Below, piece after piece: positions 1 to 64,000 of a stretch of 64,000 bases of DNA. The stretch is from a bacterium (GTDB taxonomy: Bacteria > Omnitrophota > Gorgyraeia > Zapsychrales > Zapsychraceae): contig JAUIER010000003.1 of the NCBI GenBank assembly GCA_030429765.1, positions 144,402 through 208,401 on the forward strand, given 5' to 3'. The notes beneath the pieces were generated by a model. It was not told where the DNA came from and made no database searches. It saw only the letters and a program-made list of their open reading frames with translations. Both the position numbers and the translations under genes were made by a program. Positions within the stretch are counted from its first letter, which is position 1. Each line of letters starts with the position of its first letter.

Positions 1-269
1 AACTCAACTGGAGTGAACATCTGCCGGCCAATGCCACGCCGCTGCGGATCGGGGGCGATACCGCCATGACAGCCGCCAAGCCGGATGCCGTCGGGGGGAT
101 TGACTTCACCGGTGATCGGCTGAATATCCAGCTCAAACGCGACGCCGACGGAATCCCGCTGCCCATGCCCGTCCAACCCTTACGTCATATCCAGATCGAC
201 GGTCTCGTGCCTGTCATTCTCGACATCCGACCGATTAACGTGTTACCATTGTTTGTGGCTAGGGAGTAG
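1..269 (+). CDS. 3' end of a gene that starts upstream of the window; C-terminal ~60 aa homologous to C-terminus of the giant ORF (40908-52103)
   Basis: Frame 3 is open from nt 3 to TAG at 267-269 (LNWSEHLPANATPLRIGGDTAMTAAKPDAVGGIDFTGDRLNIQLKRDADGIPLPMPVQPLRHIQIDGLVPVILDIRPINVLPLFVARE*). High GC, like the core genome. The tail aligns with the giant protein tail ...DPVGGINFDADLIDLEIRGDHAPIELPFNPDQLQQLRIDGFSPVIIQIAPVTNLPLL. Confidence 0.55.
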   Translation, partial: LNWSEHLPANATPLRIGGDTAMTAAKPDAVGGIDFTGDRLNIQLKRDADGIPLPMPVQPLRHIQIDGLVPVILDIRPINVLPLFVARE

Positions 270-373
270 ATTAGCGGGTCGGATGTGGGGAGTAGCGAAA
301 AGATATTTTTTAGAGAAGTTTAAATTACGGGCCAGGCGGAGTCGCGTTGGTGCGAGAGAACGGTAAGAAGGAC

Positions 374-424
374 GGAGTCGCTTTGAAGCTAGCGACTCCT
401 GCCCGCGATTACTTCGTAATCGCG
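374..424. repeat. Two adjacent perfect hairpins (GGAGTCGCT-8nt-AGCGACTCC and CGCGATTA-5nt-TAATCGCG), part of a cassette-boundary repeat
   Basis: Reverse-complement stems read directly at 374-382/391-399 and 404-411/417-424. No T-tract follows, so this is not a typical intrinsic terminator. Confidence 0.6.
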
Positions 425-461
425 TTAGTGTCAGAACTCCCTAAGGTATAGCAGGGCATAA
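425..461. repeat. Boundary repeat family 'TT(A/G)GTGTCAGAACT(C/A)CC...' copy 1
   Basis: ttagtgtcagaactccctaaggtatagcagggcataa is ~80% identical to 2412-2454 (ttggtgtcagaactacccaaagtacagtattgcaggagtataa). The shorter core 'cctgcccgcga...ttggtgtcag' recurs at 1525-1583 and 1741-1763. Confidence 0.55.
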
Positions 462-499
462 ATTTAGGTCGTAATTCATTATATTAGCGAAGAGGCCTG

Positions 500-545
500 T
501 CCCAGTTTGACCGTTTATGATTAGCCGGCAAGCTGGGGCTGACCC
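500..545 (+). repeat. 46-nt direct repeat (copy 1 of 2; other copy 2938-2983) spanning 17 nt of 5' leader plus the first 10 codons (MISRQ[A/I]GADP)
   Basis: tcccagtttgaccgtttatgattagccggcaaGCtggggctgaccc vs tcccagtttgaccgtttatgattagccggcaaATtggggctgaccc: 44/46 identical. Confidence 0.8.
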
Positions 546-855
546 GTTCCCCGGAATGGTTATATACAATCAATGTGAGTTTGAAGAAACGCAAGATTTC
601 TGCTGGCACGTTAAAGAAGATAATCTGCCTAAACAAGGTGTCTATGAGTTGGCGAAATTATTGAATAAGTATCAACTTCTAGACATAGATATGATTACAT
701 TAAGCAGGCAGGAGTTGCTGGATAAATACAATATCGAGTTTTCCAAAGATCTAAATATAGATGAATTTAATCCCATTGTTGATGAATTAGAGTCAATTGA
801 AGTTGCTATGGTTGATGATATAGAGGAAGGAGATAGTTATTTTATTCATGAGTAA
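517..855 (+). CDS. hypothetical acidic protein (112 aa) with MISRQAGADP N-terminus, in the low-GC island
   Basis: ORF track. Start lies inside the 46-nt repeat. Its stop overlaps the start of the next ORF (ATGAGTAA at 848-855). Confidence 0.45.
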   Translation: MISRQAGADPFPGMVIYNQCEFEETQDFCWHVKEDNLPKQGVYELAKLLNKYQLLDIDMITLSRQELLDKYNIEFSKDLNIDEFNPIVDELESIEVAMVDDIEEGDSYFIHE

Positions 856-1132
856 TCTATACACTTGCCCCTGTTGCGGATATAAGACGTTGAATGAAAA
901 AGCTGGTGGAACATTTGAAATTTGCCCAGTTTGTTTTTGGGAAGATGATCCTGAGCAATTTGAGGATCCCGAATATGTTGGTGGTGCGAATGGGGGCGTC
1001 TCATTGAGGCAAGCACAGAAAAACTTTCTTGAACTTGGTGCCTGTTCAGAAGATATGGTAGACAAGGTAAGAAAGCCTAAAGATTATGACAAGAAAGATC
1101 CAAATTTTAAGTTGATTGGAGAGCCTGAATGA
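848..1132 (+). CDS. cysteine-rich CPCC-family small protein
   Basis: CPCCGYKTLNE...ICPVCFWEDDPEQ...YVGGANGGVSLRQAQ matches the CPCC-domain signature (recognised from memory). Translationally coupled to the preceding ORF. Confidence 0.55.
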   Translation: MSNLYTCPCCGYKTLNEKAGGTFEICPVCFWEDDPEQFEDPEYVGGANGGVSLRQAQKNFLELGACSEDMVDKVRKPKDYDKKDPNFKLIGEPE

Positions 1133-1179
1133 ATTATTGGGACGAAATTCATAGGGTTTAAATAGATTTTGCTCGTTTC

Positions 1180-1425
1180 TTAGTCTTCGGATTCCTTATG
1201 CTGCATAATATTAAAGTAAAGTCTTTTGTTTCGCATAATAACAACCCCGGGTAAAAACCATACGGTTAATACATCAATTGTAAATTCCTTAAAACCTGTG
1301 AATAGCTGAAAAAGTATTCCCGTAACAATCATCGCAACAATGATATGTGACATAAAGATTCCGTGGGATTCGCCTCCCGGAGGTACATTGAGTAATCGAT
1401 CGAGGCATCTCTTACAGAAATCCAA
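1180..1425 (-). CDS. hypothetical small membrane protein (81 aa)
   Basis: ORF track only. One hydrophobic segment (IIVAMIVTGILFQLF). Low-GC island. No homology recognised. Confidence 0.25.
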   Translation of the reverse strand: MDFCKRCLDRLLNVPPGGESHGIFMSHIIVAMIVTGILFQLFTGFKEFTIDVLTVWFLPGVVIMRNKRLYFNIMQHKESED

Positions 1426-1524
1426 AAACCAACCTGTAAGGACCCTAGTTAAGCAAGAATATTTTTGTGTAGATCGAGTTTATTGTTAATTTAGTTTTGA
1501 TGGAAGCTCCGGGGGGGGTACACC

Positions 1525-1583
1525 GAGTCGATCTGAAGCCCGCGGATCCTGCCCGCGACAGCATTTAAAAAAATTGGTGTCAG
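1525..1583. repeat. Boundary repeat family copy (gagtcgatctgaagcccgcggatcctgcccgcgacagcatttaaaaaaattggtgtcag)
   Basis: Aligns with 366-433 (gagtcgctttgaagctagcgactcctgcccgcgatta...ttagtgtcag). Confidence 0.5.
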
Positions 1584-1740
1584 GGTAAATTCAAGTAGCT
1601 AGTGCGAAGTGGGCTTTTGAGATTAATCCAGAATGGAAAAAGGCGGAGGATATATTAAAAATTGCTCAACAGAAAAATAATTTTTAGTAAAGATTATATG
1701 CTGAAGAAGAGGTTTAGATGTTCTGTGATCGCGACAACCT

Positions 1741-1763
1741 GTGGCAGTCGCATTGGTGTCAGG
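1741..1763. repeat. Boundary repeat family, short copy ending in ttggtgtcag
   Basis: gtggcagtcgcattggtgtcag shares the 10-nt core TTGGTGTCAG with 1574-1583 and 2412-2421. Confidence 0.35.
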
Positions 1764-1806
1764 ATCCTTTAAAGAGCAGGGACGCATATGTTAAGAAGGA
1801 GTAATA

Positions 1807-2277
1807 ATGGAGTCTATTGAAGCTATTTCCACGATAATAAAAGAAAATGATGAAATTTCAGACTTTTGTTTGCCTGTAGAGGTGAAAGTAATTTATGAGG
1901 CTGAGAAGGAACTTAATGTGCTACTACCAAATGATTACAGAGAGTTTCTATTAAGATTTGGTTGTGGCAATTTGGGTTCACAAGAAGTTTATGGTGTAGG
2001 GATAAAGCCAGTTGGTATACCTAGTGTCATATGGGCAACTAAAGAACAACGACTACATGAACCAAACTTTCCTCATGAGTATATCCTATTCCATAATAGT
2101 GGTTGTGGAGGTGGGCACTGTTTAGATACCTCAAGGATTTCCGGAGATGTTTGTCCTATAGTACGTTGGGAAATTGGCTGTAATGATAAGTTGCAAGCCG
2201 AAACAATTTCTGATTCTTTTTCGCAATTTATACTTAAAATATTTAAGGATGAACTACAAGGTCGGAATGATGATTAG
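1807..2277 (+). CDS. SMI1/KNR4 (SUKH superfamily) protein, immunity-protein type
   Basis: LPNDYREFLLRFGCGNLG...EYILFHNSG is the SMI1/KNR4 core signature. RBS-like AAGGAG sits 6 nt upstream of the ATG. Confidence 0.7.
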   Translation: MESIEAISTIIKENDEISDFCLPVEVKVIYEAEKELNVLLPNDYREFLLRFGCGNLGSQEVYGVGIKPVGIPSVIWATKEQRLHEPNFPHEYILFHNSGCGGGHCLDTSRISGDVCPIVRWEIGCNDKLQAETISDSFSQFILKIFKDELQGRNDD

Positions 2278-2411
2278 TGACAAATATCAATATTAAATAT
2301 TAGCTAAAAGTAGGATTGGAGAAGTCAAGACCTGCCAGTCAAATATCTAGTAATTGTTAGTATATCTGCAACGAATGCATACTAGTTTTTAAAATATTCC
2401 GTGAATATTAA

Positions 2412-2454
2412 TTGGTGTCAGAACTACCCAAAGTACAGTATTGCAGGAGTATAA
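2412..2454. repeat. Boundary repeat family copy
   Basis: See 425-461. Confidence 0.55.
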
Positions 2455-2849
2455 GCCGAAATACATTCGATAAAACGAAACTACTGTCCCTATTCGGGGG
2501 CTGTCCCGTTACTATTATGCTACCCAAATATTTATTTTATGTTGATGTAGAAGTATCTGCTGGTAAGGGGAATGAGAAAATGCCCGAAGAGTTACTGGGG
2601 GCGTATGTGAATTGTTATACTTTTGCAATCAATAAGGATGAAGCCATATTGAAAGTTAGAGGGTGTTTAGAAGAAGATAACTATAATATAATCAGCATTA
2701 ATGATTGCTATAGAGCAGATTTAGATCAATTTTCCATCGACTATGATGAGTCAACTGGAGAGCCCACGAAAAGAGATATCGAAGAAATACGAGAGTCATC
2801 TGGCGTGTTTTATGCAAATTTCTTTGGGTATGAAAAGGACGAGCAGTGA
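2412..2849 (+). CDS. hypothetical protein (145 aa), cassette ORF
   Basis: ORF track. Begins inside boundary repeat copy 2412-2454. Low GC. Confidence 0.4.
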   Translation: MVSELPKVQYCRSISRNTFDKTKLLSLFGGCPVTIMLPKYLFYVDVEVSAGKGNEKMPEELLGAYVNCYTFAINKDEAILKVRGCLEEDNYNIISINDCYRADLDQFSIDYDESTGEPTKRDIEEIRESSGVFYANFFGYEKDEQ

Positions 2850-2937
2850 TCGTTGGTGAAAACTAAAGACAAAGACTCATAAAATACGGCAACAATCAAG
2901 TTTGGAGCGTAATCCAGTTGATAGCAAATAAGACGTA

Positions 2938-2983
2938 TCCCAGTTTGACCGTTTATGATTAGCCGGCAAATTGGGGCTGACCC
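2938..2983 (+). repeat. 46-nt direct repeat copy 2
   Basis: See 500-545. Confidence 0.8.
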
Positions 2984-3917
2984 AGTAGATTACATTTTAC
3001 CTATGCAGAAAATTAATATACTTATTCAAAAATATGAATTCAATGATGAAGCCTTGATTAAGGAAATCGTCCTACTGGTGCCTAGTCAAGATTTGGTAGA
3101 GCGAATCAATGAATGTTTTCAGAAAGAGAGTGTTTACGATAAGCAAGGTGGACTTATTGAACTTATCCAAGACATTCTTTGTTGCCGAAACGGTTGGGTG
3201 ACGCAACGTTATTCCAACAATTTCCGTCGAACTTTGGATGCATCTTCATTTCCGAATATCCTAAATCAAAAAATAATTACCCATGAAAATCGGATCAATT
3301 ATCACCTGACTAGTTTCTTCAAATATAGTAATAAGAGGTATCTCCCGATATTGCAAAGAGCTTACAAGCATGCATTAAAATATGATCCTTTAGAAGTATC
3401 TATGATTGTGGGAGAAATGTACTGGTTATCCAAGGAGTTTAATTGGAATATAATCAAGAATTTGAGTCGAAGTCAGGATTTTCTGCATCGATGGGCAATA
3501 CTAGACATTTTCGGTGCTATATCCATCAACAGGGATGAGCAATATGAAAAAAAGAAATTGGGTATATTACGCCAGTTGCGAAATGATCCAAATCCGTTTA
3601 TCGCTCAAGAAGCCTCATGGCTCATTTCTGAAAGTCGGTATGTCCAGGCGTATAATAAGGGAATGCCAAAAAGTAAACCAGCAACCATAAATTATAAAAA
3701 GAAGATGCGTCTATACAGTAAGGCAAAGGCAGAAGTCGAACTTAGCTATACTTTTGGGGAAATAAAGGCAAAATACAGCCGCCTCCGAAAATATTTTCCA
3801 GAGACATTTGCTGTTCGTAACGTAATCGAAGGAATACTAATGTTTGGTTGGCAGAAATCGGTTATAGATAAAGATTATGATAAATGGTTAGCGGTGAAAA
3901 TCAAAGATACCATATAG
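2955..3917 (+). CDS. hypothetical protein (320 aa) with MISRQIGADP N-terminus
   Basis: ORF track. N-terminus encoded by the 46-nt repeat. No domain recognised. Confidence 0.5.
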   Translation: MISRQIGADPVDYILPMQKINILIQKYEFNDEALIKEIVLLVPSQDLVERINECFQKESVYDKQGGLIELIQDILCCRNGWVTQRYSNNFRRTLDASSFPNILNQKIITHENRINYHLTSFFKYSNKRYLPILQRAYKHALKYDPLEVSMIVGEMYWLSKEFNWNIIKNLSRSQDFLHRWAILDIFGAISINRDEQYEKKKLGILRQLRNDPNPFIAQEASWLISESRYVQAYNKGMPKSKPATINYKKKMRLYSKAKAEVELSYTFGEIKAKYSRLRKYFPETFAVRNVIEGILMFGWQKSVIDKDYDKWLAVKIKDTI

Positions 3918-3948
3918 GGCAATCGAAATGCTACGAACATTTTTTTTC

Positions 3949-4278
3949 TTACTTTTGATTTAACTTATTGAAGCAATTGTTACATACAATACGACATTCT
4001 TCGCTCAGGGATAGGCCATGGATTTCAATAGATTGACCATTTGCATTAAGTTCGGTTTCCAAATAATACTCTCCCGAAGGGAGTGGAGAAAAGCAGGCTT
4101 CACAAATTTCTGGAAACAGGTTTTTACACCAATCTTTACGGGTTTTGAAGCAAATGCTACAAACATAAAGATATGAGATAGTTTTTCTTGCATTGGTAAC
4201 TTCTGAAAATTGCCAAAAATTCACGGCAGTTAAATTTCCGCATATATCTGTATTCTTTCCACATTGTTCACAGTTCAT
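3949..4278 (-). CDS. hypothetical cysteine-rich protein (109 aa)
   Basis: Many CxxC pairs (CEQCGK, CSIC, CEAC, CNNC). Low-GC island. Weak RBS. Confidence 0.35.
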   Translation of the reverse strand: MNCEQCGKNTDICGNLTAVNFWQFSEVTNARKTISYLYVCSICFKTRKDWCKNLFPEICEACFSPLPSGEYYLETELNANGQSIEIHGLSLSEECRIVCNNCFNKLNQK

Positions 4279-4419
4279 TTTTTGAAGTGTATAAGATTTA
4301 TTTGAGGACCTATTATATCATCAAATTTGGTATTACTACTAATCAGCATGATGAAAATAGTCAATCTCTGGGGACTATTCAGTATTCCCCACCCCCCAAA
4401 TTTGTGCTATAATCCCGGC

Positions 4420-4722
4420 ATGGCTGAACGATTTGTACGGGTTTTCTCTAAATTGGATCTCTCCAAGATCACCCCGCAATTATTGATTTACGGTGATATT
4501 TCCGGGACGTGCGCCGGATGTCAGAAGATCGACATCAAGCTCAATCAGCCGGTGTGTCCCGAGTGCAAGAGCGAGTTCAAATTCATCGCCTTTCGCAATA
4601 TCCGGGCCCATTTACCCAAATTACAGCAGTTATCCGCGCAGCGGCCGAGTGTCACGATCATCGATTACGATGATTACAAGCGTGAACTCAGCGCGTCGAA
4701 GGCCGCGGATTTTTTTAAATAG
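4420..4722 (+). CDS. hypothetical zinc-ribbon protein (~100 aa)
   Basis: CAGCQK...CPECK zinc-ribbon pattern. GC rises at the internal ATG 4420 (MAERFVRV...), so that is taken as the start. Confidence 0.45.
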   Translation: MAERFVRVFSKLDLSKITPQLLIYGDISGTCAGCQKIDIKLNQPVCPECKSEFKFIAFRNIRAHLPKLQQLSAQRPSVTIIDYDDYKRELSASKAADFFK

Positions 4723-4764
4723 GATCCATTCCCCGCGAGTGGCCGAACCCCACAGGAGCTTACC

Positions 4765-5907
4765 GTGATCAACAAAGACCGTCTCATCAAGCTAACCCAA
4801 AAACTCATTCGCTTTGATTCATCCAACCCGCCGGGGCTGGAATACGAATGCGCCAAGTTTATCGAAAAGGATATGCGGTCGCTGGGGCTCGAGGTTAAGA
4901 CGGTGAGTTACGCTCCCAAGCGTCCGAATGTGATCGCCACGTTAAAGGGAACACTGCCGCGCGCCCAGGCTAAAAAGGAAGCGATTCTGCTGACACCGCA
5001 TTTCGATACCGTACCGGTAGGCAGCGGATGGAAGTACAAGCCATTTGGCGGCGAGATCGTCGGCGGCAAGATCTATGGACGCGGGACGAGTGATGATAAA
5101 GGCAACACGGCGGCGTGTATGGAGGTGATGCGATCGCTGGTCGAAGACGGGGTCCGTCTGAAAAAAGATGTGATCATGGCCGCGACGGTGGATGAGGAGA
5201 CCGGATCGCAGATGGGGATCATTCCATTGCTGGATAAAAAAGTCCTCACACCCAAATTCGCGCTGGTGGTGGACTCCACGGAATTCGACGCGATGATCGT
5301 GCAGAAAGGTGTTCTGCAGTTTCGCGTCCAGATCTTCGGTAAAAAAGCACACAGTGCCTATAACTGGCGCGGTGACAGCGCGATCGAAACCGCGGCGCGA
5401 TGTATCAATCGCCTCAAGAAAATCAAATTTCCACACAAAAAACACAAACTCTTACATGCCCCGTCGTTGAATGTCGGTGTGATAAACGGGGGTGACAAGG
5501 TCAATATGGTCGCGGACCTCTGCGAGTTTACCGTGGATCATCGTTTCTGTCCGGGGACGAATTATCGCGAACCGCTCAAATTGATCAAAGAGACCCTGGC
5601 CAAAGAGACCAAGAAATTCAAGATCATCCTCGATGATATCCAGCAGCCGTATGAGATCAAGGCCGATCATCCGTACGTGAAGACCTTTCTGGATGTCAAC
5701 AAACGGATGAAGGCGCCGGCGGGGATTAAAGGCAGTGAAGGCGCGACCGTGATCACCTTTTTTCAAAAGCACAAGATTCCGGCATTTGCCACCGGCTGGG
5801 GCGCGCATGGCACGCTGCATGCCAATGACGAACACATCTACATCAAATCGCTATATAAGGGAACGCAGGTGTTGGAGGCGTACGTCAAGGAATACGATCA
5901 GCTGTAG
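4765..5907 (+). CDS. M20-family metallopeptidase (ArgE/DapE-type deacylase)
   Basis: DSSNPPG...TPHFDTVP...GRGTSDDKG and DEETG metal-binding motifs. GTG start with AGGAG 7 nt upstream. Confidence 0.85.
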   Translation: MINKDRLIKLTQKLIRFDSSNPPGLEYECAKFIEKDMRSLGLEVKTVSYAPKRPNVIATLKGTLPRAQAKKEAILLTPHFDTVPVGSGWKYKPFGGEIVGGKIYGRGTSDDKGNTAACMEVMRSLVEDGVRLKKDVIMAATVDEETGSQMGIIPLLDKKVLTPKFALVVDSTEFDAMIVQKGVLQFRVQIFGKKAHSAYNWRGDSAIETAARCINRLKKIKFPHKKHKLLHAPSLNVGVINGGDKVNMVADLCEFTVDHRFCPGTNYREPLKLIKETLAKETKKFKIILDDIQQPYEIKADHPYVKTFLDVNKRMKAPAGIKGSEGATVITFFQKHKIPAFATGWGAHGTLHANDEHIYIKSLYKGTQVLEAYVKEYDQL

Positions 5908-6003
5908 ACCGATGATCGGGGTTATAAAAAATCCCGATCTTTGTAATATTCGGGCGTGTGAATTTGTGGTAGCCTAGTAAAAACTCTAAGGAAAGGCGAT
6001 ATT

Positions 6004-6924
6004 ATGGACTTAAAGGGCGAAGTCGTATTTTCATCCGGACGGCACGGAGATTATGATATCTGGTCGATCAACATGGAGAGCAAACAGGTCTCGCAGTTGA
6101 CCGAGGGATCCACCAAGAATGATTATCCGCGCTGGTCGCCGGACGGATCACAGATCGTGTATATTTCTCATCAGACCGAAGTGCCGGAGATCTGGGTGAT
6201 GGAGGCCAACGGAGACAATCCGCGGCAGGTCACCAAGAAGAACAAATGGCACGCCTCACCGTCATGGTCGCCGGACGGGCAACGCCTGGTGTTCTGCGCC
6301 AATTACGACGCGAATTTTGATGTGTACACCATCAAACTGGATGGATCGGATCTGCAGCGCGTGACCGATCATGAGGGATCGGATTTCACGCCCGAGTTTT
6401 CGCCGGACGGCAAGTCGATCGTCTACACCTCGCAGCAGGCCGGTAATGATGATATCTGGATCTTTGATATCGAATCCGGCAAATCCCGTCAGATCACCGA
6501 ATACACGGGCCGGGACTACAGCCCGACATTTTCGCCCGACGGTAAAATTCTCGCCTATGTCTCCGGGGATATCAACAAAGACGGCTCTGAGAATCTGGAG
6601 ATCTTCACGCTGGAGTTTGATACCAATACCACCTATCAGGTCACCAAAAATCCCGGCGCCGACCGTTTTGTGCGCTGGTCGCCTGACGGTAAATATCTGG
6701 TGTACTGCGGGGCCAAGGGATCGGGGCCGGAACGGCTGACCGTCCTGGAATATGAATCCGGCAAGTACAAGCAGGTGGATTTTGACCGCACCAAACTGGA
6801 CTTCGAAATGGAGGTCAAACCCAGCGGATTCGGTTTGTTCTCGTTGCTGCCGGAAAGTATCCGCCGCAAATTTTATCCCGACGATTATTTCGGTAATGAG
6901 CGCTATCCCGACTGGAAATATTAA
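6004..6924 (+). CDS. PD40/WD40-like beta-propeller repeat protein (TolB-like repeats, no signal peptide)
   Basis: Repeated W/F-SPDG motifs (RWSPDGSQIVY, SWSPDGQRLVF, FSPDGKSIVY, FSPDGKILAY, RWSPDGKYLVY). Confidence 0.8.
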   Translation: MDLKGEVVFSSGRHGDYDIWSINMESKQVSQLTEGSTKNDYPRWSPDGSQIVYISHQTEVPEIWVMEANGDNPRQVTKKNKWHASPSWSPDGQRLVFCANYDANFDVYTIKLDGSDLQRVTDHEGSDFTPEFSPDGKSIVYTSQQAGNDDIWIFDIESGKSRQITEYTGRDYSPTFSPDGKILAYVSGDINKDGSENLEIFTLEFDTNTTYQVTKNPGADRFVRWSPDGKYLVYCGAKGSGPERLTVLEYESGKYKQVDFDRTKLDFEMEVKPSGFGLFSLLPESIRRKFYPDDYFGNERYPDWKY

Positions 6925-6935
6925 TTCCTGTCCCT

Positions 6936-7628
6936 ATGTATCGAAGCATTGATTCCATCAAGATCATCAGCACGATCGCCATCCTCGATGAGCGCATCCG
7001 CAAGCGTTTCCCCAATTCCGGGCTGTCACGTGTCAGCCGTGAGCTGCTGCAGGTGGGGCGCGAGGCCAAGTTCAAAAGCGAGGCGATCTGCAAACCCAAT
7101 CTGTATCTGCGGTTTTTTGCGACCATCGCGATTCTGATCATTATCGTCGGGCTGCACGTCAGTCTGGCGCAGGTTCCGCTGGCCCATGACCACTTGAGCG
7201 TGGCCGAGTTTATCCAGGTGCTGGAGGCCGGCCTCAATGATATCGTGCTGATTGGCGCGGCCATCTTTTTTGTGGTGACATTTGAAACGCGCATCAAGCG
7301 CGAGAAATGCCTGCAGCTGCTGCACGAACTGCGGGTACTGGCCCACGTGGTTGACATGCATCAGCTGTCCAAGGATCCCGACAAGATGCTTGGAAATCCC
7401 GACGATTACACTTACCCGCCCGGTGAACGTCTCAATAGCTTTCAACTCAACCGCTATCTGGACTATTGTTCGGAGATGCTGTCGATGATCGGCAAGCTCG
7501 CCGCGCTGTACGTCCAGAATTTCAGTGATCCGGTGGTGATCGCAGCGGTCAATGAAATCGAGACCCTGACCACTGGATTGTCCCGCAAGATCTGGCAGAA
7601 AATCATGATCCTGCACACATACAAGTAA
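6936..7628 (+). CDS. hypothetical membrane protein
   Basis: Hydrophobic segments and normal composition. The overlapping antisense ORF 7026-7637 has antisense-type composition. Confidence 0.45.
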   Translation: MYRSIDSIKIISTIAILDERIRKRFPNSGLSRVSRELLQVGREAKFKSEAICKPNLYLRFFATIAILIIIVGLHVSLAQVPLAHDHLSVAEFIQVLEAGLNDIVLIGAAIFFVVTFETRIKREKCLQLLHELRVLAHVVDMHQLSKDPDKMLGNPDDYTYPPGERLNSFQLNRYLDYCSEMLSMIGKLAALYVQNFSDPVVIAAVNEIETLTTGLSRKIWQKIMILHTYK

Positions 7629-7714
7629 TCCAACCAAGATTTTGACTTCTCATCTAAATTGTGGTTGAATAGAGGCTTCCATGGAGGCTCTCCTAATCTC
7701 TACGAGGAATGGTT

Positions 7715-8893
7715 ATGAAATATCCAGATAAAAACGGACATTTTGGTGAATTCGGCGGACGCTTTCTGCCGGAAACGCTGATTGCGTTGCATGACGAGCT
7801 CGAAGGCGTGTTTAAGTCCGCCCTCAAGGATCCCCAATTCAAAAAAGAGTTTCAATATTATCTCAATGAATACGCCGGCCGGCCGACCAAGCTGTATTAC
7901 GCGGAGCGCCTAAGCCAGCGGCTGAAGACGCTCAAGGTGTACCTCAAGCGGGAGGACCTGCTGCACACCGGCGCGCATAAGATCAACAACACGCTCGGTC
8001 AGATTTTATTGGCCAAGCGCATGGGCAAGACGCGCATTATTGCCGAGACCGGGGCGGGCCAGCACGGGGTAGCCACGGCGACGGCGGCGGCCCTAATGGG
8101 GCTGGAATGCGTGATCTACATGGGTGAGGAAGATACCCGTCGTCAATCACTGAATGTGTTCCGGATGAAATTGCTCGGCGCCCAGGTGGTGCCGGTCACC
8201 AGCGGTTCAAGGACACTCAAAGACGCGATGAATGAAGCGATACGCGATTGGGTGACAAACGTCGACAAAACATTTTATATCATCGGATCGGTGGCCGGCG
8301 CGCATCCGTATCCGCTCATCGTCCGTGAATTTCAGGCGGTGATCGGACGCGAAGCCCGGCGACAGTTTCTCAAGGCCGAAAACAAGCTGCCGAATTATCT
8401 GATTGCCTGCGTGGGCGGCGGCAGCAACGCGATGGGATTGTTTCACGCCTTCTATAAAGATAAATCAGTCAAGATGATCGGCGTCGAAGCGGCCGGTCAT
8501 GGGCTCAACACCGTCGAGCATTCCGCGCCGTTAGCCAAAGGAAAGATCGGTGTGCTGCACGGCAGTAAGAGTGATTTGCTGCAGACCGAGGATGGACAGA
8601 TCCAGGTCGCGCATTCGGTCGCGGCGGGACTGGATTACCCGGGCGTCGGGCCGGAACATTCGTTTTACAAGAAATCCGGACGGGCCGAATATGTGGCGGT
8701 TGAAGATCGCGAGGCCATTAAAGGGCTCAAGCTTTTATCCGAGACCGAAGGGATTATCCCCGCGCTGGAAACCGCGCATGTGTTCGCGTATCTTCCCAAG
8801 CTCGCGCGCAAACTCAAACGTCAGCAATCGATCATTGTCTGTCTGTCAGGCCGCGGCGATAAAGACATGGAACAAATCAAAGAATTAATTTAG
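7715..8893 (+). CDS. trpB: tryptophan synthase beta chain
   Basis: [12 protein letters not shown]-lysine motif, GGGSNA. GAGGA 6 nt upstream of ATG 7715. Confidence 0.95.
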
Positions 8894-8927
8894 GACGAAG
8901 TTTTCGTCATAACCGACAGGTGCATTT

Positions 8928-9722
8928 ATGAACCGAATTGATCAGACGTTCAGCCGATTGAAACAGGATAAACGAAAGGCGTTTATCGCGTACATCACCG
9001 CGGGCGATCCCGATCTTAAGACCACCGAGCAATTGGCGCTGGCGCTGGAACAGTCAGGGGTCGATATCCTGGAACTCGGCGTGCCGTTTTCCGATCCGTT
9101 GGCCGACGGGCCGACCATTCAGGCGGCATCACAGCGCGCGCTGGCCGCGGGGACAACCTTGCCCAAGGTCCTGGATCTCGTCAAAAAGATCCGCCGGACG
9201 TCCAACATGCCGCTGGCGCTGATGATGTATTACAATCAGATTCACAGCTACGGTGAGCAAAAGTTTGTGAAGATGGTCGCCGATTGCGGTGTCGACGGGT
9301 TGATCGTTCCGGATCTTCCCCCGGAAGAGGCCACGGATTTGATCAAATATGCCAAGGCCCATGATGTGTCGACGGTATTTTTTATGGCGCCGACCACCAA
9401 GCCCGAGCGCATGACCAAGATTGCCCGGCATTCCACCGGCTTCATCTATTATGTGTCACTGACCGGGGTGACCGGCGCGCGTCAGGCCATTCCGTCATCG
9501 GTGACCCGCAAGATTCGCGAGGCCAAAAAGATTACCGACAAGCCGATCTGTATCGGATTCGGTATCTCAACCCCTGAGCAGATCCGCACGATGAAAAAGG
9601 TGGCGGATGGTGTGATTGTGGGAAGCGCGATCATCAATCAGATCGTCAAACATGCCGGTCAAAGCGACCTGGTGCCCAAGGTGTCCAAGTTTGTCCGGAC
9701 GTTGAGTCGCGCGCTGGATTAA
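8928..9722 (+). CDS. trpA: tryptophan synthase alpha chain
   Basis: ILELGVPFSDPLADGPTIQ and GFGIS motifs. Directly downstream of trpB. Confidence 0.93.
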   Translation: MNRIDQTFSRLKQDKRKAFIAYITAGDPDLKTTEQLALALEQSGVDILELGVPFSDPLADGPTIQAASQRALAAGTTLPKVLDLVKKIRRTSNMPLALMMYYNQIHSYGEQKFVKMVADCGVDGLIVPDLPPEEATDLIKYAKAHDVSTVFFMAPTTKPERMTKIARHSTGFIYYVSLTGVTGARQAIPSSVTRKIREAKKITDKPICIGFGISTPEQIRTMKKVADGVIVGSAIINQIVKHAGQSDLVPKVSKFVRTLSRALD

Positions 9723-9767
9723 ATCAAATTCCCATCAAACCCAGATTTCAGAAACGGAAAATTATTT

Positions 9768-11042
9768 ATGCAAAAAATAGAACGACTCAGTAACGGATTA
9801 CGGATTATCACGCAGAGTATGAAGGACCGCGAGAGCGCGTCGATCGGGATCTGGGTTGGTGTCGGCGGACGTTACGAAGATGACCGGGTCAAAGGCGCCA
9901 CGCATTTTTTGGAACATATCGTCTTTAAGGGCAGCGAGAAATACACCTGCGAGTCGATCAAGGAGAGTATAGAAGGCGTCGGCGGAACGCTCAACGCGTT
10001 TACATCGGAAGAGCAGACCTGCTTTTACGCCAAGATTCCCGCGGCGCATATCAACAAGACATTTGATGTGCTGGCGGATATGGTCTTTTTTCCCAATATC
10101 AAGGCGTCGGATGTCCGCAAAGAACGCACGGTGATCATTGAAGAGATCAAGATGTACCATGACCTGCCGCAGTATTTTGTGCTGGAACTCCTTGATGGAT
10201 TGATCTGGCCTGATCATCCGTTGGGCAAACAGCTGGCCGGGACCATTGATTCGGTGTCGGGGCTCAGTTCCAAGGATCTCAAGCGGTTTCATCATTCGTA
10301 CTACCGGCCGGGTAATATCGCGATATCGGCCTGCGGAAAGATCGATCATGACGCGTTTGTGCGGATGGCCAAACGCAAGCTCGGCAAGATCAAGTCGGAC
10401 GGCGAATTCAATTATCTGCCGATCACCGGTCTGCAGTCCAAGGCGCGGGTGAATTTTTACCGCAAGGACATCGAGCAGATGCATCTGGCGCTGGGCATGC
10501 CCGGTTACGACGAGAATCATCCCGATCGGCACACGCTGGGGTTGCTGAGCATCATCATGGGCGGGAATATGTCGTCGCGGCTGTTTGAAGAGGTGCGGGA
10601 AAAGAAGGGATTGGCCTACTCAATCGGGACCTTGCATAAAACAATGCACGATACCGGCGTGTTTATGGTACGCGCGGGTGTGGATAATCAAAAGATTGTC
10701 AGCGCGGTGGGGTTGATCCTCAAGGAATTCCGTAAGATCCGCAAAAACGGTGTGACGGCCGGCGAATTCAAGCGCGCCAAGGACTATATGCTCGGACAAA
10801 TCCTGCTGGGACTGGAAGATTCGATGGAGCACATGCTCTGGTTAGGCGAATCCATGATCGCCCGCGACCGCGGCCGCAGCATCAAGGATGTGATCAAGGC
10901 GCTCAATAAGATCAAAATTGCGGATATTCAGCGCGTGGCGCGCGATATTCTCGATGAAAAACGCTATAATCTGGCGATTGTCGGGCCGGTAACTGACCAG
11001 CAGGACACAGAGTTACGCAAATTGCTCGATGCGACGGTTTAA
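9768..11042 (+). CDS. M16-family zinc peptidase (pitrilysin-like)
   Basis: HFLEHIVFKG inverted zinc-binding motif (HxxEH). Confidence 0.88.
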   Translation: MQKIERLSNGLRIITQSMKDRESASIGIWVGVGGRYEDDRVKGATHFLEHIVFKGSEKYTCESIKESIEGVGGTLNAFTSEEQTCFYAKIPAAHINKTFDVLADMVFFPNIKASDVRKERTVIIEEIKMYHDLPQYFVLELLDGLIWPDHPLGKQLAGTIDSVSGLSSKDLKRFHHSYYRPGNIAISACGKIDHDAFVRMAKRKLGKIKSDGEFNYLPITGLQSKARVNFYRKDIEQMHLALGMPGYDENHPDRHTLGLLSIIMGGNMSSRLFEEVREKKGLAYSIGTLHKTMHDTGVFMVRAGVDNQKIVSAVGLILKEFRKIRKNGVTAGEFKRAKDYMLGQILLGLEDSMEHMLWLGESMIARDRGRSIKDVIKALNKIKIADIQRVARDILDEKRYNLAIVGPVTDQQDTELRKLLDATV

Positions 11043-11124
11043 GCCCCAATTTACAATTGACAACGGAATCCATATCCGTTAGACTCAAAATAACTCTAAT
11101 CATCTTGAACAAGAAGGAGAACCA

Positions 11125-11298
11125 ATGGCCGAAGAATTATCATTTTACGATGTAAAAACCAAGTCAAAATTCAATTCTTCTGATTACGAAGTCCGTGAAA
11201 AGAGCGGACGCTTTTTTGCTGTCACTAAATCTCCTCAAGGAACTCACGAATGCTGGCGAGTTCTGGGTAAAGATCAAGCTGCAAAATTAAAGAAATAA
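11125..11298 (+). CDS. small hypothetical protein (57 aa), not in the ORF track
   Basis: ATG 11125 has AAGGAG 7 nt upstream. Translation MAEELSFYDVKTKSKFNSSDYEVREKSGRFFAVTKSPQGTHECWRVLGKDQAAKLKK, stop TAA 11296-11298. Confidence 0.4.
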   Translation: MAEELSFYDVKTKSKFNSSDYEVREKSGRFFAVTKSPQGTHECWRVLGKDQAAKLKK

Positions 11299-11491
11299 GC
11301 CCTCAAATGCCTCTTTGCGCGGGACATCATCTTCGCATGGATGGCTTTCGACATAGGCCTGAATACGCCGAAATTACGTTTCAAGAAGGAATCCTGCTAT
11401 AAAAAAAGTTTCACTTACTTCTAGAACCATTGCCAAGAAAATTGCAGAATTCGCAGATGATAAGAAAGCGATCGATATCGTCGTCCTGGAC

Positions 11492-11779
11492 ATGCGTCAG
11501 CTTGTCAATTTCTGCGACTATTTTGTCGTTTGTTCCGGAAACACCGACCGGCAGGTCAAGGCGATTGCCGACGGGATAGACGAAGGTTTATACGGACTGG
11601 GTATCAAGCTGGGATCCAAAAACGCGGTCAAGCAATCCGACTGGGTTGTATTTGACACCGGGGATATTGTGATTCACGTGTTTGCCAAAAAGACACGTGA
11701 ATTTTACAATCTGGAGTACCTGTGGCAGGATGCCAAACCGGTCAAGTGGCGGAAGGAACCGCGCACACCGTCCGACTAA
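11492..11779 (+). CDS. rsfS: ribosomal silencing factor RsfS (Iojap); true start probably upstream at a non-canonical codon
   Basis: CSGNTDRQVKAIADGI...DWVVFDTGDIVIHVF matches RsfS. The in-frame region 11357-11491 encodes RsfS-like N-terminal sequence (..KKAIDIVVLDMRQL) but has no ATG/GTG/TTG. Confidence 0.8.
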   Translation: MRQLVNFCDYFVVCSGNTDRQVKAIADGIDEGLYGLGIKLGSKNAVKQSDWVVFDTGDIVIHVFAKKTREFYNLEYLWQDAKPVKWRKEPRTPSD

Positions 11780-11870
11780 AACCTCGGAACCAAATTTTTA
11801 AATCGTATTATGGTCGCAAGTGTCACATGCCCCGCTCTGCAGGCGGATGTGTACGCTTGTGATTTTTTAT

Positions 11871-13598
11871 ATGTTATCGACCTACAAAGACAACATTCAG
11901 GAATTCATCCAATCGACGCTTCAGGCGTCGTTTCCCGACGTGGCCGAATGGCCGGCCATTGAACTCGAGGTGCCGGCGGACAAAAAGCACGGACATTTTT
12001 CGTGCAATATCGCACTGCGTTGCGCCAAACCGCTTCGCAAGGCCCCGCCGGTGATCGCCGCGGATTTTGTCGGCGCGCTGGAACAGGCCCTCAACGGATC
12101 TAATCTCAACCACATTATTGACAAGATCGAGGTCAAGAATCCCGGATTCATCAACTTTTTTCTGACCAGTCAGTCACTCACTGCGACGATCGCTGAGATT
12201 TATGCGCAGGGGGAGGCGTTTGGTCAGGTTGATATCGGTCAGGGACGCAAGATCGGAATTGAGTTTGTCAGCGCTAATCCGACCGGACCGTTAAGCATCG
12301 CGCACGCGCGACAAGCGGCGGTGGGAGACGCGCTTGGAAATATCCTCAAGGCCATCGGATTTGACGTGACCAAAGAATACTACGTCAATGACGGCGGCAA
12401 TCAGATCCGTATGCTCGGTCAGTCACTGAAACTGCGAATGCTGGAGATGGTCCAGCCGGATACGGAGTTTCCCGAGGATTGCTATCAAGGCGAATACATG
12501 AAGGATATCGCGCGGGGGGTGTTTGAGTTTAAAGATCAGGTCACCGAGAAGACGCTCGCCGAGCTCAGCGATTGCCAGGCGGATATTTCCGCGTTTGACA
12601 CAGATTTTGTGAACGGCTATTCGGATGAGCAGTTTCAGGATTGGTCCAAGTCGTTGATCATGGACGATATCAAAAAAGACCTGGCGGATTTCAATGTGCA
12701 TTTTGATGTGTGGTCCCTGGAGTCTGAGGTCGCCTCACCGGAAAAGATCGTGGGATTGATCGAACGTCTCACGGCGGACGGGTATCTCTACGAAAAAGAC
12801 GGCGCGTTATGGTTTAAATCAACAGACTTCGGCGACGACAAGGATCGGGTGATCCGTAAATCAGACAGCACATATACGTATCTAACGCCGGACATTGTGT
12901 ACCATAAAAACAAATTTGAGCGCGGGTTTGATCAGGTGATCGATATTCTCGGCCCGGACCATCACGGATACATCGCGCGGATCAAGGCGTCGGCGCAGGC
13001 GCTGGGACGGCAGGCCGATGACCTGCAGGTCTTGATTGTGCAGTTAGCGACCATTTTCCGCGACGGGCAGGCTGTGTCGATGTCGACACGCCGCGGGCAG
13101 TATGTGAGCCTGCGGGAGATCCTCGACGAGGTCGGGGCCGACGTGGCCCGCTATTTCTTCCTGATGCGTCATATCAAGGCCCATCTGGAATTTGATCTGG
13201 AACTGGCCAAGAAAGAATCCTCGGAGAATCCGGTGTATTACATTCAGTATGCGTACGCCCGGATTAACAGTATCAACAAGAAGGCGTCGGAATCTGAGAT
13301 CGACTTGGAACGTCAGGATTTTTCCCGATTGTCGACCGAAGAAGAGCTGGATCTGGCCAAGCAGTTGGGTGGATACAGCGACGCGTTGGCGTATTGCCAT
13401 CAGCAATTGGATCCGTATCCGCTGGTCAATTATCTATTCGAGCTGGCCACGGTGTTTCACAAATTTTATGACCGGCAGCGTGTCATCGACAGCGACACGC
13501 AGTTGTCCGCGCAGCGGCTGGGGCTGGTCAATGCCGTCAAGACCGTGTTAGGGAACGGATTGGCTTTGCTGGGAATCAGCCGGCCGGACTCGATGTAG
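11871..13598 (+). CDS. argS: arginine--tRNA ligase
   Basis: SANPTGPLSIAHARQA (HIGH-type region) and MSTRRG (KMSKS-equivalent typical of ArgRS). Start moved to MLSTYKDNIQEF. Confidence 0.92.
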   Translation: MLSTYKDNIQEFIQSTLQASFPDVAEWPAIELEVPADKKHGHFSCNIALRCAKPLRKAPPVIAADFVGALEQALNGSNLNHIIDKIEVKNPGFINFFLTSQSLTATIAEIYAQGEAFGQVDIGQGRKIGIEFVSANPTGPLSIAHARQAAVGDALGNILKAIGFDVTKEYYVNDGGNQIRMLGQSLKLRMLEMVQPDTEFPEDCYQGEYMKDIARGVFEFKDQVTEKTLAELSDCQADISAFDTDFVNGYSDEQFQDWSKSLIMDDIKKDLADFNVHFDVWSLESEVASPEKIVGLIERLTADGYLYEKDGALWFKSTDFGDDKDRVIRKSDSTYTYLTPDIVYHKNKFERGFDQVIDILGPDHHGYIARIKASAQALGRQADDLQVLIVQLATIFRDGQAVSMSTRRGQYVSLREILDEVGADVARYFFLMRHIKAHLEFDLELAKKESSENPVYYIQYAYARINSINKKASESEIDLERQDFSRLSTEEELDLAKQLGGYSDALAYCHQQLDPYPLVNYLFELATVFHKFYDRQRVIDSDTQLSAQRLGLVNAVKTVLGNGLALLGISRPDSM

Positions 13599-13615
13599 TC
13601 AGGAGTTGCACGTTT

Positions 13616-15301
13616 ATGCAAAAAGAATGGGTTATCAAACTGCCACACCCAAGGAATCAAATCCTCCTCGCGGACGCCCTGAACGTCCATCCGATCATCG
13701 CCCAATTACTCGTTAATCGTTCCATTCAAGAAGTTGGCACCGCGCGGGATTTCCTCGCGCCTAGCCTGACATTGCTGCATGATCCGATGCGGTTTAAAGA
13801 TATGGCCAAGGCCGTCGACCGTATCCGTCAGGCGGCGTCTGAAAAGCAAAAAGTCCTGATCTTCGGGGATTATGATGTTGATGGCGTGACGTCATCGGTG
13901 ATCCTCAATAAAGTGCTGAAATCGATGGGCATTGACGTGGTACATCACATTCCGCATCGTATGACCGATGGCTACGGCCTCAATCACGACATTGCCGATG
14001 TGGCGCGGGAGCAGGGCGTGGCGTTGATTATCACGATTGATTGCGGTGTCACGGCGTTTGACGAGGTAGAGACGATTCGTAGTCAAGGGATTGATGTGAT
14101 CGTGATCGATCACCACGAACCGTCGGAGGGACGATTGCCGGACGCGACGGCGATTATCGATCCAAAACAGGCGGATTGTGATTATCCATTTAATGAATTG
14201 GCGTCGGTGGGCTTGGCGTATAAGCTGGCGCAGGTCTTGGCGCCCGAGATCTGTGATGAGGTGTTGGATTTTGTGGCGTTGGGAACCGTGGCGGATGTGG
14301 CGCCATTGGTCGATGAAAACCGGATATTAGTGAAGGCCGGACTCAAGCAGATCCTCAAGACCCGTAACAAGGGACTCAGGGCCTTGCTGCAGGCCACCAA
14401 GATGAAACGCAAACCCATCACACCGTTTCATATCGGTTTCGTGTTGGGGCCGCGGATCAATGCCGCCGGCCGGATGGATTCGGCGCTGACGGCCCTGAAT
14501 TTGTTCTTGTCCGACGACGAACGTGAGGCGTATTCGTTGGCCATGGAATTGGAGTCATATAATTACGACCGGCAGAAGATGCAGAACAATACCATTTCCG
14601 AGGCGATGGAGATCGTCGAGGCGCAAATCCAGCAGACCGATTCAAAGATCATTGTCCTGAATAAAGAAGGATGGCATAAAGGCGTGCTGGGGATTGTCGC
14701 ATCACGCCTGACCGATAAATACTATCGTCCGTCGGTGGTGATTTCAACGGAGAACGGAGTGGGTACGGCTTCATGCCGTTCAATTGACGGATTTCATATT
14801 CAGCAGGCCCTGGAGCAGTGTCAGGAGGTGCTGGAAAATTTCGGCGGACATGAGGGCGCGGCGGGGCTGACCATTCAGGAGAATCAAATTGATCCGTTTC
14901 GCAAAATGATCAATGATATCGCGCAGTCGACCTTAGAGATCAGAAAACTCACGCCCAAGATTTATATCGATTGCGAGATTCCGGTTAACCAGGTGGATCT
15001 GAGTTTGGCGAATACCGTCGAGCAGCTGCAACCCTTCGGGGAAGGGAACGCGGTGCCGGTTTTTTGTTCGCGACGATTGGTGGTTAAAAGCTATCCGCAG
15101 ATCCTGGGTAAGGGGACGCTGAAGTTTTGGGTGGAACGGGATGATCAGCCGATCTCAGCGATCGGATTTGGCATGGAGCGTTTTGCCGATATGATCAGTC
15201 CGGGGCGGCAGATTGATATGGCCTACGAGATCTCTATTGATGATTGGAACAAGGCGCCGGAAGCGCAGCTGCGGATCAAAGATATCAAAAGCAGTACATA
15301 A
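13616..15301 (+). CDS. recJ: single-stranded-DNA-specific exonuclease RecJ
   Basis: FGDYDVDGVTS DHH motif, GGHEGAAGL DHHA1 motif. Confidence 0.92.
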   Translation: MQKEWVIKLPHPRNQILLADALNVHPIIAQLLVNRSIQEVGTARDFLAPSLTLLHDPMRFKDMAKAVDRIRQAASEKQKVLIFGDYDVDGVTSSVILNKVLKSMGIDVVHHIPHRMTDGYGLNHDIADVAREQGVALIITIDCGVTAFDEVETIRSQGIDVIVIDHHEPSEGRLPDATAIIDPKQADCDYPFNELASVGLAYKLAQVLAPEICDEVLDFVALGTVADVAPLVDENRILVKAGLKQILKTRNKGLRALLQATKMKRKPITPFHIGFVLGPRINAAGRMDSALTALNLFLSDDEREAYSLAMELESYNYDRQKMQNNTISEAMEIVEAQIQQTDSKIIVLNKEGWHKGVLGIVASRLTDKYYRPSVVISTENGVGTASCRSIDGFHIQQALEQCQEVLENFGGHEGAAGLTIQENQIDPFRKMINDIAQSTLEIRKLTPKIYIDCEIPVNQVDLSLANTVEQLQPFGEGNAVPVFCSRRLVVKSYPQILGKGTLKFWVERDDQPISAIGFGMERFADMISPGRQIDMAYEISIDDWNKAPEAQLRIKDIKSST

Positions 15302-15303
15302 AA

Positions 15304-15340
15304 ATAGACACACCGTTTGAGGTGTGTCTAAATTTTATTT
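15304..15340. terminator. bidirectional intrinsic terminator between recJ (+) and rpmB (-)
   Basis: Perfect 9-bp stem AGACACACC-gtttga-GGTGTGTCT, flanked by A-run upstream and T-runs downstream. Confidence 0.65.
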
Positions 15341-15394
15341 TGCTGAAATGTAATGAAATTTTTAAGCGGGACGAATTCAGGTCAGGATCGACGA

Positions 15395-15622
15395 TTAAGC
15401 TTTAACGATCTTGCCTTTTTGAATACAACTGACACAAACATGTTCACGTTTGATCGTGCCGTTCAGGTTGATCTTGATGCGCTGAAGGTTCGGGTAGAAT
15501 CGACGTAATGTCTTACCGATAATCTTGGAACCCGCACCACCTGTACGTTTGATTTGTCCGCGTCGTTTATATTTGTTGCCCGGTTGGGCGCCTTTTGAAC
15601 AGATTACACAAACTTTTGCCAT
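15395..15622 (-). CDS. rpmB: 50S ribosomal protein bL28
   Basis: MAKVCVICSKG...GNK..R...KRTG...PNLQRIKI...VCVSCIQKGK matches the zinc-ribbon L28 pattern. Confidence 0.8.
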   Translation of the reverse strand: MAKVCVICSKGAQPGNKYKRRGQIKRTGGAGSKIIGKTLRRFYPNLQRIKINLNGTIKREHVCVSCIQKGKIVKA

Positions 15623-15762
15623 TTCCAAATCCTTTGCTAGTCTTACGTTTTGAATATAAGAGTATAATTAAAATCACAGGATTGTCAAGGTTAAATTTGC
15701 ATGGTGGGTTGATCGCCTAACATGCTCGTATATATAAGATTACATCCAAAAAGGAGATTCGC

Positions 15763-17502
15763 ATGAATGCCGCCGATACAGTGTCAGTTGATTTTGAGCA
15801 GTTGAAACCCTATTCCCCGCGGTCCTTTGTCCCGGCGGACGCCGATTTGACGGATTTGGACACCGTGGTGGGCTTGTTCAAGCTGCTGATCGCCGCCCCG
15901 GTGAATTCGGCCGCACAGTTCGAACAATGGATCCTGAACCGCTCGGAATTGGAGGCGGCGCTGGACCAGGCCGGATCGATCCTGTACATTCGTATGACCT
16001 GCCAGACAGATAACGAAGAGCGGGCCAACGCGTTCACCGCGTTTATCCAGACCATCTCGCCGGCCGTCAAACCACTGGACGATCAGCTCAATCACCGCTT
16101 TATCGAGCTCAACAAACAATACTCACTCGACGCGGACCGCTACCGTATCTACGCGCGGGGCATTCAGGCCGCAATCGAACTCTTTGACGAGCGCAATGTG
16201 GAATTGCAAAAGCAGGTCGATTTGTTGTCGCAGGAATATCAAAAGATCTGCGGCTCGATGTCGGTTGACTTTCAGGGGCGTGAACACACGATGCCCGAGA
16301 TGTCAAAGTATCTGCTGGAGCTTGACCGGGATTTGCGGGAACAGGCCTGGCGGGCATCGGCCGATCGTCGTCTGAAGGACAAGGACAAGCTTGAGGAATT
16401 ATTCGACAAGATGCTCAAGCTGCGGCATCAAATTGCCCTGAATGCGGGCTGTGAAAACTTTATGGAATACAAGTTCCGTCAGCTGCAGCGTTTTGACTAC
16501 ACGCCGGCGGACTGTAAACAATATCACCAAACGGTAGAACAAGTGGTGGTGCCGGTCTGGCGCAAGGTGTTGGAGCGGCGCAAACAACGGATGAAACTGG
16601 ATCCGCTACGTCCCTGGGACGGGGCCGTTGATCCGCTGGGCCGCACGCCGCTCAAGCCTTTTGAGCAAGTTTCGGATTTGATCAGCAAGACTCAGCGCAT
16701 GTTTGCCAAGGTTGATCCGAATTTCGGTGAGCAATTCGCGCATATGGCGTCCAAAGGGCTGCTGGATCTGGCGTCCCGTAAAGGCAAGGCCCCGGGTGGA
16801 TATCAAAGCGCGCTGGATGAGTCCCGCGAACCGTTTATCTTTATGAACGCGGTCGGCACAGATTCGGATGTCAACACATTGCTGCATGAGGGCGGACACG
16901 CGTTTCATTCGATCGCCTGCGCGCATGACGAGATCAAGGATTACCGTCACGCGCCGATGGAGTTTTGCGAGGTGGCGTCGATGGCCATGGAGCTGCTGGC
17001 CCGTGAATATATGGAAGAGTTTTATTCCGCGGATGACAAGCAACGGTCGATTCAGGATCATCTTGAAGATATCATCTTCATTCTTCCGTGGGTGGCCACG
17101 ATCGACAGTTTTCAGCATTGGATCTATGAAAATCCGGATCACACCCCGGAACAGCGGCGGCAGAAATGGATTGAAACGTATCGACGGTTCAGTTCGGGTG
17201 TGACGGATTGGTCGGGGCTGGAGGAGCAGGAGGCCTATCTGTGGCATCGGCAGCTGCATATCTTCGAAGTGCCGTTTTATTATATTGAGTACGGCATCGC
17301 CCAGTTGGGGGCGCTGCAGGTGTGGCGTAACGCGCAATCGGATTGGTCCGGGGCGATCGACAAATACAAACAGGGACTGGCGCTCGGCGGATCACGGTCG
17401 GTGACGGAAATCTACGAAGCGGCGGGTATCAAGTTTGATTTTTCCCGTGAGATCATCGAACCGCTGATTGACGCCGTACGTTCCAAGATCGATTTGGCCT
17501 AA
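15763..17502 (+). CDS. pepF: oligoendopeptidase F (M3B family)
   Basis: HEGGHAFH zinc motif, ~580 aa. Confidence 0.9.
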   Translation: MNAADTVSVDFEQLKPYSPRSFVPADADLTDLDTVVGLFKLLIAAPVNSAAQFEQWILNRSELEAALDQAGSILYIRMTCQTDNEERANAFTAFIQTISPAVKPLDDQLNHRFIELNKQYSLDADRYRIYARGIQAAIELFDERNVELQKQVDLLSQEYQKICGSMSVDFQGREHTMPEMSKYLLELDRDLREQAWRASADRRLKDKDKLEELFDKMLKLRHQIALNAGCENFMEYKFRQLQRFDYTPADCKQYHQTVEQVVVPVWRKVLERRKQRMKLDPLRPWDGAVDPLGRTPLKPFEQVSDLISKTQRMFAKVDPNFGEQFAHMASKGLLDLASRKGKAPGGYQSALDESREPFIFMNAVGTDSDVNTLLHEGGHAFHSIACAHDEIKDYRHAPMEFCEVASMAMELLAREYMEEFYSADDKQRSIQDHLEDIIFILPWVATIDSFQHWIYENPDHTPEQRRQKWIETYRRFSSGVTDWSGLEEQEAYLWHRQLHIFEVPFYYIEYGIAQLGALQVWRNAQSDWSGAIDKYKQGLALGGSRSVTEIYEAAGIKFDFSREIIEPLIDAVRSKIDLA

Positions 17503-17588
17503 AATATCTGAGTTTTTGGTTTCCGCTCCAGGGGTTTTGGTATATCATACACGTAAATAAGATGAACAAGAGTTGAGAGGTGTATGTG

Positions 17589-18143
17589 ATGAAATTCAAA
17601 ACAATCAGTTTGGGAATCCTAATTGTGATGCTCTGTGTCACTGCTCATGCCATGTCTGGTATGGTCTCGACTCCTGAGACCGTCGCTCAATTGAAGAAAG
17701 ATTTGAGAGAGGGTCACGTACGTATCGGCAAAACCCGTCTACATGAGGTGGTAAATACATACGGCAAAGCGGCAACGATCACAGACGACGAACGTCGAAT
17801 ATTGTTTGAGTACGATGATCTGCGTCTCGAATTTATCAAACGCAGGCTCTGGAAGTCATGGGGGTACGACAGTTTTCGTAAACCGGTTTATACTAATGAT
17901 GTAGACGATTTACGCTTTGATCTCGAAAGCGAGGAGTTGGTGGGCGGCAACATCACCGCGGCCAACATCCGCAAGGACTATGGAGAGCCCACCGAGATGA
18001 TCCAGTCCGATGTGGACGGAGAGAAGACGATTTACTATTACGGCGACATTCGTCTCGTATTTGAAAACAATTTCGTCGTCCGCAGCTGGCGGGCGCAGAA
18101 TCTGTCGGAGCAGGAAACTTCCGGCGTCCTGCAGGGAAAATAA
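17589..18143 (+). CDS. secreted hypothetical protein
   Basis: Signal peptide MKFKTISLGILIVMLCVTAHA. GAGAGG 8 nt upstream. Confidence 0.6.
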   Translation: MKFKTISLGILIVMLCVTAHAMSGMVSTPETVAQLKKDLREGHVRIGKTRLHEVVNTYGKAATITDDERRILFEYDDLRLEFIKRRLWKSWGYDSFRKPVYTNDVDDLRFDLESEELVGGNITAANIRKDYGEPTEMIQSDVDGEKTIYYYGDIRLVFENNFVVRSWRAQNLSEQETSGVLQGK

Positions 18144-18158
18144 GGCCCATTTCAGACC

Positions 18159-18192
18159 TGAAGCCCGCTCATTCCATGGGCGGGCTTTTGTC
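18159..18192 (+). terminator. intrinsic terminator
   Basis: AAGCCCGC-tcattccatg-GCGGGCTT followed by TTTGTCGCTT. Confidence 0.55.
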
Positions 18193-18257
18193 GCTTGATA
18201 TTCCTATCCGTAAGATATACAATAAGATATACGTTAATTGTTAAAAAGGAGCTGTAG

Positions 18258-18905
18258 ATGGATACACGCAAATATATATCAGCGATCATGATGCTTGCCG
18301 CCGCGCTATTTCTCACTGCTGATGTCCAGGCGCAGAATATCGAGAACCGTGTCAATGCCCTGGAAGAATATGTAGAGACATTTCAACCCACCCTTATCGA
18401 GTTTTCCGAAGAACTTCAAAACAATATCCAAAAATACACCAAAGGTCTTGAGCAGAGTCTGCAGAACTACTCGGATCAGCTGCAGGAACAGCTCAACACC
18501 CAAATGAAGTCATTGGACAAGAAAATGATTGTACTGGACCTCAATAATCCGGCGTTTCAAAGCATTGAGTCCAATGCCGGAAACTTTCTGATCTCGGTTG
18601 ACCGAGTTGAAAAATTGCCTACCGGTGAATATCGGGTGTATATGAACATCGGAAACTACAATTACGCCGACTACAAGGGATTCAAGATCAAGCTGTTATG
18701 GGGAACCAAATTTTATCCTGGATACGCGCAGAAAGTCGAGGAGTGGCGCGAAACACTGACCGGGGCGGAATATACTTTTGAAGGCTATATCCGAAAGGGT
18801 GTCTGGAATCAGGTGGAGATTGATATCAAGGCGCCTGACACGTCAGTATTGGCGTATGTCGAGATGGAGCTGGCCGTTATGTCCGTCGAGCTCAAGGCCA
18901 ATTAG
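18258..18905 (+). CDS. secreted hypothetical protein (coiled-coil N-terminal half)
   Basis: Signal peptide MDTRKYISAIMMLAAALFLTADVQA. AAGGAG RBS. Confidence 0.6.
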   Translation: MDTRKYISAIMMLAAALFLTADVQAQNIENRVNALEEYVETFQPTLIEFSEELQNNIQKYTKGLEQSLQNYSDQLQEQLNTQMKSLDKKMIVLDLNNPAFQSIESNAGNFLISVDRVEKLPTGEYRVYMNIGNYNYADYKGFKIKLLWGTKFYPGYAQKVEEWRETLTGAEYTFEGYIRKGVWNQVEIDIKAPDTSVLAYVEMELAVMSVELKAN

Positions 18906-18925
18906 CACACCGCGGATGACCGTTT

Positions 18926-19258
18926 ATGAAACACCTCAATACAATACTAGCCTTTTTAATCTGTTTGGGATTCGCTGTTCAGGCCGAGGCCCGATCGCTG
19001 TCCAATACATTTGACGATCGTTTAACCTACGACATCTACTTCTACAGCGGCGAGAATCACACATCCGTCCTCGAAGACATTGACATCGAGGGCATGCGAG
19101 AGATCGGCGGCAAGGAATTCCTGGTCCTGAATTCCAAGGGATTCAAGCTGACCGAGGAGGCCGGATACATTCTTTTTGATGCCGTGATCGCCATTCTACC
19201 CAGCCGTCATTTCAAGGTCCGCAAGACCGATTCAATTCAGTTCAGACATCATCGCTAA
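18926..19258 (+). CDS. secreted small hypothetical protein
   Basis: Signal peptide MKHLNTILAFLICLGFAVQAEA. Confidence 0.55.
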   Translation: MKHLNTILAFLICLGFAVQAEARSLSNTFDDRLTYDIYFYSGENHTSVLEDIDIEGMREIGGKEFLVLNSKGFKLTEEAGYILFDAVIAILPSRHFKVRKTDSIQFRHHR

Positions 19259-19278
19259 TCCATCACATCATCTTTTAT

Positions 19279-19839
19279 ATGACATCCAGACCCGACCCCG
19301 AAATCATTCACGAAGGCCGATTTATCCGTTTCCAGAAGGTGGGAGATTGGGAATTCATACAGCGCAATAACTGCACCGGTATTGTGATCATCGTTCCGAT
19401 GACGGATGATCAGCAGGTGATCTTTGTCGAGCAGTACCGGCCGCCGGTTGACAAGTTCGTGATCGAGTTTCCCGCCGGGCTACTCAATGATCGGGCGGAT
19501 TATCCGGATGAATCCATCGAAAGCGGTGCGAAGCGCGAGCTGATGGAGGAGACGGGATACCGGGCGGAGCAAATTATTCCATTGCTGGACGGGCCGATCT
19601 CGGCCGGATCCAGCGCGGATACCGTGACCATGGTCCGGGCCGCGGGGTTGACCAAGGTCGGCACCGGCGGGGGCGATGAGACGGAATCCATTCGGATACA
19701 TGAAGTTAAGCTCTCCGACGTGGATGCGTGGCTCGAACATCAGCGGCAGCAGGGTTTTATGATCGAACCTAAAATTTATTCTGGACTTTATTTCCTAAAG
19801 TCCTATAATAGTTCACTTCCGAACAAGGTGAACCTCTAG
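19279..19839 (+). CDS. NUDIX hydrolase (ADP-ribose pyrophosphatase-like)
   Basis: Nudix box GLLNDRADYPDESIESGAKRELMEETG. Confidence 0.85.
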   Translation: MTSRPDPEIIHEGRFIRFQKVGDWEFIQRNNCTGIVIIVPMTDDQQVIFVEQYRPPVDKFVIEFPAGLLNDRADYPDESIESGAKRELMEETGYRAEQIIPLLDGPISAGSSADTVTMVRAAGLTKVGTGGGDETESIRIHEVKLSDVDAWLEHQRQQGFMIEPKIYSGLYFLKSYNSSLPNKVNL

Positions 19840-19924
19840 CCTTGGATTACCCCTCTCATTTCAAGACAAATTTGTGATTGTGAGATTGAAGATAAGATAA
19901 ATCGAAAAAAGGAGTATGTGCAAA

Positions 19925-20971
19925 ATGAGCAAAGTAACTGACTATTTAGGCGATGACGCCAAAGATCTACTCGAGCATAAGTGTAAAACGATTTCCAAGG
20001 ATGCGATCACGATTCCAAGTTCGACATATGTGGATGATATTTTCATCAATTCTGACCGATCCAACAATGTGATCAGAAACCTGCAGTCAATGTACGATGC
20101 CGGCCGATTAGGCGGCACCGGATACCTTTCAATCCTTCCGGTTGATCAGGGTATCGAACACACAGCCGGTGCCTCGTTTGCACCTAATCCAATCTACTTT
20201 GATCCGGAAAACATCATCAAGCTGGCCATCGAAGGTGGATGTAACGCCGTTGCATCGACGTTAGGTGTGCTTGGGCTATATTCTCGCAAGTATGCCCACA
20301 AAATTCCATTCGTGGTCAAGATCAACCACAACGAGTTGATGACTTACCCCAACAAATACGACCAGCGATTGTTCGCGGACGTTGAGCAAGCGGCCGACAT
20401 GGGCGCAGCCGGGGTGGGAGCCACCATCTATTTCGGATCAGAAGAATCATCACGACAAATCGAAGAAATCTCAGAGCAATTCCAGCGCGCGCATGAGTTG
20501 GGCTTGTTCACGATTCTATGGTGCTACGCTCGTAATAATGCCTTTAACGCCGACAAAGATTATCACGTCGCGGCGGATGTGACGAGTCAAGCCAATCACC
20601 TGGGTGTCACGATTCAGGCGGATATCATCAAGCAGAAGCTTCCGGAAAACAACGGCGGTTTCACAGCGGTTAAGTTTGCGAAATCACACAAAGACATGTA
20701 CGAAAAACTATCCAGTGACAACCCGATCGACCTTTGCCGATACCAAGTGGCCAACTGCTACATGGGCAAGATCGGATTGATCAACTCGGGCGGCGCATCC
20801 GGAGCGAATGACTTCCAGGATGCCGTTCGTACAGCGGTCATCAACAAACGGGCCGGCGGTATGGGATTGATCTCAGGCCGTAAGGCGTTCCAGCGTCCAA
20901 TGAAGGAAGGGGTTAAGCTTCTTAACGCCATTCAGGACGTGTACCTAGACGACAAAATTACAATCGCGTAA
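19925..20971 (+). CDS. fbaB: class I fructose-bisphosphate aldolase (FbaB/DhnA-type)
   Basis: [22 protein letters not shown] and the overall ~350-aa layout collinear with E. coli FbaB. Start set at MSKVTDY to match the FbaB N-terminus. Confidence 0.82.
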
Positions 20972-20993
20972 TCATCGCGGTTTTGATCCCGAT

Positions 20994-21048
20994 GGGGCAG
21001 TTGGTTTTTCAAGAAAGACAAGAAAAACCGGCTGTCCCATTTTTATTT
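20994..21048 (+). terminator. possible intrinsic terminator after fbaB
   Basis: Imperfect stem GGGGCAGTTGGTTTTTC...GAAAAACCGGCTGTCCC followed by ATTTTTATTT. Confidence 0.4.
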
Positions 21049-21103
21049 ATGCTATAATCTGACCGTCTTCCAAATCAACATATCTACCAATATGGGAGTC
21101 CTC

Positions 21104-21703
21104 ATGAATACATTTGACGCGATTGAACAGCGCCGGGCGGTCAAACATTATGATCCCGCGCATCAACTTTCGGACGACGAGATCAATCAATTGATGTCCC
21201 GTGTCGTTCTGTCCCCGACATCATTTAACATCCAGAACTGGCGGTTTGTGATCGTTAAAGATCCTGATTTACGCAAGCGGATACGGGCCGTGTCCTGGGA
21301 CCAGGCTCAAGTGACGGATGCCGGCTTGCTCGTAATTCTTTGTGCCAATAAAAACGCGTGGAAGGATTCAGCCCGGTATTGGCAGACGGCCCCCGAGGAT
21401 GTCCGGAACTTTCTGGTGTCCGCGATCGAACAATACTACGACGGTAAAGATCAGATTCAGCATGATGAAGCCATGCGATCCTGCGGCATCGCGGCGCAGA
21501 CATTGATGCTCGCGGCCAAGGCGATGGGGTACGACTCGTGTCCGATGGTGGGGTTTGATTTTGAGCAGGTTGGTAAATTGATCAATCTGCCGGATGATCA
21601 TGTGATCACGATGTTTGTCGTGATCGGTAAGGCCGTTAAACCGGCCAATCCGCGCGGCGGACAGCTGCCATTAAGTGAGGTTATCGTTCATGACACGTTT
21701 TAA
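21104..21703 (+). CDS. nitroreductase-family protein
   Basis: RRAVKHYD...SPTSFNIQNWRFVIV. GGAG 6 nt upstream of ATG 21104. Confidence 0.85.
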   Translation: MNTFDAIEQRRAVKHYDPAHQLSDDEINQLMSRVVLSPTSFNIQNWRFVIVKDPDLRKRIRAVSWDQAQVTDAGLLVILCANKNAWKDSARYWQTAPEDVRNFLVSAIEQYYDGKDQIQHDEAMRSCGIAAQTLMLAAKAMGYDSCPMVGFDFEQVGKLINLPDDHVITMFVVIGKAVKPANPRGGQLPLSEVIVHDTF

Positions 21704-22280
21704 AGCGCTGATGTGCTCGATTGTTTGTGCCGGTATGGTTGTTGTAGGACTGTTACCCGATAGCGCCCAGGCGCTGCACATCAGTCAACAGGAGTTTGTC
21801 GAGGAGTACCGGGGGCATGATCTTGAGCTGGTGTTGATGGGGGCGGGGCTGCAGCGTTTTACCGTGATGAAGATGGCCGCGGTGGGTATGTATTTGCCGG
21901 AGAACATCAAAAAGGAAACTCTGTTGGAGGACGGACCACGCCGGGTGGAAATCGTTTTTCTGCAGCGGATGTCCCGTCAGGAAATGCACGATTTTATGAA
22001 AAAACATATCGCGGCCAATTGGCGGGCGGAAGCCAGCGATGATTTATCCGAACGGCTGGAGGCCTTCCTGGGGATCCTCGATGAGACCTCGGTGGAAGAA
22101 CGCCACGCCTACACGTATATTCCGGGTGAAGGGACGATTATCGAGATCAACGGATCGACCATCGCGACAGTCCCGGGAGAGGATTTCGCGCACGGATTGT
22201 TTTCCGTTTATATCGGCACCAAACCGGCTGATACAAGACTTAAGCGGAAATTGATGGGCAGTCTGGACTATCACAAATAA
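21690..22280 (+). CDS. chalcone-isomerase-like secreted protein
   Basis: Signal peptide, then VLMGAGLQRFTVMKMAAVGMYLPE typical of bacterial CHI-like proteins. Overlaps the nitroreductase stop by 14 nt. Confidence 0.65.
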   Translation: MTRFKALMCSIVCAGMVVVGLLPDSAQALHISQQEFVEEYRGHDLELVLMGAGLQRFTVMKMAAVGMYLPENIKKETLLEDGPRRVEIVFLQRMSRQEMHDFMKKHIAANWRAEASDDLSERLEAFLGILDETSVEERHAYTYIPGEGTIIEINGSTIATVPGEDFAHGLFSVYIGTKPADTRLKRKLMGSLDYHK

Positions 22281-22327
22281 TCAAGTTTTTTTCATGAGAG
22301 ACATGTCGGGGGCATGCTAAAATAGAG

Positions 22328-22681
22328 ATGATCAAATTTTACGGTTATAACAAATGTTCGACCTGTGTGAAGGCCAAAAAGTTTCTCAAGGACCATGGTG
22401 TAGAGTTCAAAGACATTGACATCACGGTTGAACCGCCCAGTCAGTCAGCGTTGCGGCGAATCGTTCAGGCCAAGGTCTATCCGCTCCGTAAGCTATTTAA
22501 CACGTCGGGCATGGCTTATCGCGAAATGGACATGAAATCCAAAATGGATTCGTACAGCGAGGCTCAATTGATTGAGCTGCTGAGTCAGAACGGCCGGTTG
22601 GTCAAACGCCCGATTGTGATCGACGGAACCAGACACACCGTCGGTTTTAATAGCGATAAATTCAAGGAAGTATGGGGTTAA
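22328..22681 (+). CDS. ArsC/Spx-family thioredoxin-fold protein (YffB-like)
   Basis: MIKFYGYNKCSTCVKAKKFL with a CxxC motif. Confidence 0.8.
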   Translation: MIKFYGYNKCSTCVKAKKFLKDHGVEFKDIDITVEPPSQSALRRIVQAKVYPLRKLFNTSGMAYREMDMKSKMDSYSEAQLIELLSQNGRLVKRPIVIDGTRHTVGFNSDKFKEVWG

Positions 22682-22683
22682 GC

Positions 22684-23454
22684 ATGAAGAAAAGGCACTG
22701 GATTTTGGCGTTAGTCATGGCGGTTGTGCTGTTGGCCGACATGAACGTGGCCGCCGAGGAAATGTTGGGAAGCAATCGGCGTTTTCGGATCAACAATCCC
22801 GACGGTATCAAGTATGAATTCGCGCGCGACTACATCACCAGTCTCAACTATCTTAAAGAGAACAACGAGCGGTTTGAAGATGTGGCGATCCTCGCCTTTT
22901 CCGAAGACAAAGAGATTGATCGTATCGCCGCACTGCGGGACGATTTGATTCGCAACAATCTGAACCTGCGCATCGCGCGTAACTACCTATCAAAGTATCT
23001 GCGTCAGGCGGACAATGGACTGATCCTCAAGGCGTCTGACATGTTTACCAATTTCTGTGACCGGCTGATTGATCTGAACAATGAAGAGAAGCTCCTACTC
23101 GAAGATTTATACTACACGCAGCTCAAGGATGAGATGGATGGGTTTGATGTCGATGGATTTACCCGGTCGCAGCGACGCATCGGCCAGGCCCGGAAAACCA
23201 CCCTTAAGGAATTACTGGAGACGACTATCCTGGTCTCCAAGATCCTGATCAGTCCTCAGGAAAATTATGCCGGCCAGTTCGACCGGCTCGGGATCACACA
23301 GGAGGAGCGTTACAAATTGCTGTACAAGATTGATGAGTTTGAAGATGATCGCTTCAAAGGAGAGTTGCGGCCGGGATTGACCTTCTTGGAAGGCAGTGTC
23401 GTGACGCTGCGCGAGATTCTTGAAGACTATGACTATACAGCCCTGGACGGCTGA
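22684..23454 (+). CDS. secreted hypothetical protein
   Basis: Signal peptide MKKRHWILALVMAVVLLADMNVAAE. Confidence 0.55.
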   Translation: MKKRHWILALVMAVVLLADMNVAAEEMLGSNRRFRINNPDGIKYEFARDYITSLNYLKENNERFEDVAILAFSEDKEIDRIAALRDDLIRNNLNLRIARNYLSKYLRQADNGLILKASDMFTNFCDRLIDLNNEEKLLLEDLYYTQLKDEMDGFDVDGFTRSQRRIGQARKTTLKELLETTILVSKILISPQENYAGQFDRLGITQEERYKLLYKIDEFEDDRFKGELRPGLTFLEGSVVTLREILEDYDYTALDG

Positions 23455-23496
23455 TTTAAATACGACGGTTAGATCAATGGACATAGGAGGCAGACT

Positions 23497-23748
23497 ATGA
23501 CCGATAAAGAACAAGCGGACAAGCTTCTACGGAATAAAAAAGTAATCGAAGAGATCAATCGGCATTTATGGATTGAAAGTGAAAAAAGCGGGCATGATAT
23601 CGGTTTTGATCAAGCCGCGGAGGACTGGCTTAAGCGGTTTTCCAAGGCCTGGATGGACTATCATATGCCCAAGCGATCATCGCCCAAAGATTCAGCCAAA
23701 ACTCCAGCCAAGAAATCCGGCACCAAATCACGATCCAAAAAATCATAA
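23497..23748 (+). CDS. small hypothetical protein with basic C-terminal tail
   Basis: AGGAGG RBS. INRHLWIESEKSGHDIGFDQAAEDWL motif. No family assigned. Confidence 0.5.
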   Translation: MTDKEQADKLLRNKKVIEEINRHLWIESEKSGHDIGFDQAAEDWLKRFSKAWMDYHMPKRSSPKDSAKTPAKKSGTKSRSKKS

Positions 23749-23865
23749 CCCGCAGGGTTTAAAGCCTTTGAGTTCCGGGGCTAAAAAGTGTTCACATTCC
23801 AACGTTTTTGTGTAAAATGGTAACGTTGAAATCACTAAAAGACATCACATCAGGAGGCATTTAGA

Positions 23866-24615
23866 ATGACACATTACACGGTTGTGCTAATCCGACACGG
23901 CGAAAGCCTTTGGAATAAAGAGAATAAGTTTACCGGATGGTATGATGTAGATCTATCCGAAAAAGGACGGACCGAAGCGGCCAACGGCGGGAAAATCCTG
24001 AAAGAAAAAGGATTTACGTTTGATCTGGCGTTCACGTCGGTACTCAAGCGAGCCATCCGTACGTTATGGTACTGCATGGATGAAATGGATTTGATGTGGA
24101 TCCCGGTGATCCGCAGTTGGAAACTCAATGAACGTCACTATGGTGATCTTCAGGGATTGAACAAGGCCGAAACGGCCAAGAAATTCGGCGATGCGCAGGT
24201 GCTGGAATGGCGCCGCAGTTTTGATACCCCGCCGCCGAGTTTGACCAAGGACGATCCGCGATACCCGGGCAACGATCCGCGTTACCAGGATTTGTCGGAA
24301 GATGAGATCCCATTGGCTGAAAGTCTGGCCACCACCATTGAACGTGTGGTTCCTTATTGGGAAGAAATGATTGTTCCGGAAATCAAGAAAGGACGCAAAG
24401 TCCTGATCGCCGCGCATGGTAATAGTCTGCGCGCGCTGGTCAAACATCTTGATAATATTTCCAATGAAGATATTCTAAAGCTCAATATTCCGACGGGAAC
24501 ACCGTTGGTGTACGAGCTTGATAAAGACTTGAAACCGGTGAAGAGTTACTATCTCGGTGATCAGGCGGCTATCGCCAAGGCACAGGCCGCTGTCGCGAAT
24601 CAAGGTAAAGGTTAA
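23866..24615 (+). CDS. gpmA: 2,3-bisphosphoglycerate-dependent phosphoglycerate mutase
   Basis: [18 protein letters not shown] catalytic-His motif. AGGAGG RBS. Confidence 0.93.
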
Positions 24616-24630
24616 TCAATCTAATCCTCT

Positions 24631-25293
24631 ATGGATGTTCAAGCCAAAGCCGATCGGATCCAACGTCTACGTCAGCAGATAGCCGTCTGTCAGCGTTGTG
24701 CGTTGCACGAAACCCGGACTAATACTGTGCCCGGCGAGGGGGCGGTCAATGCCGACATCATGTTTATCGGAGAGGCGCCCGGACGAAACGAAGATCAGCA
24801 GGGAAAACCGTTCGTCGGACGGGCTGGTGATATCTTCGACAAATTGCTGGCGTCGGTTTCTTTAAGCCGCGACGATATTTACCTGTGCAATATTCTCAAA
24901 TGCCGTCCGCCGAATAACCGCAATCCGTTGGCCGGTGAGATCAAGGCCTGCGTCGGAAGTCTGGATATCCAGATACAAGTGGTGGATCCTCAGGTGATCG
25001 GAACGCTGGGCAATTTCGCGACGATGTATGTGCTGGAAAAGTTCGGGGTGCCGCTCAAGAAGATCAGCGAATTGGCGGGAACGATTGTCGACGTGGATTC
25101 GCCGTTCGGTCCCAAGAAGATAGTTCCCTTGTTTCACCCGGCTGTCGCTACCTACAGTCCGAAAAAAATAGACACACTTCTGGAACATTTTCAGATTTTT
25201 AAATCATTCATCACGGTCGGTGATTCATCTCAAGTTTGCATCAACTCCGTCTCCGACAGCGACCGGACCTTATCCAAATCAGGAGCCTGGTGA
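24631..25293 (+). CDS. udg: uracil-DNA glycosylase, family 4
   Basis: GEAPGRNED...FVGRAGD and LCNILKCRPPNNRNP motifs. Confidence 0.88.
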   Translation: MDVQAKADRIQRLRQQIAVCQRCALHETRTNTVPGEGAVNADIMFIGEAPGRNEDQQGKPFVGRAGDIFDKLLASVSLSRDDIYLCNILKCRPPNNRNPLAGEIKACVGSLDIQIQVVDPQVIGTLGNFATMYVLEKFGVPLKKISELAGTIVDVDSPFGPKKIVPLFHPAVATYSPKKIDTLLEHFQIFKSFITVGDSSQVCINSVSDSDRTLSKSGAW

Positions 25294-25295
25294 TT

Positions 25296-26315
25296 ATGTC
25301 GACAAAAACATCTCAAATAGATCTGGAGCTTGAGAAGTTTAACCGGTTTAAGTCTATATTTGAGTACGCACCGATCGCGATCTGGGAAGAAGATTTCTCG
25401 GCGCTGAACGAGTTGCGTGACGAGATTGAATCCCAGAAGGTGAAGAATATCAGGGATTATCTTAGCGATAACAAAGAGCTTTTAATCCGGACGTTCCGTC
25501 AGTTGAAGGTGCTGGATGTCAACAAAAAGGCCCTGGAGCTGTACGGGGCATCGACCAAGCGTGAGCTGTTGGATAATTTAGGGAAGACGGTGCATCGGGA
25601 TGTGCTGCGAATATTGGCCGATGAGTTCACCGCCCTTTTAAACGGGGAAGAATATTTCGAAACCGAGTTTAAATCCAAGTCATTGAGTGGAAAGATTTAT
25701 GAGGTCAAGATGCGGTTGCGTGTTCCGCCGGCCTATCGCAAGAATTTCCGGCGGGTGGTGATCACGTTTGAAGATATCACGCAACAAAAGAAGCGCGAGC
25801 GCAATCTGCATCGCATGGCCCAGACGGACGGCCTGACCCGGGTGTTGAATCACACAACGGTGATTAAACGGCTGGATGAAGAATTCAAACGGGCGACACG
25901 CTACAAGAAAGATTTATCCTGTCTGATGGTCGATCTGGACCACTTCAAGGGAATCAACGATCTGTGTGGACATCAGAAGGGCGACAAGGTATTGCAGCGA
26001 TCGGCAGAGTTGATCACGGAACATGTCAGGGAAGTAGACGTGGTCGGGCGGTACGGCGGCGATGAATTTCTGGTGATCCTGCCCGAAACACCCGTCGATA
26101 AAGCCACCATCGTGGCTGAAAGGCTTATCAATATTTTTAACGAGTTGTCATCGTCGGATGATCCCGGACAGGTGTTCAGCACTGTTAGTGTGGGGATCAG
26201 CGGTATACCACTGGCGAAGGCCGCCACCTCCAAAGATCTGATCTCAATCGTCGACAAGGCCATGTACAAGGCCAAGAAGGCGGGCCGTAACACATCGGCC
26301 ATTATCAAAACCTAA
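25296..26315 (+). CDS. PAS-domain diguanylate cyclase (GGDEF)
   Basis: RYGGDEF active-site motif. N-terminal PAS-like region. Confidence 0.85.
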   Translation: MSTKTSQIDLELEKFNRFKSIFEYAPIAIWEEDFSALNELRDEIESQKVKNIRDYLSDNKELLIRTFRQLKVLDVNKKALELYGASTKRELLDNLGKTVHRDVLRILADEFTALLNGEEYFETEFKSKSLSGKIYEVKMRLRVPPAYRKNFRRVVITFEDITQQKKRERNLHRMAQTDGLTRVLNHTTVIKRLDEEFKRATRYKKDLSCLMVDLDHFKGINDLCGHQKGDKVLQRSAELITEHVREVDVVGRYGGDEFLVILPETPVDKATIVAERLINIFNELSSSDDPGQVFSTVSVGISGIPLAKAATSKDLISIVDKAMYKAKKAGRNTSAIIKT

Positions 26316-26330
26316 ATTAGGAGTGTTTCA

Positions 26331-27338
26331 ATGAGTTTTAAAATACCTGACACGCCGGAAGAGTTGTTCCGGCAAGGGTCACGGAATTTTTCGCAGATGA
26401 ACCGATATATGCCGTTTGTCCTTTTCATTTTTATTCTGCTGTTCGTGGCCGTTACCAGTTTTTATACCGTCGAGCAGGATGAAGTCGGTGTGATCCGCCG
26501 GTTCGGTAAATATCACCGTACGACCGATCCGGGGCTGCATTGGAAACTGCCGTTTAACATCGAGCAGCTCGATCGGGTGCAGGTCAAACGGATCTTCAAG
26601 GAAGAATTTGGATTCCGCACGGAAAAGGCCGGCGTGAAGACGCAGTATTCGACCAAGTCGTTCAACGACGAGGCCTTGATGCTGACCGGCGATCTGAATG
26701 TGCTGGATGTCTCCTGGATCGTTCAGTTCAAGATCAAGGATCCGGTGCAGCTGCTATTCAACGTGCGCAATCCGCGTGAGACGGTGCGGGATCTGTCCGA
26801 AGCGGTTATGCGTCAGGTAATCGGCGACAGTTCAGTGTCGCAGGCATTAACCACACGCAAGAATGAAATCAATCAGGAAGTCCGCGAGATCCTGCAGACA
26901 ACGATGGATGACTATTACAAAATCGGTATTCAAATTACCAAACTGGAGTTACAGGAGGTGCTGCCGCCTGAGCCGGTCACTAAATCGTTCAATGAAGTTA
27001 ATGAGGCCGAACAGGAACGGGAGAAGGTGATCAATCAATCCTGGGAGGCATACAATAAAGTTATTCCCAAGGCGCGGGGGCAGGCTGAGAAAACGATTCG
27101 GGAGGCCGAGGGGTATGCCCTGTCGCGTGTGAAGAAGGCCGAAGGGGACGCCGCGCTGTTTTTGGAGACGTGGAACGCGTATAAGTCGGCCAAGGATGTC
27201 ACCCGTCGACGAATCTATCTGGAGACGCTGGGCGAGGTCATCCCGCGAATCGGTAAGGTCTATGTGTTTGAACCCGAGGCCAACAATGTTATTCCGCTGT
27301 TGAACATCGGCGATAGCGAAGGAGTGAAGCTCAAATGA
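26331..27338 (+). CDS. hflK: FtsH protease modulator HflK
   Basis: N-terminal TM plus SPFH/band-7 domain. Followed by hflC. Confidence 0.88.
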   Translation: MSFKIPDTPEELFRQGSRNFSQMNRYMPFVLFIFILLFVAVTSFYTVEQDEVGVIRRFGKYHRTTDPGLHWKLPFNIEQLDRVQVKRIFKEEFGFRTEKAGVKTQYSTKSFNDEALMLTGDLNVLDVSWIVQFKIKDPVQLLFNVRNPRETVRDLSEAVMRQVIGDSSVSQALTTRKNEINQEVREILQTTMDDYYKIGIQITKLELQEVLPPEPVTKSFNEVNEAEQEREKVINQSWEAYNKVIPKARGQAEKTIREAEGYALSRVKKAEGDAALFLETWNAYKSAKDVTRRRIYLETLGEVIPRIGKVYVFEPEANNVIPLLNIGDSEGVKLK

Positions 27339-28297
27339 GAAATCCAATCAACGTGATCATCCTGTTTTTGGCGGCAGGATTTATCCTATTATCCACCGGC
27401 ATTTTCTACACGGTGGACGAAACCAAACAAGTGGTCGTCACACAATTTGGTGAGCTGATCGGTGAGCCGATCACACAGGCTGGACTGTATTTCAAGCTGC
27501 CGTGGCAGAAAGTCAATTACTTTGACAAGCGCATCCTTCAGTGGGATGGAGATGCCAATCAAATCCCCACGCGGGACAAACGTTTTATCTGGGTCGATAC
27601 CACTGCACGCTGGCGCATTGCTGATCCTCTTAAATTTATGCAGTCCGTCCGTACCGAAACCAGCGCACAGAGTCGTCTGGATGATATCATTGACGCGTCC
27701 ACGCGCGACGTGATCTCTTCGCACCGACTCATCGAGGCGATCCGAAGTTCCAATCGGATATTTGAGTACATTAACCAGACGCAGAATACGGACAATAGTG
27801 ACCTGGTCCAGAGTGAGATTGAAGAGATTCAGATCGGTCGTGAAGAACTGGCTCGGAAAATTTTATTGCGCGCGGCCGAGACGATGCCTTCGTACGGCAT
27901 TGAGCTTGTCGACGTGCGCATCAAGCGGATCAATTATGTTGAGGAAGTCAAACGGAAGGTATACGAACGGATGATTTCTGAGCGTAAACGGGCCGCCGAA
28001 CAGTTTCGCTCCGAAGGTCAGGGGAAGAAGGCCGAGATTGAAGGTCAGATGACCAAGGAGCTCAAGGAGATTCAGGCGGAGGCCTATAAACAGGCGCAGA
28101 TGATTAAAGGGAAGGCTGATGCCGAGGCGATCAAGATCTATGCCGACGCTTACAATAAAGATCCCGAATTCTATTCGTTCCTGAAAACACTCGAGACATA
28201 CAAACGGACGATGGGTAAGGATACCAATCTGATTCTTTCGACGGATAATCAGTTTTTTGAACAGCTCAACGGAAAGCTTTCCGTCACCAAGGAATAA
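27335..28297 (+). CDS. hflC: FtsH protease modulator HflC
   Basis: SPFH domain. ATGA start/stop overlap with hflK. Confidence 0.88.
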   Translation: MRNPINVIILFLAAGFILLSTGIFYTVDETKQVVVTQFGELIGEPITQAGLYFKLPWQKVNYFDKRILQWDGDANQIPTRDKRFIWVDTTARWRIADPLKFMQSVRTETSAQSRLDDIIDASTRDVISSHRLIEAIRSSNRIFEYINQTQNTDNSDLVQSEIEEIQIGREELARKILLRAAETMPSYGIELVDVRIKRINYVEEVKRKVYERMISERKRAAEQFRSEGQGKKAEIEGQMTKELKEIQAEAYKQAQMIKGKADAEAIKIYADAYNKDPEFYSFLKTLETYKRTMGKDTNLILSTDNQFFEQLNGKLSVTKE

Positions 28298-28298
28298 C

Positions 28299-29180
28299 AT
28301 GGCCGCGACATTGAAAAATCTGGATGCCTATGAAGTCTCGTTGACCGTCCCCGATACCGATCCGGGCCAACTGGAAATTCTGAAGGTGCTTCTTGAACGG
28401 TTGGGCGTAACACGCGACCGCTTTATCGAGCTGTCACAAAATGGCTTGAACGTCTTGTCGATCTACTACCAGAATACATCTGAAGGAGAGACATTGCGGC
28501 GTAAGCTCGTCAATTGCGGGCTCAAGAACGTGGAGATTCATGGTAAAACGCTGAAAGGCAGTGACTGGCAAAACAAATGGAAGAAAGACTTTCGTCCATT
28601 TCAGTTGACGGAACGTTTTGATGTGGTGCCGTTCGCCTATCGCAAAGAATATAAAAAACAGGAACGTCAGCCGGTTTATATCGATACCAGTTTTGCGTTT
28701 GGAACCGGACTTCATGCGACAACCCGGTTTATGGCCGGATTTGTTGAACGGGCCTCGGGTAAATTTGAAAGTTTTCTGGATATCGGAACAGGGACCGGAA
28801 TTCTGTCCCTTATCGCATTGCACTGCGGGGCGACGGATGTTACGGCGATTGATTTGCGAAAGGATATTATTGAGATCGCCAATACGAATTTCGAGGCCAA
28901 TGGGTTCAAGAAACAGAAGGCGCGGGCTGTTAACTTTGAAAAATTTAAGGCTGAGGTTCAGTTTGATTTTGTCGCGGCGAATTTGATCACGCAGGATTTG
29001 ATCGAATTCGGTCGTAAGATCGTGGCGCGGGTCAAGCCCGGGCAATTCCTCGCGGTGTCGGGTATATCATTGAATAATTATCCGATGTTCCGGGAAAACT
29101 TTCAGCAATATCCGCTGAAGTGTGTGAAGGTCGAGCGCGGCGAGGGTTGGGTGGCCGTTCTGTACAAGCGGACATCATGA
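28299..29180 (+). CDS. prmA: ribosomal protein L11 methyltransferase
   Basis: DIGTGTGILSL SAM motif I. PrmA-type N-terminal domain. Confidence 0.85.
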   Translation: MAATLKNLDAYEVSLTVPDTDPGQLEILKVLLERLGVTRDRFIELSQNGLNVLSIYYQNTSEGETLRRKLVNCGLKNVEIHGKTLKGSDWQNKWKKDFRPFQLTERFDVVPFAYRKEYKKQERQPVYIDTSFAFGTGLHATTRFMAGFVERASGKFESFLDIGTGTGILSLIALHCGATDVTAIDLRKDIIEIANTNFEANGFKKQKARAVNFEKFKAEVQFDFVAANLITQDLIEFGRKIVARVKPGQFLAVSGISLNNYPMFRENFQQYPLKCVKVERGEGWVAVLYKRTS

Positions 29181-29611
29181 CACCTGCGGATTCCCATCAC
29201 AATTCCAGAGAACAGGACGTCCGGAAACGGCTGCGGAAACTTCAGATTCTCGAGAAGGATATTCAGGAATACTTCGTGCTCTCGTCGGGACCTGGCGGTC
29301 AGAATGTCAATAAAGTCGCCACGTGCGTGGTGCTGAAGCACGTTCCCACCGGTATTCAAATCAAATGTCAGGAAGGGCGTACGCAACGATATAACCGAAT
29401 CCGGGCGCGGGAATTGTTGGCGGAACGGTTTGAGGCGTATCGTCAGCAAGTCATCGCCGCGGAACGGCAGGCCCGCGAAAAACTTCGCCGGCAAAAGCGT
29501 AAGCGCAGCCGGCGATCCAAAGAGCGTATGCTGGAGAACAAGCGGCGGCAGTCAGACAAAAAAATATCACGACGCAAGGTGCGGTTGGATAAACCCGGCC
29601 GCTACGATTAA
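29177..29611 (+). CDS. peptidyl-tRNA hydrolase domain protein (ArfB-like ribosome rescue factor)
   Basis: SSGPGGQNVNK GGQ motif followed by a lysine/arginine-rich tail. ATGA overlap with the prmA stop. Confidence 0.75.
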   Translation: MTPADSHHNSREQDVRKRLRKLQILEKDIQEYFVLSSGPGGQNVNKVATCVVLKHVPTGIQIKCQEGRTQRYNRIRARELLAERFEAYRQQVIAAERQAREKLRRQKRKRSRRSKERMLENKRRQSDKKISRRKVRLDKPGRYD

Positions 29612-29642
29612 CTTGGTGGCGGATTTACAGAGAGGTTTGAGC

Positions 29643-30101
29643 ATGACACAATTCGGTGAAGGGATGGTTGATGTAGGATCCAAGGATGTGACCCGGCGGG
29701 TGGCCCGCGCGCAGTCAACGATCCGCATGAATCCCGAAACATACGCGGCCTTGATGAACGGCGAGTGCCCCAAAGGGGATGTGCTGCAAACGGCCAGGGT
29801 CGCGGCGATCATGGCGGCGAAATCAACGCCTGCCATCATTCCGTTATGTCATCCGCTGGAACTCAGCAAGATCAAGATTGACTTTAAGAGTGATGAATCG
29901 AGTGCCAGTGTCACGGCCATGGCTGAAGTGGCCTATCAGGGGCGGACCGGTGTGGAGATGGAGGCGCTCACGGCGGTCAGCGCTGCAACGCTGACGATAT
30001 ATGACATGATGAAATGGTCGGATAAGGGAATGAAAATCGTTGAGACCAAGCTCCTCTCCAAAAGCGGAGGGAAGAGCGGAGACTATCAGCGTCAGGAATA
30101 A
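29643..30101 (+). CDS. moaC: cyclic pyranopterin monophosphate synthase MoaC
   Basis: MVDVGSKDVTRRVARA...IIPLCHPL. ~152 aa from ATG 29643. Confidence 0.88.
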   Translation: MTQFGEGMVDVGSKDVTRRVARAQSTIRMNPETYAALMNGECPKGDVLQTARVAAIMAAKSTPAIIPLCHPLELSKIKIDFKSDESSASVTAMAEVAYQGRTGVEMEALTAVSAATLTIYDMMKWSDKGMKIVETKLLSKSGGKSGDYQRQE

Positions 30102-30123
30102 GCTGACGCCCGAAGCCACGCCT

Positions 30124-31737
30124 ATGTCTTTGAAAAAGTTTGTCACGGCGGCCTGCTTAATCGTGATCGTGTTGGGCATCGGATTCAGGTTCTACCGGAT
30201 TACCGACAACACATTTGTTTTTTACGACGAGGGAATGTGGCTGCTGCAGAATCAGTCTTTCGTCCGGCATATCGAACAATCCGCCGGTGAGGGATTATCC
30301 AAGATCGGATCGCTTCTCAATATATCTTTTCATCTATCCCTGCAGACCGGAAAGGCTCTATGGGCGTTTATCAGTCAGTCCCGCGGGTTCTTCGTCGGGG
30401 AACAGGGGTATTACTTTAATCGGGTTGTGTCCGCGATATTCGGGACGCTGAGCATCGCGATCGTGTACTTTTTTGCCAATCGGCTCTATCAATCCAGGTG
30501 GATTGGATTGCTATCAGCCAGTCTGTTGGCCGTCCTGCCAAGTCACGTTTTCTATTCGCGTTTAGCCCTGCAGGAAGGGCTGAGCGTTTGTCTGTTTCTG
30601 TTGGGGATGTACCTTTACGTGTTCCCGCGGCGGATGACATGGCGGGTGTTTGCGGCCAGTATGTGTTTTGCCGGTGTCTTTTTTGCCAATTACCGGATGA
30701 TAATTATTCCATTCTTTGTCGCTCTGACAGAGCTGTACATGAGTCTGGCTGAGCGTCGACGTCCGGAGTACGAAAAGTATGTGTATCACACGCTCCTGTT
30801 TTTGTTGATTGTGTTCGGGATCGGCGCGCTCGACGGCGGCGCCAATACGTTTGTGACGTTTGGCTGGATGTTTCATCAAACACATCTGGCCAAAGGGACG
30901 TTTGATTGGGTCAATCTGCTGTCTTATCCCTATTATATTTACAGATTTGAAGGTTTGTTGTTCGCGGTTTTATTCTTTCTCAATCTGATACTTGTCGTTC
31001 GGGGAAAATTCAAGGAAGCCTATCCGTTTGTGTTGATCATGGTCTTCATGCTGGTCTTTTCAATCCCGCAGGAGAAGGGTGTCCGCTATTTGACCAGTGG
31101 ATATCCGTTCATGGCCATGGCCGTTGCCGCGGTGGTGGGACATTTTGTGACGATGTCATCCCGTGCGTGGATACGCCGCGCGGTGTTAGTGCTCGTGGGA
31201 TTATCTTTCATTGTTCAGATTGGGCGCTGTCTGCCTATGGCCGGATACAGCAATGACTACGCCACATCGATACGGGATGCTGTAGAGCAAGATCCGTCGG
31301 CCCGTTTTGTCAGCACGCAGGCGATGGTCCAACGGCTGTATGTTGAGGATGCGTCACGTGTGGCCGAGTTCCGCTACGGAATCGCGTATCTGGAGGCCCT
31401 TCGTCGGCAGGGATACAGCTATTTGATGATCGATCCTCAGGCCTATGTGTCCTTCACCGATGACAAGCGCCGTTTTACCCCCAAGCTCAAGGGGTATCTG
31501 GAATTCATCCGCCATCAGGTCAACCCGGTACAGACGTATCCGCATTTCGCCCCAGCCTTGCTGGAGCGTTTCGTCCTGGAGCACAATGAAAATCTGAGGC
31601 AGTCTATCGCGTTCCTCAATATGAGTGAGGCCAACGGTTTTGGAGAGCTACGGGTTTATGATATTCAAACATGCATGCAGTATCTGCAGCGGGGATTATT
31701 GCTCATGCAGCAGCGACGGGGAAACAATGGATTGTAA
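30124..31737 (+). CDS. GT39-like (ArnT/PMT-type) polytopic membrane glycosyltransferase
   Basis: Many TM helices. FYDEGMW (DE motif in first loop). Start at MSLKKFVTAAC. Confidence 0.7.
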   Translation: MSLKKFVTAACLIVIVLGIGFRFYRITDNTFVFYDEGMWLLQNQSFVRHIEQSAGEGLSKIGSLLNISFHLSLQTGKALWAFISQSRGFFVGEQGYYFNRVVSAIFGTLSIAIVYFFANRLYQSRWIGLLSASLLAVLPSHVFYSRLALQEGLSVCLFLLGMYLYVFPRRMTWRVFAASMCFAGVFFANYRMIIIPFFVALTELYMSLAERRRPEYEKYVYHTLLFLLIVFGIGALDGGANTFVTFGWMFHQTHLAKGTFDWVNLLSYPYYIYRFEGLLFAVLFFLNLILVVRGKFKEAYPFVLIMVFMLVFSIPQEKGVRYLTSGYPFMAMAVAAVVGHFVTMSSRAWIRRAVLVLVGLSFIVQIGRCLPMAGYSNDYATSIRDAVEQDPSARFVSTQAMVQRLYVEDASRVAEFRYGIAYLEALRRQGYSYLMIDPQAYVSFTDDKRRFTPKLKGYLEFIRHQVNPVQTYPHFAPALLERFVLEHNENLRQSIAFLNMSEANGFGELRVYDIQTCMQYLQRGLLLMQQRRGNNGL

Positions 31738-32752
31738 GATCAAGCTGAGTATATGGATGATGATGGTGACCGTGTTGTGCGGTTGCGGCCGGGCCGAGGC
31801 GCCCGCTTTGCAACGGTACTCGGAAACCCGATCCCTGATGGCCACGGTGATCCAGGTGGATGTATGTGTCGACACGGAAAATGATGTGCATCAGTCTGGT
31901 GTGTATCCCAAGATATGGAAACGTCTCGAAGAGATTGCGTGGCGGATGAATGTCTATGATGAGCGCAGCGACGTGACACGGATCAACCAGGCCGGGACGA
32001 ATCCGATCGAGGTTCCGGCGGATACGTACGAGATCATCCGGCGGTCCAAAGAGTTTGCGCAAAAAACCCGGGGGACATTTCTCATATCCATCCGGCCGCT
32101 GATCGATGTGTGGAAGACCGGTCAGCAGAATGATCGACTTCCGACACCGGATATGATCCGTCAAACGCTCGAATCGATCGATCTGGATGATCTAAAATTA
32201 CATGCGGACAATCGGATCAGCCGTCATCATCCGCAGTTAAAACTGGACCTGGGCGGGAATGCCAAAGGATATGCCGTCGATGAGGTAGCCCGCTTGTTTA
32301 GGGAACATGGATTTCAGCATTTTTATATCGACGCCGGTGGAGATATTTACGTGGGCGGGAAGAACTGTCAGGGGAAATCGTGGCGCATCGGTATTCGCGA
32401 CCCGCGCGACAAGTCCCGCCTGATTGAAACGGTTGTGGTCTCAAACGCGGCCGTGACCACGTCGGGCAACTATGAACAAACGATGGCGATTCAGGGTGAA
32501 CGCTACTCGCACATCATTGATCCGCGAACCGGATATCCGCAGCGGGATGTGGTCAGCGCCACGGTAATCGCGGCCAGCGCCGAAGAGGCGGATGTGTATT
32601 CGACCGCCTTGACAGTATTGGGGGCTGACGAAGGCGTGTCCCTGATCGAGTCATTGGGGCAGGGACGCGCGGCCCTGGTGTTTACAAAGCGTCCGGGAGG
32701 ACAACTGGAGCGGGCGGAAAGTTCATCCATGCCTCAGTATCGGAATCCCTGA
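31727..32752 (+). CDS. apbE: FAD:protein FMN transferase (ApbE family), lipoprotein
   Basis: ApbE-family layout. Lipobox VLCGC. Confidence 0.82.
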   Translation: MDCKIKLSIWMMMVTVLCGCGRAEAPALQRYSETRSLMATVIQVDVCVDTENDVHQSGVYPKIWKRLEEIAWRMNVYDERSDVTRINQAGTNPIEVPADTYEIIRRSKEFAQKTRGTFLISIRPLIDVWKTGQQNDRLPTPDMIRQTLESIDLDDLKLHADNRISRHHPQLKLDLGGNAKGYAVDEVARLFREHGFQHFYIDAGGDIYVGGKNCQGKSWRIGIRDPRDKSRLIETVVVSNAAVTTSGNYEQTMAIQGERYSHIIDPRTGYPQRDVVSATVIAASAEEADVYSTALTVLGADEGVSLIESLGQGRAALVFTKRPGGQLERAESSSMPQYRNP

Positions 32753-32756
32753 CAGC

Positions 32757-32795
32757 GGTGATCCTATTGGAAGAACAGGATCCCATTAATTTTTG
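32757..32795 (+). terminator. possible weak terminator after apbE
   Basis: GATCCT-11nt-AGGATC stem followed by AATTTTT. Confidence 0.3.
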
Positions 32796-32900
32796 TCTGC
32801 TTGTTGAAGAATCCGCGGGCTTTACCTATAATGAAGATCCAAATGTCACACATGTGCAAACCCGGACGACCACGATCCCGCACGCAATGAGGAGAATTTC

Positions 32901-33716
32901 ATGAAACAATACCTCGAGTTAGTTCAGCATATTATCGATAACGGTGAGACCAAGACCGACCGAACGGGGACGGGCACCATCTCCGTCTTTGGGTATCAAT
33001 CCAAATACGATCTACGGGAAGGGTTTCCGTTGTTAACGACCAAGAAAGTTCTTTTTCCGGCGGTGGTCCGGGAGCTGCTCTGGTTTTTGAAGGGGTCGAC
33101 AAATATTAACGATAATCTCAAAGAACATACGCCGATCTGGAATGCCTGGGCGGATGACAACGGCGAACTTGGCCCGGTTTACGGATATCAGTGGCGTCAC
33201 TGGGAACGGTTTCGTAAGCACGATGTCAGCGGCGAGTATCGCAAAGAGCATGTCGATCAAATCACGCAGGCCATTGATATGATCAAGACCAATCCGGATT
33301 CTCGGCGGATCATCGTCAGCGCGTGGAATGTGGCGGATATCGATCGCATGGCGTTGCCGCCCTGTCATGCGTTCTTTCAGTTTTATGTGGTCAATGGACG
33401 GCTGGACTGCCAGTTGTATCAACGTTCGGCGGATGTGGCACTGGGTGTTCCATTTAATATAGCCAGTTATGCCTTGCTGTTGTCCATGGTGGCCAATGAA
33501 TGCGGTCTGACCCCGGGCATCTTTGTACATACGCTCGGCGACGCGCATCTGTACTCTAATCATTTGGACGGCATCAAGGAACAATTGACGCGGACGCCCA
33601 AAGCCTTGCCTCAGCTTAAATTAAAATCTAAACCTGTCCTGGAGATGGAATTTGAGGACATCGAATTGCTCAATTACGAGCATGACGCGTTTATCAAATT
33701 TCCGATCGCGGTGTAG
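32901..33716 (+). CDS. thyA: thymidylate synthase
   Basis: RTGTGT, PPCH, CQLYQRS motifs. Confidence 0.95.
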
Positions 33717-33718
33717 TC

Positions 33719-34255
33719 ATGCCATCTGATTCACGATTCGAGATCGTCGTTGCCATGGATTCACGGCAGGGTATCGGCCGCGACGGAGATCTGCCCTGGA
33801 AATTACCCGCTGATCTCAAACATTTCAGGGAGGTGACGACGTCGTCCTCGACCTATCCTAATGTGGTGATCATGGGGCGGGTGACATGGGAATCGTTGCC
33901 GGCCCGATTTCGTCCGCTCCCGGAGCGCATTAACGTGATTGTCTCCCGCAATCCGGATTATCCTCATCCCGAAGATGTTCATCTCACCACAGATTTGACC
34001 GACGTTCCGGCCCTCTTAAAAAACAAAGGGATGGCGTATGGCAAGATCTTTGTCATCGGCGGTCAACAGATCTATCAGCAGGCCTTGCAGGCGGATCTAT
34101 GTGATCGGCTGCACGTGACCCACATTGCCGGTGATTTCGACTGCGATACGTTCTTTCCGGATTTCAAGGATCGGTTCGAGCTGGCCCGCTCCGGCCCGCC
34201 GCAGCAGCAGAATCAGCTTGATTTTCATTTCGCCGAATATTCCCTCCAACACTAA
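33719..34255 (+). CDS. folA: dihydrofolate reductase
   Basis: GIGRDGDLPW, VIMGRVTWESL. 2 nt after thyA. Confidence 0.88.
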   Translation: MPSDSRFEIVVAMDSRQGIGRDGDLPWKLPADLKHFREVTTSSSTYPNVVIMGRVTWESLPARFRPLPERINVIVSRNPDYPHPEDVHLTTDLTDVPALLKNKGMAYGKIFVIGGQQIYQQALQADLCDRLHVTHIAGDFDCDTFFPDFKDRFELARSGPPQQQNQLDFHFAEYSLQH

Positions 34256-34547
34256 ATAATTCCAAATATTCACGGATTTAGAATATTTTGGACTATTTAC
34301 CAGATTTTTTTGTCAGAAAAAAGAAAACGGTTCCTTCCATATTTTCAAAATTGTCATAAGCTAATTAGTTACACATGTTTGTGAAAATGCGTCCAATGTG
34401 GAAAATCAGAGATTTTGCCATATCACCTATTACTTTTTTATCTAAGTTTAGACTATACTTGAGATAGACGAAATTTGGAGGCAAACCAGGTTCTATCTAT
34501 AGTCGGGTTCATTGACATCTGACAGACCAACGAAAAGGATACTGTGT

Positions 34548-35732
34548 ATGTTTAAGGCCAAACGAAACCGGAAGAAGAAAATTTTGTTGGTGGATGATGA
34601 CCGATCGGTCAGTCAGATGTTGAAAATGTTACTGGAAAATAGAGGGTATGAAATTTTAACGGCCTATGATGGAGCTGAGGCATTGGCGAAAGCCGATGAG
34701 ACCACTGATCTCGTTCTACTTGATTTAATCCTGCCTGATCAAGAAGGTTTTGATGTCTGCCGACAACTCAAAGAAAAAGAAACTACTTCGGCCGTTCCCA
34801 TTGTGATTCTCAGCGCCCGGGTTTTATCCGGTGATATCGTTGAGGGGCTATACCTTGGCGCGGATGATTATCTGACCAAACCATTTGAATACGAAGAATT
34901 GGTGGCCCGCATGGAGGCGGTCATGCGCCGGGGATCACCGTTTAGCGAAAGTATCACCAACAAGACACAGGGTGAAGACGTTGTTCGTGAACTGCGCAAG
35001 ATAATTCAGGAAGAACGGATTCAGCCCTATTTCCAGCCGATCTATCTGGTCAAGCCGATGAAACTGTTCGGGCTCGAGGCATTGTGTCGGCCCGAAACGG
35101 AAAGTCCAATTTTATCCAACCCGGAATTGCTGTTCCAGGCGGCGTTTCAGTATGGTCTGTACCAGGAGCTGGAACTATTAGCCTGGAAGAAGGCGATAGA
35201 ACATGCGTCCGATTATTTGCAGGAGCAGTACCTGTTTCTCAACTGCAATCCATATCTCGTGGAAGGACCGAAATTCAACAAGGTCAAGTCGCTGTTTGAC
35301 CGGAGTAATTTGAGTATCGGCAATGTGATCCTAGAGATCACAGAGCGATCTGAAGTCGGGGACTACAAAGAGTTTTATGCGCAATTAGAGCGCTTCCGGG
35401 CCCATGGTTTTAAATTCGCCGTCGATGATGTCGGCGGTGGATATGCAAGCCTGGAGTCAATTGTCGAGACCAAGCCGGAGGTGGTGAAGATAGACCGGCA
35501 CATCATTTCCAATCTGCAGAAGGATCCGTACAAACGTAGTATCGTCAAATTTGTCGTGGCGTTCTGCCGCGAAAACAATATTCTGTCGATCGCGGAAGGG
35601 ATCGAGACACGTGAAGACCTGGACATGGTACGGCGGCTGGGTATCGATGCGGTGCAGGGATACTTTTTATCCAGACCTCAGCCCAAGATCGATGTCAAAG
35701 AACTGAACGATAGCGTGATCCATCTCGTTTAA
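34548..35732 (+). CDS. response regulator receiver + EAL c-di-GMP phosphodiesterase
   Basis: ILLVDDD...DLVLLDLILPD receiver. EAL motif in GLEALCRP, ERSEV, DDVGGG. AAAAGGA 8 nt upstream of ATG 34548. Confidence 0.85.
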   Translation: MFKAKRNRKKKILLVDDDRSVSQMLKMLLENRGYEILTAYDGAEALAKADETTDLVLLDLILPDQEGFDVCRQLKEKETTSAVPIVILSARVLSGDIVEGLYLGADDYLTKPFEYEELVARMEAVMRRGSPFSESITNKTQGEDVVRELRKIIQEERIQPYFQPIYLVKPMKLFGLEALCRPETESPILSNPELLFQAAFQYGLYQELELLAWKKAIEHASDYLQEQYLFLNCNPYLVEGPKFNKVKSLFDRSNLSIGNVILEITERSEVGDYKEFYAQLERFRAHGFKFAVDDVGGGYASLESIVETKPEVVKIDRHIISNLQKDPYKRSIVKFVVAFCRENNILSIAEGIETREDLDMVRRLGIDAVQGYFLSRPQPKIDVKELNDSVIHLV

Positions 35733-35845
35733 ACGACACCATTTCAAATATTGCGTTTGGCAATACTCCGATCCCAACTTATAATGTTAGTATTACCTTC
35801 TTTAGATATCACCGTGGCTTCCATTAATCTGATCTAAGCGGCTCT

Positions 35846-37753
35846 ATGGCGCTTGGTGACATCCCAATCTCTATGACCGTTCACCAGTCAATCTTTTCTC
35901 AAGCGGATCTCAAAAATTTTAAGCGTGGGGAACATAATCAGTTGTATCGTAAGTTCGGCGCTCATCAACGCCGATGCAGCGGTCAAACGGGGACACATTT
36001 TGCCGTTTGGGCGCCGGATGTCGATCGGGTGGACGTCGTGGGTTCGTTCAGGGACATAAAGCAATCCGTGCATCCCTTGCGACAAGTGCATGCCCGGAGC
36101 GGTATTTGGGAGGGTTTTATCCCGGCAGCGCGAACAGCCGACCGGTATATCTATCGGATCACGTCCGGCAAAAAACAGGTCTGGAAGATCGATCCGTATG
36201 GTCGGCATCACACACAACCACCGGACGTCCGCTCAACGGTCGCGGGTGAATCCTATCAGTGGCAGGATGATGCGTGGATGAAGCGCCGGGCCCGTCACCA
36301 TAAGCCGGACGCACCGATGTCCGTGTATGAAGTGCACTTGGGAAGTTGGCGGCGTCAGGACGGCCAATTTTTAACCTATCGGCAATTGGCTGACAAATTA
36401 CCTGACTATGTGGATCAGATGGGATTTACGCATGTCGAGTTTTTGCCGGTAATGGAGCATCCCTACTATGGATCCTGGGGCTATCAGACCACTGGATATT
36501 TTGCGCCCACATCGCGATATGGCTCGTTGCGGGATTTTAAACGGCTGATTGACGCGTTGCATCAACGGGGGATCGGCGTGATCCTGGATTGGGTGCCGTC
36601 GCACTTTCCCGTTGATGAGTACGGTCTGAGTGGTTTTAATCATCAACCGTTGTATGAAACCGCGGGGCTGCATCCGGACTGGCAGACGTGTATCTTTAAT
36701 ACTGGATCACTGCAAGTGGTTGATTTTCTGATCTCAAACGCGATGTATTGGTTGGAACAATTTCATGCGGATGCCATCCGGGTCGATGCGGTGGCGTCGA
36801 TGCTCTATCTGAATTATTCCCGCGCTCAGGGCGAGTGGGATCCTAATTTGTTCGGCGGTTTTGAGAATATCGAGGCCGTGGCTTTTGTCCGTAAACTGAA
36901 TGATGTCATCAAACGTTATTTTCCGGATGTGCTTCTAATCGCCGAAGAATCCACCTCATGGCCCGGGGTTTCCCGGGATGATGATCAGGGCGGGCTGGGA
37001 TTTGATATGAAGTGGAACCTGGGGTGGATGCATGACACGCTGCAGTACTTTTGTGAGGATGAGAAAAAGCGAGATGATCATTTAAAACAGCTCACATTTA
37101 GTTTATATTATGCTTTTAACGAGAACTTTCTGCTGCCGCTGTCGCATGATGAGGTTGTTCACGGAAAAAGTTCATTACTTGGCAAAATGAACGGGGAGGA
37201 TCAGCAGAAGTTTGCCAATCTCCGTTCTCTATTCGCCTACATGTTCGCGCATCCGGGCAAGAAATTGTTGTTTATGGGCAGTGAGCTGGCGCCGTGGAAC
37301 GAATGGAACCATGATGCCGCCTTGCCGTGGGAGCTCTTGAACTATGACAGACATAGCGGGATTCAGCGGCTGGTCCGGGAACTCAATCATATTTATCGAC
37401 GGGAATCCGCCTTGCATCAGTTGGATTTCTCGGCGGATGGATTCGAGTGGATCGATTATCGCGGACGTCACCGCGGTGTGATCAGTTTTTTGCGGCGATC
37501 GTCGAAAGAGCGCTCGATGATCCTAGTGGTTTGCAATCTGAAGGACCGTCATCGCAAGCAAATGAAAGTTGGCCTTCCGGTTGGGGGATGCTGGAAGCTT
37601 TTGCTTGATACCGATGCTGTGTCGTATGGCGGAAAGGGACTAATCGATGATGCCCCGATCCGCGCCAAAAAGAAGGCCTATGGCAAACACAAATATCATA
37701 TTCAGCTGACCATGGCGCCGTTGAGCGTCGTCTACCTAAAGTGGGTTAAATGA
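35846..37753 (+). CDS. glgB: 1,4-alpha-glucan branching enzyme (GH13)
   Basis: HFAVWAP...GVILDWVPSHF...AIRVDAV... Confidence 0.9.
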   Translation: MALGDIPISMTVHQSIFSQADLKNFKRGEHNQLYRKFGAHQRRCSGQTGTHFAVWAPDVDRVDVVGSFRDIKQSVHPLRQVHARSGIWEGFIPAARTADRYIYRITSGKKQVWKIDPYGRHHTQPPDVRSTVAGESYQWQDDAWMKRRARHHKPDAPMSVYEVHLGSWRRQDGQFLTYRQLADKLPDYVDQMGFTHVEFLPVMEHPYYGSWGYQTTGYFAPTSRYGSLRDFKRLIDALHQRGIGVILDWVPSHFPVDEYGLSGFNHQPLYETAGLHPDWQTCIFNTGSLQVVDFLISNAMYWLEQFHADAIRVDAVASMLYLNYSRAQGEWDPNLFGGFENIEAVAFVRKLNDVIKRYFPDVLLIAEESTSWPGVSRDDDQGGLGFDMKWNLGWMHDTLQYFCEDEKKRDDHLKQLTFSLYYAFNENFLLPLSHDEVVHGKSSLLGKMNGEDQQKFANLRSLFAYMFAHPGKKLLFMGSELAPWNEWNHDAALPWELLNYDRHSGIQRLVRELNHIYRRESALHQLDFSADGFEWIDYRGRHRGVISFLRRSSKERSMILVVCNLKDRHRKQMKVGLPVGGCWKLLLDTDAVSYGGKGLIDDAPIRAKKKAYGKHKYHIQLTMAPLSVVYLKWVK

Positions 37754-39186
37754 ACAAATACATCTGCATACACGGACATTTTTATCAGCCGCCGCGTGAG
37801 GACGCGTGGACCGGTGTTATCGAGCGTCAACGCAGCGCGGCACCTTTTCACAATTGGAACGAACGCATCACCGAGGAATGTTATCGGGCGAACACTCAGT
37901 CACCCATCCTCGGAGAGAATGGCGAACCCAACAAGATCATCAATAATTTTGAATGGATGAGCTTTAATATCGGCCCGACGCTGTTTTCATGGCTTGAGGC
38001 GCATGATCCGCAGACCTATAAGCTCATCCTCGAGGCCGATCGTAAGAGCATGGGGCATTTTGACGGTTGCGGCAATGCCATCGCGCAGGCGTACAATCAT
38101 CTGATCATGCCGCTGGCCAATGAACGGGACAAACAGACCCAGGTCATTTGGGGGATCAAGGACTTTGAATATCGATTTAAGCGTAAACCTTTGGGGATGT
38201 GGTTGCCGGAGACGGCGGTGGATCTGAGGACATTAGAGATCCTCGTCGAGCATGGTATCAAATTCACCATTCTGGCGCCCAAACAGGCCAAGGCGGTAAA
38301 ATCACTGGCGGCCACCGAATGGACGGAGGTGGATGAAAATACGATCAACACCAAAGTGCCATATGTGTGTCATCTGCCGTCGGGCGATTCGATTAACTTG
38401 TTTTTTTATGACGGATTTATTTCATCAGAAGTGGCATTTGGTAAGATTATCCGAAACGCCGAGGAGATGTATAATCACATGATCAAGGCGGTCGACGGAG
38501 AGCCGGATGAGTTGGAGTTGGTCCATATCGCCACCGACGGGGAAACCTACGGACATCATCGCCGTTTCGGGAATATGGCTTTTTCATATCTGGTGGAGCA
38601 TACGCAAACAAATAAGCACGTGAACATCGCTAACTATACAAAAGTTCTGAAAGACTATGCCATTGCGGATGAAGTCCGGATTCACGAGAATACAGCCTGG
38701 AGCAGCTCCGTCGGTGTTGAACGCTGGAAATCGGCGGAAGGCGGATGCATTCATCACAAGGAAGGATGGACGCAGGAGTGGCGCGGACCATTGCGTGAAG
38801 CGATGGATTGGCTGCGGGATGAATTGATTCCCGTGTACGAACAAGCGATGCGTGAGCGCGGTGAAGATCCGTGGCAGGCGCGCAATAATTATATTCAGCG
38901 AATTCTTGAGTGCTCCAATACCGATCCGATATTGGACATGCAGCACATGTCAATGCTCATGTATACTTCGTGCGGCTGGTTTTTTGATGATGTGTCCGGA
39001 ATTGAGACCGTTCAGATCCTGCAGTATGCCGCGCGCGCCATCGAACTGGCACGCGAAGAGTGCGGTGTCGAGCTGGAACCCGGATTTCTCAAGATTCTCA
39101 GCGAAGCCAAAAGCAATCATAAACGAAAGGGTACGGCTAAGGATATTTACGGCCGAATGATCAAGCGGCGCAAACGACATGGATAA
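37750..39186 (+). CDS. glycoside hydrolase family 57 protein
   Basis: HGHFYQPPRED GH57 N-terminal signature. ATGA overlap with glgB. Confidence 0.88.
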   Translation: MNKYICIHGHFYQPPREDAWTGVIERQRSAAPFHNWNERITEECYRANTQSPILGENGEPNKIINNFEWMSFNIGPTLFSWLEAHDPQTYKLILEADRKSMGHFDGCGNAIAQAYNHLIMPLANERDKQTQVIWGIKDFEYRFKRKPLGMWLPETAVDLRTLEILVEHGIKFTILAPKQAKAVKSLAATEWTEVDENTINTKVPYVCHLPSGDSINLFFYDGFISSEVAFGKIIRNAEEMYNHMIKAVDGEPDELELVHIATDGETYGHHRRFGNMAFSYLVEHTQTNKHVNIANYTKVLKDYAIADEVRIHENTAWSSSVGVERWKSAEGGCIHHKEGWTQEWRGPLREAMDWLRDELIPVYEQAMRERGEDPWQARNNYIQRILECSNTDPILDMQHMSMLMYTSCGWFFDDVSGIETVQILQYAARAIELAREECGVELEPGFLKILSEAKSNHKRKGTAKDIYGRMIKRRKRHG

Positions 39187-40702
39187 TCGACAGAGCGGCA
39201 TACTTCTGCATATCACCTCATTAGCGAGTCCCTATGGCATCGGTGATATGGGGCCGGCCGCAATGGATTTTGTTGATTTTCTCGTCGAGAGTCGTCAACG
39301 TCTGTGGCAGATCCTGCCGCTGACACCGACGGAATTCATCTGCGGAAATTCCCCCTACAGCAGTTTTTCAGCCTTCGCCGGCAATCCCGTTCTGATCAGT
39401 CCTGATAAGATCGTCGAGCAGGGACTGCTCACCCCGGAAGATCTTCAATCAAAACTAGACTTTGATCCGAGCATTGCTGATTATGATGCAGCCTCCACGT
39501 TTCGTGATCAATTATTTCAAAAAGCATTTATGAATTTTCAGTCACAGTTGGATTGCCATGATGATTATCATCAGTTTCTTGAGCGATCAGCGGACTGGAT
39601 TCATGATTACGCGCTGTTTTGTGTGATCAAGCAAAAGACGCGGGGTGTTGTGTGGAATCAATGGCCGGACGGTCTACGGGATCGGGATACCGATGATATA
39701 AATTCTTTTGCGAAGCGTTATCACGTTGAGCTGGATTACGCCAAGTTTGTCCAATATTTGTTTGACCGGCAGTGGCGGGAGTTGAAAGGGTATGCGAATC
39801 AGAAAGGGGTGGGGATCGTCGGTGATATTCCGATTTATGTGGCCTATGACAGTGTTGACGTGTGGAGCGCGCCGGAAAATTTTAAACTCGACGCTAATTT
39901 AGAGATGCCGGTGGTTTCCGGTGTGCCGCCGGATTACTTTAGTGAAAATGGTCAGCGTTGGGGCACACCTGTTTTTGATTGGGATTACATGCAGCGACAT
40001 CAATTCGATTGGTGGATCCGTCGCATCGCTCACAATCTCAAACTCTACGATGAAGTCAGGATTGATCACTTCCGCGCGTTCGTTAATTATTGGGAGATTC
40101 CCGCCGAGCATAAGACCGCGATCAAAGGGTATTGGGAAGATGTGCCCACACGCGCTTTTTTCCAGACACTGCATGCCGCCTTCGAGCGCCTGCCGCTGAT
40201 TGCCGAAGATTTGGGACTAATCGACGACACCACACGGATCAAGATCGAGGCCCTCGGATTTCCGGGGATGAAAATCCTGATGTTTGCCTTCGGCGAGGAC
40301 ATTGTCGAACATTTATATCTTCCGCACAACTACACGTCCAATTGCGTGGTCTATACCGGAACGCATGACAATAATACGGTTCAGGGTTGGTATCAGAACG
40401 ATGCCAGCGCGCTCGAAAAGCAGAATCTGGAGCGCTATATCGAAAAATATCCCAGTGTTTTCAACGGCAAATCTCCGGAGTCAATCCATTGGAAATTAAT
40501 TGAGCTGGCGTTGATGTCACCGGCCCGCCAAGCCATCACACCGATGCAGGATGTACTCGGATTGGGGGTGGAGGCCCGTATGAATGTCCCGGGAACGGTC
40601 AAACGCAACTGGATCTGGCGGCTTCAGGATGGTCAATTGAACCGGTGTGTGGGCGGGCGTCTGCATGAATTAACCCATCGCAGCGGCCGGAGTCCCGATT
40701 AG
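39179..40702 (+). CDS. malQ: 4-alpha-glucanotransferase (GH77)
   Basis: SGILLHITSLASPYGIGDMG N-terminus. 8-nt overlap with the GH57 gene. Confidence 0.9.
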   Translation: MDNRQSGILLHITSLASPYGIGDMGPAAMDFVDFLVESRQRLWQILPLTPTEFICGNSPYSSFSAFAGNPVLISPDKIVEQGLLTPEDLQSKLDFDPSIADYDAASTFRDQLFQKAFMNFQSQLDCHDDYHQFLERSADWIHDYALFCVIKQKTRGVVWNQWPDGLRDRDTDDINSFAKRYHVELDYAKFVQYLFDRQWRELKGYANQKGVGIVGDIPIYVAYDSVDVWSAPENFKLDANLEMPVVSGVPPDYFSENGQRWGTPVFDWDYMQRHQFDWWIRRIAHNLKLYDEVRIDHFRAFVNYWEIPAEHKTAIKGYWEDVPTRAFFQTLHAAFERLPLIAEDLGLIDDTTRIKIEALGFPGMKILMFAFGEDIVEHLYLPHNYTSNCVVYTGTHDNNTVQGWYQNDASALEKQNLERYIEKYPSVFNGKSPESIHWKLIELALMSPARQAITPMQDVLGLGVEARMNVPGTVKRNWIWRLQDGQLNRCVGGRLHELTHRSGRSPD

Positions 40703-40756
40703 GATGTAAGTAGCTGAAATGCATACGTTTGCGGTTAAGAGTGGCATGAATTAGTT

Positions 40757-40785
40757 TTGACCTAACGTCTTCCAGCCTATATACT
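40757..40785 (+). promoter_or_regulatory. candidate sigma70-type promoter for the giant ORF
   Basis: TTGACC, 17-nt spacer, TATACT. ~120 nt upstream of ATG 40908. Confidence 0.35.
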
Positions 40786-40907
40786 TATATTAGTAGTGAA
40801 GTCACTGCTGCAACACATTCCCCAATCACATCTTAATTTCAAGATAACTTTAGTTGACGTGTATGTATAAACGTCCGGATGATTGTATTCCGGTTTGAGA
40901 TACGATT

Positions 40908-49900: not shown

Positions 49901-52103
49901 GGTTCGTCTTGATGAGGCGGATTGGCTCACGTGGTCTGATCGGCTAAGCGTGGTGGAGCAACTACTAGACACGCTCAAGCAAATGCACGACGTGAATATC
50001 TCGCATGGCGATATTTATGACGGTAACGTCCTGGTGAATCGACAAGGACAAGTTATGCTAATCGACATTGAGGATGGCCAATTTGATGCCTCCGGTGCCG
50101 ACATCAAAAAAGATCTGCAAAACGTCATCGCTCTGCTGCAGGATGTACTGGACATTGACTGGCTTACTTCAGTGAGCGAACAGGATTTAATCGATAGCGG
50201 GTTGCAGGAATTGTTAACGCTGTTACGTCAGCGGGATGACAAGATTTCTACGGCAGTGAATTTATGGCGATCGGTGAGAGCCGTCAACGAATACTTTACA
50301 GGTAGGTCGGATACTCCGGCGGCGGATCGGGCGGCGCTGGCCGGCGATCAACAGATGAGCGGGCTGAATTTTGATCCATCGATTCAGCGATTTGTGCGCG
50401 CGATGGATGGGCGCCGTGTGCGGGATGAATATGGCCGAGAGTATGAGTTAGTATTGGATGTGGTGGATCCACGCCATCGTGTTGTTGACGTGCATCTACA
50501 AACGTCAACGGGGCAGCAAACGGCCAAATACGTCATGAAATTTGTTGTAACGGACAAAGGTGTTCGTTCCGGCGGTCTGGATTTGCAGCGGGTCAGTTTC
50601 GACGGCGGAGTCGGCGGTACGCACATGGATCTGTCAGATATCGGGTTAGGTCGGGCCATCTTCAAATTGTTTGTGGATGGTTTGAGTGGCGGCGAAAAAG
50701 TTTTTGACTCGGTCTACAATATCCAGACGCTGGAAACATTGGCGAGTGATTATTATCTCGATGATAGCGGTCGGGTTCGACGAGTCTTTGACGATCATTT
50801 GGTGATCGACACATTTGACGACGGTGTGCCGGAAGGTCAAATCGGATTGAGCACCGTCTGGGGACAGACTTTGTTGGGGCGTATGTTTAGATCCACGGGG
50901 CTGACATTGTCAGAGTTATCGATTCATAACGGGGAGCGTACCTTGAAAAATTTGGAGGCCCTGCGGTTTATGCTCCGTCATTCGGCCTCGGGATTCGCGC
51001 CGATTTTTGATATCACGTTGACCAAAACATCAAATGAAGAAGCGGATCAGAAACAAGCGGGACGGGAGCTTTACCTTGAATGGATGCAACGTCCCGTGGA
51101 CGGGCGTCTGGCTGCTGAGCGTTATGTCGAAGGGCTGCGGAATATTGGTGAGATGTTTGTGTCAATGCCCCGTTACAGCAAACTCCCGAATATTTTCGGG
51201 CCGTGGATTGCCGATTACTTTAAGCCTGAATCCGTCGAAGCGCAGTACCGTGTCGTGCAGCATTTCAATGATAAGTTGTTGCAGTCAGGTGGTCTTGACC
51301 CGTTGACCCCCAGAGGATTTGAGAACGCGCTGCTCGAGCTTCACTCCAGGCTTGGGGCGGTTAATGATGACATTTCAATCGCGGGACGGATTCACGATGA
51401 CCAAAAGTATGCGCGCTTCCGCGAGGCCATCGAGCGGATGTTCACGCCGGCATTTGCCGCGATTATCAATTCGGGAGATCCGGACGCCGTGTTTGAAGAG
51501 GCTAGTCGAGTGTTTGTCGAGATTTGGTCGTCCCAGGTCTTCCAGAATGGCAATCACCGAATGGCCAGCTTTGTGATGAATTATATCTTGATCCGGGCCG
51601 GCTACCAGCCGTTTTATCTGGATCTGGTCAACGCGTCGGGGTATATCAACATCCTGGACAATGAGCAAATTCAATCGGCCGGAGAATATGAAGACGAATT
51701 GCTGGCCGAAATGCAGGAAGAATTTGCTGCTTTGCTGAAATTCACGATCCTCAAACAGTTGCCGGACGATTCGCGGACGGAAGCGGACGAAGCGATGACC
51801 TCCCAAGATCCGGTCGGGGGGATCAACTTCGATGCGGACTTGATCGATCTAGAGATTCGAGGTGACCATGCTCCCATAGAGTTGCCTTTCAATCCGGATC
51901 AGCTGCAGCAGTTGCGCATTGACGGCTTTAGTCCGGTGATCATCCAGATTGCGCCGGTGACAAACCTTCCGTTGCTGCTGGGGTTGCGGCCCGACGGCCC
52001 GGATTCTGAATCTGATAGAAGCACGGCTCAAATGGTTCAAGGTCCGGTGCAGCCATTCGCGGATCCACGTCGATATGAGACGGATTCTGTGGCAAAGAAA
52101 TAA
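40908..52103 (+). CDS. giant mosaic protein (3731 aa), no single-family assignment
   Basis: Uninterrupted 11,196-nt ORF on the same strand as neighbouring genes. Multiple recognisable domain signatures (see sub-features). ORF-track antisense ORFs inside it are all short. Confidence 0.85.
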   Translation: MSTEHSINNLLWIRRVVAHVLVVAMVVTTVWPASIVHAVQPATISHLPVPGTMVSVSPGYQPMALTGVRIYPANPLQFDFIIDPGDSQLDDQATQSASERLIKYFLTALTIPKNDVWVNLSPHQQDRVIPEHLAHTDMGRDMLSQDYLLKQLSASMLYPERDLGAAFWENIRRRAYQQFGSTDIPVRTFNKVWIVPDKAVVYEQQDAAFVVESRLRVMLESDYQAYLSSRNVSDAAGSSDQSTEQQIDQLTSDMIRDLIIPEIEKEINEGRQFAALRQIYQSMILATWYRRNLTQTLLSQLYVGQSKIAGVDIAEKDIKDKIYQQYLKAFKAGVYNYIREDIDPATRQVVPRQYVSGGLTMDVDKVFRTFNDVDTARQLNARLTDADQALLSARVVLNPEGQGSVQDLSAQLDDWLERLKSSTTDASMTADPDAPARLLAGEVISISAADIPLRAEAIAEVIEMYEADHEDELAAEDVTEEQIYAVTYRRLNSRAVQGLEAFLNQAVRLHREARPLSILFEGENFLHLAELIDNATDALRQRYQQNIRRAEIRFEILEYDRHIELQILDNGIGWTETGSKDFLSLGGLGTALHEAKKTFWEQNIDLNVSPRRDQQGAAVAIRIPKSDISIEDLFGAESAAAYFDLTTNPLAQMAPSAILVHPYISDSIYVDKMKGFDRALILFNKNYPSTPRLAAIDNVKTLVSRDGRYNSAVDMGDRVVFLGGHCRQCLSQAILQTAERAFKSGDEFRAILPTDGIYTTADLVSVGEQDPERAVLLEDVLSGLTPMDGSRFAYLTKEIKSSLMAAYAKDGLDQLSIIVESDGQREFVVEAGRERRRLILEFVGPQDRAMLVPDKGYGFKRGPLKANLKPYAQQLRVTFDRLSFGFLTAGELDALVNAVMKIRADSMAARPEFFGALPHRLTDQTARETFMSRILQQRTLYQERTNTDGSRMFSETDIHGMLFQKLIPISWLDQLMTDGLNRSQAMTIVTGWSDPLGVWTTEFKPLVEEFVSQGLSRTEAVSIILQWKNPKARWEKYLKPVRDELVRDGLSPTTATRVVIRWTNPDQKWSQELKPIRGQLIDRGMSLGDATDAVISWSYPLERYDAVQQSIALLAADSVILTGRIREIFWEHNYQGVLERLIQQPGVSRSKALDYAQPIKDFEERYLADRAMLFDAETEAKLDAPLSENLYFSERLQTVFRRNGLITHRDLTSMTAIEFTRLPEIGDILSVEAEQTLEQDGLTFGMTKSGLRVWLPTLYQTLRSDPVLGTKKRLMIILEDRGIEKFGDLVKYSYSDLVNMPGINWSSAMILEQRLQAHGLTLGVGKWVRKLQSLEDRAMLSDVPSLKFVKLVLPELNRQVNMSAIGRRVRTFRTDRSETQTQTSQRSGVKYATYLTLERGARADTDLKNMILLRNHFGTSLSVLVDGQASAFDTSGPILFDAIAPVVANNLVLLRTAMGLTLKELAAHVGMSSEYLVRIESGDLGEMTLQNIVSLSETFGIHPEVFISRKLELADMIEIISDTDQFRQLPETLDASRRREIGSRIAILRRLRQLTQEDVAVRLGITPDQLGKLENGRLQQLNVEFFVKLQSILDASVYFLLTGKENGHSRVELDVERVRQDFGENLIVLQEFFGMTYKTFAEKLGIPTRTLTTLKNGGLYQLEHINRVARRTRVPIHILLGSSAAFRDYLDGHSQRVLNANVPEQLDAEQVRRSLRLHLEAQGRSDQELLDYVSQYHTNDLTKFLSGKSQTVSLKTLLLAANFLGTNFLNVLTGSLWNGNVELETPAYMVSRMDRELYRAMQSIIHEQGRTDTVSSSAGLPSINVFLEFIHATDSSVEEVLRQAERDPVQDLLMNWGRVRKNSLEDAAMISTTLRARNARLREEYALQRLYQPSDRIEIVQAEYFSAFFRQNDIDIAAFARRADVPEWMVYDLLEGRELELAESIRVLKALYEVATLQEALEMHAFTYRYWQEHRGEADQQPLLNAQLIRERHNARTESSAYSPSPEALEVLMVHDIREAYTGTGSRRLNLTRFLSSADLSRGHLKYNFPMPDGSMLKRQLSMRVGTALDHVEMIIHKKADKMSGVSFLGYKLSSEGQYRRHRVSYFEYVNGIFEHQRATPEFVRQDRAMMSVPEFLFDADQLQYLGLPMPEFLRRAEVHERVKSMVEEAVDYTADDPALARRNREHARRSMPGIIIDLRNFDLPYSHLEVHDYEDGFMFFIPEGDRMLIHPYIDDVIELLGLLNGDEVEGEYPQASENDRLEPGYWNQWQRSSDWKTYVDEIHPTVASAVSHVLDRIKSQDKQIRVVDIFAGEGNFVQHLSGVLKQAHEDVNVAYEVIEGNPSNYRRALDRLSSNGNVTVHPPTDMLDITSLKDILRGSPDIVTALGGLNVSVISREDARKVAQMVFDVLRPGGFFVVSGLTPSLLHADDFRAMGYRIYNQTIPQNFYSRYQPVEVYILQKDAAMLGDTEADKHLKYLIQMIAGELGEDYVEAEEDEDLEGMARDRLMELSLQQRADFYALRGADVFGELIRRPLGSHRDDFDAELGMYTNLRLLGEMLGMTEGFVDFGNTMDPLQLPRLQERVEPWRELVRYVASAEDYATIRREIQQLAGMIDAPRVNEILQRSGLSRYEPEFWFVHLKSIGRMDDVWFDHFHKLAELFYKAFGATFDIGTETEEHTAGPDIFERVIELIVRSTKADPADLETFFADENPDVIALLYVITYGKAPDIHAVRFLYHGSPLVNIDQMIYDSDGMVDFRRGERKLDTNYLSFNPDVSQSYAQDDGLILEFDVAALLALPNKYILGPEIESEEITTTDPIPFTALTTRSKLEVAVKFWKDDAELDLALARALGFLSIVELQKFMRSADPAMLAPLEGDDDDYVENARALEAAIFENHFVSGVEYTALQEFWQESLEFFDESRADYVSERRRVYMDGQQNGEFTVVSRQQGDQAIADALRRAALWHRLNQRNVAGIPRLLSMGLTEDGYMWMRLRGIANAVRLDEADWLTWSDRLSVVEQLLDTLKQMHDVNISHGDIYDGNVLVNRQGQVMLIDIEDGQFDASGADIKKDLQNVIALLQDVLDIDWLTSVSEQDLIDSGLQELLTLLRQRDDKISTAVNLWRSVRAVNEYFTGRSDTPAADRAALAGDQQMSGLNFDPSIQRFVRAMDGRRVRDEYGREYELVLDVVDPRHRVVDVHLQTSTGQQTAKYVMKFVVTDKGVRSGGLDLQRVSFDGGVGGTHMDLSDIGLGRAIFKLFVDGLSGGEKVFDSVYNIQTLETLASDYYLDDSGRVRRVFDDHLVIDTFDDGVPEGQIGLSTVWGQTLLGRMFRSTGLTLSELSIHNGERTLKNLEALRFMLRHSASGFAPIFDITLTKTSNEEADQKQAGRELYLEWMQRPVDGRLAAERYVEGLRNIGEMFVSMPRYSKLPNIFGPWIADYFKPESVEAQYRVVQHFNDKLLQSGGLDPLTPRGFENALLELHSRLGAVNDDISIAGRIHDDQKYARFREAIERMFTPAFAAIINSGDPDAVFEEASRVFVEIWSSQVFQNGNHRMASFVMNYILIRAGYQPFYLDLVNASGYINILDNEQIQSAGEYEDELLAEMQEEFAALLKFTILKQLPDDSRTEADEAMTSQDPVGGINFDADLIDLEIRGDHAPIELPFNPDQLQQLRIDGFSPVIIQIAPVTNLPLLLGLRPDGPDSESDRSTAQMVQGPVQPFADPRRYETDSVAKK
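40938..41030 (+). other. giant ORF: N-terminal hydrophobic signal/anchor segment
   Basis: LLWIRRVVAHVLVVAMVVTTVWPASIVHA. Confidence 0.6.
41200..41600 (+). other. giant ORF: unassigned conserved-looking N-terminal globular region
   Basis: IPKNDVWVNLSP...GRDMLSQDYLLKQL...VWIVPDKAVVYE...ESRLRVMLESDY. No family recognised. Confidence 0.3.
42440..42790 (+). other. giant ORF: GHKL (HATPase_c)-like ATPase region
   Basis: N-box ELIDNATDA, D-box ILDNGIGW, G-box GGLGTAL. Confidence 0.6.
43842..44260 (+). repeat. giant ORF: four tandem 35-aa (105-nt) repeats
   Basis: GLNRSQAMTIVTGWSDPLGVWTTEFKPLVEEFVSQ / GLSRTEAVSIILQWKNPKARWEKYLKPVRDELVRD / GLSPTTATRVVIRWTNPDQKWSQELKPIRGQLIDR / GMSLGDATDAVISWSYPLERYDAVQQSIALL. 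Confidence 0.7.
44470..44885 (+). other. giant ORF: two RNA polymerase alpha-subunit CTD-like (HhH) modules
   Basis: ERLQTVFRRNGLITHRDL...LPEIGDILSVEAEQTLEQDGLTFG and KKRLMIILEDRGIEKFGDLV...MPGINWSSAMILEQRLQAHGLTLG, compared with the alphaCTD pattern RS.N.L......DL....N.G.KS..EI...L...GL.LG. Confidence 0.5.
45060..46770 (+). other. giant ORF: cluster of at least five XRE-family helix-turn-helix modules
   Basis: LRTAMGLTLKELAAHVGMSSEYLVRIESGD, LRRLRQLTQEDVAVRLGITPDQLGKLENGR, LQEFFGMTYKTFAEKLGIPTRTLTTLKNGG plus two weaker copies. Confidence 0.6.
47730..48300 (+). other. giant ORF: SAM-dependent methyltransferase-like region
   Basis: Motif I VVDIFAGEGNF and post-II LRPGGFFVVSG. Confidence 0.5.
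49750..50180 (+). other. giant ORF: aminoglycoside-phosphotransferase / protein-kinase-like region
   Basis: HGDIYDGNVLV (catalytic-loop-like) and IDIED (DFG-equivalent-like). Confidence 0.45.
51400..51670 (+). other. giant ORF: Fic/Doc-like region with Q in place of the motif His
   Basis: QVFQNGNHRMASFVMNYILIRAGYQPF vs canonical HPFx(D/E)GNGRxxR...L...G.P. Confidence 0.5.
51810..51990 (+). other. giant ORF: conserved C-terminal tail shared with ORF 1-269
   Basis: See finding; >25 aligned identities/similarities over ~58 aa. Confidence 0.7.
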
Positions 52104-52149
52104 TTTTTTTGTGCCGTATGCCGTGGAATTATGTTAAAATCGACAACGT

Positions 52150-52779
52150 ATGCGTTGGACGACAATCAGTCTAAGTCTTGTAATTCTCTTATCCACATAT
52201 GGTTGCGGTTGGATGAAAATGCCTTCCTGGCGGCCGTTCCAAAACGATAAAGCCGTGGCCCCGGTTGAAGAGGTGGTGGTTGCTTCAGTGGCCGAGGAGC
52301 CAATTCCCTTAAAGCCAGGTCAGGCCGAAGGTCGGGTGATTCGACCCGGGCGATTGGCTGAAGGCGGGCGAATTTTGCTCGTCCCATTTCGGGCAGGCGA
52401 ATCGGTGGTGGCCTCCGAAGAGCTGGATAAGATTGCCTACCGGGTGATGCAGGGGATCAGCAATTCATTGGGCGAGAATCCACCATATTTCGACATCATG
52501 ATCAATGATGAGACCGAGCTGCCCGACTACTACATAACCGGCTATTTTGTTGAAAAGCGTCAATCTCCCGGATTTATCAAGGCGCTCAGGTTACGTCAGG
52601 GATTTATTCTCGGGGTTGAGGGCAAGCTGGTCGACGCGAATACGCAGGAAGTGTTGGCGACGTTTAATGATGAAGTCGTTTCATCCAGGCCCGGCGAGGA
52701 TTTTATTCATTTGGGATTTCAGTTAGGTCACAACATCGGCGAGTTTTTACACCGAAATATTAACGCGTCAAGCGAATAG
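52150..52779 (+). CDS. hypothetical secreted/lipoprotein
   Basis: N-terminal hydrophobic segment ending in Cys (LLSTYGC). Confidence 0.55.
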   Translation: MRWTTISLSLVILLSTYGCGWMKMPSWRPFQNDKAVAPVEEVVVASVAEEPIPLKPGQAEGRVIRPGRLAEGGRILLVPFRAGESVVASEELDKIAYRVMQGISNSLGENPPYFDIMINDETELPDYYITGYFVEKRQSPGFIKALRLRQGFILGVEGKLVDANTQEVLATFNDEVVSSRPGEDFIHLGFQLGHNIGEFLHRNINASSE

Positions 52780-52789
52780 GAACCCTCAC

Positions 52790-53755
52790 ATGATGATAGT
52801 CACCGGCGCTGCCGGATTCATCGGCAGTTGCGTGGTCGCGCGGCTGAACGAAGACAAGCACGAAGATCTCATCCTTGTTGATCACATGCCCGACGATTCC
52901 AAGGCCGGTAATCTGGCGGGAAAGTCGTATCAAGAATTTTTGGATAAAACCGATTTTATCAAGCTCGTTGAACAAGACGAGGTTAAAACGCCGGTTGAAA
53001 CCGTCATCCATATGGGAGCCTGCAGTTCAACAACCCTGCAGGACGCGGAGTACTTTAAGACGAACAATCTCGAATATACACGGACTCTCGCCCAGTGGTG
53101 TCTGAAGCACGACGTCCGTTTTATTTACGCTAGTTCAGCGGCGACCTATGGTGACGGGAGTCATGGCTACAAGGACGATGACGCGACAGTCCGCAAATGC
53201 CGTCCGCTGAACTTGTACGGCTACTCCAAACAGGATTTTGATTTGTGGGCCCTTGAGCAGGGACTTTTAGACCGTATGGTCGGGCTCAAGTTTTTTAATG
53301 TGTTTGGTCCGAACGAGTATCATAAAGGCGACATGCGCAGTGTCGTGGCCAAGGCGTATCAAAAGGTCGCGGATGAGGGCGAGATCCAGCTGTTCAAGTC
53401 CTACAAGGAGCCATATACCGACGGCGAGCAGATGCGCGATTTTGTGTACGTCAAAGACGCGGTTGATATGCTGATGTTTTTTGTGGGTCGTCCTGAGGTG
53501 AATGGAATTTTTAACATCGGGACAGGGACAGCGCGGTCATGGAATGATCTGGCGCGGGCCTTGTTTCAGGCGGTGGGACGTGAACCGCATATCGAGTACA
53601 TCGAGATGCCGGAGACATTGCGCGATAAGTATCAGTACTTCACGGAGGCGGACATGAGCAAGATCCGGCAAGCGGGTTACACCAAGGAACCGCGATCGCT
53701 GGAAGATTCGGTCAAAGATTACGCAGGATATCTCAAGAGGCATAACTATTGGTAG
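52790..53755 (+). CDS. hldD: ADP-L-glycero-D-manno-heptose 6-epimerase
   Basis: IVTGAAGFIGS...YASSAATYG...YGYSK layout typical of HldD/RfaD. Confidence 0.88.
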   Translation: MMIVTGAAGFIGSCVVARLNEDKHEDLILVDHMPDDSKAGNLAGKSYQEFLDKTDFIKLVEQDEVKTPVETVIHMGACSSTTLQDAEYFKTNNLEYTRTLAQWCLKHDVRFIYASSAATYGDGSHGYKDDDATVRKCRPLNLYGYSKQDFDLWALEQGLLDRMVGLKFFNVFGPNEYHKGDMRSVVAKAYQKVADEGEIQLFKSYKEPYTDGEQMRDFVYVKDAVDMLMFFVGRPEVNGIFNIGTGTARSWNDLARALFQAVGREPHIEYIEMPETLRDKYQYFTEADMSKIRQAGYTKEPRSLEDSVKDYAGYLKRHNYW

Positions 53756-53779
53756 ACGGCTGAAAGACGGGAGAATCGT

Positions 53780-55468
53780 ATGGAAGTGATACATCTAATT
53801 GTTACGGCTTTGATATTGTTTATGAGCGGTTCCGCCTTGGTTTACAGCGGATACAGTCAGGATGAAAAAGACAACGAGGAATCAGATGATGATATCGTTC
53901 CCATCTCTGATCCGGAAGAAATTCAGGAATTCAAAGAGCAGTATGCCCCTGAAGCCAAGAATGCCGAATCCGTAGTAGCTGACGAGACAGCCGAAGATGA
54001 AGTGGAATTGCCGGTCCTCAAGCTTTCCGATGACGAGCCGTCACCGGCGTCGGATGTGCTGACATCTGCCGATGAATCACAAGATGAGTCATCGCCCGAG
54101 CTCGACGAGGAGCGGCCGTCACTGAATCTGACACCCGTCGCGGAATCAACCGTGACCGAGATACAGGATACTACTGAGCCGGATACTCCGACAGATGTGA
54201 ACCCGCAGCAGCAGTTACTCGAAGATCAATTGCGTGATCTTCGGTTGCAGATCGATGAGCAGGCGCGGGAGGCCAATCAAAAGATCCAGGACCTGACCCA
54301 ATCCAAACAAGATCTGGAGCGAGCGCTCGAAGAGGAACGAGCCAAGAGTCATTCATCCGCCGAGCCGTCGGTCGATGAAGAACAGCTTAAACAGCAGGCT
54401 GAGCGTCTGACCCAGGCCGAGGGGTCTGTGGTCCGACTAACCGGTGAGAACAGTCGCCTACTCGAACAGGTCAAGGAGCAGACAGATTCCATGGAGGCGC
54501 TAAAGGGGGAGATTGACGCGCTCAAAAACGCGCCGGCCCAACCAAGGGCTGAAGATCAGGCGCGTATCGATGAATTGCAGGCGCAGTTGACCCAGGTCAA
54601 TCAATCACAGTCCGAAGAGTTGGGGCGGGTACAGGCCGAACAGGAACGACTGAAACAAGAATTGGATGGCGCTCGGCAAGAGCTGGAAGCAGAACGCCAA
54701 AAACTAGCGGCCGCGAACGACAATAAGTCGGAAGAGCTCAAACAGCAATTCGAATCGCAACGCACGGAGCTGGAACAGGAAAATCAGCGCCTGGCACAGC
54801 AGGTGGCGGATCACAACGCACAGATTGTCCGGCTTCAGGAAGAGACGGAAAAATTACGGGAAGAGTCTCGCGTGCTGCGTGAACAAGAGGGGCTCAAGAC
54901 CGAGGCGTTACAGGCGGAGATCAATCAGCAAAAAGAACAGCTGCATGCCGAACGTCAGGCCGACGTAGCGGCGATTGATAAACTCAAGAATGAAAAGCAG
55001 TCATTGCTCGACGCTGAGGCCAAGGACAAGGCGACGATTGCGGCGCTTGAGCATCGAATTAATGAGATGAACCAAAGTCTTCAGGAAGAGATTAATAAGG
55101 CCAAACAAAGAGCGCTGAGTGACGCCTCCGAGGAAAAACGAAAACTGGCCAACGATTTAACGGCCATGGAAGAAAAAATGGCCTTCTCAAAGATTACCTA
55201 CGAACAGAAAATCATTGATCTCAACTCGGAACTGTACAAAATCAAAAGCACAATGCCCGCAGAGGGAACAGGTACGGCCCAGCAAGTCGAGTCCCTTGAG
55301 GCTGAGCTGAAGAAACTCAAAGATACGAATTCACATCTCTTGGAAAAAGAAAGAACGCTGGTTTACGAGCTCTCAAAAAGCCGGGCGCAGGCCGCAGGGC
55401 TTGAGAAGATCTGTCAGGACTTTAAACGGCAAATGATGGAAGCCGCCAAGGCCAGGAACAAGTCGTAA
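53780..55468 (+). CDS. membrane-anchored acidic coiled-coil protein
   Basis: N-terminal TM, D/E-rich stretch, then ~400 aa of Q/E/L/R/K-rich heptad-like sequence. Confidence 0.65.
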   Translation: MEVIHLIVTALILFMSGSALVYSGYSQDEKDNEESDDDIVPISDPEEIQEFKEQYAPEAKNAESVVADETAEDEVELPVLKLSDDEPSPASDVLTSADESQDESSPELDEERPSLNLTPVAESTVTEIQDTTEPDTPTDVNPQQQLLEDQLRDLRLQIDEQAREANQKIQDLTQSKQDLERALEEERAKSHSSAEPSVDEEQLKQQAERLTQAEGSVVRLTGENSRLLEQVKEQTDSMEALKGEIDALKNAPAQPRAEDQARIDELQAQLTQVNQSQSEELGRVQAEQERLKQELDGARQELEAERQKLAAANDNKSEELKQQFESQRTELEQENQRLAQQVADHNAQIVRLQEETEKLREESRVLREQEGLKTEALQAEINQQKEQLHAERQADVAAIDKLKNEKQSLLDAEAKDKATIAALEHRINEMNQSLQEEINKAKQRALSDASEEKRKLANDLTAMEEKMAFSKITYEQKIIDLNSELYKIKSTMPAEGTGTAQQVESLEAELKKLKDTNSHLLEKERTLVYELSKSRAQAAGLEKICQDFKRQMMEAAKARNKS

Positions 55469-55484
55469 CGAAAGGAAGGCACGC

Positions 55485-55949
55485 ATGGCGGCTTCAGGGA
55501 ATAACCAGAATATAGCTATGGAAATTTTAGTTGAGGACATCATGACCGACCGGGTGGAAACGATCAAACCGGACATGCTGATCGGCCAGTTGGCGCACAT
55601 CATGTTGCGGCGCGGGTTCAACGGTTTTCCCGTCGTCGAGGAAGACGATAAACTCATCGGGATTGTTACATTTACGGATCTATTTCATTTGCTGCATGGG
55701 GTCGACCATGATCTGTTCTATGAAACCGCGGAAACGCTTCATCAGAAGATTCAGCAAGTCAAATCCTGGCCGGTCTCCCGGATCATGACCGATAACGTCA
55801 CAACCGTGACGCCTCAAACCACCTTAAATCAAGTAATCGAAATGGTCTCCACCAAAAAGATTCATACGTTTCCCGTCTTACAAGACGGAAAGCTCGTCGG
55901 AATCCTCGGGCGCGAAGACGTCCTGAATGCGACCTTTTCCTACGGTTAG
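55485..55949 (+). CDS. CBS-pair domain protein
   Basis: Two CBS-like modules (..GFNGFPVVEEDDKLIGIVTFTDL.. and ..IHTFPVLQDGKLVGILGREDVL..). Confidence 0.8.
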   Translation: MAASGNNQNIAMEILVEDIMTDRVETIKPDMLIGQLAHIMLRRGFNGFPVVEEDDKLIGIVTFTDLFHLLHGVDHDLFYETAETLHQKIQQVKSWPVSRIMTDNVTTVTPQTTLNQVIEMVSTKKIHTFPVLQDGKLVGILGREDVLNATFSYG

Positions 55950-55959
55950 GCTCTCAATT

Positions 55960-56391
55960 ATGAAACGAAACTTTTTTCACGTTATCCTCGCCCTCAGTCT
56001 GCTGACACTCACCGGGTGCGAGACATTCAAGGTAATACTGGGAACTTCGACGCGTCACCTGGAGCGCGCCAGAGCGGAGGCCATTACACGCGGTTATGAC
56101 TGCACGTTTCGCGAATGTTTTGATGCTGTATTGAGCCTATCCCGAAACGAGGTGATGGCGGATCCGAAGATCGGCGAACGGCCTTTTGAAGTCTTTATCA
56201 AAGATCGCGTCAAAGGTTACATCGTCGTGATGGGAATTGCCGGCAATATTGAGACAACTGAAGTGGGGATTTTCCTGACGGAAGTCACCGGCGGAACCAA
56301 GATCGAGTTGTCATCCTTGAGTTCTTCGGCCAAAGAGAAGGCGGCGGAAGCCTTATTCCGGGAATTAAGTCTGCGTTTCAACCAAATCTAA
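55960..56391 (+). CDS. hypothetical lipoprotein
   Basis: MKRNFFHVILALSLLTLTGC with a canonical lipobox. Confidence 0.55.
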   Translation: MKRNFFHVILALSLLTLTGCETFKVILGTSTRHLERARAEAITRGYDCTFRECFDAVLSLSRNEVMADPKIGERPFEVFIKDRVKGYIVVMGIAGNIETTEVGIFLTEVTGGTKIELSSLSSSAKEKAAEALFRELSLRFNQI

Positions 56392-56405
56392 TCCAGAGTC
56401 AATTT

Positions 56406-64000: not shown

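What the first reader, a model, noticed from the sequence alone, without database searches (positions are those of the whole stretch)
280..4420. Low-GC island of small cassette ORFs including immunity-protein types (SUKH/SMI1-KNR4, CPCC)
GC drops sharply between the end of ORF 1-269 and ~4420. The island holds seven small ORFs, among them a clear SMI1/KNR4 (SUKH) protein, a family established as immunity proteins of polymorphic toxin systems. It also holds a CPCC cysteine-rich protein and several unassignable proteins. The island sits immediately downstream of a gene whose C-terminus is shared with the giant protein. That is the layout of an immunity-gene or orphan-cassette array following a secreted toxin or effector gene.
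Basis: partly seen in the sequence, partly recalled or inferred. Interest (0 to 1): 0.7.

Follow-up and report, generated by a model that had tools for sequence, protein, structure and literature searches.

The report
Acquired islet of orphan immunity-type genes
A 4-kb stretch of foreign, low-GC DNA inserted between two conserved genes of an Omnitrophota bacterium carries small genes of two families known to neutralise bacterial toxins, but nothing ties it to the neighbouring gene as a toxin, so it is a fairly ordinary strain-variable immunity-gene islet.

Summary
GC is 36-38% over about 445-4395, against 50-55% elsewhere in the window. GC3 of the island ORFs is 0.24-0.38, against 0.62 for host genes. 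SUKH (1807-2277) and CPCC (848-1132) are confirmed. Elsewhere, CPCC genes sit directly after CdiA and Rhs toxin genes.

The host is an Omnitrophota. In its closest available relative, the upstream-type gene and the zinc-ribbon gene (4420-4722) lie about 57 nt apart. No island ORF occurs in any relative, so the island is an insertion.

It consists of two low-GC blocks, 445-1489 and 1563-4395, separated by a GC-rich patch. In an independent assembly, block 2 begins at the same base, 1563, but follows a host-like methyltransferase gene. Related 85-125-nt sequences precede three ORFs. There are no canonical attC sites, and no integrase ORF lies in the island or its immediate flanks.

The link to an upstream toxin is not supported. 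The shared C-terminus is a conserved terminal module found in 3,746 protein clusters, and no toxin domain appeared in 17 proteins scanned.

Best reading: a horizontally acquired, strain-variable islet of orphan immunity-type genes, resembling a polyimmunity locus. It is a new member of a known kind, of modest interest.

The parts
3..269 (+). 3' end of the upstream host gene (GC 0.60, GC3 0.71). It ends in the conserved C-terminal module GGIDF...IDGLVPVIL.I.P. This is the left flank, not part of the island.
   Evidence: The module is shared with the giant protein and with 3,746 protein clusters, always at the extreme C-terminus.
270..444 (+). Spacer of normal GC (0.50). It holds three degenerate 23-nt tandem repeats (337, 373, 415), two strong hairpins, and repeat R_A1 (372-408, ...CCTGCCCGCGA).
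   Evidence: repeat families D2 and D3; fold; GC. No Rfam match.
424..548 (+). Repeat element E1. It runs from the TTAGTGTCAGAAC motif to GGGGCTGACCC. It includes a hairpin at 501-537 that encloses the ATG at 517.
   Evidence: repeat D1; alignments; fold; E1 vs E3 z 7.9; E1 vs E4 z 9.9.
517..855 (+). Small acidic protein (pI 4.1). The family is real, but the first about 23 residues are not conserved and lie in repeat E1. Function unknown. It overlaps the CPCC start by 8 nt.
   Evidence: homologue P0008, 46% identity; pI, overlap; AF2 model too poor to use.
848..1132 (+). CPCC cysteine-rich protein, an immunity-type family.
   Evidence: PF14206 E 2e-32; PDB 8EY4 chain I, E 6e-17; genomic contexts.
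1180..1425 (-). Possible small membrane protein (81 aa, two hydrophobic stretches). Unverified.
   Evidence: No family match. Its length is within chance for AT-rich DNA.
1490..1562 (+). GC-rich patch (0.616) separating the two low-GC blocks. It contains R_A2 (1522-1558), a copy of 372-408.
   Evidence: (D3, 81% over 37 nt).
1563..1600 (+). Left end of block 2 (ATTTAAAAAAATTGGTGTCAGGG, partial element E2a). The Logan contig L001 joins a methyltransferase gene at exactly this base.
   Evidence: L001 741-2147 equals window 1563-2969 at 99.9%. L002 starts at 1568.
1752..1806 (+). Partial element E2b (TTGGTGTCAGGA motif) followed by an AGGAG ribosome-binding site ahead of the SUKH gene.
1807..2277 (+). 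SUKH / SMI1-KNR4 protein (acidic, pI 4.7), an immunity-type family.
   Evidence: PF14567, PF09346, PF14568; PDB 2icg and 2prv/YobK.
2409..2516 (+). Repeat element E3, with the same 5' part as E1 and a short hairpin in place of the long one.
2517..2849 (+). 110-aa acidic ORF (pI 4.2). It is called as a gene in two Logan contigs. No family assigned.
2854..2986 (+). Repeat element E4, with the same 3' part as E1. A 32-nt core (2938-2969) is identical to 500-531 and forms the same hairpin around an ATG.
3003..3917 (+). 304-aa basic, all-helical protein, weakly like ARM/HEAT repeats. The true start is M17 of the 320-aa ORF. Function unknown.
   Evidence: only homologue P0002, 55%, starts at M17; pLDDT 58.8; best Foldseek E 0.13.
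3949..4278 (-). 109-aa ORF with four CxxC pairs, a possible double zinc ribbon. Unverified. It is not called as a gene in the Logan contig L003.
4396..4722 (+). Right flank. It comprises a conserved TGTGCTATAAT promoter-like box and the host zinc-ribbon gene (4420-4722, GC3 0.63), which is syntenic with the M20 peptidase gene in all relatives.

Best explanation
The segment at about 445-4395 is horizontally acquired DNA. It is inserted in the short spacer between a host gene that ends in a common Omnitrophota C-terminal module and the conserved zinc-ribbon/M20-peptidase genes.

It was built from at least two low-GC blocks, 445-1489 and 1563-4395. Each is preceded by related GC-rich or 'TTGGTGTCAG' junction sequences, and block 2 behaves as a discrete unit.

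Its cargo is mainly small acidic proteins. Two belong to families that act as immunity proteins of polymorphic toxins (CPCC and SUKH). The islet therefore most likely works as a set of orphan immunity genes. Its products would bind and neutralise toxin domains delivered by other bacteria, with no cognate toxin encoded next to them.

Shown: foreign composition; absence from relatives; family membership of two genes; a different left neighbour in another assembly.

Inferred: the immunity function in this organism; the role of the four or five unassigned ORFs; assembly by successive insertions.
For: - Composition: GC 0.36-0.38 against 0.50-0.55, and GC3 0.24-0.38 against 0.615.
- Synteny: in L004 the upstream-type gene and the zinc-ribbon gene are about 57 nt apart. 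No island ORF matches any of L004-L010 or L022-L027.
- Family assignments: SUKH and CPCC; PDB matches 2prv/YobK and 8EY4 chain I.
- CPCC genes follow a CdiA-type gene (hemagglutinin repeats plus PT-VENN) in pO113 and an Rhs gene in pVPS129. 8EY4 is cited as an E. coli toxin-immunity complex in PMC13068155.
- Four + strand ORFs are acidic, pI 4.1-4.7.
- Strain variability: L001 joins a host-like methyltransferase gene (GC3 0.63) to window base 1563. The 112-aa ORF at 517-855 and the CPCC ORF are on record only in the source assembly.
- These features match those listed for heterogeneous polyimmunity loci in PMC3482391: unrelated immunity families, mostly one orientation, and differences between strains.
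Against: - Only 2 of about 7 ORFs are assigned to immunity families. The rest have no family match, and three of them may not be genes.
- Intergenic gaps are 153-381 nt, larger than the 'typically small' spacing described for polyimmunity loci. Two ORFs are on the other strand.
- SUKH domains also occur outside conflict systems.
- No toxin-delivery pressure on this organism has been shown.
- The left junction with the upstream gene is seen only in the source assembly.
Confidence: 0.55

Rival explanations
1. The island is the cognate immunity gene plus orphan cassettes of the upstream gene, which would be a secreted polymorphic toxin or effector.
For: - Immunity-type families lie downstream and on the same strand as a large-protein-type gene.
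- The C-terminal module sits at the extreme C-terminus of thousands of proteins, as a sorting or export signal would.
- Some members have signal peptides (P0014 and the giant protein).
Against: - The C-terminus is conserved, not variable.
- No toxin, PT-VENN or Rhs-type domain appears in 17 family proteins scanned.
- There is a 247-nt gap before the first ORF.
- No orphan fragments are homologous to the upstream gene.
- The counterpart in L004 lacks the array.
- The SUKH block follows a methyltransferase gene in another assembly.
- The shared 'MISRQxGADP' is a non-coding repeat.
Confidence: 0.08
2. An integron-like or other site-specific cassette array. The repeated 85-125-nt E elements and the TTGGTGTCAG motif would be recombination sites, used by a recombinase encoded elsewhere to capture cassettes at the 3' ends of host genes.
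For: - Related sequences precede three + strand ORFs: E1 vs E3 z 7.9, E1 vs E4 z 9.9.
- Four copies of TTRGTGTCAGR, all on the + strand, lie within 2 kb.
- Homologues of two cargo genes elsewhere do not show it. DNA upstream of P0002 in L012 has no E-like sequence. A profile of E1, E3 and E4 found no copy in any fetched locus, including L012 and L031-L034.
- Block 2 has the same left end in two genomic contexts.
- GC-rich patches resembling the target are duplicated at 372-408 and 1522-1558.
- In L007 the same intergenic site holds a group II intron remnant, so the spot receives mobile DNA.
Against: - There are no attC core pairs (RYYYAAC...GTTRRRY) in the island.
- The ends of E show no dyad symmetry.
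- No recombinase ORF lies in the island or its immediate flanks.
- E3 and E4 are not significantly alike.
- No further copies occur in 289 kb of window plus loci, or in viral contigs.
- With only three full copies, plain duplication or homologous recombination explains the repeats as well.
Confidence: 0.15
3. A miscellaneous horizontally transferred islet with no coherent function. SUKH and CPCC would be incidental cargo and several ORFs would be non-coding debris.
For: - Most ORFs have no family match, and three are within chance length.
- The gene caller skipped 3949-4278.
- The CPCC protein is 65% identical to Bacillales plasmid proteins, which indicates promiscuous transfer.
Against: - Two independent immunity-type families lie within 1 kb of each other.
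- The small ORFs are consistently acidic.
- Homologues exist for 517-855 and 3003-3917.
Confidence: 0.2

Closest known systems
Heterogeneous polyimmunity loci (Zhang, de Souza, Anantharaman, Iyer, Aravind 2012, Biol Direct 7:18; PMC3482391)
   Same: Unrelated immunity-type families (SUKH, CPCC) are clustered without an adjacent cognate toxin. The genes run mostly in one orientation. Content differs between closely related strains, and the DNA is foreign.
   Different: - Only two ORFs are assignable, which is below the paper's 'extended' threshold of four immunity genes.
- Spacers are long (153-381 nt) and carry repeats.
- No adjacent XerC/D-type recombinase was seen.
- The host phylum (Omnitrophota) is outside the four phyla listed there for extended loci.
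CdiA-CT/CdiI and Rhs-CT/RhsI toxin-immunity modules with orphan cassettes
   Same: CPCC proteins occupy the immunity position after CdiA (pO113) and Rhs (pVPS129) genes. SUKH proteins such as YobK are immunity proteins (the YobK role is from my own knowledge; the PDB match is).
   Different: - No CdiA or Rhs gene is present here.
- There is no VENN or PxxxxDPxGL junction.
- There are no orphan toxin fragments.
- The upstream gene's C-terminus is a conserved module.
Chromosomal integron cassette arrays / CALINs
   Same: Small, mostly co-oriented ORFs of foreign composition are separated by related 85-125-nt repeats, and content varies between strains.
   Different: There are no attC core sites and no hairpin symmetry. 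No IntI was seen. Repeat similarity is patchy.
Tandem accretion of integrase-less islands (CIME-type elements) at the 3' end of a host gene
   Same: Two blocks lie in tandem just after the 3' end of a gene, with duplicated junction sequences (372-408 and 1522-1558). Block 2 is found at the 3' end of another host gene in L001. The comparison itself rests on my own knowledge of ICESt-type accretion.
   Different: No att core, integrase or excision product has been shown. The repeats are short and imperfect.

Membership tests
Polymorphic toxin locus (toxin plus cognate immunity plus orphan cassettes) | The upstream gene carries a variable C-terminal toxin domain after a conserved pre-toxin junction | tested here: not met
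   The visible C-terminus is a conserved module found in 3,746 clusters. There is no Pfam or NCBIfam match. No toxin or PT domain appears in 17 family proteins. The N-terminal bulk of the gene lies outside the window.
Polymorphic toxin locus (toxin plus cognate immunity plus orphan cassettes) | The immunity gene lies immediately downstream of the toxin gene (overlapping or a few nt away) | tested here: not met
   The gap to the first ORF is 247 nt, and that ORF is unassigned. For contrast, the gap is 12 nt in pVPS129 and the genes overlap in pO113.
Polymorphic toxin locus (toxin plus cognate immunity plus orphan cassettes) | Orphan toxin fragments share the junction sequence with the main toxin gene | tested here: not met
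   tblastn of the upstream fragment against the window hits only itself and the giant gene. The shared 'MISRQxGADP' has an in-frame stop just upstream and is absent from homologues.
Heterogeneous polyimmunity locus | Tandem genes from several unrelated immunity families (four or more for an 'extended' locus) | tested here: inconclusive
   Two are assigned (SUKH, CPCC). The 304-aa protein is weakly HEAT/ARM-like. Three acidic or Cys-rich ORFs are unassigned.
Heterogeneous polyimmunity locus | Same orientation and small intergenic distances | tested here: inconclusive
   Five of seven ORFs are on the + strand. One pair overlaps by 8 nt, but the other gaps are 153-381 nt.
Heterogeneous polyimmunity locus | Content differs between strains or close relatives | tested here: met
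   The island is absent from L004-L010. L001 has a different left neighbour. Block 1 ORFs are on record only in the source assembly.
Heterogeneous polyimmunity locus | Products neutralise toxins | not testable with these tools
   This needs co-expression or binding assays.
Integron cassette array / CALIN | attC sites with R''/R' core sites and a folded imperfect palindrome | tested here: not met
   No RYYYAAC-N40-130-GTTRRRY pair occurs on either strand of 1-5000. The folds show no end-to-end pairing.
Integron cassette array / CALIN | IntI tyrosine recombinase next to the array (not required for a CALIN) | tested here: inconclusive
   No recombinase match appears among the ORFs of 1-5907. The region upstream of the window is unseen, and the rest of the window was not scanned.
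SUKH / SMI1-KNR4 superfamily | Significant match to the family profiles over the full domain | tested here: met
   PF14567 68 bits, PF09346 58 bits and PF14568 56.5 bits, all above their cut-offs. PDB 2icg and 2prv match at 1e-8.
CPCC cysteine-rich family (PF14206) | Significant full-length match with the CPCC motif | tested here: met
   111 bits against a cut-off of 24.5, covering 73 of 75 profile positions. The sequence has CPCCGYK. PDB 8EY4_I matches at 6e-17.
Group II intron remnant (as at the same site in L007) | Match to domain V/VI covariance models | tested here: not met
   L007 matches RF02001 (54.6 bits) and RF00029 (42 bits). Window 270-560 has no intron match at E<=10. Its alignment score to L007 is within the shuffle range.

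The most novel reading that the evidence does not exclude
The TTGGTGTCAG/E elements may mark a non-canonical, integron-like capture system in Omnitrophota. Discrete low-GC cassettes, here carrying immunity-type genes, would be inserted site-specifically at the 3' ends of host genes. The recombinase would be encoded elsewhere and would use sites unrelated to attC.
Probability: 0.12. Interest if true: 0.65.

Novelty: new member of a known kind. Interest (0 to 1): 0.3.

Why it matters
If the reading is right, an Omnitrophota carries orphan immunity genes acquired from outside its lineage. Omnitrophota are ultra-small, uncultured bacteria discussed in the literature as possible predators or epibionts. 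The CPCC protein is 65% identical to Bacillales plasmid proteins.

This would suggest that such cells are exposed to contact-dependent or secreted toxins of other bacteria. It would also extend polyimmunity-type loci to a phylum not listed for them in 2012. That is a modest extension, not a new principle.

The more interesting loose end is mechanistic. The same block occurs with an identical left end after two different host genes, and repeated junction sequences are present. Both hint at a site-directed insertion mechanism that could be tested on the many new complete Omnitrophota genomes.

Tried and rejected
- Rfam over the whole window (gathering thresholds), over 1-5000 and over 270-560 (E<=10): no credible family.
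- tRNA or tmRNA as an integration target: none in the window.
- Group II intron remnant in the window, prompted by a real one at the same site in L007: not supported.
- Canonical attC sites: none.
- Sigma-70 promoter and terminator scans: not above shuffles.
- PADLOC and PHROGs: only a weak SUKH-like hit and families of unknown function.
- The E motif and the hairpin pattern in viral contigs: 0 hits.
- An nhmmer profile of E1, E3 and E4 against 289 kb of window plus loci: no new copy.
- The REP-like palindrome of L007 (GGTCAGTTTGGTC): not shared with the window.
- Metagenome scan anchored on the M20 gene: six loci, none with an informative upstream region.
- Retrieval of the complete upstream gene: failed. 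The word-based homologue search found only four distant proteins, and the NCBI contig is not in the position index.
- AF2 models of the 304-aa and 112-aa proteins: low confidence (pLDDT 58.8 and 56.4). The fold search gave only non-significant helical-repeat hits.
- tblastn of 2517-2849 and 3949-4278 against plasmids: one marginal hit (E 0.02) and none.

Full report
**1. The observation**

GC falls from 0.56 (1-400) to 0.34-0.41 between about 401 and 4600, and returns to 0.50-0.58 afterwards. No other 1-kb bin in the 64-kb window is below 0.44.

At finer scale the region is a mosaic:
- 270-444: GC 0.50.
- 445-1489: GC 0.377.
- 1490-1562: GC 0.616.
- 1563-4395: GC 0.361.

Third-position GC is 0.24-0.38 in the island ORFs. 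It is 0.615 in 19 host genes, 0.63 in the zinc-ribbon gene at 4420-4722, and 0.71 in the upstream fragment. The compositional island is therefore real. Its right edge lies just before the zinc-ribbon gene.

Pfam confirms SUKH at 1807-2277 (PF14567 E 1e-18; PF09346; PF14568) and CPCC at 848-1132 (PF14206 E 2e-32). Nothing else is assigned. The partial ORF 3-269 shares its last about 70 residues with the 3,731-aa protein at 40908-52103 (39% identity, E 5e-12).

In shuffles of this AT-rich sequence, stop-free runs up to about 131 codons occur by chance. The shorter unassigned ORFs therefore need independent support.
- 517-855 has it: a homologue, P0008, at 46% identity.
- 2517-2849 is called as a gene in two Logan contigs but has no homologue.
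- 3949-4278(-) has four CxxC pairs but is not called as a gene.
- 1180-1425(-) has no support.

**2. Organism and synteny**

The M20 peptidase at 4765-5907 finds relatives only in Omnitrophota MAGs, at 63-79% identity.

In every relative, a zinc-ribbon gene directly precedes the M20 gene. In the closest relative, L004, a gene ending in the same C-terminal module stops about 57 nt before the zinc-ribbon gene. The TGTGYTATAAT box in front of that gene is conserved with window 4396-4412. In L005 and L009, trpF lies upstream instead.

In L007 the spot holds three things: a fragment of the C-terminal module, a terminator, and a truncated group II intron (RF02001 54.6 bits, RF00029 42 bits).

No island ORF has a tblastn match in any of these loci. 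The island is therefore an insertion into a short spacer that has also received other mobile DNA in this lineage.

**3. Internal anatomy**

The non-coding stretches in the first 3 kb of the island (270-2990) are related to one another.

An 86-nt repeat (460-545 and 2898-2983, 77% identical) has a 32-nt identical core. That core folds as a hairpin enclosing an ATG. However:
- There is a stop codon two codons upstream.
- The only homologue of the 320-aa ORF starts at its M17.
- The homologue of the 112-aa ORF has a different N-terminus.

The shared N-terminus is therefore part of a non-coding repeat, not a protein motif.

The motif TTRGTGTCAGR occurs four times within 2 kb, all on the + strand. 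Alignment shows 85-125-nt elements ahead of three ORFs: E1 424-548, E3 2409-2516 and E4 2854-2986. E1 is significantly like both E3 (z 7.9) and E4 (z 9.9). E3 and E4 are not significantly like each other.

A 37-nt GC-rich sequence ending in CCTGCCCGCGA occurs at 372-408 and again at 1522-1558, inside the GC-rich patch that splits the island.

**4. Strain variation**

Exact-protein look-ups found short Logan contigs from two sequencing runs.
- L003 is 100% identical to window 2940-15907.
- L001, from the same run, is 99.9% identical to window 1563-2969. To its left it carries a methyltransferase gene with host-like codon usage (GC1/2/3 0.58/0.38/0.63). The join falls exactly at window base 1563, so the methyltransferase ORF reads into the island sequence.
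- L002, from another run, starts at 1568.

The 112-aa and CPCC proteins of block 1 are on record only in the source assembly.

Block 2 thus has the same left end in two contexts, and block 1 is variable. I could not tell which of three explanations applies: a second copy, a strain difference or a deletion. The DNA upstream of the window was not retrievable.

**5. What the genes are**

SUKH matches the structures 2icg and 2prv (B. subtilis YobK) at E 1e-8. That YobK is the immunity partner of the YobL toxin is from my own knowledge.

CPCC matches PDB 8EY4 chain I and 8EY3 (E 6e-17). 8EY4 is referred to as an E. coli toxin-immunity complex in PMC13068155. Three genomic contexts agree:
- In E. 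coli pO113 a CPCC gene starts at the stop of an ORF of at least 1,661 aa with hemagglutinin repeats and a PT-VENN domain, i.e. a CdiA-type toxin.
- In Vibrio pVPS129 a CPCC gene lies 12 nt after an Rhs gene.
- In a P. aeruginosa plasmid a CPCC gene sits among an endonuclease fragment and transposases.

The window's CPCC protein is 65% identical to Bacillales plasmid proteins. That points to transfer across phyla.

Four + strand ORFs are acidic, pI 4.1-4.7. The 304-aa protein is basic and all-helical, with weak, non-significant ARM/HEAT-like matches. HEAT repeats are listed among immunity types in PMC3482391, but this is only a hint.

PADLOC and PHROGs add nothing.

**6. The upstream gene**

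A profile of the shared C-terminus finds 3,746 cluster representatives (E<=1e-3). In all 150 best matches listed, the module lies at or within about 35 residues of the C-terminus, in proteins of 65 to 3,731 aa.

Domains attached to the module in the scanned proteins:
- A J domain in P0005.
- HTH arrays, kinase, Fic, methyltransferase and HATPase domains in the giant protein.
- Histidine phosphatase, receiver, cNMP-binding and PP-binding domains in other members.
- No Pfam match at all in most of the rest.

No toxin or pre-toxin domain was seen in 17 proteins scanned.

This is the reverse of polymorphic-toxin architecture, where the N-terminus is conserved and the C-terminus varies. The module may be a sorting or export signal. 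That is an inference and is outside this finding.

**7. Interpretation**

The best-supported reading is a horizontally acquired, strain-variable islet of orphan immunity-type genes. It is closest to the heterogeneous polyimmunity loci of Zhang et al. 2012, and was assembled from at least two blocks.

An integron-like capture mechanism remains possible (about 0.12-0.15). It lacks attC sites, a visible recombinase, and further copies of the repeats.

I rate this a new member of a known kind, interest 0.3.

Noticed in passing
window 3-269 and 51756-52001; proteins P0003-P0155: An about-70-aa module (GGIDF..L.IQIKRDG.G.PLP...Q....I.IDGLVPVIL.I.P) with no Pfam model. It ends 3,746 protein clusters of 65-3,731 aa. 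In the 150 best matches it always lies at or near the C-terminus. It follows very different domains: J, HTH, kinase, Fic, receiver, cNMP-binding and phosphatase. It looks like an uncharacterised C-terminal sorting or export signal of Omnitrophota.
   Followed up: partly
window 40908-52103: A 3,731-aa protein with a signal-like N-terminus and a conserved N-domain (also in P0014). It also has an HATPase-like region, several XRE-type HTH domains, and methyltransferase, kinase-like and Fic-like domains, plus the C-terminal module. This is an unusual mix of cytoplasmic-type domains on a possibly exported giant protein.
   Followed up: partly
L007 9239-9459 (Omnitrophota MAG DAOWBD010000002.1): A heavily truncated group II intron lies right after a terminator, at the same intergenic site as the window's island. 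It has a 5' GTGCG and matches Rfam RF02001 and RF00029 (domains V-VI). It is followed by two REP-like palindromes (GGTCAGTTTGGTC arms); the arm core AAACTGACC occurs 7 times in the 19-kb locus.
   Followed up: partly
L001 1-780 (Logan ERR3428548): A host-like class I methyltransferase gene whose last codons and stop lie inside island sequence. It joins at window base 1563. Either a second insertion site or a deletion variant would explain this.
   Followed up: partly
window 848-1132: The CPCC protein is 60-65% identical to proteins on Metabacillus, Mesobacillus and Peribacillus plasmids. That is far closer than expected between phyla.
   Followed up: no
window 501-537 and 2939-2975: An identical 32-nt core forms a 12-13-bp hairpin with an ATG in its loop. 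The two base differences just 3' of the identical core (GC to AT) keep the pairing. It could be a regulatory or recombination structure.
   Followed up: partly
window 4420-9722 versus L005, L007 and L009: The trp genes are split here. trpB and trpA follow the zinc-ribbon, M20-peptidase, beta-propeller and 230-aa genes. In relatives, trpF or DAHP synthase lies directly upstream of the zinc-ribbon gene. The small zinc-ribbon gene is strictly linked to the M20 (DapE/ArgE-type) gene in all 13 relatives in which the DNA upstream of the M20 gene is visible.
   Followed up: no
L035 (Pseudoalteromonas spongiae plasmid, 113016-123345): The only, marginal, match to ORF 2517-2849 (E 0.02, 25% identity) lies in a run of small co-oriented genes (GNAT, hypotheticals) that looks like a cassette array.
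   Followed up: no

Follow-up and report, generated by a model that had tools for sequence, protein, structure and literature searches.

Direct repeats at gene boundaries of an AT-rich island as candidate recombination joints of a small cassette array

Introduction

What are the repeated sequences that separate the small genes at the left end of this stretch of bacterial DNA? The window, by which we mean the whole 64,000-nucleotide stretch that was analysed, carries within its first kilobases a set of short repeats. A preliminary description, made from the sequence alone, took these for structured elements that delimit gene cassettes. Are they joints at which cassettes recombine, signals for the expression of the genes that follow them, or similarities of no consequence? 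Here, we combine motif statistics, folding, homology searches and the comparison of the window with related metagenome contigs, and we weigh the readings that these observations permit.

Results

An AT-rich island of small genes

The repeats lie in an AT-rich island (270–4400, + strand) that is delimited by composition, between a GC-rich upstream gene that ends at 269 and the housekeeping genes that start at ~4421. The ~4-kb island has a GC content of 36–38% compared with ~51% for the remaining window; in 200-nt windows the fall begins right after 270, and values of about 0.29–0.44 are found across ~600 to 4400. The flanking genes (M20 peptidase, PD40, TrpB/A and others) have their best named relatives among Omnitrophota MAG proteins, at 50–56% identity.

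Module A cargo (556–1425) consists of three ORFs: one of 99 aa without a family match (556–855, +), one for a CPCC protein (848–1132, +; PF14206, E = 2e-32) and a hydrophobic one of 81 aa found by ORF scan (1180–1425, −). Exact look-ups of the 94-aa CPCC protein and the 99-aa ORF returned zero records in the assembly collection. The module is followed by a gene for a 156-aa SUKH/SMI1-KNR4 immunity-type protein (1807–2277, +; PF14567, E = 1e-18), a 110-aa ORF without a family match (2517–2849, +) and an ORF of 304 aa, or 320 aa counting from an ATG within a repeat described below (3003–3917, +), which has no family and only a non-significant armadillo-repeat similarity. The ORFs at 556, 848, 1807, 2517 and 3003 share the + strand; those at 1180–1425 and 3949–4278 are small and on the − strand. 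Apart from the CPCC and SUKH families, the other island ORFs gave zero Pfam, NCBIfam, PADLOC or PDB matches, and no close homologues were found with the SUKH protein and a fragment of the upstream gene as queries. These orphan families may be immunity proteins too. As a recognised immunity family accounts for one (SUKH) of ~7 island ORFs, we infer, rather than observe, that the cargo is mainly concerned with immunity.

A three-part site recurs at the gene boundaries

The repeated site has three parts, namely a variable left arm, a core RTTGGTG and a right-arm box of ~30 nt. The sequence TTGGTGTCAG is found exactly at 1574, 1753 and 2412 and with one mismatch (TTAGTGTCAG) at 425, all on the + strand and within 2 kb, when the chance expectation for the exact form is about 0.12 copies per window (128,000 positions / 4^10). 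RTTRGTGNNAR has eight matches across the 64 kb, all of them within the island, against 2.8 expected, and RTTRGTG occurs eight times on the island + strand against 1.3 expected, a count that was reached in 0 of 2000 Markov shuffles. Full boxes number four only, and a profile built from them recovers those four alone when the window is searched. The degenerate cores c0, c5 and the one at 2273 have little beyond a heptamer in common and are missed by this profile.

Read from the left, the array starts with a type I left arm (AAGATATTTTTTAGAGAAGTTTAAAT ... GGCGGAGTCGC, 296–345, +) and the degenerate core c0 (GTTGGTGCGAG, 346–356, +), which opens a 78-nt unit without an ORF (346–423). A type II left arm (ACGGAGTCGCTTTGAAGC...CCTGCCCGCGA..., 372–423, +) then leads into core c1 (GTTAGTGTCAG) with a right-arm box of the c1/c4 type (AACTCCCTAAGGTATAGCAGGGCATAA; 424–465, +; profile E = 2e-7) and module A. 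Beyond the module, a second type II arm (1522–1572, +) precedes core c2 (ATTGGTGTCAG) and a box of the c2/c3 type (1573–1614, +); c2 opens a 179-nt unit, again without an ORF (1573–1751), that runs into a second type I arm (1668–1751, +; homologous to the first) and core c3 (ATTGGTGTCAG) with its box (1752–1793, +). The SUKH start codon, preceded by an AAGGAG Shine-Dalgarno sequence, is 44 nt downstream of c3. Further on, c4 (ATTGGTGTCAG, 2411–2421) is combined with a 7-bp hairpin and a c1/c4-type box (2393–2452, +; E = 4e-8), and the degenerate core c5 (GTTGGTGAAAA, 2852–2862, +) lies 2 nt past the stop of the 110-aa ORF. A doubtful degenerate core (ATTAGTGACAA, 2273–2283, +) overlaps the tandem stops TAG-TGA of the SUKH gene and may be a by-product of them; it begins the third ORF-less unit (2273–2410). 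Units without an ORF are known from cassette arrays and are not expected of promoters.

All the cores are thus placed between ORFs or at a stop codon, and the claim that the repeat marks the boundaries of cassette ORFs is borne out for every copy in the island of 36–38% GC. The composite nature of the element is equally real: the type II arms are 81% identical over 37 nt (372–408 versus 1522–1558), both contain CCTGCCCGCGA exactly, and in both a core follows 15–16 nt on. The type I arms are 77–78% identical over 22–27 nt. In sum, the repeats depart from chance, are confined to the island in a single orientation, sit at ORF boundaries and are nested around module A.

Hairpin potential is a property of some sites only. 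The first type II arm has two perfect 9-bp hairpins (374–399 and 404–424). In the first, GGAGTCGCT (374–382) pairs with AGCGACTCC (391–399) around an 8-nt loop; in the second, CGCGATTAC (404–412) pairs with GTAATCGCG (416–424) around a 3-nt loop, and its final G is the first base of core c1. The twin hairpins had been described correctly, save that the second stem is of 9 bp and not 8. They are not a shared feature: folding of 326–440 gives z = −2.5 relative to shuffles, and the second copy, in which the hairpins have been lost, gives z = −0.8, so that the label 'structured' is true of one copy only. Hairpins adjoin the core at three of the seven arms: c1 (8–9 bp), c4 (7 bp; AATATTC cgt GAATATT, 2393–2409) and c3 (5 bp; GCGAC 1731–1735 / GTCGC 1747–1751, in the second type I arm). 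Scores equal to or above those at c1 and c4 are found at 0.7% and 1.7% of island positions, respectively. By inspection there is no dyad symmetry around the core of the kind seen in Xer/dif, a feature that a simple tyrosine-recombinase site would show.

The nested direct repeats enclose the 1.15-kb module A, and the left arms within each pair are 75–81% identical, but the right arms within each pair differ, c1 resembling c4 and c2 resembling c3. Judged from sequence, this is the pattern that crossover at the core between related but distinct sites would produce; a recent duplication would give a different one.

A leader hairpin accompanies some of the sites

A further repeat, missing from the list in the preliminary description, belongs to the same units as the core copies. 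Its first copy (CCCAGTTTGACCG..CCGGCAAGCTGGG then GGGGCTGACCC; 501–545, +) ends ~10 nt before the 556 start codon, with an ATG at 517 in the loop of the hairpin, and its second copy (2939–2983, +) is identical at 43 of 45 nt. These 45 nt are part of an 86-nt repeat of 77% identity. The 13-bp hairpin (501–534 versus 2939–2972) shows two differences between the copies, G-C to G-U and U-G to U-A, both of which preserve pairing of the stem, on the + (sense) strand only. A short leader hairpin (CTGTCCC tattc GGGGGCTGTCCCGTT; 2484–2510, +) is situated 9 nt before the ATG at 2517. In the c1, c4 and c5 cassettes homology extends from the core over 100–150 nt up to the start codon, which on sequence grounds is closer in appearance to a common 5' leader than to a recombination site of minimal size.

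A related strain differs at core c2

Three short Logan metagenome contigs, obtained by exact-protein look-ups, allowed the window to be compared with related DNA; in all of them the assembly breaks at the 2939–2983 repeat. Contig L001 (sample ERR3428548) matches the window over 1563–2969 with a sole mismatch at the junction, and is identical over 1568–2969. Its upstream side is a GC-rich PMT-methyltransferase gene context that is not in the window. The switch point reads AAAAAA|TTGGTGTCAG, which places the breakpoint of this one strain difference at core c2 or no more than 6 nt to its left. Contig L003, also from ERR3428548, is 100% identical to window positions 2940–15907. Over the 14.4 kb that L001 and L003 cover together, the two strains thus show no SNP, yet they differ at c2. 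Contig L002 (sample SRR24442552) begins at 1568, where the first k-mer shared by both left contexts lies; such a start would be expected of a sample in which the two arrangements coexist. The SUKH_5/SMI1_KNR4 protein is identical on L001 and L002, and the 110-aa ORF is called as a gene on both.

On L001 the methyltransferase is intact throughout its conserved region, up to ..RVVIFQK, and the core and box encode its last 9 codons and stop (ATT GGT GTC AGG ... TAG). This 223-aa form has a further record, on an NCBI contig of 76 kb. Across 120 homologues the C-terminal tails are highly variable, too much so to decide whether the core is native to the methyltransferase.

That another strain differs exactly at one copy of the motif makes it probable that the motif is a recombination joint. 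The exchange was observed once (n = 1). To the left of the c2 breakpoint the two contexts have in common an A-rich microhomology, ATTT[C/A]AAAAAA, so that illegitimate recombination would fit as well, and the presence of module B twice in one genome may be an alternative account. Site-specific rather than microhomology-driven recombination is what we infer.

Searches for a recombinase and for further copies

Among the ORFs of 100 aa or more in the 64-kb window, none was found to carry a domain of a tyrosine or serine recombinase, an integrase or a transposase, and the final 88 codons of the upstream gene do not resemble a recombinase. The suggestion of a cassette recombination or boundary site gains from the boundary position and from the comparison with L001 at c2, and finds no recombinase in the window to go with it. 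The motif patterns had no further copies in representative genomes (one per GTDB species, a set without the source genome of the window), JGI metagenomes or IMG/VR, and the motif was not found at five loci of relatives (L137–L140 and L174). The matches that did emerge were attributed to chance. In the representative genomes, CCTGCCCGCGA-N10-20-TTRGTGTCAG gave eight single matches in unrelated taxa with no second motif, and in metagenome contigs GTGTCAGAACTNCCNAARGTA gave four, none with TTRG before it. In viral contigs a 14-base pattern was swamped by chance matches; core plus GGGGCTGWCCC gave 33, of which the three with a full core (two from the same phage) had no more similarity, and the core of the leader hairpin gave zero.

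Other identities were considered for the motif. Derivation of an att site from a tRNA was ruled out: searches for tRNA and tmRNA genes came back empty, and inspection of the composite revealed nothing of a T-arm or acceptor. As a sigma-70 promoter the box does no better, with 17 sites against 14.3 expected and only c5 scoring, when the housekeeping intergenic regions of this window have ordinary TTGACA/TATAAT-like promoters. Peptide coding is suggestive and not consistent. Copies c1 and c4 have three differences only, 3 nt apart and all synonymous in the frame (L/M)VSELPKV, the TTG of c4 shares the frame of the 110-aa ORF, and the c0 frame continues into c1 (34 codons); c1, c2, c3 and c5 reach stops within 4–14 codons, and the frame of GGGGCTGWCCC differs among copies.

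Discussion

Based on these observations, we propose that the repeats are cassette or att-type recombination joints, kin to those of integrons and rAID-1 by analogy and a member of neither, a reading to which we give an even chance. On this view, the island would be a small array of gene cassettes that were acquired horizontally and vary between strains, the repeats would be its joints, and the right-arm box of ~30 nt would go with the cassette downstream. Recombination with a crossover at or beside the core would allow cassettes to be gained, lost and exchanged, along the lines of Campbell-type integration and excision of circles, which would leave the cores as direct repeats of a single orientation. 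The enzyme would presumably be a site-specific recombinase encoded outside the window, either in trans or past its left edge. A bolder version, a previously undescribed integron-like mode of cassette capture in an Omnitrophota-like host, with a hairpin left arm, RTTGGTG, a box that doubles as a 5' leader, a distant recombinase and small immunity-type genes, strikes us as doubtful.

Could the repeats serve expression instead? They might be a shared 5' regulatory leader, comprising a promoter and/or a 5' UTR with a translational-control hairpin, that moves with each small gene and whose repetition offers homology for occasional rearrangement. We regard this as a possibility on the unlikely side. 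It would explain why homology in the c1, c4 and c5 cassettes is continuous from core to start codon, over 105–150 nt, why a conserved C-run / G-run / C-run (CTGTCCC...GGGGCTGWCCC) ends 9–19 nt before the ATG, why the changes in the 13-bp hairpin keep it paired on the sense strand only, and why the box always points in the direction of the ORF. The c1, c4 and c5 cassettes also lack the AGGAG Shine-Dalgarno sequence that is present in the genome's housekeeping genes. However, the boxes at c0, c2 and 2273 lead to another core and to no ORF, the sigma-70 scan finds no consistent −35/−10 pair in the boxes, and Rfam 15 offers no match at gathering thresholds and, even at E up to 5, only a spurious snoRNA inside the SUKH ORF. 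The three available hairpin sequences show no covariation, and the strain breakpoint at a core and the nested left-arm repeats are left unexplained. A role as leader is compatible with recombination at the same sites and not exclusive of it, and is a live option as a rival or as an added function.

A special case of recombination joints would arise if the cores were copies of an att site from the methyltransferase 3' end, accreted in tandem by integrase-less elements. CIMEs are integrase-less, att-flanked derivatives of this kind, for example at the 3' end of fda in Streptococcus thermophilus. The island is like them in its direct, one-orientation att-type core, in the location of that core at a gene 3' end (the methyltransferase of L001), in units that carry no recombinase and in a deletion or insertion between cores. 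The integrase of the element would then be encoded farther upstream, with the GC-rich upstream gene counted among the cargo. That core and box form the methyltransferase 3' end both in L001 and on the 76-kb contig is in keeping with this origin, as are the mobile contexts in which homologues of the upstream gene occur: in L140 a 1047-aa DnaJ-domain ORF, whose C-terminus is 50% identical to the upstream gene, lies together with PIN-domain ORFs between a tRNA-Met and a pair of directly repeated tRNA 3' ends, and on another contig a homologue is followed by an IS256-type transposase. Yet the units, at 78–1149 bp (0.08–1.1 kb), are far smaller than described CIMEs, and the att origin of the core is putative, the tails of methyltransferase homologues being variable. 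Moreover, the methyltransferase loci of relatives (L137–L139 and L174) have neither island nor motif, and the array in the window follows a different gene. For these reasons we consider such an origin improbable.

A canonical integron cassette array, or a CALIN with diverged attC sites, is very improbable, and the earlier view that the element is not an integron attC stands. Integron attC sites are imperfect palindromes of 57–141 nt with inverted core pairs RYYYAAC ... GTTRRRY. The island does resemble integrons and CALINs in its short, one-orientation, cassette-like units with short spacers, bounded by a core and in some cases ORF-less, and in the diversity of its sites, the hairpin potential next to the core and the hybrid sites expected after crossover; three cores even read GTTRGTG, close to GTTRRRY. 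Nevertheless, a regular-expression search of both strands of 1–5000 found no RYYYAAC/GTTRRRY pair at a spacing of 50–160 nt. The cores RTTGGTG are direct repeats with no inverted R''/R' partner and no palindrome of attC length, the conserved part is 5' of the ORFs and not 3', the hairpins are short, differ in form from site to site and are missing from about half of the sites, and intI is absent from the window.

Could the similarity be due to chance in low-complexity sequence, or the repeats be terminators or REP-like palindromes of the ordinary kind? The AT-richness of the island, the shortness of the weaker repeats (type I arm, c0, c5 and 2273) and a hairpin at 374–399 that is terminator-like on the − strand only might suggest so, but this is hardly tenable in view of the motif counts and profile statistics, the absence of T-runs after the hairpins on the + strand, the lack of any copy across the remaining 60 kb of the window, unlike REP/MITE families with their numerous scattered copies in either orientation, and a strain breakpoint that falls at a core.

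How do recombination joints of the proposed kind compare with known arrays? rAID-1 arrays of Bacteroidales have an adjacent XerD-family recombinase and intergenic repeats reminiscent of integrons, and their gene content suggests active acquisition (Ross et al.; bioRxiv 10.1101/471110). Compared by description, the island shares with them small genes in one orientation, including immunity-type genes, a GC skew and repetitive intergenic sequence. It differs in that a XerD-family recombinase heads the rAID-1 array, whereas the head of the array here abuts a non-recombinase gene and no recombinase is found within 64 kb. Furthermore, rAID-1 is confined to Bacteroidales and its cargo is dominated by immunity genes, whereas the island has flanking genes nearest to Omnitrophota MAGs, a short array and one recognised immunity family. 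Polyimmunity loci are strain-variable and sometimes found beside XerC/D recombinases, and extended ones (at least 4 genes) were reported from Proteobacteria, Bacteroidetes, Firmicutes and Actinobacteria only (Zhang et al. 2012, PMC3482391). The island recalls these loci through a cluster of small genes, SUKH among them, that are arranged in tandem with a common orientation and differ between strains; it departs from them in that an immunity family is recognised in one of ~7 ORFs and that boundary repeats do not appear in the published description. The pdif modules of Acinetobacter plasmids are flanked by XerC/D sites of 28 bp, dyad-like with an 11-6-11 layout and usually in inverted pairs. Small modules between short sites and a recombinase encoded elsewhere would be common to both, but the cores of the island have no dyad symmetry and are all direct.

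What would such joints mean? Site-specific recombination is known to build cassette arrays chiefly in integrons and, more recently, in the rAID-1 immunity arrays of gut Bacteroidales. If the joints were confirmed, the island would represent a site of another architecture, in a candidate phylum that has received little study, put to the same stockpiling of small protective genes, and the RTTGGTGTCAG box would provide a sequence handle for finding further arrays, and the recombinase, in metagenomes. The presence of two arrangements in genomes otherwise identical over 14 kb suggests that the system is currently active, and a currently active system would be directly testable in existing read sets.

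An AT-rich island with repeated core motifs

The island extends from ~270 to ~4400 with a GC content of 36-38%, against ~51% elsewhere in the window. Its 5' neighbour is the 3' end of a GC-rich gene, whose 72 C-terminal residues share 50% identity with the C-terminus of a 1047-aa DnaJ-domain ORF from an Omnitrophica MAG. On the 3' side lie housekeeping genes, including those for an M20 peptidase, a PD40 propeller protein, TrpB/TrpA, an M16 peptidase, RsfS, ArgS and RecJ. Among named proteins, those closest to the flanking gene products come from Candidatus Omnitrophica/Omnitrophota MAGs (50-56% identity), which makes an Omnitrophota host probable. The island itself encodes an orphan ORF of 99 aa (556-855), a CPCC protein (848-1132; PF14206), a hydrophobic - strand ORF of 81 aa, a SUKH/SMI1-KNR4 immunity-type protein (1807-2277; PF14567, E = 1e-18), an orphan ORF of 110 aa (2517-2849), another of 304 aa (3003-3917) with non-significant similarity to armadillo repeats only, and a Cys-rich - strand ORF of 109 aa. 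For the ORF listed as 4327/4348-4722 the probable start is the ATG at 4421 (MAERFV...), after the extended -10-like TGCTATAAT, and the end of the AT-rich island coincides roughly with this stretch (4395-4423). Across the window, the + strand carries 52 of the 54 ORFs that reach 100 aa, and the cumulative GC skew climbs monotonically. A giant + strand ORF (40908-52103, 3731 aa) has Cro/C1-type HTH domains near residues 1454-1603 as its sole Pfam matches, and two neighbouring PNP_UDP_1 phosphorylase paralogues at 59635-61206, which share an 80-nt stretch at 70% identity, are an ordinary tandem gene duplication.

The core repeat and the longer composite noticed in the preliminary description are both real. 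TTGGTGTCAG occurs exactly at 1574, 1753 and 2412 and a fourth copy, TTAGTGTCAG, at 425, all on the + strand; by arithmetic, ~0.12 exact copies are expected by chance in 64 kb on both strands. The composite is 81% identical over 37 nt (372-408 versus 1522-1558), with CCTGCCCGCGA exact in both copies and the core 15-16 nt further on. A scan with the degenerate pattern RTTRGTGNNAR returned 8 matches versus 2.8 expected, all within the first 4.2 kb: seven on the + strand, at 346 (core c0), 424 (c1), 1573 (c2), 1752 (c3), 2273, 2411 (c4) and 2852 (c5), and one on the - strand at 4123, inside an ORF. The match at 2273 may be a by-product of the tandem TAG-TGA stops that end the SUKH gene. On the + strand of the island the heptamer RTTRGTG is found 8 times against 1.3 expected, a count that none of 2000 Markov shuffles reached. 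Over the whole window its counts are 24 on the + strand and 3 on the - strand. When the four full boxes (the core plus ~30 nt rightward) are made into a profile, it recovers only those four in 64 kb (E = 4e-8 to 5e-6), so c0 and c5 share little past the heptamer. Two scans of large collections of genome and metagenome contigs for further copies of the DNA returned chance matches only.

Left arms and hairpins

Two types of left arm precede the cores. Type I (AAARATAWTTTTTAG...GGCRGTCGC) lies before c0 and c3; type II, the composite already described, lies before c1 and c2. Twin perfect hairpins had been noticed in the first copy of the composite, and they are confined to it. There, two perfect 9-bp stems are formed by 374-382/391-399 (loop of 8) and 404-412/416-424 (loop of 3), the last paired G of the second being the first base of the core, and the copy folds better than its shuffles (z = -2.5). 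In copy 2 complementarity is lost (z = -0.8) and the remaining copies fold no better than chance in the same comparison; the hairpins are therefore not common to the composite. Hairpins that abut the core are found at c1 (8-9 bp), c4 (7 bp) and c3 (5 bp), and strengths matching those of c1 and c4 are reached at 0.7% and 1.7% of island positions, respectively.

Right-arm boxes, leaders and a regulatory alternative

The boxes to the right of the cores also fall into two types, c1 resembling c4 (88% over 26 nt) and c2 resembling c3 (78% over 23 nt). At c1, c4 and c5 the homology extends further, through a leader of 105-150 nt that reaches the start codon. The leader ends in CCCAGTTTGACCGTTTATGATTAGCCGGCAAGCTGGGGCTGACCC at 501-545 and 2939-2983 (43/45 nt identical), within an 86-nt repeat of 77% identity overall; in the c4 leader, which precedes the 110-aa ORF, a shortened form, CTGTCCC-tattc-GGGGGCTGTCCC, lies at 2484-2510. 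The 45-nt element folds into a 13-bp hairpin whose loop contains an ATG; GGGGCTGACCC comes after the hairpin. This ATG is in frame with the ORFs downstream of both copies, giving them the common N-terminus MISRQ(A/I)GADP.

Box and leader may be a shared 5' regulatory region, and this is the main rival to recombination. The homology reaches the start codon, a C-run/G-run/C-run hairpin logic is conserved near the ATG and, by folding and inspection, the 13-bp stem stays paired despite the two substitutions between the long leader copies (G-C to G-U, U-G to U-A), on the + (sense) strand only. Moreover, the c1, c4 and c5 cassettes are devoid of an AGGAG Shine-Dalgarno sequence, which the housekeeping genes and the SUKH gene carry. 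However, no ORF lies behind the boxes of c0, c2 and 2273, and the boxes do not consistently contain a sigma-70 -35/-10 pair, although other parts of the window show ordinary promoters. A regulatory role also leaves the strain breakpoint and the nested arms, both described below, unexplained. The two readings are compatible, since the right arm of a cassette could do both jobs.

Some of the boxes can also be read as codons. The c1 (425-451) and c4 (2412-2438) boxes differ at three positions, spaced by 3 nt and all synonymous in the frame (L/M)VSELPKV; the TTG of c4 is in frame with the 110-aa ORF, with 35 codons free of stops, and c0 is in frame with c1 as a 34-codon ORF (347-451). In the other boxes this frame meets early stop codons. 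A coding origin of the boxes, as read from these frames, is unproven.

A strain difference at core c2

Look-ups of exact proteins led to three Logan metagenome contigs from two public runs (ERR3428548 and SRR24442552). L003 (ERR3428548) is 100% identical to window 2940-15907 and L002 (SRR24442552) to 1568-2969. L001 (ERR3428548) corresponds to 1563-2969 with a single mismatch, exactly at the junction, where it reads ...ATATTTCAAAAAA|TTGGTGTCAGGG versus ...GCATTTAAAAAAA|TTGGTGTCAGGG in the window. Its first 740 nt hold the end of a membrane-protein gene and then a GC-rich methyltransferase gene, neither of which is found anywhere in the window. In an alignment of homologues the methyltransferase is intact through the end of the conserved region (RVVIFQK); core and box supply nine extra codons and the stop codon, and the tails of the homologues are too variable to tell a native C-terminus from an acquired one. 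Cluster tables place two of the island's proteins, the SUKH protein and ORF320 (the 304-aa ORF read from the ATG in the leader repeat), on an NCBI contig of 254,838 nt, and the fused methyltransferase, of 223 aa, on another of 76,330 nt.

L002 starts at the first k-mer common to both left contexts, as expected from de Bruijn assembly if SRR24442552 contained both arrangements. The Logan contigs break exactly at the c2 junction (1568) and at the leader repeat (2940, 2969), a 32-nt exact match between 500-531 and 2938-2969 where all of them end; these breaks imply at least one further leader-bearing context in ERR3428548. The proteins of module A, the cargo between c1 and c2, have no record from this run. 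Genomes that are identical over 14.4 kb, yet differ to the left of c2, point to a recent event whose breakpoint lies at the core or within 6 nt of it. The L001 junction would also result if one genome had duplicated module B, or from microhomology-mediated illegitimate recombination at the A-run beside the core.

How might the array have been built?

From left to right the arms form nested direct repeats: type I with c0, type II with c1, module A (1.15 kb), type II with c2, a 179-nt unit devoid of ORFs and type I with c3. Paired left arms are related yet diverged (75-81% identity), paired right arms belong to different box types, and the core alone (at most 10-11 nt) is exact in all partners. 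This pattern would be expected from a circular, one-site element meeting a related, non-identical chromosomal site, with crossover at the core. The recipient would then have supplied the two outer arms (left at the left joint, right at the right joint), and the insert the two inner ones.

The chances are, in our judgement, evenly balanced that the motif is the crossover core of cassette or att-type sites, with cassettes inserted, deleted and exchanged by a site-specific recombinase encoded outside the window, its gene being expected on the upstream side. This reading draws on a single locus with four full boxes, and on one exchange event. Directly observed are the statistics of the repeats, their common orientation and placement at ORF boundaries, the units devoid of ORFs, the nesting of the arms and the breakpoint; site-specificity and the enzyme are inferred. 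The proposal that the repeats are boundary or recombination sites is sustained in part, by their positions, the nested arms and the c2 breakpoint; against it, no ORF of at least 100 aa in the 64-kb window has a recombinase, integrase or transposase domain. A tRNA search and Rfam returned no matches.

In a plausible variant, the cores are copies of an att site at the methyltransferase 3' end, accumulated by accretion of integrase-less elements; it gains plausibility because homologues of the island's upstream gene occupy mobile contexts elsewhere. In L140 (GCA_015232565.1, JADFZK010000032.1; 6982-13518) such a homologue, the 1047-aa DnaJ-domain ORF, comes after tRNA-Met (6982-7058) and before two PIN-domain ORFs with repeated intergenic blocks of 52-70 nt; the 3' end of the tRNA recurs in direct orientation at 11293-11313 and 13326-13357. 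The layout resembles integrase-less islands in tandem at a tRNA att site. On an ENA contig in ERZ1426815, a 65-aa ORF 57% identical to the C-terminus of the upstream gene is directly followed by a Transposase_mut (IS256-type) gene. Recent duplication as the origin of the array is contradicted by the diverged left arms and mismatched box types, and homologous recombination over long identical repeats by the shortness of the exact shared stretch.

Relation to known cassette systems

The array would work like an integron or CALIN. Its sites lack the defining attC architecture, in agreement with the preliminary description: on both strands of 1-5000, a scan for RYYYAAC/GTTRRRY pairs in inverted orientation at attC spacing came back empty, the cores are all direct and no intI was found in the window. 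Bacteroidales rAID-1 arrays combine skewed GC, repetitive intergenic sequences and immunity-type cargo with an adjacent XerD-type recombinase (bioRxiv 10.1101/471110). The island has the first three features, but no such recombinase is adjacent in the window and the probable host is outside the rAID-1 taxonomic range. Like polyimmunity loci (PMC3482391), it carries a SUKH gene in a strain-variable tandem cluster, but its ORFs include a single recognised immunity family. The repeats are unlike REP or MITE families, since the other 60 kb of the window have no copies. On these comparisons we file the island among the cassette arrays built by recombination, outside all four of these families.

What the first reader, a model, noticed from the sequence alone, without database searches (positions are those of the whole stretch)
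500..2983. 46-nt direct repeat giving two different ORFs the same 5' leader and first ten codons (MISRQ[A/I]GADP)
Copies at 500-545 and 2938-2983 are 44/46 identical and cover 17 nt upstream of the ATG plus 29 nt of coding sequence. The proteins then diverge completely. This fits module shuffling by homologous recombination at a conserved 5' segment, or a shared translational or regulatory element such as an RNA structure or binding site.
Basis: seen in the sequence. Interest (0 to 1): 0.55.

Follow-up and report, generated by a model that had tools for sequence, protein, structure and literature searches.

The report
Shared hairpin leader in gene-cassette island
The repeat is real, but it is a non-coding stem-loop belonging to a small family of junction sequences between unrelated, probably horizontally acquired small genes in an Omnitrophota genome; the "shared first ten codons" are most likely a by-product of an ATG in the hairpin loop, not a conserved protein start.

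Summary
The 46-nt direct repeat (500-545 / 2938-2983, 44/46 identical, 32 nt exact) is confirmed and is far beyond chance. It is the best-kept part of a longer junction element: 76-86 nt are shared between these two copies, and a third, truncated copy lies at 2482-2512. All three sit just upstream of unrelated ORFs in a 4.1-kb AT-rich island (about 270-4395; 36% GC against 51%). The island carries SUKH/SMI1-KNR4 and CPCC genes and is absent from the same locus in the closest relative.

The repeat is GC-rich. It folds into a 15-bp stem-loop with the ATG at the apex, and both substitutions keep base pairing (G-C to G-U, U-G to U-A). The only homologue of each ORF lacks the MISRQxGADP start: one begins at Met17 of the 320-aa ORF, and the other has a different, longer N-terminus. 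The decapeptide is therefore not a conserved protein feature.

Independent metagenome contigs carry a 100% identical 1.4-kb block of the island. That block is bounded on the left by a second junction motif (TTGGTGTCAG) and on the right by this repeat, and it has a different left neighbour. This supports module shuffling at the junction repeats.

No integrase, canonical attC, Rfam family or copies in other collections were found. This is a modest, incompletely resolved finding.

The parts
500..545 (+). Repeat copy A, GC 57%. ATG 517 lies at the hairpin apex. It is followed 10 nt later by an in-frame ATG at 556 (Met14 of the 112-aa ORF).
2938..2983 (+). Repeat copy D, GC 52%. ATG 2955 lies at the hairpin apex. 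The conserved start of the downstream protein is ATG 3003 (Met17).
501..537 (+). Stem-loop of copy A. Pairs: 501-509 with 529-537, 511-513 with 526-528, 515-517 with 522-524. Loop UGAU at 518-521. Bulges at A510, U514 and C525. Copy A can add two more pairs (499-500 with 538-539).
   Evidence: RNA fold dG -29.5 kcal/mol, z -2.8; 15/15 pairs standard in both copies
2939..2975 (+). The same stem-loop in copy D. The two substitutions give G-U and U-A in place of G-C and U-G.
   Evidence: RNA fold dG -19.6 kcal/mol, z -2.8
2482..2512 (+). Third, truncated copy (junction C). The flanks and stem base are the same (CUGUCCC ... GGGGCUGUCCCGUUAC), but the upper 31 nt of the stem-loop are replaced by 6 nt. 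It lies 10 nt upstream of ATG 2517 of the 110-aa ORF.
   Evidence: cmsearch 15.2 bits, E 0.05; GGGGCTGWCCC occurs 3 times in the window against 0.01 expected
470..499 (+). Weaker upstream extension of the A-D similarity; pairs with 2908-2937.
425..461 (+). 5' module of junction A, starting with the core TTAGTGTCAG. It is homologous to 2412-2454 (junction C).
   Evidence: local alignment z 6.4; alignment A1
2412..2454 (+). 5' module of junction C, starting with the core TTGGTGTCAG.
1574..1583 (+). Core TTGGTGTCAG (junction B1). The block shared with metagenome contigs L001 and L002 starts 6-11 nt upstream of it (1563-1568).
1753..1762 (+). Core TTGGTGTCAG (junction B2), 44 nt upstream of the SUKH ORF.
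372..408 (+). GC-rich motif M2 (GAGTCG..TGAAGC..TCCTGCCCGCGA), copy 1. It lies left of a core motif.
   Evidence: D16; z 8.2
1522..1558 (+). Motif M2, copy 2. It lies left of core 1574.
404..424 (+). Perfect 9-bp hairpin ending directly before core 425. Analogous hairpins of unrelated sequence lie at 1731-1751 and 2393-2409, before cores 1753 and 2412.
   Evidence: 3 of 6 junctions against a 4.2% background, P about 0.0014
270..4395 (.). AT-rich accessory island between a conserved upstream gene X (stop at 267-269) and the Zn-ribbon gene (ATG 4420). It is absent from the syntenic locus of the closest relative.
517..855 (+). 112-aa ORF with no family assignment. Similarity to its only homologue starts right after the repeat. 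It overlaps the CPCC gene by 8 nt.
848..1132 (+). Cys_rich_CPCC gene.
   Evidence: Pfam PF14206, E 2e-32
1807..2277 (+). SUKH / SMI1-KNR4 gene.
   Evidence: Pfam SUKH_5 1e-18, SMI1_KNR4 2e-15
2517..2849 (+). 110-aa ORF with no family assignment; called as 89 aa in the NCBI record.
2955..3917 (+). 320-aa ORF as annotated. The conserved protein is 3003-3917 (304 aa); it is all-helical in a low-confidence model.

Best explanation
The 46-nt repeat is a non-coding element. It is the conserved stem-loop core of a roughly 90-135-nt junction sequence that precedes at least three unrelated genes in a small, strain-variable island of acquired genes in a Candidatus Omnitrophota genome. Two of those genes belong to families usually read as toxin-immunity genes.

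The element was copied along with, or used during, the gain and reshuffling of gene modules in the island (inferred). Its 32 nt of perfect identity and the neighbouring TTGGTGTCAG junction motif mark the points where modules are joined (partly shown).

On the mRNA it forms a 5'-proximal hairpin just upstream of the genes. This hairpin most likely affects transcript stability, processing or translation initiation (inferred).

The shared MISRQxGADP start arises because the hairpin loop happens to contain an ATG that reads in frame into both downstream genes, and gene callers pick it. It is not a conserved part of either protein (shown for the 320-aa ORF, strongly suggested for the 112-aa ORF).
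For: 1. The repeat is real, extends to 76-86 nt, and has a third truncated copy. All copies are on the + strand, 10-19 nt upstream of an ORF's first internal ATG.

2. Composition: the repeat is 52-57% GC, while the ORF bodies immediately after it are 34-36% GC.

3. P0002, the only homologue of the 320-aa ORF (55% identity), aligns from its Met1 to Met17 of the window ORF. It has an in-frame stop upstream and no repeat.

4. P0011, the only homologue of the 112-aa ORF (46% identity), has a different N-terminus about 26-32 residues longer. Convincing similarity starts just after the repeat.

5. Both copies fold into the same 15-bp stem-loop (z -2.8 each). The only two substitutions are G-C to G-U and U-G to U-A, so 30/30 cells are paired, against 20-57% when the partners are slid. 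The same two changes fall in positions 1 and 2 of one codon and give Ala to Ile. That is the opposite of what purifying selection on a peptide predicts.

6. Island context: the island is AT-rich, carries SUKH and CPCC genes, and is absent between gene X and the Zn-ribbon gene in the closest relative L015, where the gap is 57 nt.

7. Mosaicism: junction A shares different parts with junctions B, C and D. Logan contigs L001 and L002 carry window 1563/1568-2969 at 99.9-100% identity, but L001 has a methyltransferase gene to the left. Contigs L001, L002 and L003 end or start with a 30-nt (k-1) overlap inside the repeat. The 112-aa and CPCC proteins are on record only from the NCBI contig.
Against: Only three copies are seen, all in one genome or population. 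Searches of other collections found none, so conservation and function cannot be judged from comparative data.

Two one-sided, wobble-preserving substitutions are weak evidence for structure. Roughly one chance in four would give this under no constraint.

Both ATGs are in frame with the downstream genes and no stop intervenes. My estimate of the chance of this is about 0.04-0.1. Neither internal ATG (556, 3003) has a visible Shine-Dalgarno sequence, so real use of the repeat's ATG is not excluded, particularly for the 112-aa ORF, which is 5'-truncated relative to its homologue.

Contig ends inside the repeat would also arise simply from the intragenomic duplication of the 32-mer, so the right-hand breakpoint is not independent proof of recombination.

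No recombinase is visible. The window starts inside gene X, so the upstream side is unknown.
Confidence: 0.55

Rival explanations
1. The repeat is a site-specific recombination site of an integron-like or rAID-like cassette system. In this reading a host recombinase, encoded outside the window, inserts and excises gene cassettes at structured junction sites, consisting of a hairpin plus TTGGTGTCAG and/or the 46-nt hairpin.
For: The array consists of small unrelated genes in one orientation, with skewed GC and repetitive intergenic sequences. This matches the description of rAID-1 clusters (Ross et al. preprint 10.1101/471110). The core TTGGTGTCAG occurs 4 times, only in the island and only on the + strand. 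Perfect hairpins of unrelated sequence end 0-2 nt before the core in 3 of 6 junctions (P about 0.0014). The block shared with L001 and L002 starts 6-11 nt from a core, and in L001 it joins the natural 3' end of a methyltransferase gene.
Against: No recombinase is found in the island or in the 13 kb downstream. No canonical R''/R' attC pair occurs on either strand. The 105-139-nt junction elements are not significantly structured as single-stranded DNA (z -0.5 to -0.8). The conserved sequence lies to the right of the putative crossover, whereas in integrons it lies to the left. The junction elements are heterogeneous.
Confidence: 0.15
2. The repeat is a portable translation start. It supplies an ATG and a short N-terminal peptide to cassettes that arrive without their own initiation region, so the decapeptide is really made. 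This would resemble cassettes that use start codons in the integron attI region.
For: Both ATGs are in frame with the downstream ORFs. The 112-aa ORF lacks about 26-32 N-terminal residues present in its homologue, so it may need a new start. The ATG sits in or next to the 4-nt apical loop, where it is accessible. The NCBI record's gene calls use these starts. The internal ATGs 556 and 3003 lack a Shine-Dalgarno sequence.
Against: ATG 517 and ATG 2955 have no Shine-Dalgarno sequence either, whereas the SUKH gene has a clear AAGGAG. The 320-aa ORF keeps its full homologous N-terminus from Met17. The third copy of the element has lost the ATG-bearing upper stem and still precedes an ORF. The only variation in the peptide is non-synonymous, with two hits in one codon.
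Confidence: 0.15
3. The repeat is a passive scar. Sequential displacement or duplication by ordinary homologous recombination copied a piece of an intergenic region, and the hairpin and the ATG have no function.
For: Identity decays away from a 46-nt core. Junctions share different fragments of junction A. Orphan immunity arrays built by sequential displacement are known (PMC5361080, title and abstract seen). Only three copies exist.
Against: A 46-nt core at 96% identity flanked by about 60% identity suggests either selective retention of the hairpin or recent gene conversion. Both substitutions preserve pairing. The hairpin base and flanks are also kept in the truncated third copy.
Confidence: 0.2
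4. The two ORFs are eroded recent paralogues, or the repeat is a chance match or an assembly artefact.
For: None beyond the repeat itself.
Against: The E-value is 3e-16. The proteins are unrelated, and each has its own distinct homologue. Independent Logan assemblies from two samples reproduce copy D and its flanks base for base.
Confidence: 0.02

Closest known systems
rAID-1 (recombinase-associated acquired interbacterial defence) gene clusters of Bacteroidales (Ross et al., bioRxiv 10.1101/471110)
   Same: Both are arrays of small genes that include families linked to toxin immunity (SUKH here). Both show GC content skewed relative to the host, repetitive intergenic sequences, and signs of gene acquisition and strain variability.
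   Different: No XerD-family recombinase is seen here, though the upstream side lies outside the window. The phylum is different (Omnitrophota). The island is only about 4 kb with 5-7 genes. The repeats are unrelated in sequence. Only two of the genes have an immunity-type family assignment.
Integron cassette arrays and attC sites
   Same: Both have unidirectional, promoter-poor small ORFs separated by structured repeats. Cassette order differs between strains. Composition differs from the host genome.
   Different: There are no RYYYAAC...GTTRRRY cores, no element-wide imperfect palindrome, and no intI gene. The conserved sequence is 5' of the ORF and to the right of the putative junction.
REP / BIME-type repetitive extragenic palindromes
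   Same: Both are short GC-rich imperfect palindromes in intergenic DNA that form mRNA hairpins. A relative's syntenic spacer holds two REP-like palindromes that share the words CAGTTTG and CTGACC (L018 9466-9541).
   Different: There are only three copies in 64 kb, all inside one island and all in one orientation. The copies are embedded in a longer non-palindromic repeat. No genome-wide distribution has been shown.
Orphan immunity gene arrays formed by sequential displacement (Vibrio cholerae T6SS auxiliary clusters, PMC5361080)
   Same: Both consist of immunity-type genes accumulated downstream of a conserved gene, with leftover homologous segments at the junctions.
   Different: There is no effector gene or effector 3' fragment at the junctions, and no secretion system is identified. 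The junction repeats here are non-coding and structured.

Membership tests
Integron (cassette array with attC sites) | attC with inverse core R'' (RYYYAAC) and core R' (GTTRRRY) 50-150 nt apart | tested here: not met
   A regular-expression scan of both strands of 1-4500 found 0 pairs.
Integron (cassette array with attC sites) | The site folds as an imperfect palindrome over its whole length in single-stranded DNA | tested here: not met
   ssDNA folds of the 105-139-nt junction elements give z -0.8 to +0.2. Only the local 46-nt hairpin stands out.
Integron (cassette array with attC sites) | Adjacent intI tyrosine recombinase and attI site | tested here: inconclusive
   None is found in the island or in the 13 kb downstream. 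The DNA upstream of gene X lies outside the window.
rAID-1 type immunity gene cluster | Genes from polymorphic-toxin immunity families | tested here: met
   SUKH_5 / SMI1_KNR4 scores E 1e-18 and Cys_rich_CPCC scores E 2e-32. The link between the CPCC family and immunity rests on my own knowledge and was not checked. The other ORFs have no family assignment.
rAID-1 type immunity gene cluster | GC content skewed relative to the surrounding genome | tested here: met
   The island is 34-41% GC against 51% for the rest of the window.
rAID-1 type immunity gene cluster | Repetitive intergenic sequences between the ORFs | tested here: met
   Three repeat sets link junctions A-B, A-C and A-D, and the core motif occurs 4 times.
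rAID-1 type immunity gene cluster | Conserved XerD-family tyrosine recombinase at the head of the array | tested here: inconclusive
   None is seen in the window next to the island. The 88 residues of gene X visible at the head of the array have no Pfam or NCBIfam match. In relative L015, gene X is a 201-aa protein of unknown function, inspected by eye only.
REP / BIME elements | Many dispersed copies in the intergenic regions of the genome | tested here: not met
   A covariance-model search with filters off over all 64 kb found copies only in the island. The remaining 190 kb of the source contig and the rest of the genome could not be searched.
Group II intron remnant | Match to the domain V/VI or D1-D4 covariance models | tested here: not met
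   Rfam found nothing in window 200-620 at E up to 10 or in 1-4800. In contrast, the relative L018 scores 54.6 and 42.2 bits in the syntenic spacer. Only an 18/21-nt similarity links window 345-365 to that intron.
Known RNA families (Rfam 15) | Score at or above the gathering threshold | tested here: not met
   There were no matches in the whole window.

The most novel reading that the evidence does not exclude
Omnitrophota may carry a previously undescribed cassette-capture system that is not an integron. In this reading, short acquired genes, including toxin-immunity genes, are inserted at the 3' ends of host genes. The junction sites would consist of a sequence-variable hairpin followed by a TTGGTGTCAG core. 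Each cassette would bring or receive a structured leader, the 46-nt hairpin, that supplies its expression signals and even a start codon. The system would be served by a recombinase encoded elsewhere in the genome.
Probability: 0.12. Interest if true: 0.65.

Novelty: new variant of a known kind. Interest (0 to 1): 0.3.

Why it matters
Practically, the finding shows that two annotated protein N-termini in this genome are probably wrong. An ATG inside a repeated hairpin is taken as the start codon.

Biologically, it documents a small, strain-variable island of immunity-type genes, with structured junction repeats, in Omnitrophota. This is a phylum of ultra-small, possibly host-dependent bacteria whose mobile genetics are almost unknown.

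If the junction motifs prove to be sites of a dedicated recombinase, this would extend integron- or rAID-like gene capture to a new phylum with a new type of site. If they do not, this is an ordinary mosaic accessory region with a REP-like hairpin.

Tried and rejected
1. Further copies by exact DNA pattern. GACCGTTTATGATTAGCCGG gave 0 hits in the GTDB representative genomes and 0 in the JGI metagenomes. TTGACCGTTTATGATTAGCC and TTGGTGTCAGAACTNCCNAA gave 0 hits in IMG/VR. The two-anchor pattern TTGGTGTCAG N70-100 GGGGCTGWCCC gave 10 hits in the JGI metagenomes. That is about the number I expected by chance, and none resembled the element internally.

2. Other cassettes by the N-terminal peptide MISRQxGADP. 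A padded profile returned 'no candidate shares three words'. It did not even recover the two known carriers, so this is a technical failure and not a negative result.

3. Exact look-up of the 112-aa and CPCC proteins found no contigs.

4. tRNA or tmRNA fragments as attachment sites: none found.

5. Rfam at gathering and at permissive thresholds: nothing relevant.

6. Sigma-70 promoter and intrinsic terminator scans gave counts at the shuffle level, and the repeat was not flagged.

7. attC scan: none found.

8. Group II intron origin of the junctions: only a marginal 18/21-nt match, so rejected as an explanation of the repeat.

9. PADLOC, PHROGs and NCBIfam gave no informative assignment for the unassigned ORFs.

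10. AlphaFold models of both ORFs, each built from a 2-sequence alignment, had low confidence (pLDDT 55-56). Fold searches were therefore not run.

11. The hairpin covariance model found nothing in 111 kb of relatives' and homologues' loci.
Full report
OBSERVATION. The repeat is present as described. Positions 500-545 and 2938-2983 are 44/46 identical (blastn-short E 3e-16). The first 32 nt are exact, and the two differences are adjacent (532-533 GC against 2970-2971 AT). ATGs at 517 and 2955 open ORFs of 112 and 320 aa that begin MISRQAGADP and MISRQIGADP. BLASTP finds nothing else significant in common between them.

The repeat is larger than reported. Ungapped identity is 77% over 86 nt (460-545 / 2898-2983). 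A gapped local alignment over 470-545 / 2908-2983 scores z = 33 against shuffles.

SETTING. The two copies lie in an AT-rich island of about 4.1 kb (roughly 270-4395; 34-41% GC, against 51% for the remaining 59 kb). The island holds these ORFs:
- the 112-aa ORF (517-855);
- a Cys_rich_CPCC gene that overlaps it by 8 nt (848-1132);
- an 81-aa minus-strand ORF (1180-1425);
- a SUKH/SMI1-KNR4 gene (1807-2277);
- a 110-aa ORF (2517-2849);
- the 320-aa ORF (2955-3917);
- a Cys-rich 109-aa minus-strand ORF (3949-4278).

NCBIfam, PADLOC and PHROGs add nothing useful.

The organism is a Candidatus Omnitrophota bacterium. The neighbouring M20-peptidase (ArgE-like) gene is 79% identical to one in MAG JAGOSC010000007, and all other hits but one are also Omnitrophota MAGs.

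In that closest relative (L015), the gene that ends at window 269 ('X') and the Zn-ribbon gene that starts at window 4420 are separated by only 57 nt. The island is therefore an insertion specific to this lineage.

THE REPEAT BELONGS TO A FAMILY OF JUNCTION SEQUENCES. Local alignment of all intergenic segments of the island shows that the first junction, A (270-560), is a composite:
- 372-408 matches 1522-1558 (motif M2, z 8.2);
- 425-461 matches 2412-2454 (z 6.4);
- 470-545 matches 2908-2983.

The decamer TTGGTGTCAG, or TTAGTGTCAG, occurs four times, at 425, 1574, 1753 and 2412. All four are in the island and on the + strand. Weaker GTTGGTG copies lie at 352 and 2852.

A covariance model built from the two hairpin copies and run without filters over the whole window recovers the two copies at 83 bits. 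Its next best hit (15.2 bits, E 0.05) is 2482-2512. There the flanks and the stem base are kept (CUGUCCC ... GGGGCUGUCCCGUUAC), but the upper 31 nt are replaced by 6 nt.

Three unrelated ORFs (112, 110 and 320 aa) are therefore each preceded, at 10-19 nt from an ATG, by a version of the same element in the same orientation.

Perfect hairpins of unrelated sequence (404-424, 1731-1751, 2393-2409) end 0-2 nt before the core motif in three of six junctions. Only 4.2% of island positions have such a hairpin, giving a binomial P of about 0.0014.

STRUCTURE. As RNA, both copies fold into the same stem-loop. The pairs are 501-509 with 529-537, 511-513 with 526-528, and 515-517 with 522-524, with a UGAU loop. 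The energies are -29.5 and -19.6 kcal/mol for the 71-nt contexts, with z -2.8 in both cases. ATG 517/2955 sits at the apex: the A is the last stem pair and the UG is in the loop.

The only two substitutions convert G505-C533 to G-U and U506-G532 to U-A. All 30 pair cells are standard, against 20-57% when the partners are slid. This is only weak support for selection on pairing, because the changes are one-sided and about one chance in four would give the same result. Each copy carries G-U pairs, which fits RNA better than DNA.

The whole 105-139-nt junction elements are not significantly structured as single-stranded DNA.

IS THE DECAPEPTIDE A PROTEIN FEATURE? The search of 5.8 billion proteins found one homologue for each ORF.

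P0002 (312 aa, 55% identity) aligns from its Met1 to Met17 of the 320-aa ORF. In its contigs an in-frame TGA lies nine codons upstream of its ATG, and there is no trace of the repeat.

P0011 (138 aa, 46% identity) has an unrelated N-terminus that is 26-32 residues longer. Convincing similarity to the 112-aa ORF starts just after the repeat.

GC content falls from 52-57% in the repeat to 34-36% immediately after it. The two nucleotide differences fall in codon positions 1 and 2 of one codon and change Ala to Ile.

The low-confidence AlphaFold models leave residues 1-15 of the 320-aa ORF, and the first 30 or so residues of the 112-aa ORF, as low-confidence coil without secondary structure.

The NCBI record nevertheless calls both genes from the repeat's ATG. 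I conclude that the shared 'first ten codons' are an open reading frame created by the ATG in the hairpin loop, not a conserved N-terminus.

One caveat applies. Both ATGs are in frame with the downstream genes, which I estimate has a chance of about 0.04-0.1. Neither internal ATG has a Shine-Dalgarno sequence. The 112-aa ORF is truncated relative to its homologue. Use of the repeat's ATG as a substitute start therefore remains possible.

EVIDENCE FOR SHUFFLING. Exact-protein look-ups retrieved Logan contigs from two other samples.

L001 (ERR3428548) matches window 1563-2969 at 99.9% identity, and L002 (SRR24442552) matches 1568-2969 at 100%. Left of position 1563, L001 continues into a GC-rich methyltransferase gene instead of the CPCC cassette. 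The Methyltransf_23 domain ends at residue 203 of 223, so the island block joins the natural 3' end of that gene. The switch point is 6-11 nt upstream of the core TTGGTGTCAG at 1574. L002 starts exactly there.

L003, which is 100% identical to window 2940-15907, starts inside the repeat. L001 and L002 both end at 2969, a 30-nt (k-1) overlap with L003.

The 112-aa and CPCC proteins are on record only from the NCBI contig.

A 1.4-kb module (an empty spacer, SUKH and the 110-aa ORF) therefore exists with at least two different left neighbours. The left boundary is direct evidence. The right boundary is only suggestive, because the intragenomic 32-mer duplication by itself would break a k = 31 assembly.

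WHAT IT IS NOT. The tests excluded or failed to support the following:
- Integron: there is no canonical attC core pair on either strand. There is no integrase in the island or in the 13 kb downstream.
- Known RNA family: there is no Rfam match.
- tRNA-derived attachment site: no tRNA or tmRNA is present.
- Abundant REP element within this window: no further copies were found.
- Eroded paralogy: the two ORFs have distinct homologues.

No copy was found in the GTDB representatives, the JGI metagenomes, IMG/VR or the relatives' loci. The attempt to find further cassettes through the peptide motif failed for technical reasons and is not a negative result.

MOST LIKELY MECHANISM. What is shown:
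- a non-coding, GC-rich stem-loop element is repeated at the 5' side of unrelated genes in a lineage-specific, strain-variable island;
- module boundaries coincide with the junction repeats;
- the decapeptide is absent from the homologues.

What is inferred:
- the junction elements were spread by, and now promote, recombination between modules. The 32 nt of identity is around the length usually considered sufficient for low-frequency RecA-dependent exchange (my own knowledge). An exchange between the two copies would delete 2,438 bp and place the 320-aa gene behind junction A;
- the hairpin acts on the mRNA, in stability, processing or start-site presentation.

Whether a dedicated recombinase recognises the hairpin-plus-TTGGTGTCAG junctions cannot be decided without the rest of the genome.

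COMPARISON WITH KNOWN SYSTEMS. [quoted passage not shown] Three of those four features are met here, and the recombinase is not seen. The island also resembles integron arrays, REP elements and orphan-immunity arrays formed by sequential displacement, but it fails the defining tests for the first two.

VERDICT. Novelty is modest: a new variant of structured junction repeats in an accessory gene array, in a little-studied phylum. The evidence comes from a single population.

Noticed in passing
L018 9240-9458 (relative DAOWBD010000002.1), spacer between the homologues of gene X and the Zn-ribbon gene: An ORF-less, internally deleted group II intron lies here (RF02001 54.6 bits, RF00029 42.2 bits). 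It sits just after a terminator-like hairpin, in the spacer that holds the island in the window. Window 345-365 matches its domain V/VI junction at 18/21 nt (z 4.5, marginal).
   Followed up: partly
L018 9466-9541: Two tandem REP-like palindromes, CCWAAACTGACC-N5-GGTCAGTTTWGG, lie directly downstream of that intron. They share the words CAGTTTG and CTGACC with the window's hairpin repeat. No other copy occurs in the fetched loci.
   Followed up: partly
window 404-424, 1731-1751, 2393-2409: Perfect hairpins of unrelated sequence end 0-2 nt before the junction core TTGGTGTCAG in 3 of 6 junctions (P about 0.0014). The pattern suggests a structure-plus-core site, but no known type was matched.
   Followed up: partly
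L001 109-780 (Logan ERR3428548): A methyltransferase gene reads through its natural end into the island block, giving a C-terminal tail ...KIGVRVNSSS. It is not known whether this is a second locus in the same genome or a strain variant.
   Followed up: partly
window 40908-52103: A giant ORF of 3,731 aa. Its last 70 or so residues (51774-51980) are 39% identical to the C-terminus of gene X at window 3-269. A weak Fic/DOC match (23.1 bits against a cutoff of 24) lies about 200 residues from the end.
   Followed up: partly
L005-L014 and L022-L025: The only homologues of the 320-aa and 112-aa ORFs come from the same sample series (SRR140923xx, GCA_020050275.1). They sit in ordinary, non-island contexts, next to an HtrA-like protease gene and a CdsD_C-like gene respectively.
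   Followed up: no
window 26094-26123 and 58739-58768: A 30-nt inverted repeat, 90% complementary and 32.6 kb apart. Each arm contains the small palindrome AGCCAC-N4-GTGGCT (I2).
   Followed up: no
window 59683-59762 and 60475-60554: An 80-nt direct repeat at 70% identity and 792 nt apart. It probably reflects adjacent paralogous coding sequences (D2).
   Followed up: no
window 1574-1752: An 'empty' 179-nt unit bounded by two TTGGTGTCAG cores, with no ORF of 40 aa or more on the + strand.
   Followed up: no

Follow-up and report, generated by a model that had tools for sequence, protein, structure and literature searches.

A conserved C-terminal tail shared by two paralogous genes for modular, signal-peptide-bearing proteins in an Omnitrophota contig

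Two genes in the analysed stretch of DNA (the window, 64,000 nucleotides) encode proteins that end in the same module. The first gene is cut by the start of the window; the second is a complete open reading frame, referred to here as the giant ORF. The features of both genes are listed below with their window coordinates and strand.

3..269, +: 3' end of a family gene cut by the window start, 88 codons plus stop (translation; P0003 ends with the identical 88 amino acids)
57..68, +: D-T-A-M junction motif just before the tail of the cut ORF
60..260, +: tail module copy 1, VGGIDF...IDGLVPVILDIRPINVLPLF (HMM E=1.4e-25; BLASTP against copy 2)
40908..52103, +: family member of 3731 amino acids, identical to P0004
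40908..41021, +: predicted Sec signal peptide, residues 1-38 of the giant ORF (hydropathy scan, family-wide pattern)
41022..42149, +: conserved N-terminal domain (N-domain), residues ~39-414 of the giant ORF, without Pfam, NCBIfam or PDB match
42180..42191, +: variant junction motif D-A-S-M, following the N-domain directly, residue 425
42489..42782, +: weak GHKL/HATPase_c-like cargo, residues 528-625, below the Pfam cut-off
43446..43457, +: D-R-A-M junction, residue 847
44412..44423, +: D-R-A-M junction, residue 1169
44913..44924, +: D-R-A-M junction, residue 1336
45246..45872, +: XRE-type HTH array cargo, residues ~1447-1655 (HTH_3 E=1.1e-24, HTH_31 E=1.5e-16)
46503..46514, +: D-A-A-M junction, residue 1866
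47286..47297, +: D-R-A-M junction, residue 2127
47766..48260, +: weak SAM-methyltransferase-like cargo, residues 2287-2451, below the Pfam cut-off
48294..48305, +: D-A-A-M junction, residue 2463
49506..49517, +: D-P-A-M junction, residue 2867
49701..50126, +: protein-kinase-like cargo (Kdo/WaaP, APH, Pkinase), residues 2932-3073 (Kdo E=1.6e-5, above the Pfam cut-off)
51327..51590, +: weak Fic/Doc-like cargo, residues 3474-3561, below the Pfam cut-off
51777..52013, +: tail module copy 2 (HMM E=1.9e-27; BLASTP; core VGGINF...NLPLLLGL at nt 51813-51986)
51786..51797, +: D-E-A-M junction directly before the tail, residue 3627
51987..52100, +: C-terminal extension of 38 amino acids beyond the tail core, polar and non-conserved

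The full-length product of the upstream gene is P0003 (2263 amino acids), consisting of signal peptide, N-domain, cargo and tail. The records of P0003 and of the giant ORF product list an equal longest contig, 254,838 bp. Its cargo includes a His_Phos_1 domain (Pfam) and a segment that by eye resembles a methyltransferase, and only two amino acids follow the hydrophobic end of its tail. The predicted signal peptide of the giant ORF shows a basic n-region with RR, a hydrophobic core and V-H-A|V-Q, the cleavage site being read from the sequence pattern. The HTH array of the giant ORF has sub-threshold NCBIfam similarity to RstR and Wmk.

Window positions 3-266 in frame 3 (stop 267-269) translate to ...DTAMTAAKPDAVGGIDFTGDRLNIQLKRDADGIPLPMPVQPLRHIQIDGLVPVILDIRPINVLPLFVARE, and nt ~51786-51986 of the giant ORF translate to ...DEAMTSQDPVGGINFDADLIDLEIRGDHAPIELPFNPDQLQQLRIDGFSPVIIQIAPVTNLPLLLGL... 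Comparison by BLASTP of the last 88 amino acids of the cut ORF with the giant ORF gave 28/71 identities (39%, E=9e-13) at residues 3623-3691, confirming the shared C-terminal tail noticed in a preliminary description of this DNA. The DNA match reported there was also found: both copies contain the string GTCGGGGGGAT(T/C)(G/A)ACTTC, which encodes VGGI(D/N)F and nothing more. A six-frame HMM scan identified exactly two tail copies in the window. The envelope of copy 2 (residues 3624-3702, nt 51777-52013) reaches slightly beyond the interval 51810-51990 first assigned to it, which covers the tail core, and the envelope includes a D-x-A-M motif that directly precedes the tail and is conserved in both copies. 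A search for other proteins ending in this module had been suggested. An exhaustive HMMER search of 1.84 billion proteins with a 4-sequence profile found the ~65-aa tail in far more than two proteins, namely 4,303 protein clusters at E<=1e-3 and 1,499 at E<=1e-10, counted as cluster representatives. Given this number of cluster representatives, the similarity between the two window proteins is far beyond chance.

The tail consensus is VGGIDLNPxxLDLQIKRDGxGxPLPxxxQPxxxxxIDGFxPVIINIxPxTNLPLLLG, and its best-conserved part comprises the hydrophobic positions and prolines of the hydrophobic stretch. This conservation, together with the TM-like score of the hydrophobic end (KD 1.78 over 19 amino acids in P0003), would suit a membrane-inserting or anchoring element, in which GFxPVIINIxPVxNLPLLLG inserts into the outer membrane of the producer or into a membrane of the target cell and tethers or translocates the cargo. 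Such a role seems unlikely, as three conserved prolines and two Asn speak against a canonical helix, no helix was predicted by AF2, and the acidic flank breaks the positive-inside rule for an inner-membrane stop-transfer anchor. Extensions after the tail in the family are acidic and 2-66 amino acids long; the distance from tail end to stop was 0-68 amino acids (median 24) in 151/151 best matches. Pfam and NCBIfam models gave zero matches against 123 tails, and neither the N-domain nor the tail matched PDB, Pfam or NCBIfam. Modelled alone by AF2 with a 123-sequence alignment, the tail showed no secondary structure (pTM 0.20, core pLDDT 74-81); it has no predicted autonomous fold.

The two proteins had been described as otherwise unrelated. 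They are in fact paralogs, with a signal peptide and an N-terminal region of ~370-400 amino acids in common (49% identity, E=7e-107). The proposal that the gene starting upstream and the giant ORF are parts of one system is supported. All complete members examined have a Sec-type signal peptide, an N-domain of ~370 amino acids, variable modules and the ~65-aa tail near the C-terminus, in this order, and family proteins range from 0.6 to 4.8 kaa with a single signal peptide. The signal peptide pattern (basic n-region, hydrophobic h-region, A-x-A|Q, then LNLPxPGTMV) occurs in 109/130 members, with cleavage judged by pattern alone. The N-domain was found in 51 of the 59 tail-bearing proteins of at least 1000 amino acids, and among complete genes examined the tail never occurred without it. 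Those apparent exceptions that were examined traced back to wrongly called starts or to genes interrupted by a frameshift, a stop or an IS element. For example, P0350, a 153-aa 'J-domain protein', forms the last part of an ORF of 1047 amino acids that begins with signal peptide and N-domain, and 'N-only' proteins on long contigs with available DNA had a tail-bearing ORF downstream in 4/4 cases, the interruption being a frameshift, an IS66 element or stops. Both window genes are members of a predicted exported, modular family with two conserved bookends, and this family, bracketed by signal peptide plus N-domain and by the tail, is large and undescribed.

A scan of GTDB genomes confirmed 130 stretches, and 80 loci were kept. 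The kept loci (n=80) are in MAGs labelled Candidatus Omnitrophota/Omnitrophica, a minority being labelled 'Planctomycetales' or 'uncultured bacterium', with up to 5 loci per genome among them. Family genes have housekeeping neighbours. Co-occurrence with secretion-system genes had also been proposed for checking; none was present in the window and none recurred beside the family genes of relatives. Neither a conserved partner gene nor a recurring sortase-like gene was found near family genes.

A sorting, secretion or anchoring tag was among the roles first suggested for the tail. As a generic tag it would be an autonomous signal, transferable between proteins and recognised by dedicated machinery irrespective of what it is attached to. 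The widespread, strictly C-terminal occurrence of the module, the numerous paralogs of a genome, whose middle parts differ greatly, and an N-terminal Sec signal peptide like that of T9SS cargo agree with this suggestion. The sorting signals LPXTG, PEP-CTERM and T9SS CTD are carried by unrelated proteins. The tail studied here is always coupled to one N-terminal domain and therefore behaves unlike a freely transferable sorting tag. No Pfam or NCBIfam sorting-signal model matches it, AF2 gave no beta-sandwich, hhalign against a CTD-like module returned a probability of 0.07%, the residues after the hydrophobic stretch are acidic rather than basic, and no sortase-like or secretion gene recurs nearby. 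A generic tag is thus a doubtful explanation.

Obligatory co-occurrence of N-domain and tail would also be expected if the tail were a structural complement of the N-domain, forming one discontinuous fold or clasp with cargo inserted between the scaffold halves. The moderately confident, extended geometry of a tail that has no autonomous fold points the same way. However, in an AF2 model of a natural 731-aa member, P0193, the tail was unpacked from the N-domain at low confidence (pLDDT 30-60, with only ~16 tail sequences in the alignment), and the N-domain model is confident by itself; we regard such a clasp as improbable.

Census of the family cargo revealed protein kinase, Fic, XRE-HTH arrays, SAM methyltransferases, His- and PP2C phosphatases, J domain, PPDK and receiver domain. 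These modules are of kinds that normally work in the cytoplasm. Most cargo has no annotation, and several Pfam matches of the giant ORF are below curated cut-offs. Cargo modules are set apart by D-x-A-M or (A/S)SSP(I/V/L/M) junction motifs, enriched 10.9-fold (D.AM) and 90-fold ([AS]SSP[IVLM]) in the family against ~1-fold for controls. In the giant ORF, junction motifs lie between Pfam matches and inside none.

The frequent tandem arrangement of paralogs, a mild codon bias at D.AM (GAC 57% vs 32% background, GCG 42% vs 30%), GCG-ATG at 8/8 in the giant ORF and a 15-nt string, GCCTCCTCGCCGGTG, repeated at ASSPV junctions in 6 loci might indicate that the conserved ends serve as homology arms at the DNA level, through which paralogs exchange cassettes, with protein similarity secondary. 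This is very improbable: the two window tails are just 39% identical in protein, every synonymous codon is in use at the motifs, the 15-nt string is confined to those loci and absent from the window, and conservation tracks amino-acid properties over thousands of clusters.

A secretion, anchoring or partner-binding role of the tail is plausible because family members carry predicted Sec signal peptides. The reading we prefer, with a probability of about one half, is that the tail is a non-globular C-terminal recognition or translocation element of an exported modular family, working with the N-domain in cargo export or delivery. Sec would carry the whole polypeptide across the inner membrane. 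Cargo that depends on ATP, SAM or DNA would be unable to work in the producer's periplasm, and the proteins are therefore most likely carriers of effector modules for another cell, host or prey. The tail would most likely cooperate with the N-domain in a post-Sec step, which may be outer-membrane crossing, surface attachment or delivery, and the junction motifs, as candidate processing sites, would set single modules free. Machinery for export past the inner membrane or for delivery into another cell was not found co-occurring in the window or beside relatives, and it is conceivable that the cargo has no enzymatic role or serves at the cell surface.

Comparison with known systems revealed partial likenesses. 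T9SS CTD cargo of Bacteroidota (Por_Secre_tail, PF18962 / TIGR04183) likewise combines a Sec signal peptide with a conserved ~70-aa module at the extreme C-terminus and many paralogs. Many Bacteroidota secreted proteins start with Gln after cleavage, and Gln directly follows the predicted signal-peptidase site of the family. In contrast to the T9SS CTD, found on unrelated proteins, the family tail has neither sequence similarity to it nor an Ig-like beta-sandwich and goes with a single N-terminal domain. P0109 has a true Por_Secre_tail-like module in its interior, with a D-H-A-M junction after it, so that the two elements are distinct. MARTX toxins (Vibrio RtxA) have conserved N- and C-terminal regions around a variable effector array destined for the target-cell cytoplasm, with defined inter-effector processing sites; conserved ends bracket a variable module array in the family as well. 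MARTX toxins use T1SS, have no Sec signal peptide, and possess glycine-rich repeats and a cysteine protease domain; domain searches of the family did not detect T1SS traits, such repeats or this protease domain, and the family ends are not homologous to those of MARTX.

Giant Omnitrophota proteins (Archaeovorin- and dockerin-type) are similarly long and multi-domain and share the phylum label with most genome matches. A preprint (West-Roberts et al. 2023, bioRxiv 10.1101/2023.11.21.568195) describes genes of at least 25 kb adjoining T2SS/Tad-like loci, with many TM helices and SecA-like, C39/S8 peptidase and glycan-active domains, and proposes action on host or prey cells. The family differs in its smaller size, single signal peptide, other conserved ends and housekeeping neighbours. 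A term search of three Omnitrophota papers found no mention of the tail, N-domain or junction motifs.

Polymorphic toxin systems and polyvalent proteins (Aravind-lab classifications) resemble the family in their modular build: enzyme and regulator domains are reshuffled and joined to conserved trafficking parts, paralogs are numerous and tandem arrays occur. Polymorphic toxins carry a variable C-terminal toxin followed by an immunity gene, whereas the C-terminus is the conserved part in this family and immunity-type genes were not found as recurrent family neighbours; unlike polyvalent proteins, the family has signal peptides. One family member in this window is closely followed downstream by a SUKH-family gene and a CPCC gene, both of a kind that occurs in polymorphic-toxin loci.

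Comparison of two proteins coded in the window revealed a conserved C-terminal module of about 65 amino acids, here called the tail.

Window 3-269 (+): truncated ORF, the 3' end of a family gene in frame 3, coding at 3-266 with its stop at 267-269 and its start cut off by the window edge
Window 40908-52103 (+): giant ORF, a family member of 3731 amino acids, identical to protein P0004
Window 51777-52013 (+): tail of the giant ORF, a little wider than first described

BLASTP aligned the truncated ORF with residues 3623-3691 of the giant ORF (28/71 identities, E=9e-13), and the tail HMM matched both copies (E=1.4e-25 in the truncated ORF and E=1.9e-27 in the giant ORF), so that the shared tail proposed in the preliminary description is real. 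A six-frame HMM scan found only these two copies in the window. The nucleotide string noticed earlier is present in both copies and merely codes for VGGI(D/N)F. A D-x-A-M motif precedes the tail in both proteins.

A word-indexed homology search with the two tails returned only 2 matches, and an exhaustive HMMER profile search was needed. The four-sequence tail profile, run against 1.84 billion cluster representatives, matched 4,303 proteins at E<=1e-3 and 1,499 at E<=1e-10. The tail ended 0-68 amino acids (median 24) from the C-terminus in 151/151 best hits, in proteins of 76 to 4828 amino acids. The tail is no curiosity of two proteins; it forms one terminus of a family that is very large and has not been curated. 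A scan of GTDB, one genome per species and queried with seven closer tails, confirmed 130 stretches, of which 80 loci were kept; a single genome holds as many as five, although the search patterns were strict. The 80 loci come from metagenome-assembled genomes labelled Candidatus Omnitrophota or Omnitrophica, a minority being labelled 'Planctomycetales' or 'uncultured bacterium'.

The tail consensus is VGGIDLNPxxLDLQIKRDGxGxPLPxxxQPxxxxxIDGFxPVIINIxPxTNLPLLLG, in which GGI, several prolines and the isoleucine and glycine of the IDG motif are invariant or nearly so. Two main subtypes were found (...IKRDGNGxPLP... and ...TQGxGxDFxxPFDP...). No Pfam or NCBIfam model matched the two window tails or 123 family tails at E<=0.01, and no match to the tail was found among PDB sequences. 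Beyond the core lies an acidic extension of 2-66 amino acids (D+E 21% vs K+R 11%) with subfamily-specific endings; this extension is dispensable, since it comprises 2 amino acids in P0003, the full-length product of the truncated gene, and 38 non-conserved amino acids in the giant ORF. One subfamily carries a second conserved C-terminal element (...LADTExDxDETxPAMKAREPEE(I/V)SxLN-COOH), absent from both window proteins.

The similarity of the two window proteins is not confined to the tail. The C-terminus of P0003 (2263 amino acids) is exactly the 88 amino acids coded at window 3-266, and over the first ~400 residues P0003 and the giant ORF are 49% identical (E=7e-107). Judged by sequence, the two are paralogs. 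They are therefore not, as had been assumed, otherwise unrelated proteins sharing a tag. The further proposal that the gene starting upstream of the window belongs to the same functional system as the giant ORF holds, as signal peptide, N-domain and tail are common to both; for the truncated ORF the first two are seen only through P0003, outside the window. The N-domain, a conserved region of about 370 residues after the signal peptide, was matched by its HMM in the giant ORF at E=5e-274 and in 51/59 tail-bearing proteins of at least 1000 amino acids, always at the extreme N-terminus. Its 564 word-indexed homologs are named only 'hypothetical protein' and come mostly from Candidatus Omnitrophica/Omnitrophota.

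Analysis of the apparent exceptions revealed that they resolve on inspection, which makes tail and N-domain the two ends of one protein family. Long tail-bearing proteins lacking the N-domain have internal-Met starts and no signal peptide, which suggests truncated gene calls. The four 'N-domain-only' proteins on long contigs for which DNA could be read each have a tail-bearing ORF just downstream, the splits being due to frameshifts (L085, L087), an IS66 insertion (L084) or stops (L086), and N-domain-only proteins were accordingly rejected as split genes. P0350, a 153-amino-acid 'J domain-containing protein', is the end of a 1047-amino-acid ORF with signal peptide and N-domain; stand-alone small tail proteins of this kind were put down to wrongly called starts and rejected. 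Public assemblies very frequently contain family genes that are broken or wrongly annotated; some starts are called internally, and some frameshifts and stops in relatives fall between N-domain and cargo. The frameshifts may reflect assembly errors, decay or phase variation.

Broken or mis-annotated family genes at relatives' loci
L083 5319-8462: broken or mis-annotated
L084 9878-20935: IS66 insertion
L085 918-5956: frameshift
L086 7988-10960: stops
L087 9983-14100: frameshift

In the N-termini a hydrophobic core lies between a basic n-region and an A-x-A↓Q site, with LNLPxPGTMV next; this is the sequence pattern of cleavable Sec signal peptides, and cleavage is predicted from it. A hydrophobic N-terminal segment was found in 109/130 members. 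Between the conserved ends lies the cargo, which is extremely variable across the family. The cargo of the giant ORF includes XRE-type HTH arrays and a Kdo/WaaP-like kinase, both above the Pfam cut-offs, and the weaker GHKL-, methyltransferase- and Fic-like segments; P0003 carries His_Phos_1 and, by eye, a methyltransferase-like segment. Relatives carry PPDK, PGM, PP2C, receiver, HEAT, GNAT, metallophosphatase, kinase and J domains. A look for shuffling of cargo modules gave only two weak matches among 370 sampled proteins; the diversity of the cargo prevents its being traced in that sample. That the conserved ends act as recombination arms at the DNA level we regard as very improbable.

Some cargo features were observed separately. 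About four repeats of ~33 amino acids (for example GLNRSQAMTIVTGWSDPLGVW and GLSRTEAVSIILQWKNPKARW) were seen by eye in giant ORF residues ~975-1110 (window 43450-44400), after the first D-R-A-M. In the next module (residues 1177-1248), NCBIfam showed a match below threshold to an RNA-polymerase alpha-subunit model, in its C-terminal part. Residues 1068-1150 of P0109 form a genuine T9SS-type Por_Secre_tail-like module in mid-protein, followed directly by LDHAMT (D-H-A-M); this module seems to be a cargo cassette acquired from the C-terminal end of another gene.

Two short motifs, D-x-A-M (D.AM) and ASSP(V/I), separate the cargo modules. The giant ORF contains eight D.AM motifs (residues 847, 1169, 1336, 1866, 2127, 2463, 2867 and 3627) and a single D-A-S-M (D.SM) right after the N-domain, always between Pfam hits, and P0003 has eight D.[AS]M matches. 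Among 151 family proteins, D.AM occurs 10.9-fold and [AS]SSP[IVLM] 90-fold over expectation, against 0.5-1.6-fold for six control patterns; the variants D.AL and E.AM show no enrichment, which points to a specific need for Met. One of the two enriched motifs lies upstream of roughly half of the tails, at a median distance of 12 amino acids.

Codon usage at these junctions is biased. In the giant ORF the D-x-A-M motif uses GCG-ATG in 8/8 cases and GAC in 7/8, as at window 43446-43457, 44412-44423 and 47286-47297, and two junctions are the identical 12-mer GACCGGGCGATG. A milder bias was found for 83 D.AM motifs in other genomes (GAC 57% vs 32%, GCG 42% vs 30%). Nine ASSPV sites in 6 loci (L015, L029, L036, L043, L064 and L074) share one and the same 15-mer, GCCTCCTCGCCGGTG, and GTG is over-used for the last residue of ASSPV (13/35 motif sites); the 15-mer is absent from the window. 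Junctions as internal translation starts or DNA-level sites were set aside as the main explanation, since all synonymous and non-start codons occur and the 15-mer is confined to 6 loci.

Taken together, the window proteins belong to an unnamed family with a tail HMM match no more than ~70 amino acids from the stop, a signal peptide with N-domain, and motif-delimited cargo. Every membership test that could be run for known systems failed. The T9SS C-terminal domain resembles the family in logic, T9SS cargo having a signal peptide and a C-terminal domain. However, its profile (PF18962/TIGR04183) matched neither the window tails nor the 123 family tails at E<=0.01, hhalign gave a probability of 0.07% between a T9SS-CTD-like module and the family tail, and the compact Ig-like seven-strand beta-sandwich of that domain differs from a tail modelled by AF2 without strands (pTM 0.20). 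PorU, PorV and Sov were not seen within the 64-kb window. Dockerin is a duplicated Ca-binding F-hand segment (PF00404), for which the 123 tails gave no Pfam match, and AF2 predicted no dockerin-type helices in the family tail. Type V autotransporters have a C-terminal beta-barrel translocator of at least ~250 amino acids, whereas the family element has ~65. T1SS/RTX substrates (MARTX, LapA-like adhesins) have GGxGxD nonapeptide repeats ahead of a C-terminal signal and no N-terminal signal peptide, unlike the family. Pfam searches of the giant ORF and 36 relatives returned neither autotransporter families nor RTX-type HemolysinCabind. MARTX toxins have conserved ends around effector arrays with inter-effector cleavage, and the conserved ends of this family likewise enclose module arrays. 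Overall, the family is akin to exported effector carriers of modular build that have trafficking elements at their ends, and it consists of parts without detectable relatives.

Modelling of the tail alone with AF2 on a 123-sequence alignment gave no secondary structure (pTM 0.20), with a conserved core at pLDDT 74-81, and the segment may become ordered only on a partner. The hydrophobicity of the last ~20 residues (GFxPVIINIxPVxNLPLLLG) reaches that of a TM segment (1.78 in P0003), as it would in a membrane anchor. This stretch contains three conserved prolines and is followed by acidic residues, features that do not fit a helical stop-transfer anchor or sortase-type signal, and a membrane anchor is unlikely. 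Sortase, exosortase and rhombosortase signals (LPXTG, PEP-CTERM, GlyGly-CTERM) consist of a short motif, a TM helix and a basic C-terminal cluster, whereas the family tail has a proline-rich stretch, an acidic extension and no NCBIfam sorting-signal match. An autonomous generic sorting tag would likewise stand at the C-terminus; the tail is obligatorily paired with the N-domain, and we give such a tag little credence. The same pairing would suit a tail that structurally complements the N-domain; in the full-length AF2 model of P0193, a short natural family member, the tail was of low confidence and undocked on the N-domain, the tail part of the alignment being shallow and noisy, and this reading too appears improbable. 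A targeting function is plausible. Being non-globular, proline-punctuated, hydrophobic and always N-domain-paired, the tail would most likely act with the N-domain after Sec export, as a recognition, translocation or membrane-entry element.

We assign the combined reading, architecture together with carrier and tail function, a probability of about 0.5; the architecture is a near-certainty and the functional part falls somewhat short of even odds. All members appear to be Sec-exported and the payloads need ATP, SAM or DNA, so that effector modules for another cell would be the most economical reading. Omnitrophota are uncultured, ultra-small and, according to PMC10066038, thought to be predators or parasites, a proposed lifestyle that the effector-carrier reading would fit (PMC10066038 and bioRxiv 10.1101/2023.11.21.568195). 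More tentatively still, and with some doubt, the N-domain/tail pair might mark the proteins that travel by a delivery route not yet recognised in Omnitrophota. Polyproteins made up of cytoplasm-type effectors would leave through Sec and be handed to a host or prey cell, cuts at the candidate processing sites D-x-A-M and ASSP(V/I) would free kinases, Fic enzymes, HTH regulators, phosphatases and similar modules, and the tail would serve as signal or membrane-entry element.

Attention in Omnitrophota has so far been on giant (>20 kb) genes. The present family is different and far larger, numbering at least 4,300 clusters at 50% identity. Both of its conserved ends are uncurated, its topology is that of exported proteins, and its payload of normally intracellular enzymes is very diverse; the giant Omnitrophota proteins of the literature are a different class. 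Full-text literature and Omnitrophota-paper term searches found no mention of the family or its motif strings in the text they covered. If the delivery route exists, several thousand clusters would represent the effector repertoire of the phylum. If tail and N-domain are export or delivery elements, they may constitute a new secretion or translocation signal, two HMMs would list candidate effectors in any Omnitrophota genome, and the two junction motifs would become candidate processing sites testable by proteomics. Whatever the function, tail, N-domain and junction motifs are new families deserving curation. Gene callers often truncate family genes, hence many spurious short 'hypothetical' or mis-named database fragments.

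Both window genes sit amid housekeeping genes.

Neighbouring genes in the window
Upstream of the giant ORF: GlgB, GH57, MalQ
Downstream of the giant ORF: epimerase, CBS protein, pyruvate kinase
Elsewhere in the window: Trp synthase, ArgRS, RecJ

Among relatives, the commonest neighbour is another family member: the next downstream gene begins with an N-domain in about 17/80 loci, and one locus has three in tandem. No conserved partner gene was found near relatives: apart from UbiE/MenD synteny at 7 loci, the search turned up only family genes' antisense shadows and various housekeeping genes. Co-occurrence with secretion-system genes, raised in the preliminary description, was not seen, as none adjoins a family gene in the window or in relatives' neighbourhoods.

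A low-GC island of ~4.2 kb (window ~300-4500; 35-40% GC vs 50-55% in the flanks) directly follows the truncated family gene and precedes a Peptidase_M20 gene (4765-5907). Two of its proteins had Pfam matches, and five further small ORFs had none.

Window 848-1132: Cys_rich_CPCC protein (E=2e-32)
Window 1807-2277: SUKH/SMI1-KNR4 protein (E=1e-18)

SUKH proteins are immunity proteins of polymorphic-toxin loci. SUKH/CPCC-type genes did not recur downstream of 66 other family loci, and an M20 peptidase follows the family gene in two relatives (3-kb downstream flank); the island therefore looks like a local insertion. Its organisation, as read from the sequence, suggests a cassette. An 86-nt direct repeat (460-545 and 2898-2983; 77% identical, near-identical in a ~50-nt core) spans the 5' region and initial codons of two ORFs (517-855 and 2955-3917), both starting MISRQ(A/I)GADP, and hairpin-like units of the form GGAGTCGC...GCGACTCC are repeated at 337-437 and 1522-1558.

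Follow-up and report, generated by a model that had tools for sequence, protein, structure and literature searches.

Near the end of a giant open reading frame, the 64,000-nucleotide stretch analysed here (the window) encodes a Fic-like loop in which the catalytic histidine is a glutamine. This raises the question of whether the loop belongs to a true Fic domain, whether the glutamine is a defect of a single copy, and what such a domain might do. The preliminary description had placed a Fic/Doc-like core at 51400-51670 and suggested that, within a giant effector-like protein, it could be a pseudo-enzyme or have a Fic fold whose chemistry is altered, an overall interpretation that is supported by the present analysis.

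The Fic-type domain and its host protein

The peptide QVFQNGNHRMASFVMNYILIRAGYQPF lies inside that interval and is encoded in frame at 51534-51614 on the plus strand, corresponding to residues 3543-3569 of a 3,731-aa ORF. Compared with the canonical HPFx(D/E)GNGRxxR, the loop reads Q-V-F-Q-N-G-N-H-R-M-A-S. The replacement of the catalytic His by Gln and of the second Gly by His had been reported correctly, but two further changes had been omitted: Asn stands in for the metal-binding Asp/Glu, and Ser for the last (gamma-phosphate) Arg. The codon of Gln3543 is CAG, a third-position transversion from His (CAC/CAT). The features of the host protein are as follows.

40908..52103, + strand: giant ORF of 3,731 aa hosting the Fic domain (ORF list), uninterrupted over 11.2 kb
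40935..41021, + strand: N-terminal hydrophobic segment LLWIRRVVAHVLVVAMVVTTVWPASIVHA (Kyte-Doolittle scan)
41025..41993, + strand: conserved N-terminal carrier module, very abundant in Omnitrophota
42489..42782, + strand: GHKL/HATPase_c-like ATPase domain (weak Pfam match, E=0.0016, and motifs in the sequence)
45246..45887, + strand: array of Xre-type HTH_3 domains, three of them found by Pfam
47766..48260, + strand: class I SAM-methyltransferase-like domain with motif I VVDIFAGEGN (weak Pfam match; PADLOC mad2, 5.8e-7)
49701..50126, + strand: Kdo/RIO/Bud32-like protein-kinase-fold domain (profile searches and sequence)
51072..51749, + strand: Gln-type Fic-fold domain, residues 3389-3614, from a conserved Trp (YLEW...) to ...LLKFTI
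51372..51395, + strand: flap segment ISIAGRIH, aligned to C. elegans FIC-1 and the counterpart of the FICD-type target-binding flap (AGRIR/AGRFR)
51534..51569, + strand: active-site loop Q3543-V-F-Q-N3547-G-N-H3550-R3551-M-A-S3554 (sequence, family profile, AlphaFold2 model and family alignment)
51816..51986, + strand: conserved C-terminal tail GGINFDADLIDLEIRGDHAPIELPF...PVIIQIAPVTNLPLLLGL ('GGIDL'), common to short family members

The Fic (fido) fold of residues 3389-3614 is genuine, and the motif match is far beyond chance. Taken alone, the sequence scores modestly: Pfam Fic (PF02661) gives 19.6 bits for the full-length protein, which is under the cut-off, 22.6 bits (E=2e-4) for the C-terminal 467 aa, and 24.4 bits (E=5e-5) for the trimmed 226-aa domain, which is marginal against the cut-off of 24 bits. 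A single-sequence phmmer search of PDB reached E=0.05 at best. A profile built from 28 family sequences, on the other hand, matched FICD (E=3e-16), C. elegans FIC-1 (E=6.5e-14), BT_2513 (E=3.9e-11) and IbpA Fic2 (E=2.9e-7), and 27 of the 28 relatives match Pfam Fic. The AlphaFold2 model of the domain has a pLDDT of 88.2 and a pTM of 0.88, and the top 50 PDB structures retrieved with it by Foldseek are Fic proteins only. In the model, helices H137-154 and H161-175 flank the active-site loop, and the flap segment is coil (DSSP) with lower confidence (pLDDT 73-78). Pfam and a structural model had been proposed as checks, and both agree with the proposal; a significant fido-fold match, on which it was made to stand or fall, was found. 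AvrB, which had been suggested as a comparator, was absent from every search result.

The giant multidomain host is likewise borne out, with several domains detected by Pfam. An identical protein, P0001, is found in the representative library on an NCBI contig of 254,838 bp. The host is an Omnitrophota carrier consisting of the N-terminal module (427 proteins at E<=1e-5, with about 50% identity among the best 120) and the GGIDL tail, and short family members consist of these two parts alone. Between them lies a cargo of about 3,270 aa with the GHKL ATPase, the HTH array, the methyltransferase, the kinase and, as the last element, the Fic domain. The other catalytic domains appear intact: the ATPase has its N-box (ELIDNATDAL) and its DNGIG and GGLG boxes, and the kinase fold retains the catalytic loop HGDIYDGN and DIE, its DFG equivalent. 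More degenerate HTH_3 copies can be seen by eye on both flanks of the array. The segment at 40935..41021 is the sole strong hydrophobic segment in the protein (Kyte-Doolittle) and, read by eye, resembles a signal peptide or a signal anchor. From this one segment we infer that the host protein might be exported; if it is extracytoplasmic, the ATP- and SAM-dependent cargo would be without its cofactors.

The family of Gln-type domains

An exhaustive phmmer search gave 35 relatives, and positions were counted over 39 domain copies. Gln occupies the catalytic-His position in 32 of these, His in six and Lys in one. The Gln is a conserved trait of the family and not a private defect or one-off degeneration, because it is shared by so many related copies. 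The loop Arg is invariant (39/39), and F (36), G (36) and N (37) are nearly so. The second-Gly position (G2) is H in 26 copies and K in 11, otherwise T or N, and is never Gly; the last Arg is present in none. These sequences constitute a deep subfamily with the loop [Q>>H]-x-F-x-[D/N/E]-G-N-[H/K]-R-x-[A/G]-[not R], at an overall identity of only 19-30%. The H-variants occupy four or more distinct positions in the neighbour-joining tree of the family, that is, H and Q swap repeatedly while the remaining loop is constant. A pattern search of metagenome loci that was blind to H or Q returned only Q, with the exception of one canonical Fic.

The relatives are mostly parts of large, modular proteins with signal peptides, and those with an organism name come mainly from Omnitrophota. 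A small relative, P0035, carries the source name 'prophage maintenance system killer protein'. No conserved inhibitory-helix motif [ST]xxxE[GN] was found in the domain. Sub-threshold matches were obtained to the DOC_P1 model from 23 of 28 relatives and to the XopAC/AvrAC model from 16 of 28. The domain combines a loop of Doc type with a FICD-like scaffold; the loop is Doc-like because of the change from D/E to N, the loss of the last Arg to Ser and the presence of a side chain where the second Gly would be.

Possible functions of the domain

The reading preferred here, with a probability of roughly 0.55, is that of a ligand-binding Fic module that does not AMPylate. Canonical AMPylation would be excluded for the Gln-type domain of the host because the general-base His is Gln, the metal-binding acid is Asn in the window copy, His brings a side chain to the place of the second Gly, and both the gamma-phosphate Arg and the inhibitory-helix motif, the regulator of AMPylating Fic proteins, are absent. 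A side chain at G2 blocks canonical binding of the triphosphate and, as Lys in Doc, the AMP-transfer orientation of ATP (PMC8401265). The anion hole (G-N-x-R, with its invariant Arg) is maintained by selection, and binding of some phosphate-bearing ligand by the domain is therefore most likely retained; a nucleotide, or a target carrying a phosphate or nucleotidyl group, would be a candidate. Because structure alone accounts for the retention of F-x-x-G-N in those Bartonella Fic domains whose catalysis has been lost (PMC8401265), this argument is limited to the invariant Arg and the restricted choices of Q/H and H/K. The swapping of H and Q in an otherwise constant loop suggests that the residue at the catalytic-His position is probably a hydrogen-bonding or orienting group and not a general base.

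We lean slightly towards residual or altered catalysis over pure binding. Such chemistry might be Doc-like phosphoryl transfer or hydrolysis with the His/Lys at G2 and the Arg as working residues; in Doc, Lys at G2 goes together with inverted ATP binding and kinase activity (PMC8401265). The window copy is without base and metal ligand (Q, N), a counterpoint that favours a non-catalytic role. After export, the Fic domain might act on a target protein jointly with the other cargo domains.

A pure pseudo-enzyme, in which the Fic fold serves as a protein-protein docking or scaffold module that performs no chemistry on a ligand and need not bind phosphate, is possible but clearly less probable. 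The Fic domain of BepC binds GEF-H1 and is a precedent for protein docking by this fold, about a quarter of the Bartonella Bep Fic domains lack the His and keep PFxxGN for loop structure (PMC8401265), and base (Q), metal ligand (N) and gamma-phosphate Arg (S) are all lost in the window copy. Against this, the first loop position is Q or H in 38 of 39 copies and G2 is H or K in 37, alongside the invariant Arg and despite the low overall identity, a constraint tighter than a structural role needs. It is improbable that the domain is still a canonical nucleotidyl transferase (AMPylase or UMPylase) with Gln as a weak base or with a base supplied by the substrate. Replacement of His by Ala in IbpA did not fully abolish AMPylation and an alcohol dehydrogenase with a His-to-Gln mutation retained significant activity (reports cited by Khater and Mohanty, PMC4454073), and both the scaffold, nearest to FICD and IbpA, and the sub-threshold XopAC/AvrAC matches would be compatible with a transferase. 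However, the G2 Gly and the last Arg, which are both required for an NTP orientation competent for AMP transfer (PMC8401265; PMC4454073), never occur in the family; the Asn for the metal-binding acid in the window copy and the missing inhibitory-helix motif also speak against it. An artefact, whether a chance motif, a CAC/CAT codon misread as CAG or a decaying pseudogene segment, is refuted. Only the marginal single-sequence scores would suggest it, and they are outweighed by the uninterrupted ORF, the identical library protein, the recurrence of domain and Gln among the relatives, and the strong profile and fold evidence.

Comparison with known systems

Long Omnitrophota proteins have been described with a 'signal-transduction/regulatory' module (West-Roberts et al. 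2023; 2026 complete-genome survey). The host resembles them in its HATPase_c, methyltransferase and kinase content and in an N-terminal region without known domains near the putative signal peptide, but its 3.7 kaa is far below the 30-147 kaa of the Omnitrophota giants. Fic domains do not occur in the main text of either publication, and a limited term search of both did not find the carrier of N-terminal module and GGIDL tail.

Among relatives of known structure, the nearest in both profile and fold comparison (Foldseek E=9e-5, TM 0.56) are FICD/HYPE and C. elegans FIC-1, which belong to the class II Fic AMPylases/deAMPylases. Aligned residues extend from the flap segment over the active-site loop into the helices behind it; the F, G, N and leading R of the motif agree, and so does a ...G-Y-x-P...Y-Y region. 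FICD differs in having H363, D367, G370 and R374 where the window copy has Q, N, H and S, and in its inhibitory TxxxEG helix and TPR domains, both of which are missing here. The predicted N-terminal helices also diverge from FICD/FIC-1 (overall rmsd 8-9 A).

The P1 Doc toxin (HxFxD-A-N-K-R; EF-Tu kinase; TIGR01550) has K at the second-Gly position where this family has H or K, and neither has Arg at the last motif position. Doc retains the catalytic His, in contrast to the Gln of the window copy, and is a single domain of about 126 aa without N-terminal helices and flap, compared with about 225 aa on a FICD-like scaffold here. It is paired with the Phd antitoxin, whereas the window domain is part of a 3,731-aa protein, and nothing resembling an antitoxin was seen among the neighbours of its gene. 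The match to Doc is weak (19.6 bits; model cut-off 38.65; hhalign probability 70%), and P1 Doc (PDB 3k33, E=2) is a far more distant match for the scaffold than FICD (E=3e-16).

The sole published description found of a conserved Gln for the Fic/Doc catalytic His is Doc clade D2 (Khater and Mohanty 2015), with the consensus Qx[F|Y]x[D|E][G|V]NKR, described in silico from 45 sequences and regarded by its authors as under selection and not necessarily dead (PMC4454073). Compared by published consensus and description alone, D2 has the same Q...GN.R framework as the window family, and eleven relatives together with loci L001-L003 and L007-L012 fit its consensus exactly. D2 has D/E and K where the window copy has N and H, and its members are described as usually single-domain, whereas the window family is mostly found in multidomain or giant proteins.

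The Bartonella Beps are a separate lineage (FicTA-derived FIC-OB-BID, delivered by a type IV secretion system), and they are not detectably closer in sequence (BepC, E=0.027 with the 28-sequence profile). The His-less quarter of the BepFIC sequences simply lack the residue, whereas the window family is held to Q or H. There are nevertheless similarities, in that BepC and Bep8 have Fic folds with PFxxGN that have lost the His and/or gained a side chain at G2, and the Bep Fic domains, effector cargo for other cells, have been proposed to have non-AMPylating or binding roles (PMC8401265).

Locus and active-site loop

The Fic/Doc-like motif with Gln in place of the catalytic His that the preliminary description had placed at 51400-51670 lies inside one uninterrupted ORF of 3,731 amino acids. 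The observation was real and correctly read with respect to both the Fic fold and the replacement of His by Gln. The domain is best described as a Gln-type Fic domain with a Doc-like loop on a FICD-like scaffold, apparently carried as cargo by an Omnitrophota carrier protein. The features of the locus are as follows.

40908-52103 (+): giant ORF, 3,731 aa, with one N-terminal hydrophobic leader, a GHKL ATPase-like domain and a SAM-methyltransferase-like domain in addition to the features below
41025-41993 (+): N-terminal module of ~320 aa (residues ~40-362), after the hydrophobic leader
45246-45887 (+): Xre-type HTH_3 array, three matches by Pfam; up to ~6 by eye over ~44900-46700
49701-50126 (+): Kdo/RIO-like kinase domain, HGD...N (HGDIYDGN) and D-I-E motifs intact
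51534-51614 (+): Fic motif peptide QVFQNGNHRMASFVMNYILIRAGYQPF, residues 3543-3569, first codon CAG
51816-51986 (+): C-terminal GGIDL tail, residues 3637-3693
Upstream neighbours: EAL response regulator, GlgB, GH57 enzyme, GH77 4-alpha-glucanotransferase; farther upstream, thymidylate synthase, ApbE and PrmA
Downstream neighbours: lipoprotein-like ORF, epimerase, CBS protein, pyruvate kinase

The active-site loop reads Q-V-F-Q-N-G-N-H-R-M-A-S where the canonical Fic signature is HPFx(D/E)GNGRxxR. The changes of the catalytic His to Gln and of the second Gly to His, both stated earlier, hold on this comparison, and two more are found: Asn stands in place of the metal-binding Asp/Glu, and Ser in place of the last Arg. 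The loop retains the F, G, N and R of the signature HxFx(D/E)GN(G/K)R(xxR) and lacks its invariant catalytic His.

The genes flanking the giant ORF are ordinary chromosomal genes, with no toxin-antitoxin, phage or secretion-system context among them. A 209-aa ORF (52150-52779, plus strand) with a lipoprotein-like leader (...LLSTYGC) begins 47 nt 3' of the giant gene; it matches no Pfam family and bears no signs of an antitoxin or immunity protein. The window has 56 ORFs of at least 150 aa and forms a single co-directional block of 64 kb: all plausible genes are on the plus strand, and each of the few minus-strand ORFs of this size overlaps a longer plus-strand ORF. Scans of the whole window for tRNAs and Rfam families were empty, and the window has no second Fic-like copy.

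Evidence for the Fic fold

The single sequence is weakly consistent with a Fic fold. The Pfam Fic model (PF02661) scored 19.6 bits (E=0.0017) against the whole giant protein, 22.6 bits (2e-4) against its last 467 aa and 24.4 bits (E=5e-5) against the trimmed window domain, marginally above the gathering cut-off of 24. In a phmmer search of the PDB the single sequence was matched best by 3cuc, a Fic protein (E=0.05), and by FIC-1 of C. elegans; the FIC-1 alignment spans 106 residues from the flap through the motif. ISIAGRIH in the window domain is aligned to the AGRIR of the FIC-1/FICD flap and is modelled as coil (pLDDT 73-78) without strands.

Relatives of the Fic domain were recovered only by an exhaustive phmmer search with residues 3380-3650 against 1.84 billion representatives (E<=1e-3), which returned the giant protein itself and 35 relatives, the best at E=1.4e-14 and 32% identity. 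Word-indexed homology searches with the Fic region, as a single sequence or as a profile of A1 (a 28-sequence alignment of these relatives), gave no matches. The evidence based on A1 is much stronger than that from the single sequence. Pfam Fic matched 27 of the 28 members, and the A1 profile matched FICD (E=3e-16), FIC-1 (6.5e-14), BT_2513 (3.9e-11) and IbpA Fic2 (2.9e-7). When the family is aligned with FICD, its Gln corresponds to H363, its His/Lys at the second Gly to G370 and its Ser/Asp/Asn position to R374.

The structure used here is an AlphaFold2 model built with A1 (pLDDT 88.2, pTM 0.88), a single-sequence model having been set aside (pLDDT 51). It shows an all-helical Fic core and places the motif loop (155-160) between two long helices, H137-154 and H161-175, as expected for alpha4 and alpha5. 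The best 50 Foldseek matches in the PDB were Fic proteins only (FICD, FIC-1, BT_2513, CdFic, IbpA, VbhT, NmFic and EfFic), with E=9e-5 for FICD and an rmsd of 4.1 Å over 183 columns for VbhT. The trimmed window domain has a true Fic fold. The preliminary description had made its proposal depend on a significant fido-fold match, and such matches were found, since the A1 profile, the AlphaFold2 model and Foldseek all give Fic. Its suggested comparison with AvrB detected no relationship: AvrB is absent both from the profile-versus-PDB lists (E<=10) and from the best 50 Foldseek matches, and the model is without the inserted beta (upper-lobe) domain, so an AvrB-type fido protein was rejected.

The Gln-type family and its carrier

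Residues at the motif positions were counted in 39 domain copies from 36 proteins, and these counts indicate that Gln at the catalytic position is a family trait.

Table. Residues at Fic motif positions among 39 domain copies
Catalytic His position: Q 32, H 6, K 1
Phe position: F 36
Metal-binding acid position: D 19, N 11, E 7
First Gly position: G 36
Asn position: N 37
Second Gly position: H 26, K 11, T 1, N 1; Gly in none
First Arg position: R 39
Last Arg position: Arg in none

Every copy of the GNKR type has Gln together with Asp, and all six copies with His are of the GNHR type. In a neighbour-joining tree the His copies do not form one group but occur at four or more separate positions, and one of them (P0026) groups beside the window domain and P0006, a 6,460-aa Omnitrophota protein. 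Metagenome loci retrieved with patterns that leave the H/Q position free all have Gln, except one canonical HPFRDGNGR Fic. Searched for as the regular expression [ST]xxxE[GN], the inhibitory-helix motif is missing in the window domain and in 34 of the 39 related copies; the few remaining matches are at non-equivalent positions, and the motif is not conserved. NCBIfam holds no dedicated model for the family. Tandem Gln-type Fic copies occur in P0003 (385-610, 636-850), P0008 (352-577, 624-843) and P0022 (5603-5828, 5829-6052). The P0008 pair, with one Gln copy (QPFENGNTR) and one His copy (HAFNDGNHR), offers a natural paired comparison.

Relatives with taxonomy are mostly from Omnitrophota, with single MAG matches labelled Planctomycetia, Patescibacteria and Bacilli. 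Pattern scans with A2, a closer subset of A1, gave five genome loci and eight metagenome loci, and a scan of genome contigs with a single 667-aa query gave no relative. Viral contigs scanned with A2 gave no loci, so nothing points to a phage origin. Most relatives begin with a signal-peptide-like leader. Their partner domains differ (ChaN/Tiki, RamC_N, Methyltransf_28), and therefore the Gln-type Fic domain behaves as a mobile module.

The N-terminal module of the giant ORF matched 427 proteins (E<=1e-5). Identity is 47-55% for the best 120 of them, and the matches that carry a name are almost all from Candidatus Omnitrophica/Omnitrophota. Complete short members of 438-549 aa consist of this module and a C-terminal tail with the pattern GGIDL...LDLQ(I/V)(K/R)RDG.G(I/V)PLP...PVI..I.P...L..LG. 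The giant ORF ends likewise, and its tail, defined by GGI[DN][FL]...PVI..I.P...L..LG, matches those of the related proteins P0105, P0113 and P0137. Both module and tail are present in the Fic-bearing relatives P0003, P0027, P0029 and P0032, and no Pfam model falls on either end of the giant ORF in a whole-protein scan. Because the short members and the Fic-bearing relatives share both its ends, the host protein resembles an Omnitrophota carrier into which ~3,270 aa of cargo have been inserted between them.

The cargo region includes other features. Residues 1177-1248, immediately upstream of the HTH array, weakly resemble the C-terminal domain of the RNA polymerase alpha subunit (NF003519, E=0.003), and a DNA-binding array in the middle of a protein with a signal-peptide-like leader would be an odd cargo if exported. 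The kinase-fold domain at 49701-50126 is most similar to PADLOC MkoA (E=8.6e-12), followed by weaker matches to the PD-T4-6 and MADS Mad6 kinases, all resemblances to anti-phage defence kinases. A second GGIDL-type tail, AVGGIDFTGDRLNIQLKRDADGIPLPMPV...PVILDIRPINVLPLFVARE*, 39% identical to that of the giant ORF, is encoded at 84-266 (plus strand), so that a further carrier-family member runs off the 5' end of the window.

Possible functions and comparison with known systems

The activities of signature-motif Fic/Doc proteins are AMP, UMP or GMP transfer, phosphocholination, phosphorylation and deAMPylation, and to our knowledge every characterised one relies on the motif His. The present family keeps the Fic fold, the G-N-x-R anion hole and the restricted Q/H and H/K positions, and it has lost the last Arg and the inhibitory helix. 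In Fic proteins the His serves as general base, the Asp/Glu is a Mg ligand and the last Arg is a gamma-phosphate ligand (PMC4454073). The triphosphate cannot bind in the canonical way when the second-Gly position carries a side chain, and in Doc, where this residue is Lys, ATP binds inverted and the protein has kinase activity (PMC8401265).

Given these residues, classical AMPylation would not be possible for the window domain. A canonical transferase with a weak base would share the retained fold and anion hole and would have to act with the last Arg gone and the second Gly occupied by a side chain; such an enzyme is improbable. That the domain is an artefact, as the marginal single-sequence scores might suggest, is barely conceivable beside the agreement of profile, model and structural search. 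A purely structural pseudo-enzyme is a stronger alternative, compatible with the lost residues, and is nevertheless unlikely: phosphate-ligand binding is probably retained because the invariant Arg exceeds the structurally required PFxxGN. The exchange of His and Gln recurs while the rest of the loop is constant, which suggests that the residue at this position orients or hydrogen-bonds and abstracts no proton. The preferred reading, with a probability of roughly 0.55, is a non-AMPylating but ligand-binding Fic module, leaning slightly towards residual or altered catalysis.

A bolder and rather doubtful proposal is that the Gln-type Fic domains constitute a catalytically active class of their own, carried between the N-terminal module and GGIDL tail of the Omnitrophota carrier. 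The His/Lys at the second Gly and the invariant Arg would then do the chemistry, with Gln only orienting water or the acceptor, and the candidate activities would be those of a phosphotransferase, a phosphohydrolase or a de-modifying enzyme, none needing a general base. The domains would be exchangeable cargo of an export carrier and would manipulate host or prey cells.

A deep family that holds the catalytic position to Gln, occasionally His, and retains the phosphate-binding Arg suggests either that the fold supports chemistry without a general base or that it serves as a dedicated phospho-ligand reader, and either, if true, widens the knowledge of the Fic fold. The locus and its relatives provide a concrete, testable set of proteins for a Gln variant flagged in silico in 2015. 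Fic is one cargo among the kinase, methyltransferase, ATPase and HTH modules of an abundant carrier, a context that bears on how ultra-small, host-dependent Omnitrophota might build and export multi-effector proteins. The finding would matter more if Gln-type domains prove to be active enzymes.

A single published precedent was found for Gln at the Fic/Doc catalytic position. This is clade D2 of Doc, with the consensus Qx[F|Y]x[D|E][G|V]NKR, which was predicted in 2015 from 45 mostly single-domain sequences (Khater and Mohanty; PMC4454073) and for which no follow-up or characterisation was found. No other description came out of literature searches that paired Fic with Omnitrophota or with a missing catalytic His, and Fic is absent from the main texts of the Omnitrophota giant-protein papers (West-Roberts et al. 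2023; the 2026 complete-genome survey). Fic folds without His can act through binding, as in the Bep Fic domains of Bartonella (PMC8401265).

A Doc toxin with an adjacent antitoxin was ruled out. The domain sits within a 3,731-aa ORF, its similarity to Doc is weak, and the flanks are the 4-alpha-glucanotransferase and the lipoprotein-like ORF without family match, with no antitoxin-like neighbour. The DOC_P1 model (TIGR01550) scored 19.6 bits (E=8e-4) against the trimmed domain and 15 bits against the whole protein, below its cut-off of 38.65, and these matches are limited to the motif helices. P1 Doc itself compares with the family at E=2 (PDB 3k33) and an hhalign probability of 70%.

The closest solved relatives of the window domain are FICD and FIC-1. 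Its scaffold is FICD-like and not Doc-like, whereas the closest motif logic is that of Doc. Like Doc, HxFx(D/N)(A/G)NKR, the window loop has N at position 5, G-N, a side chain at the second Gly and no last Arg; unlike Doc, it has Q for H and H for K. The D2 consensus is fitted by eleven relatives and nine fetched loci, but QVFQNGNHR of the window departs from it at D/E (N) and at K (H), and unlike D2 the window copy is on a larger scaffold within a giant protein.
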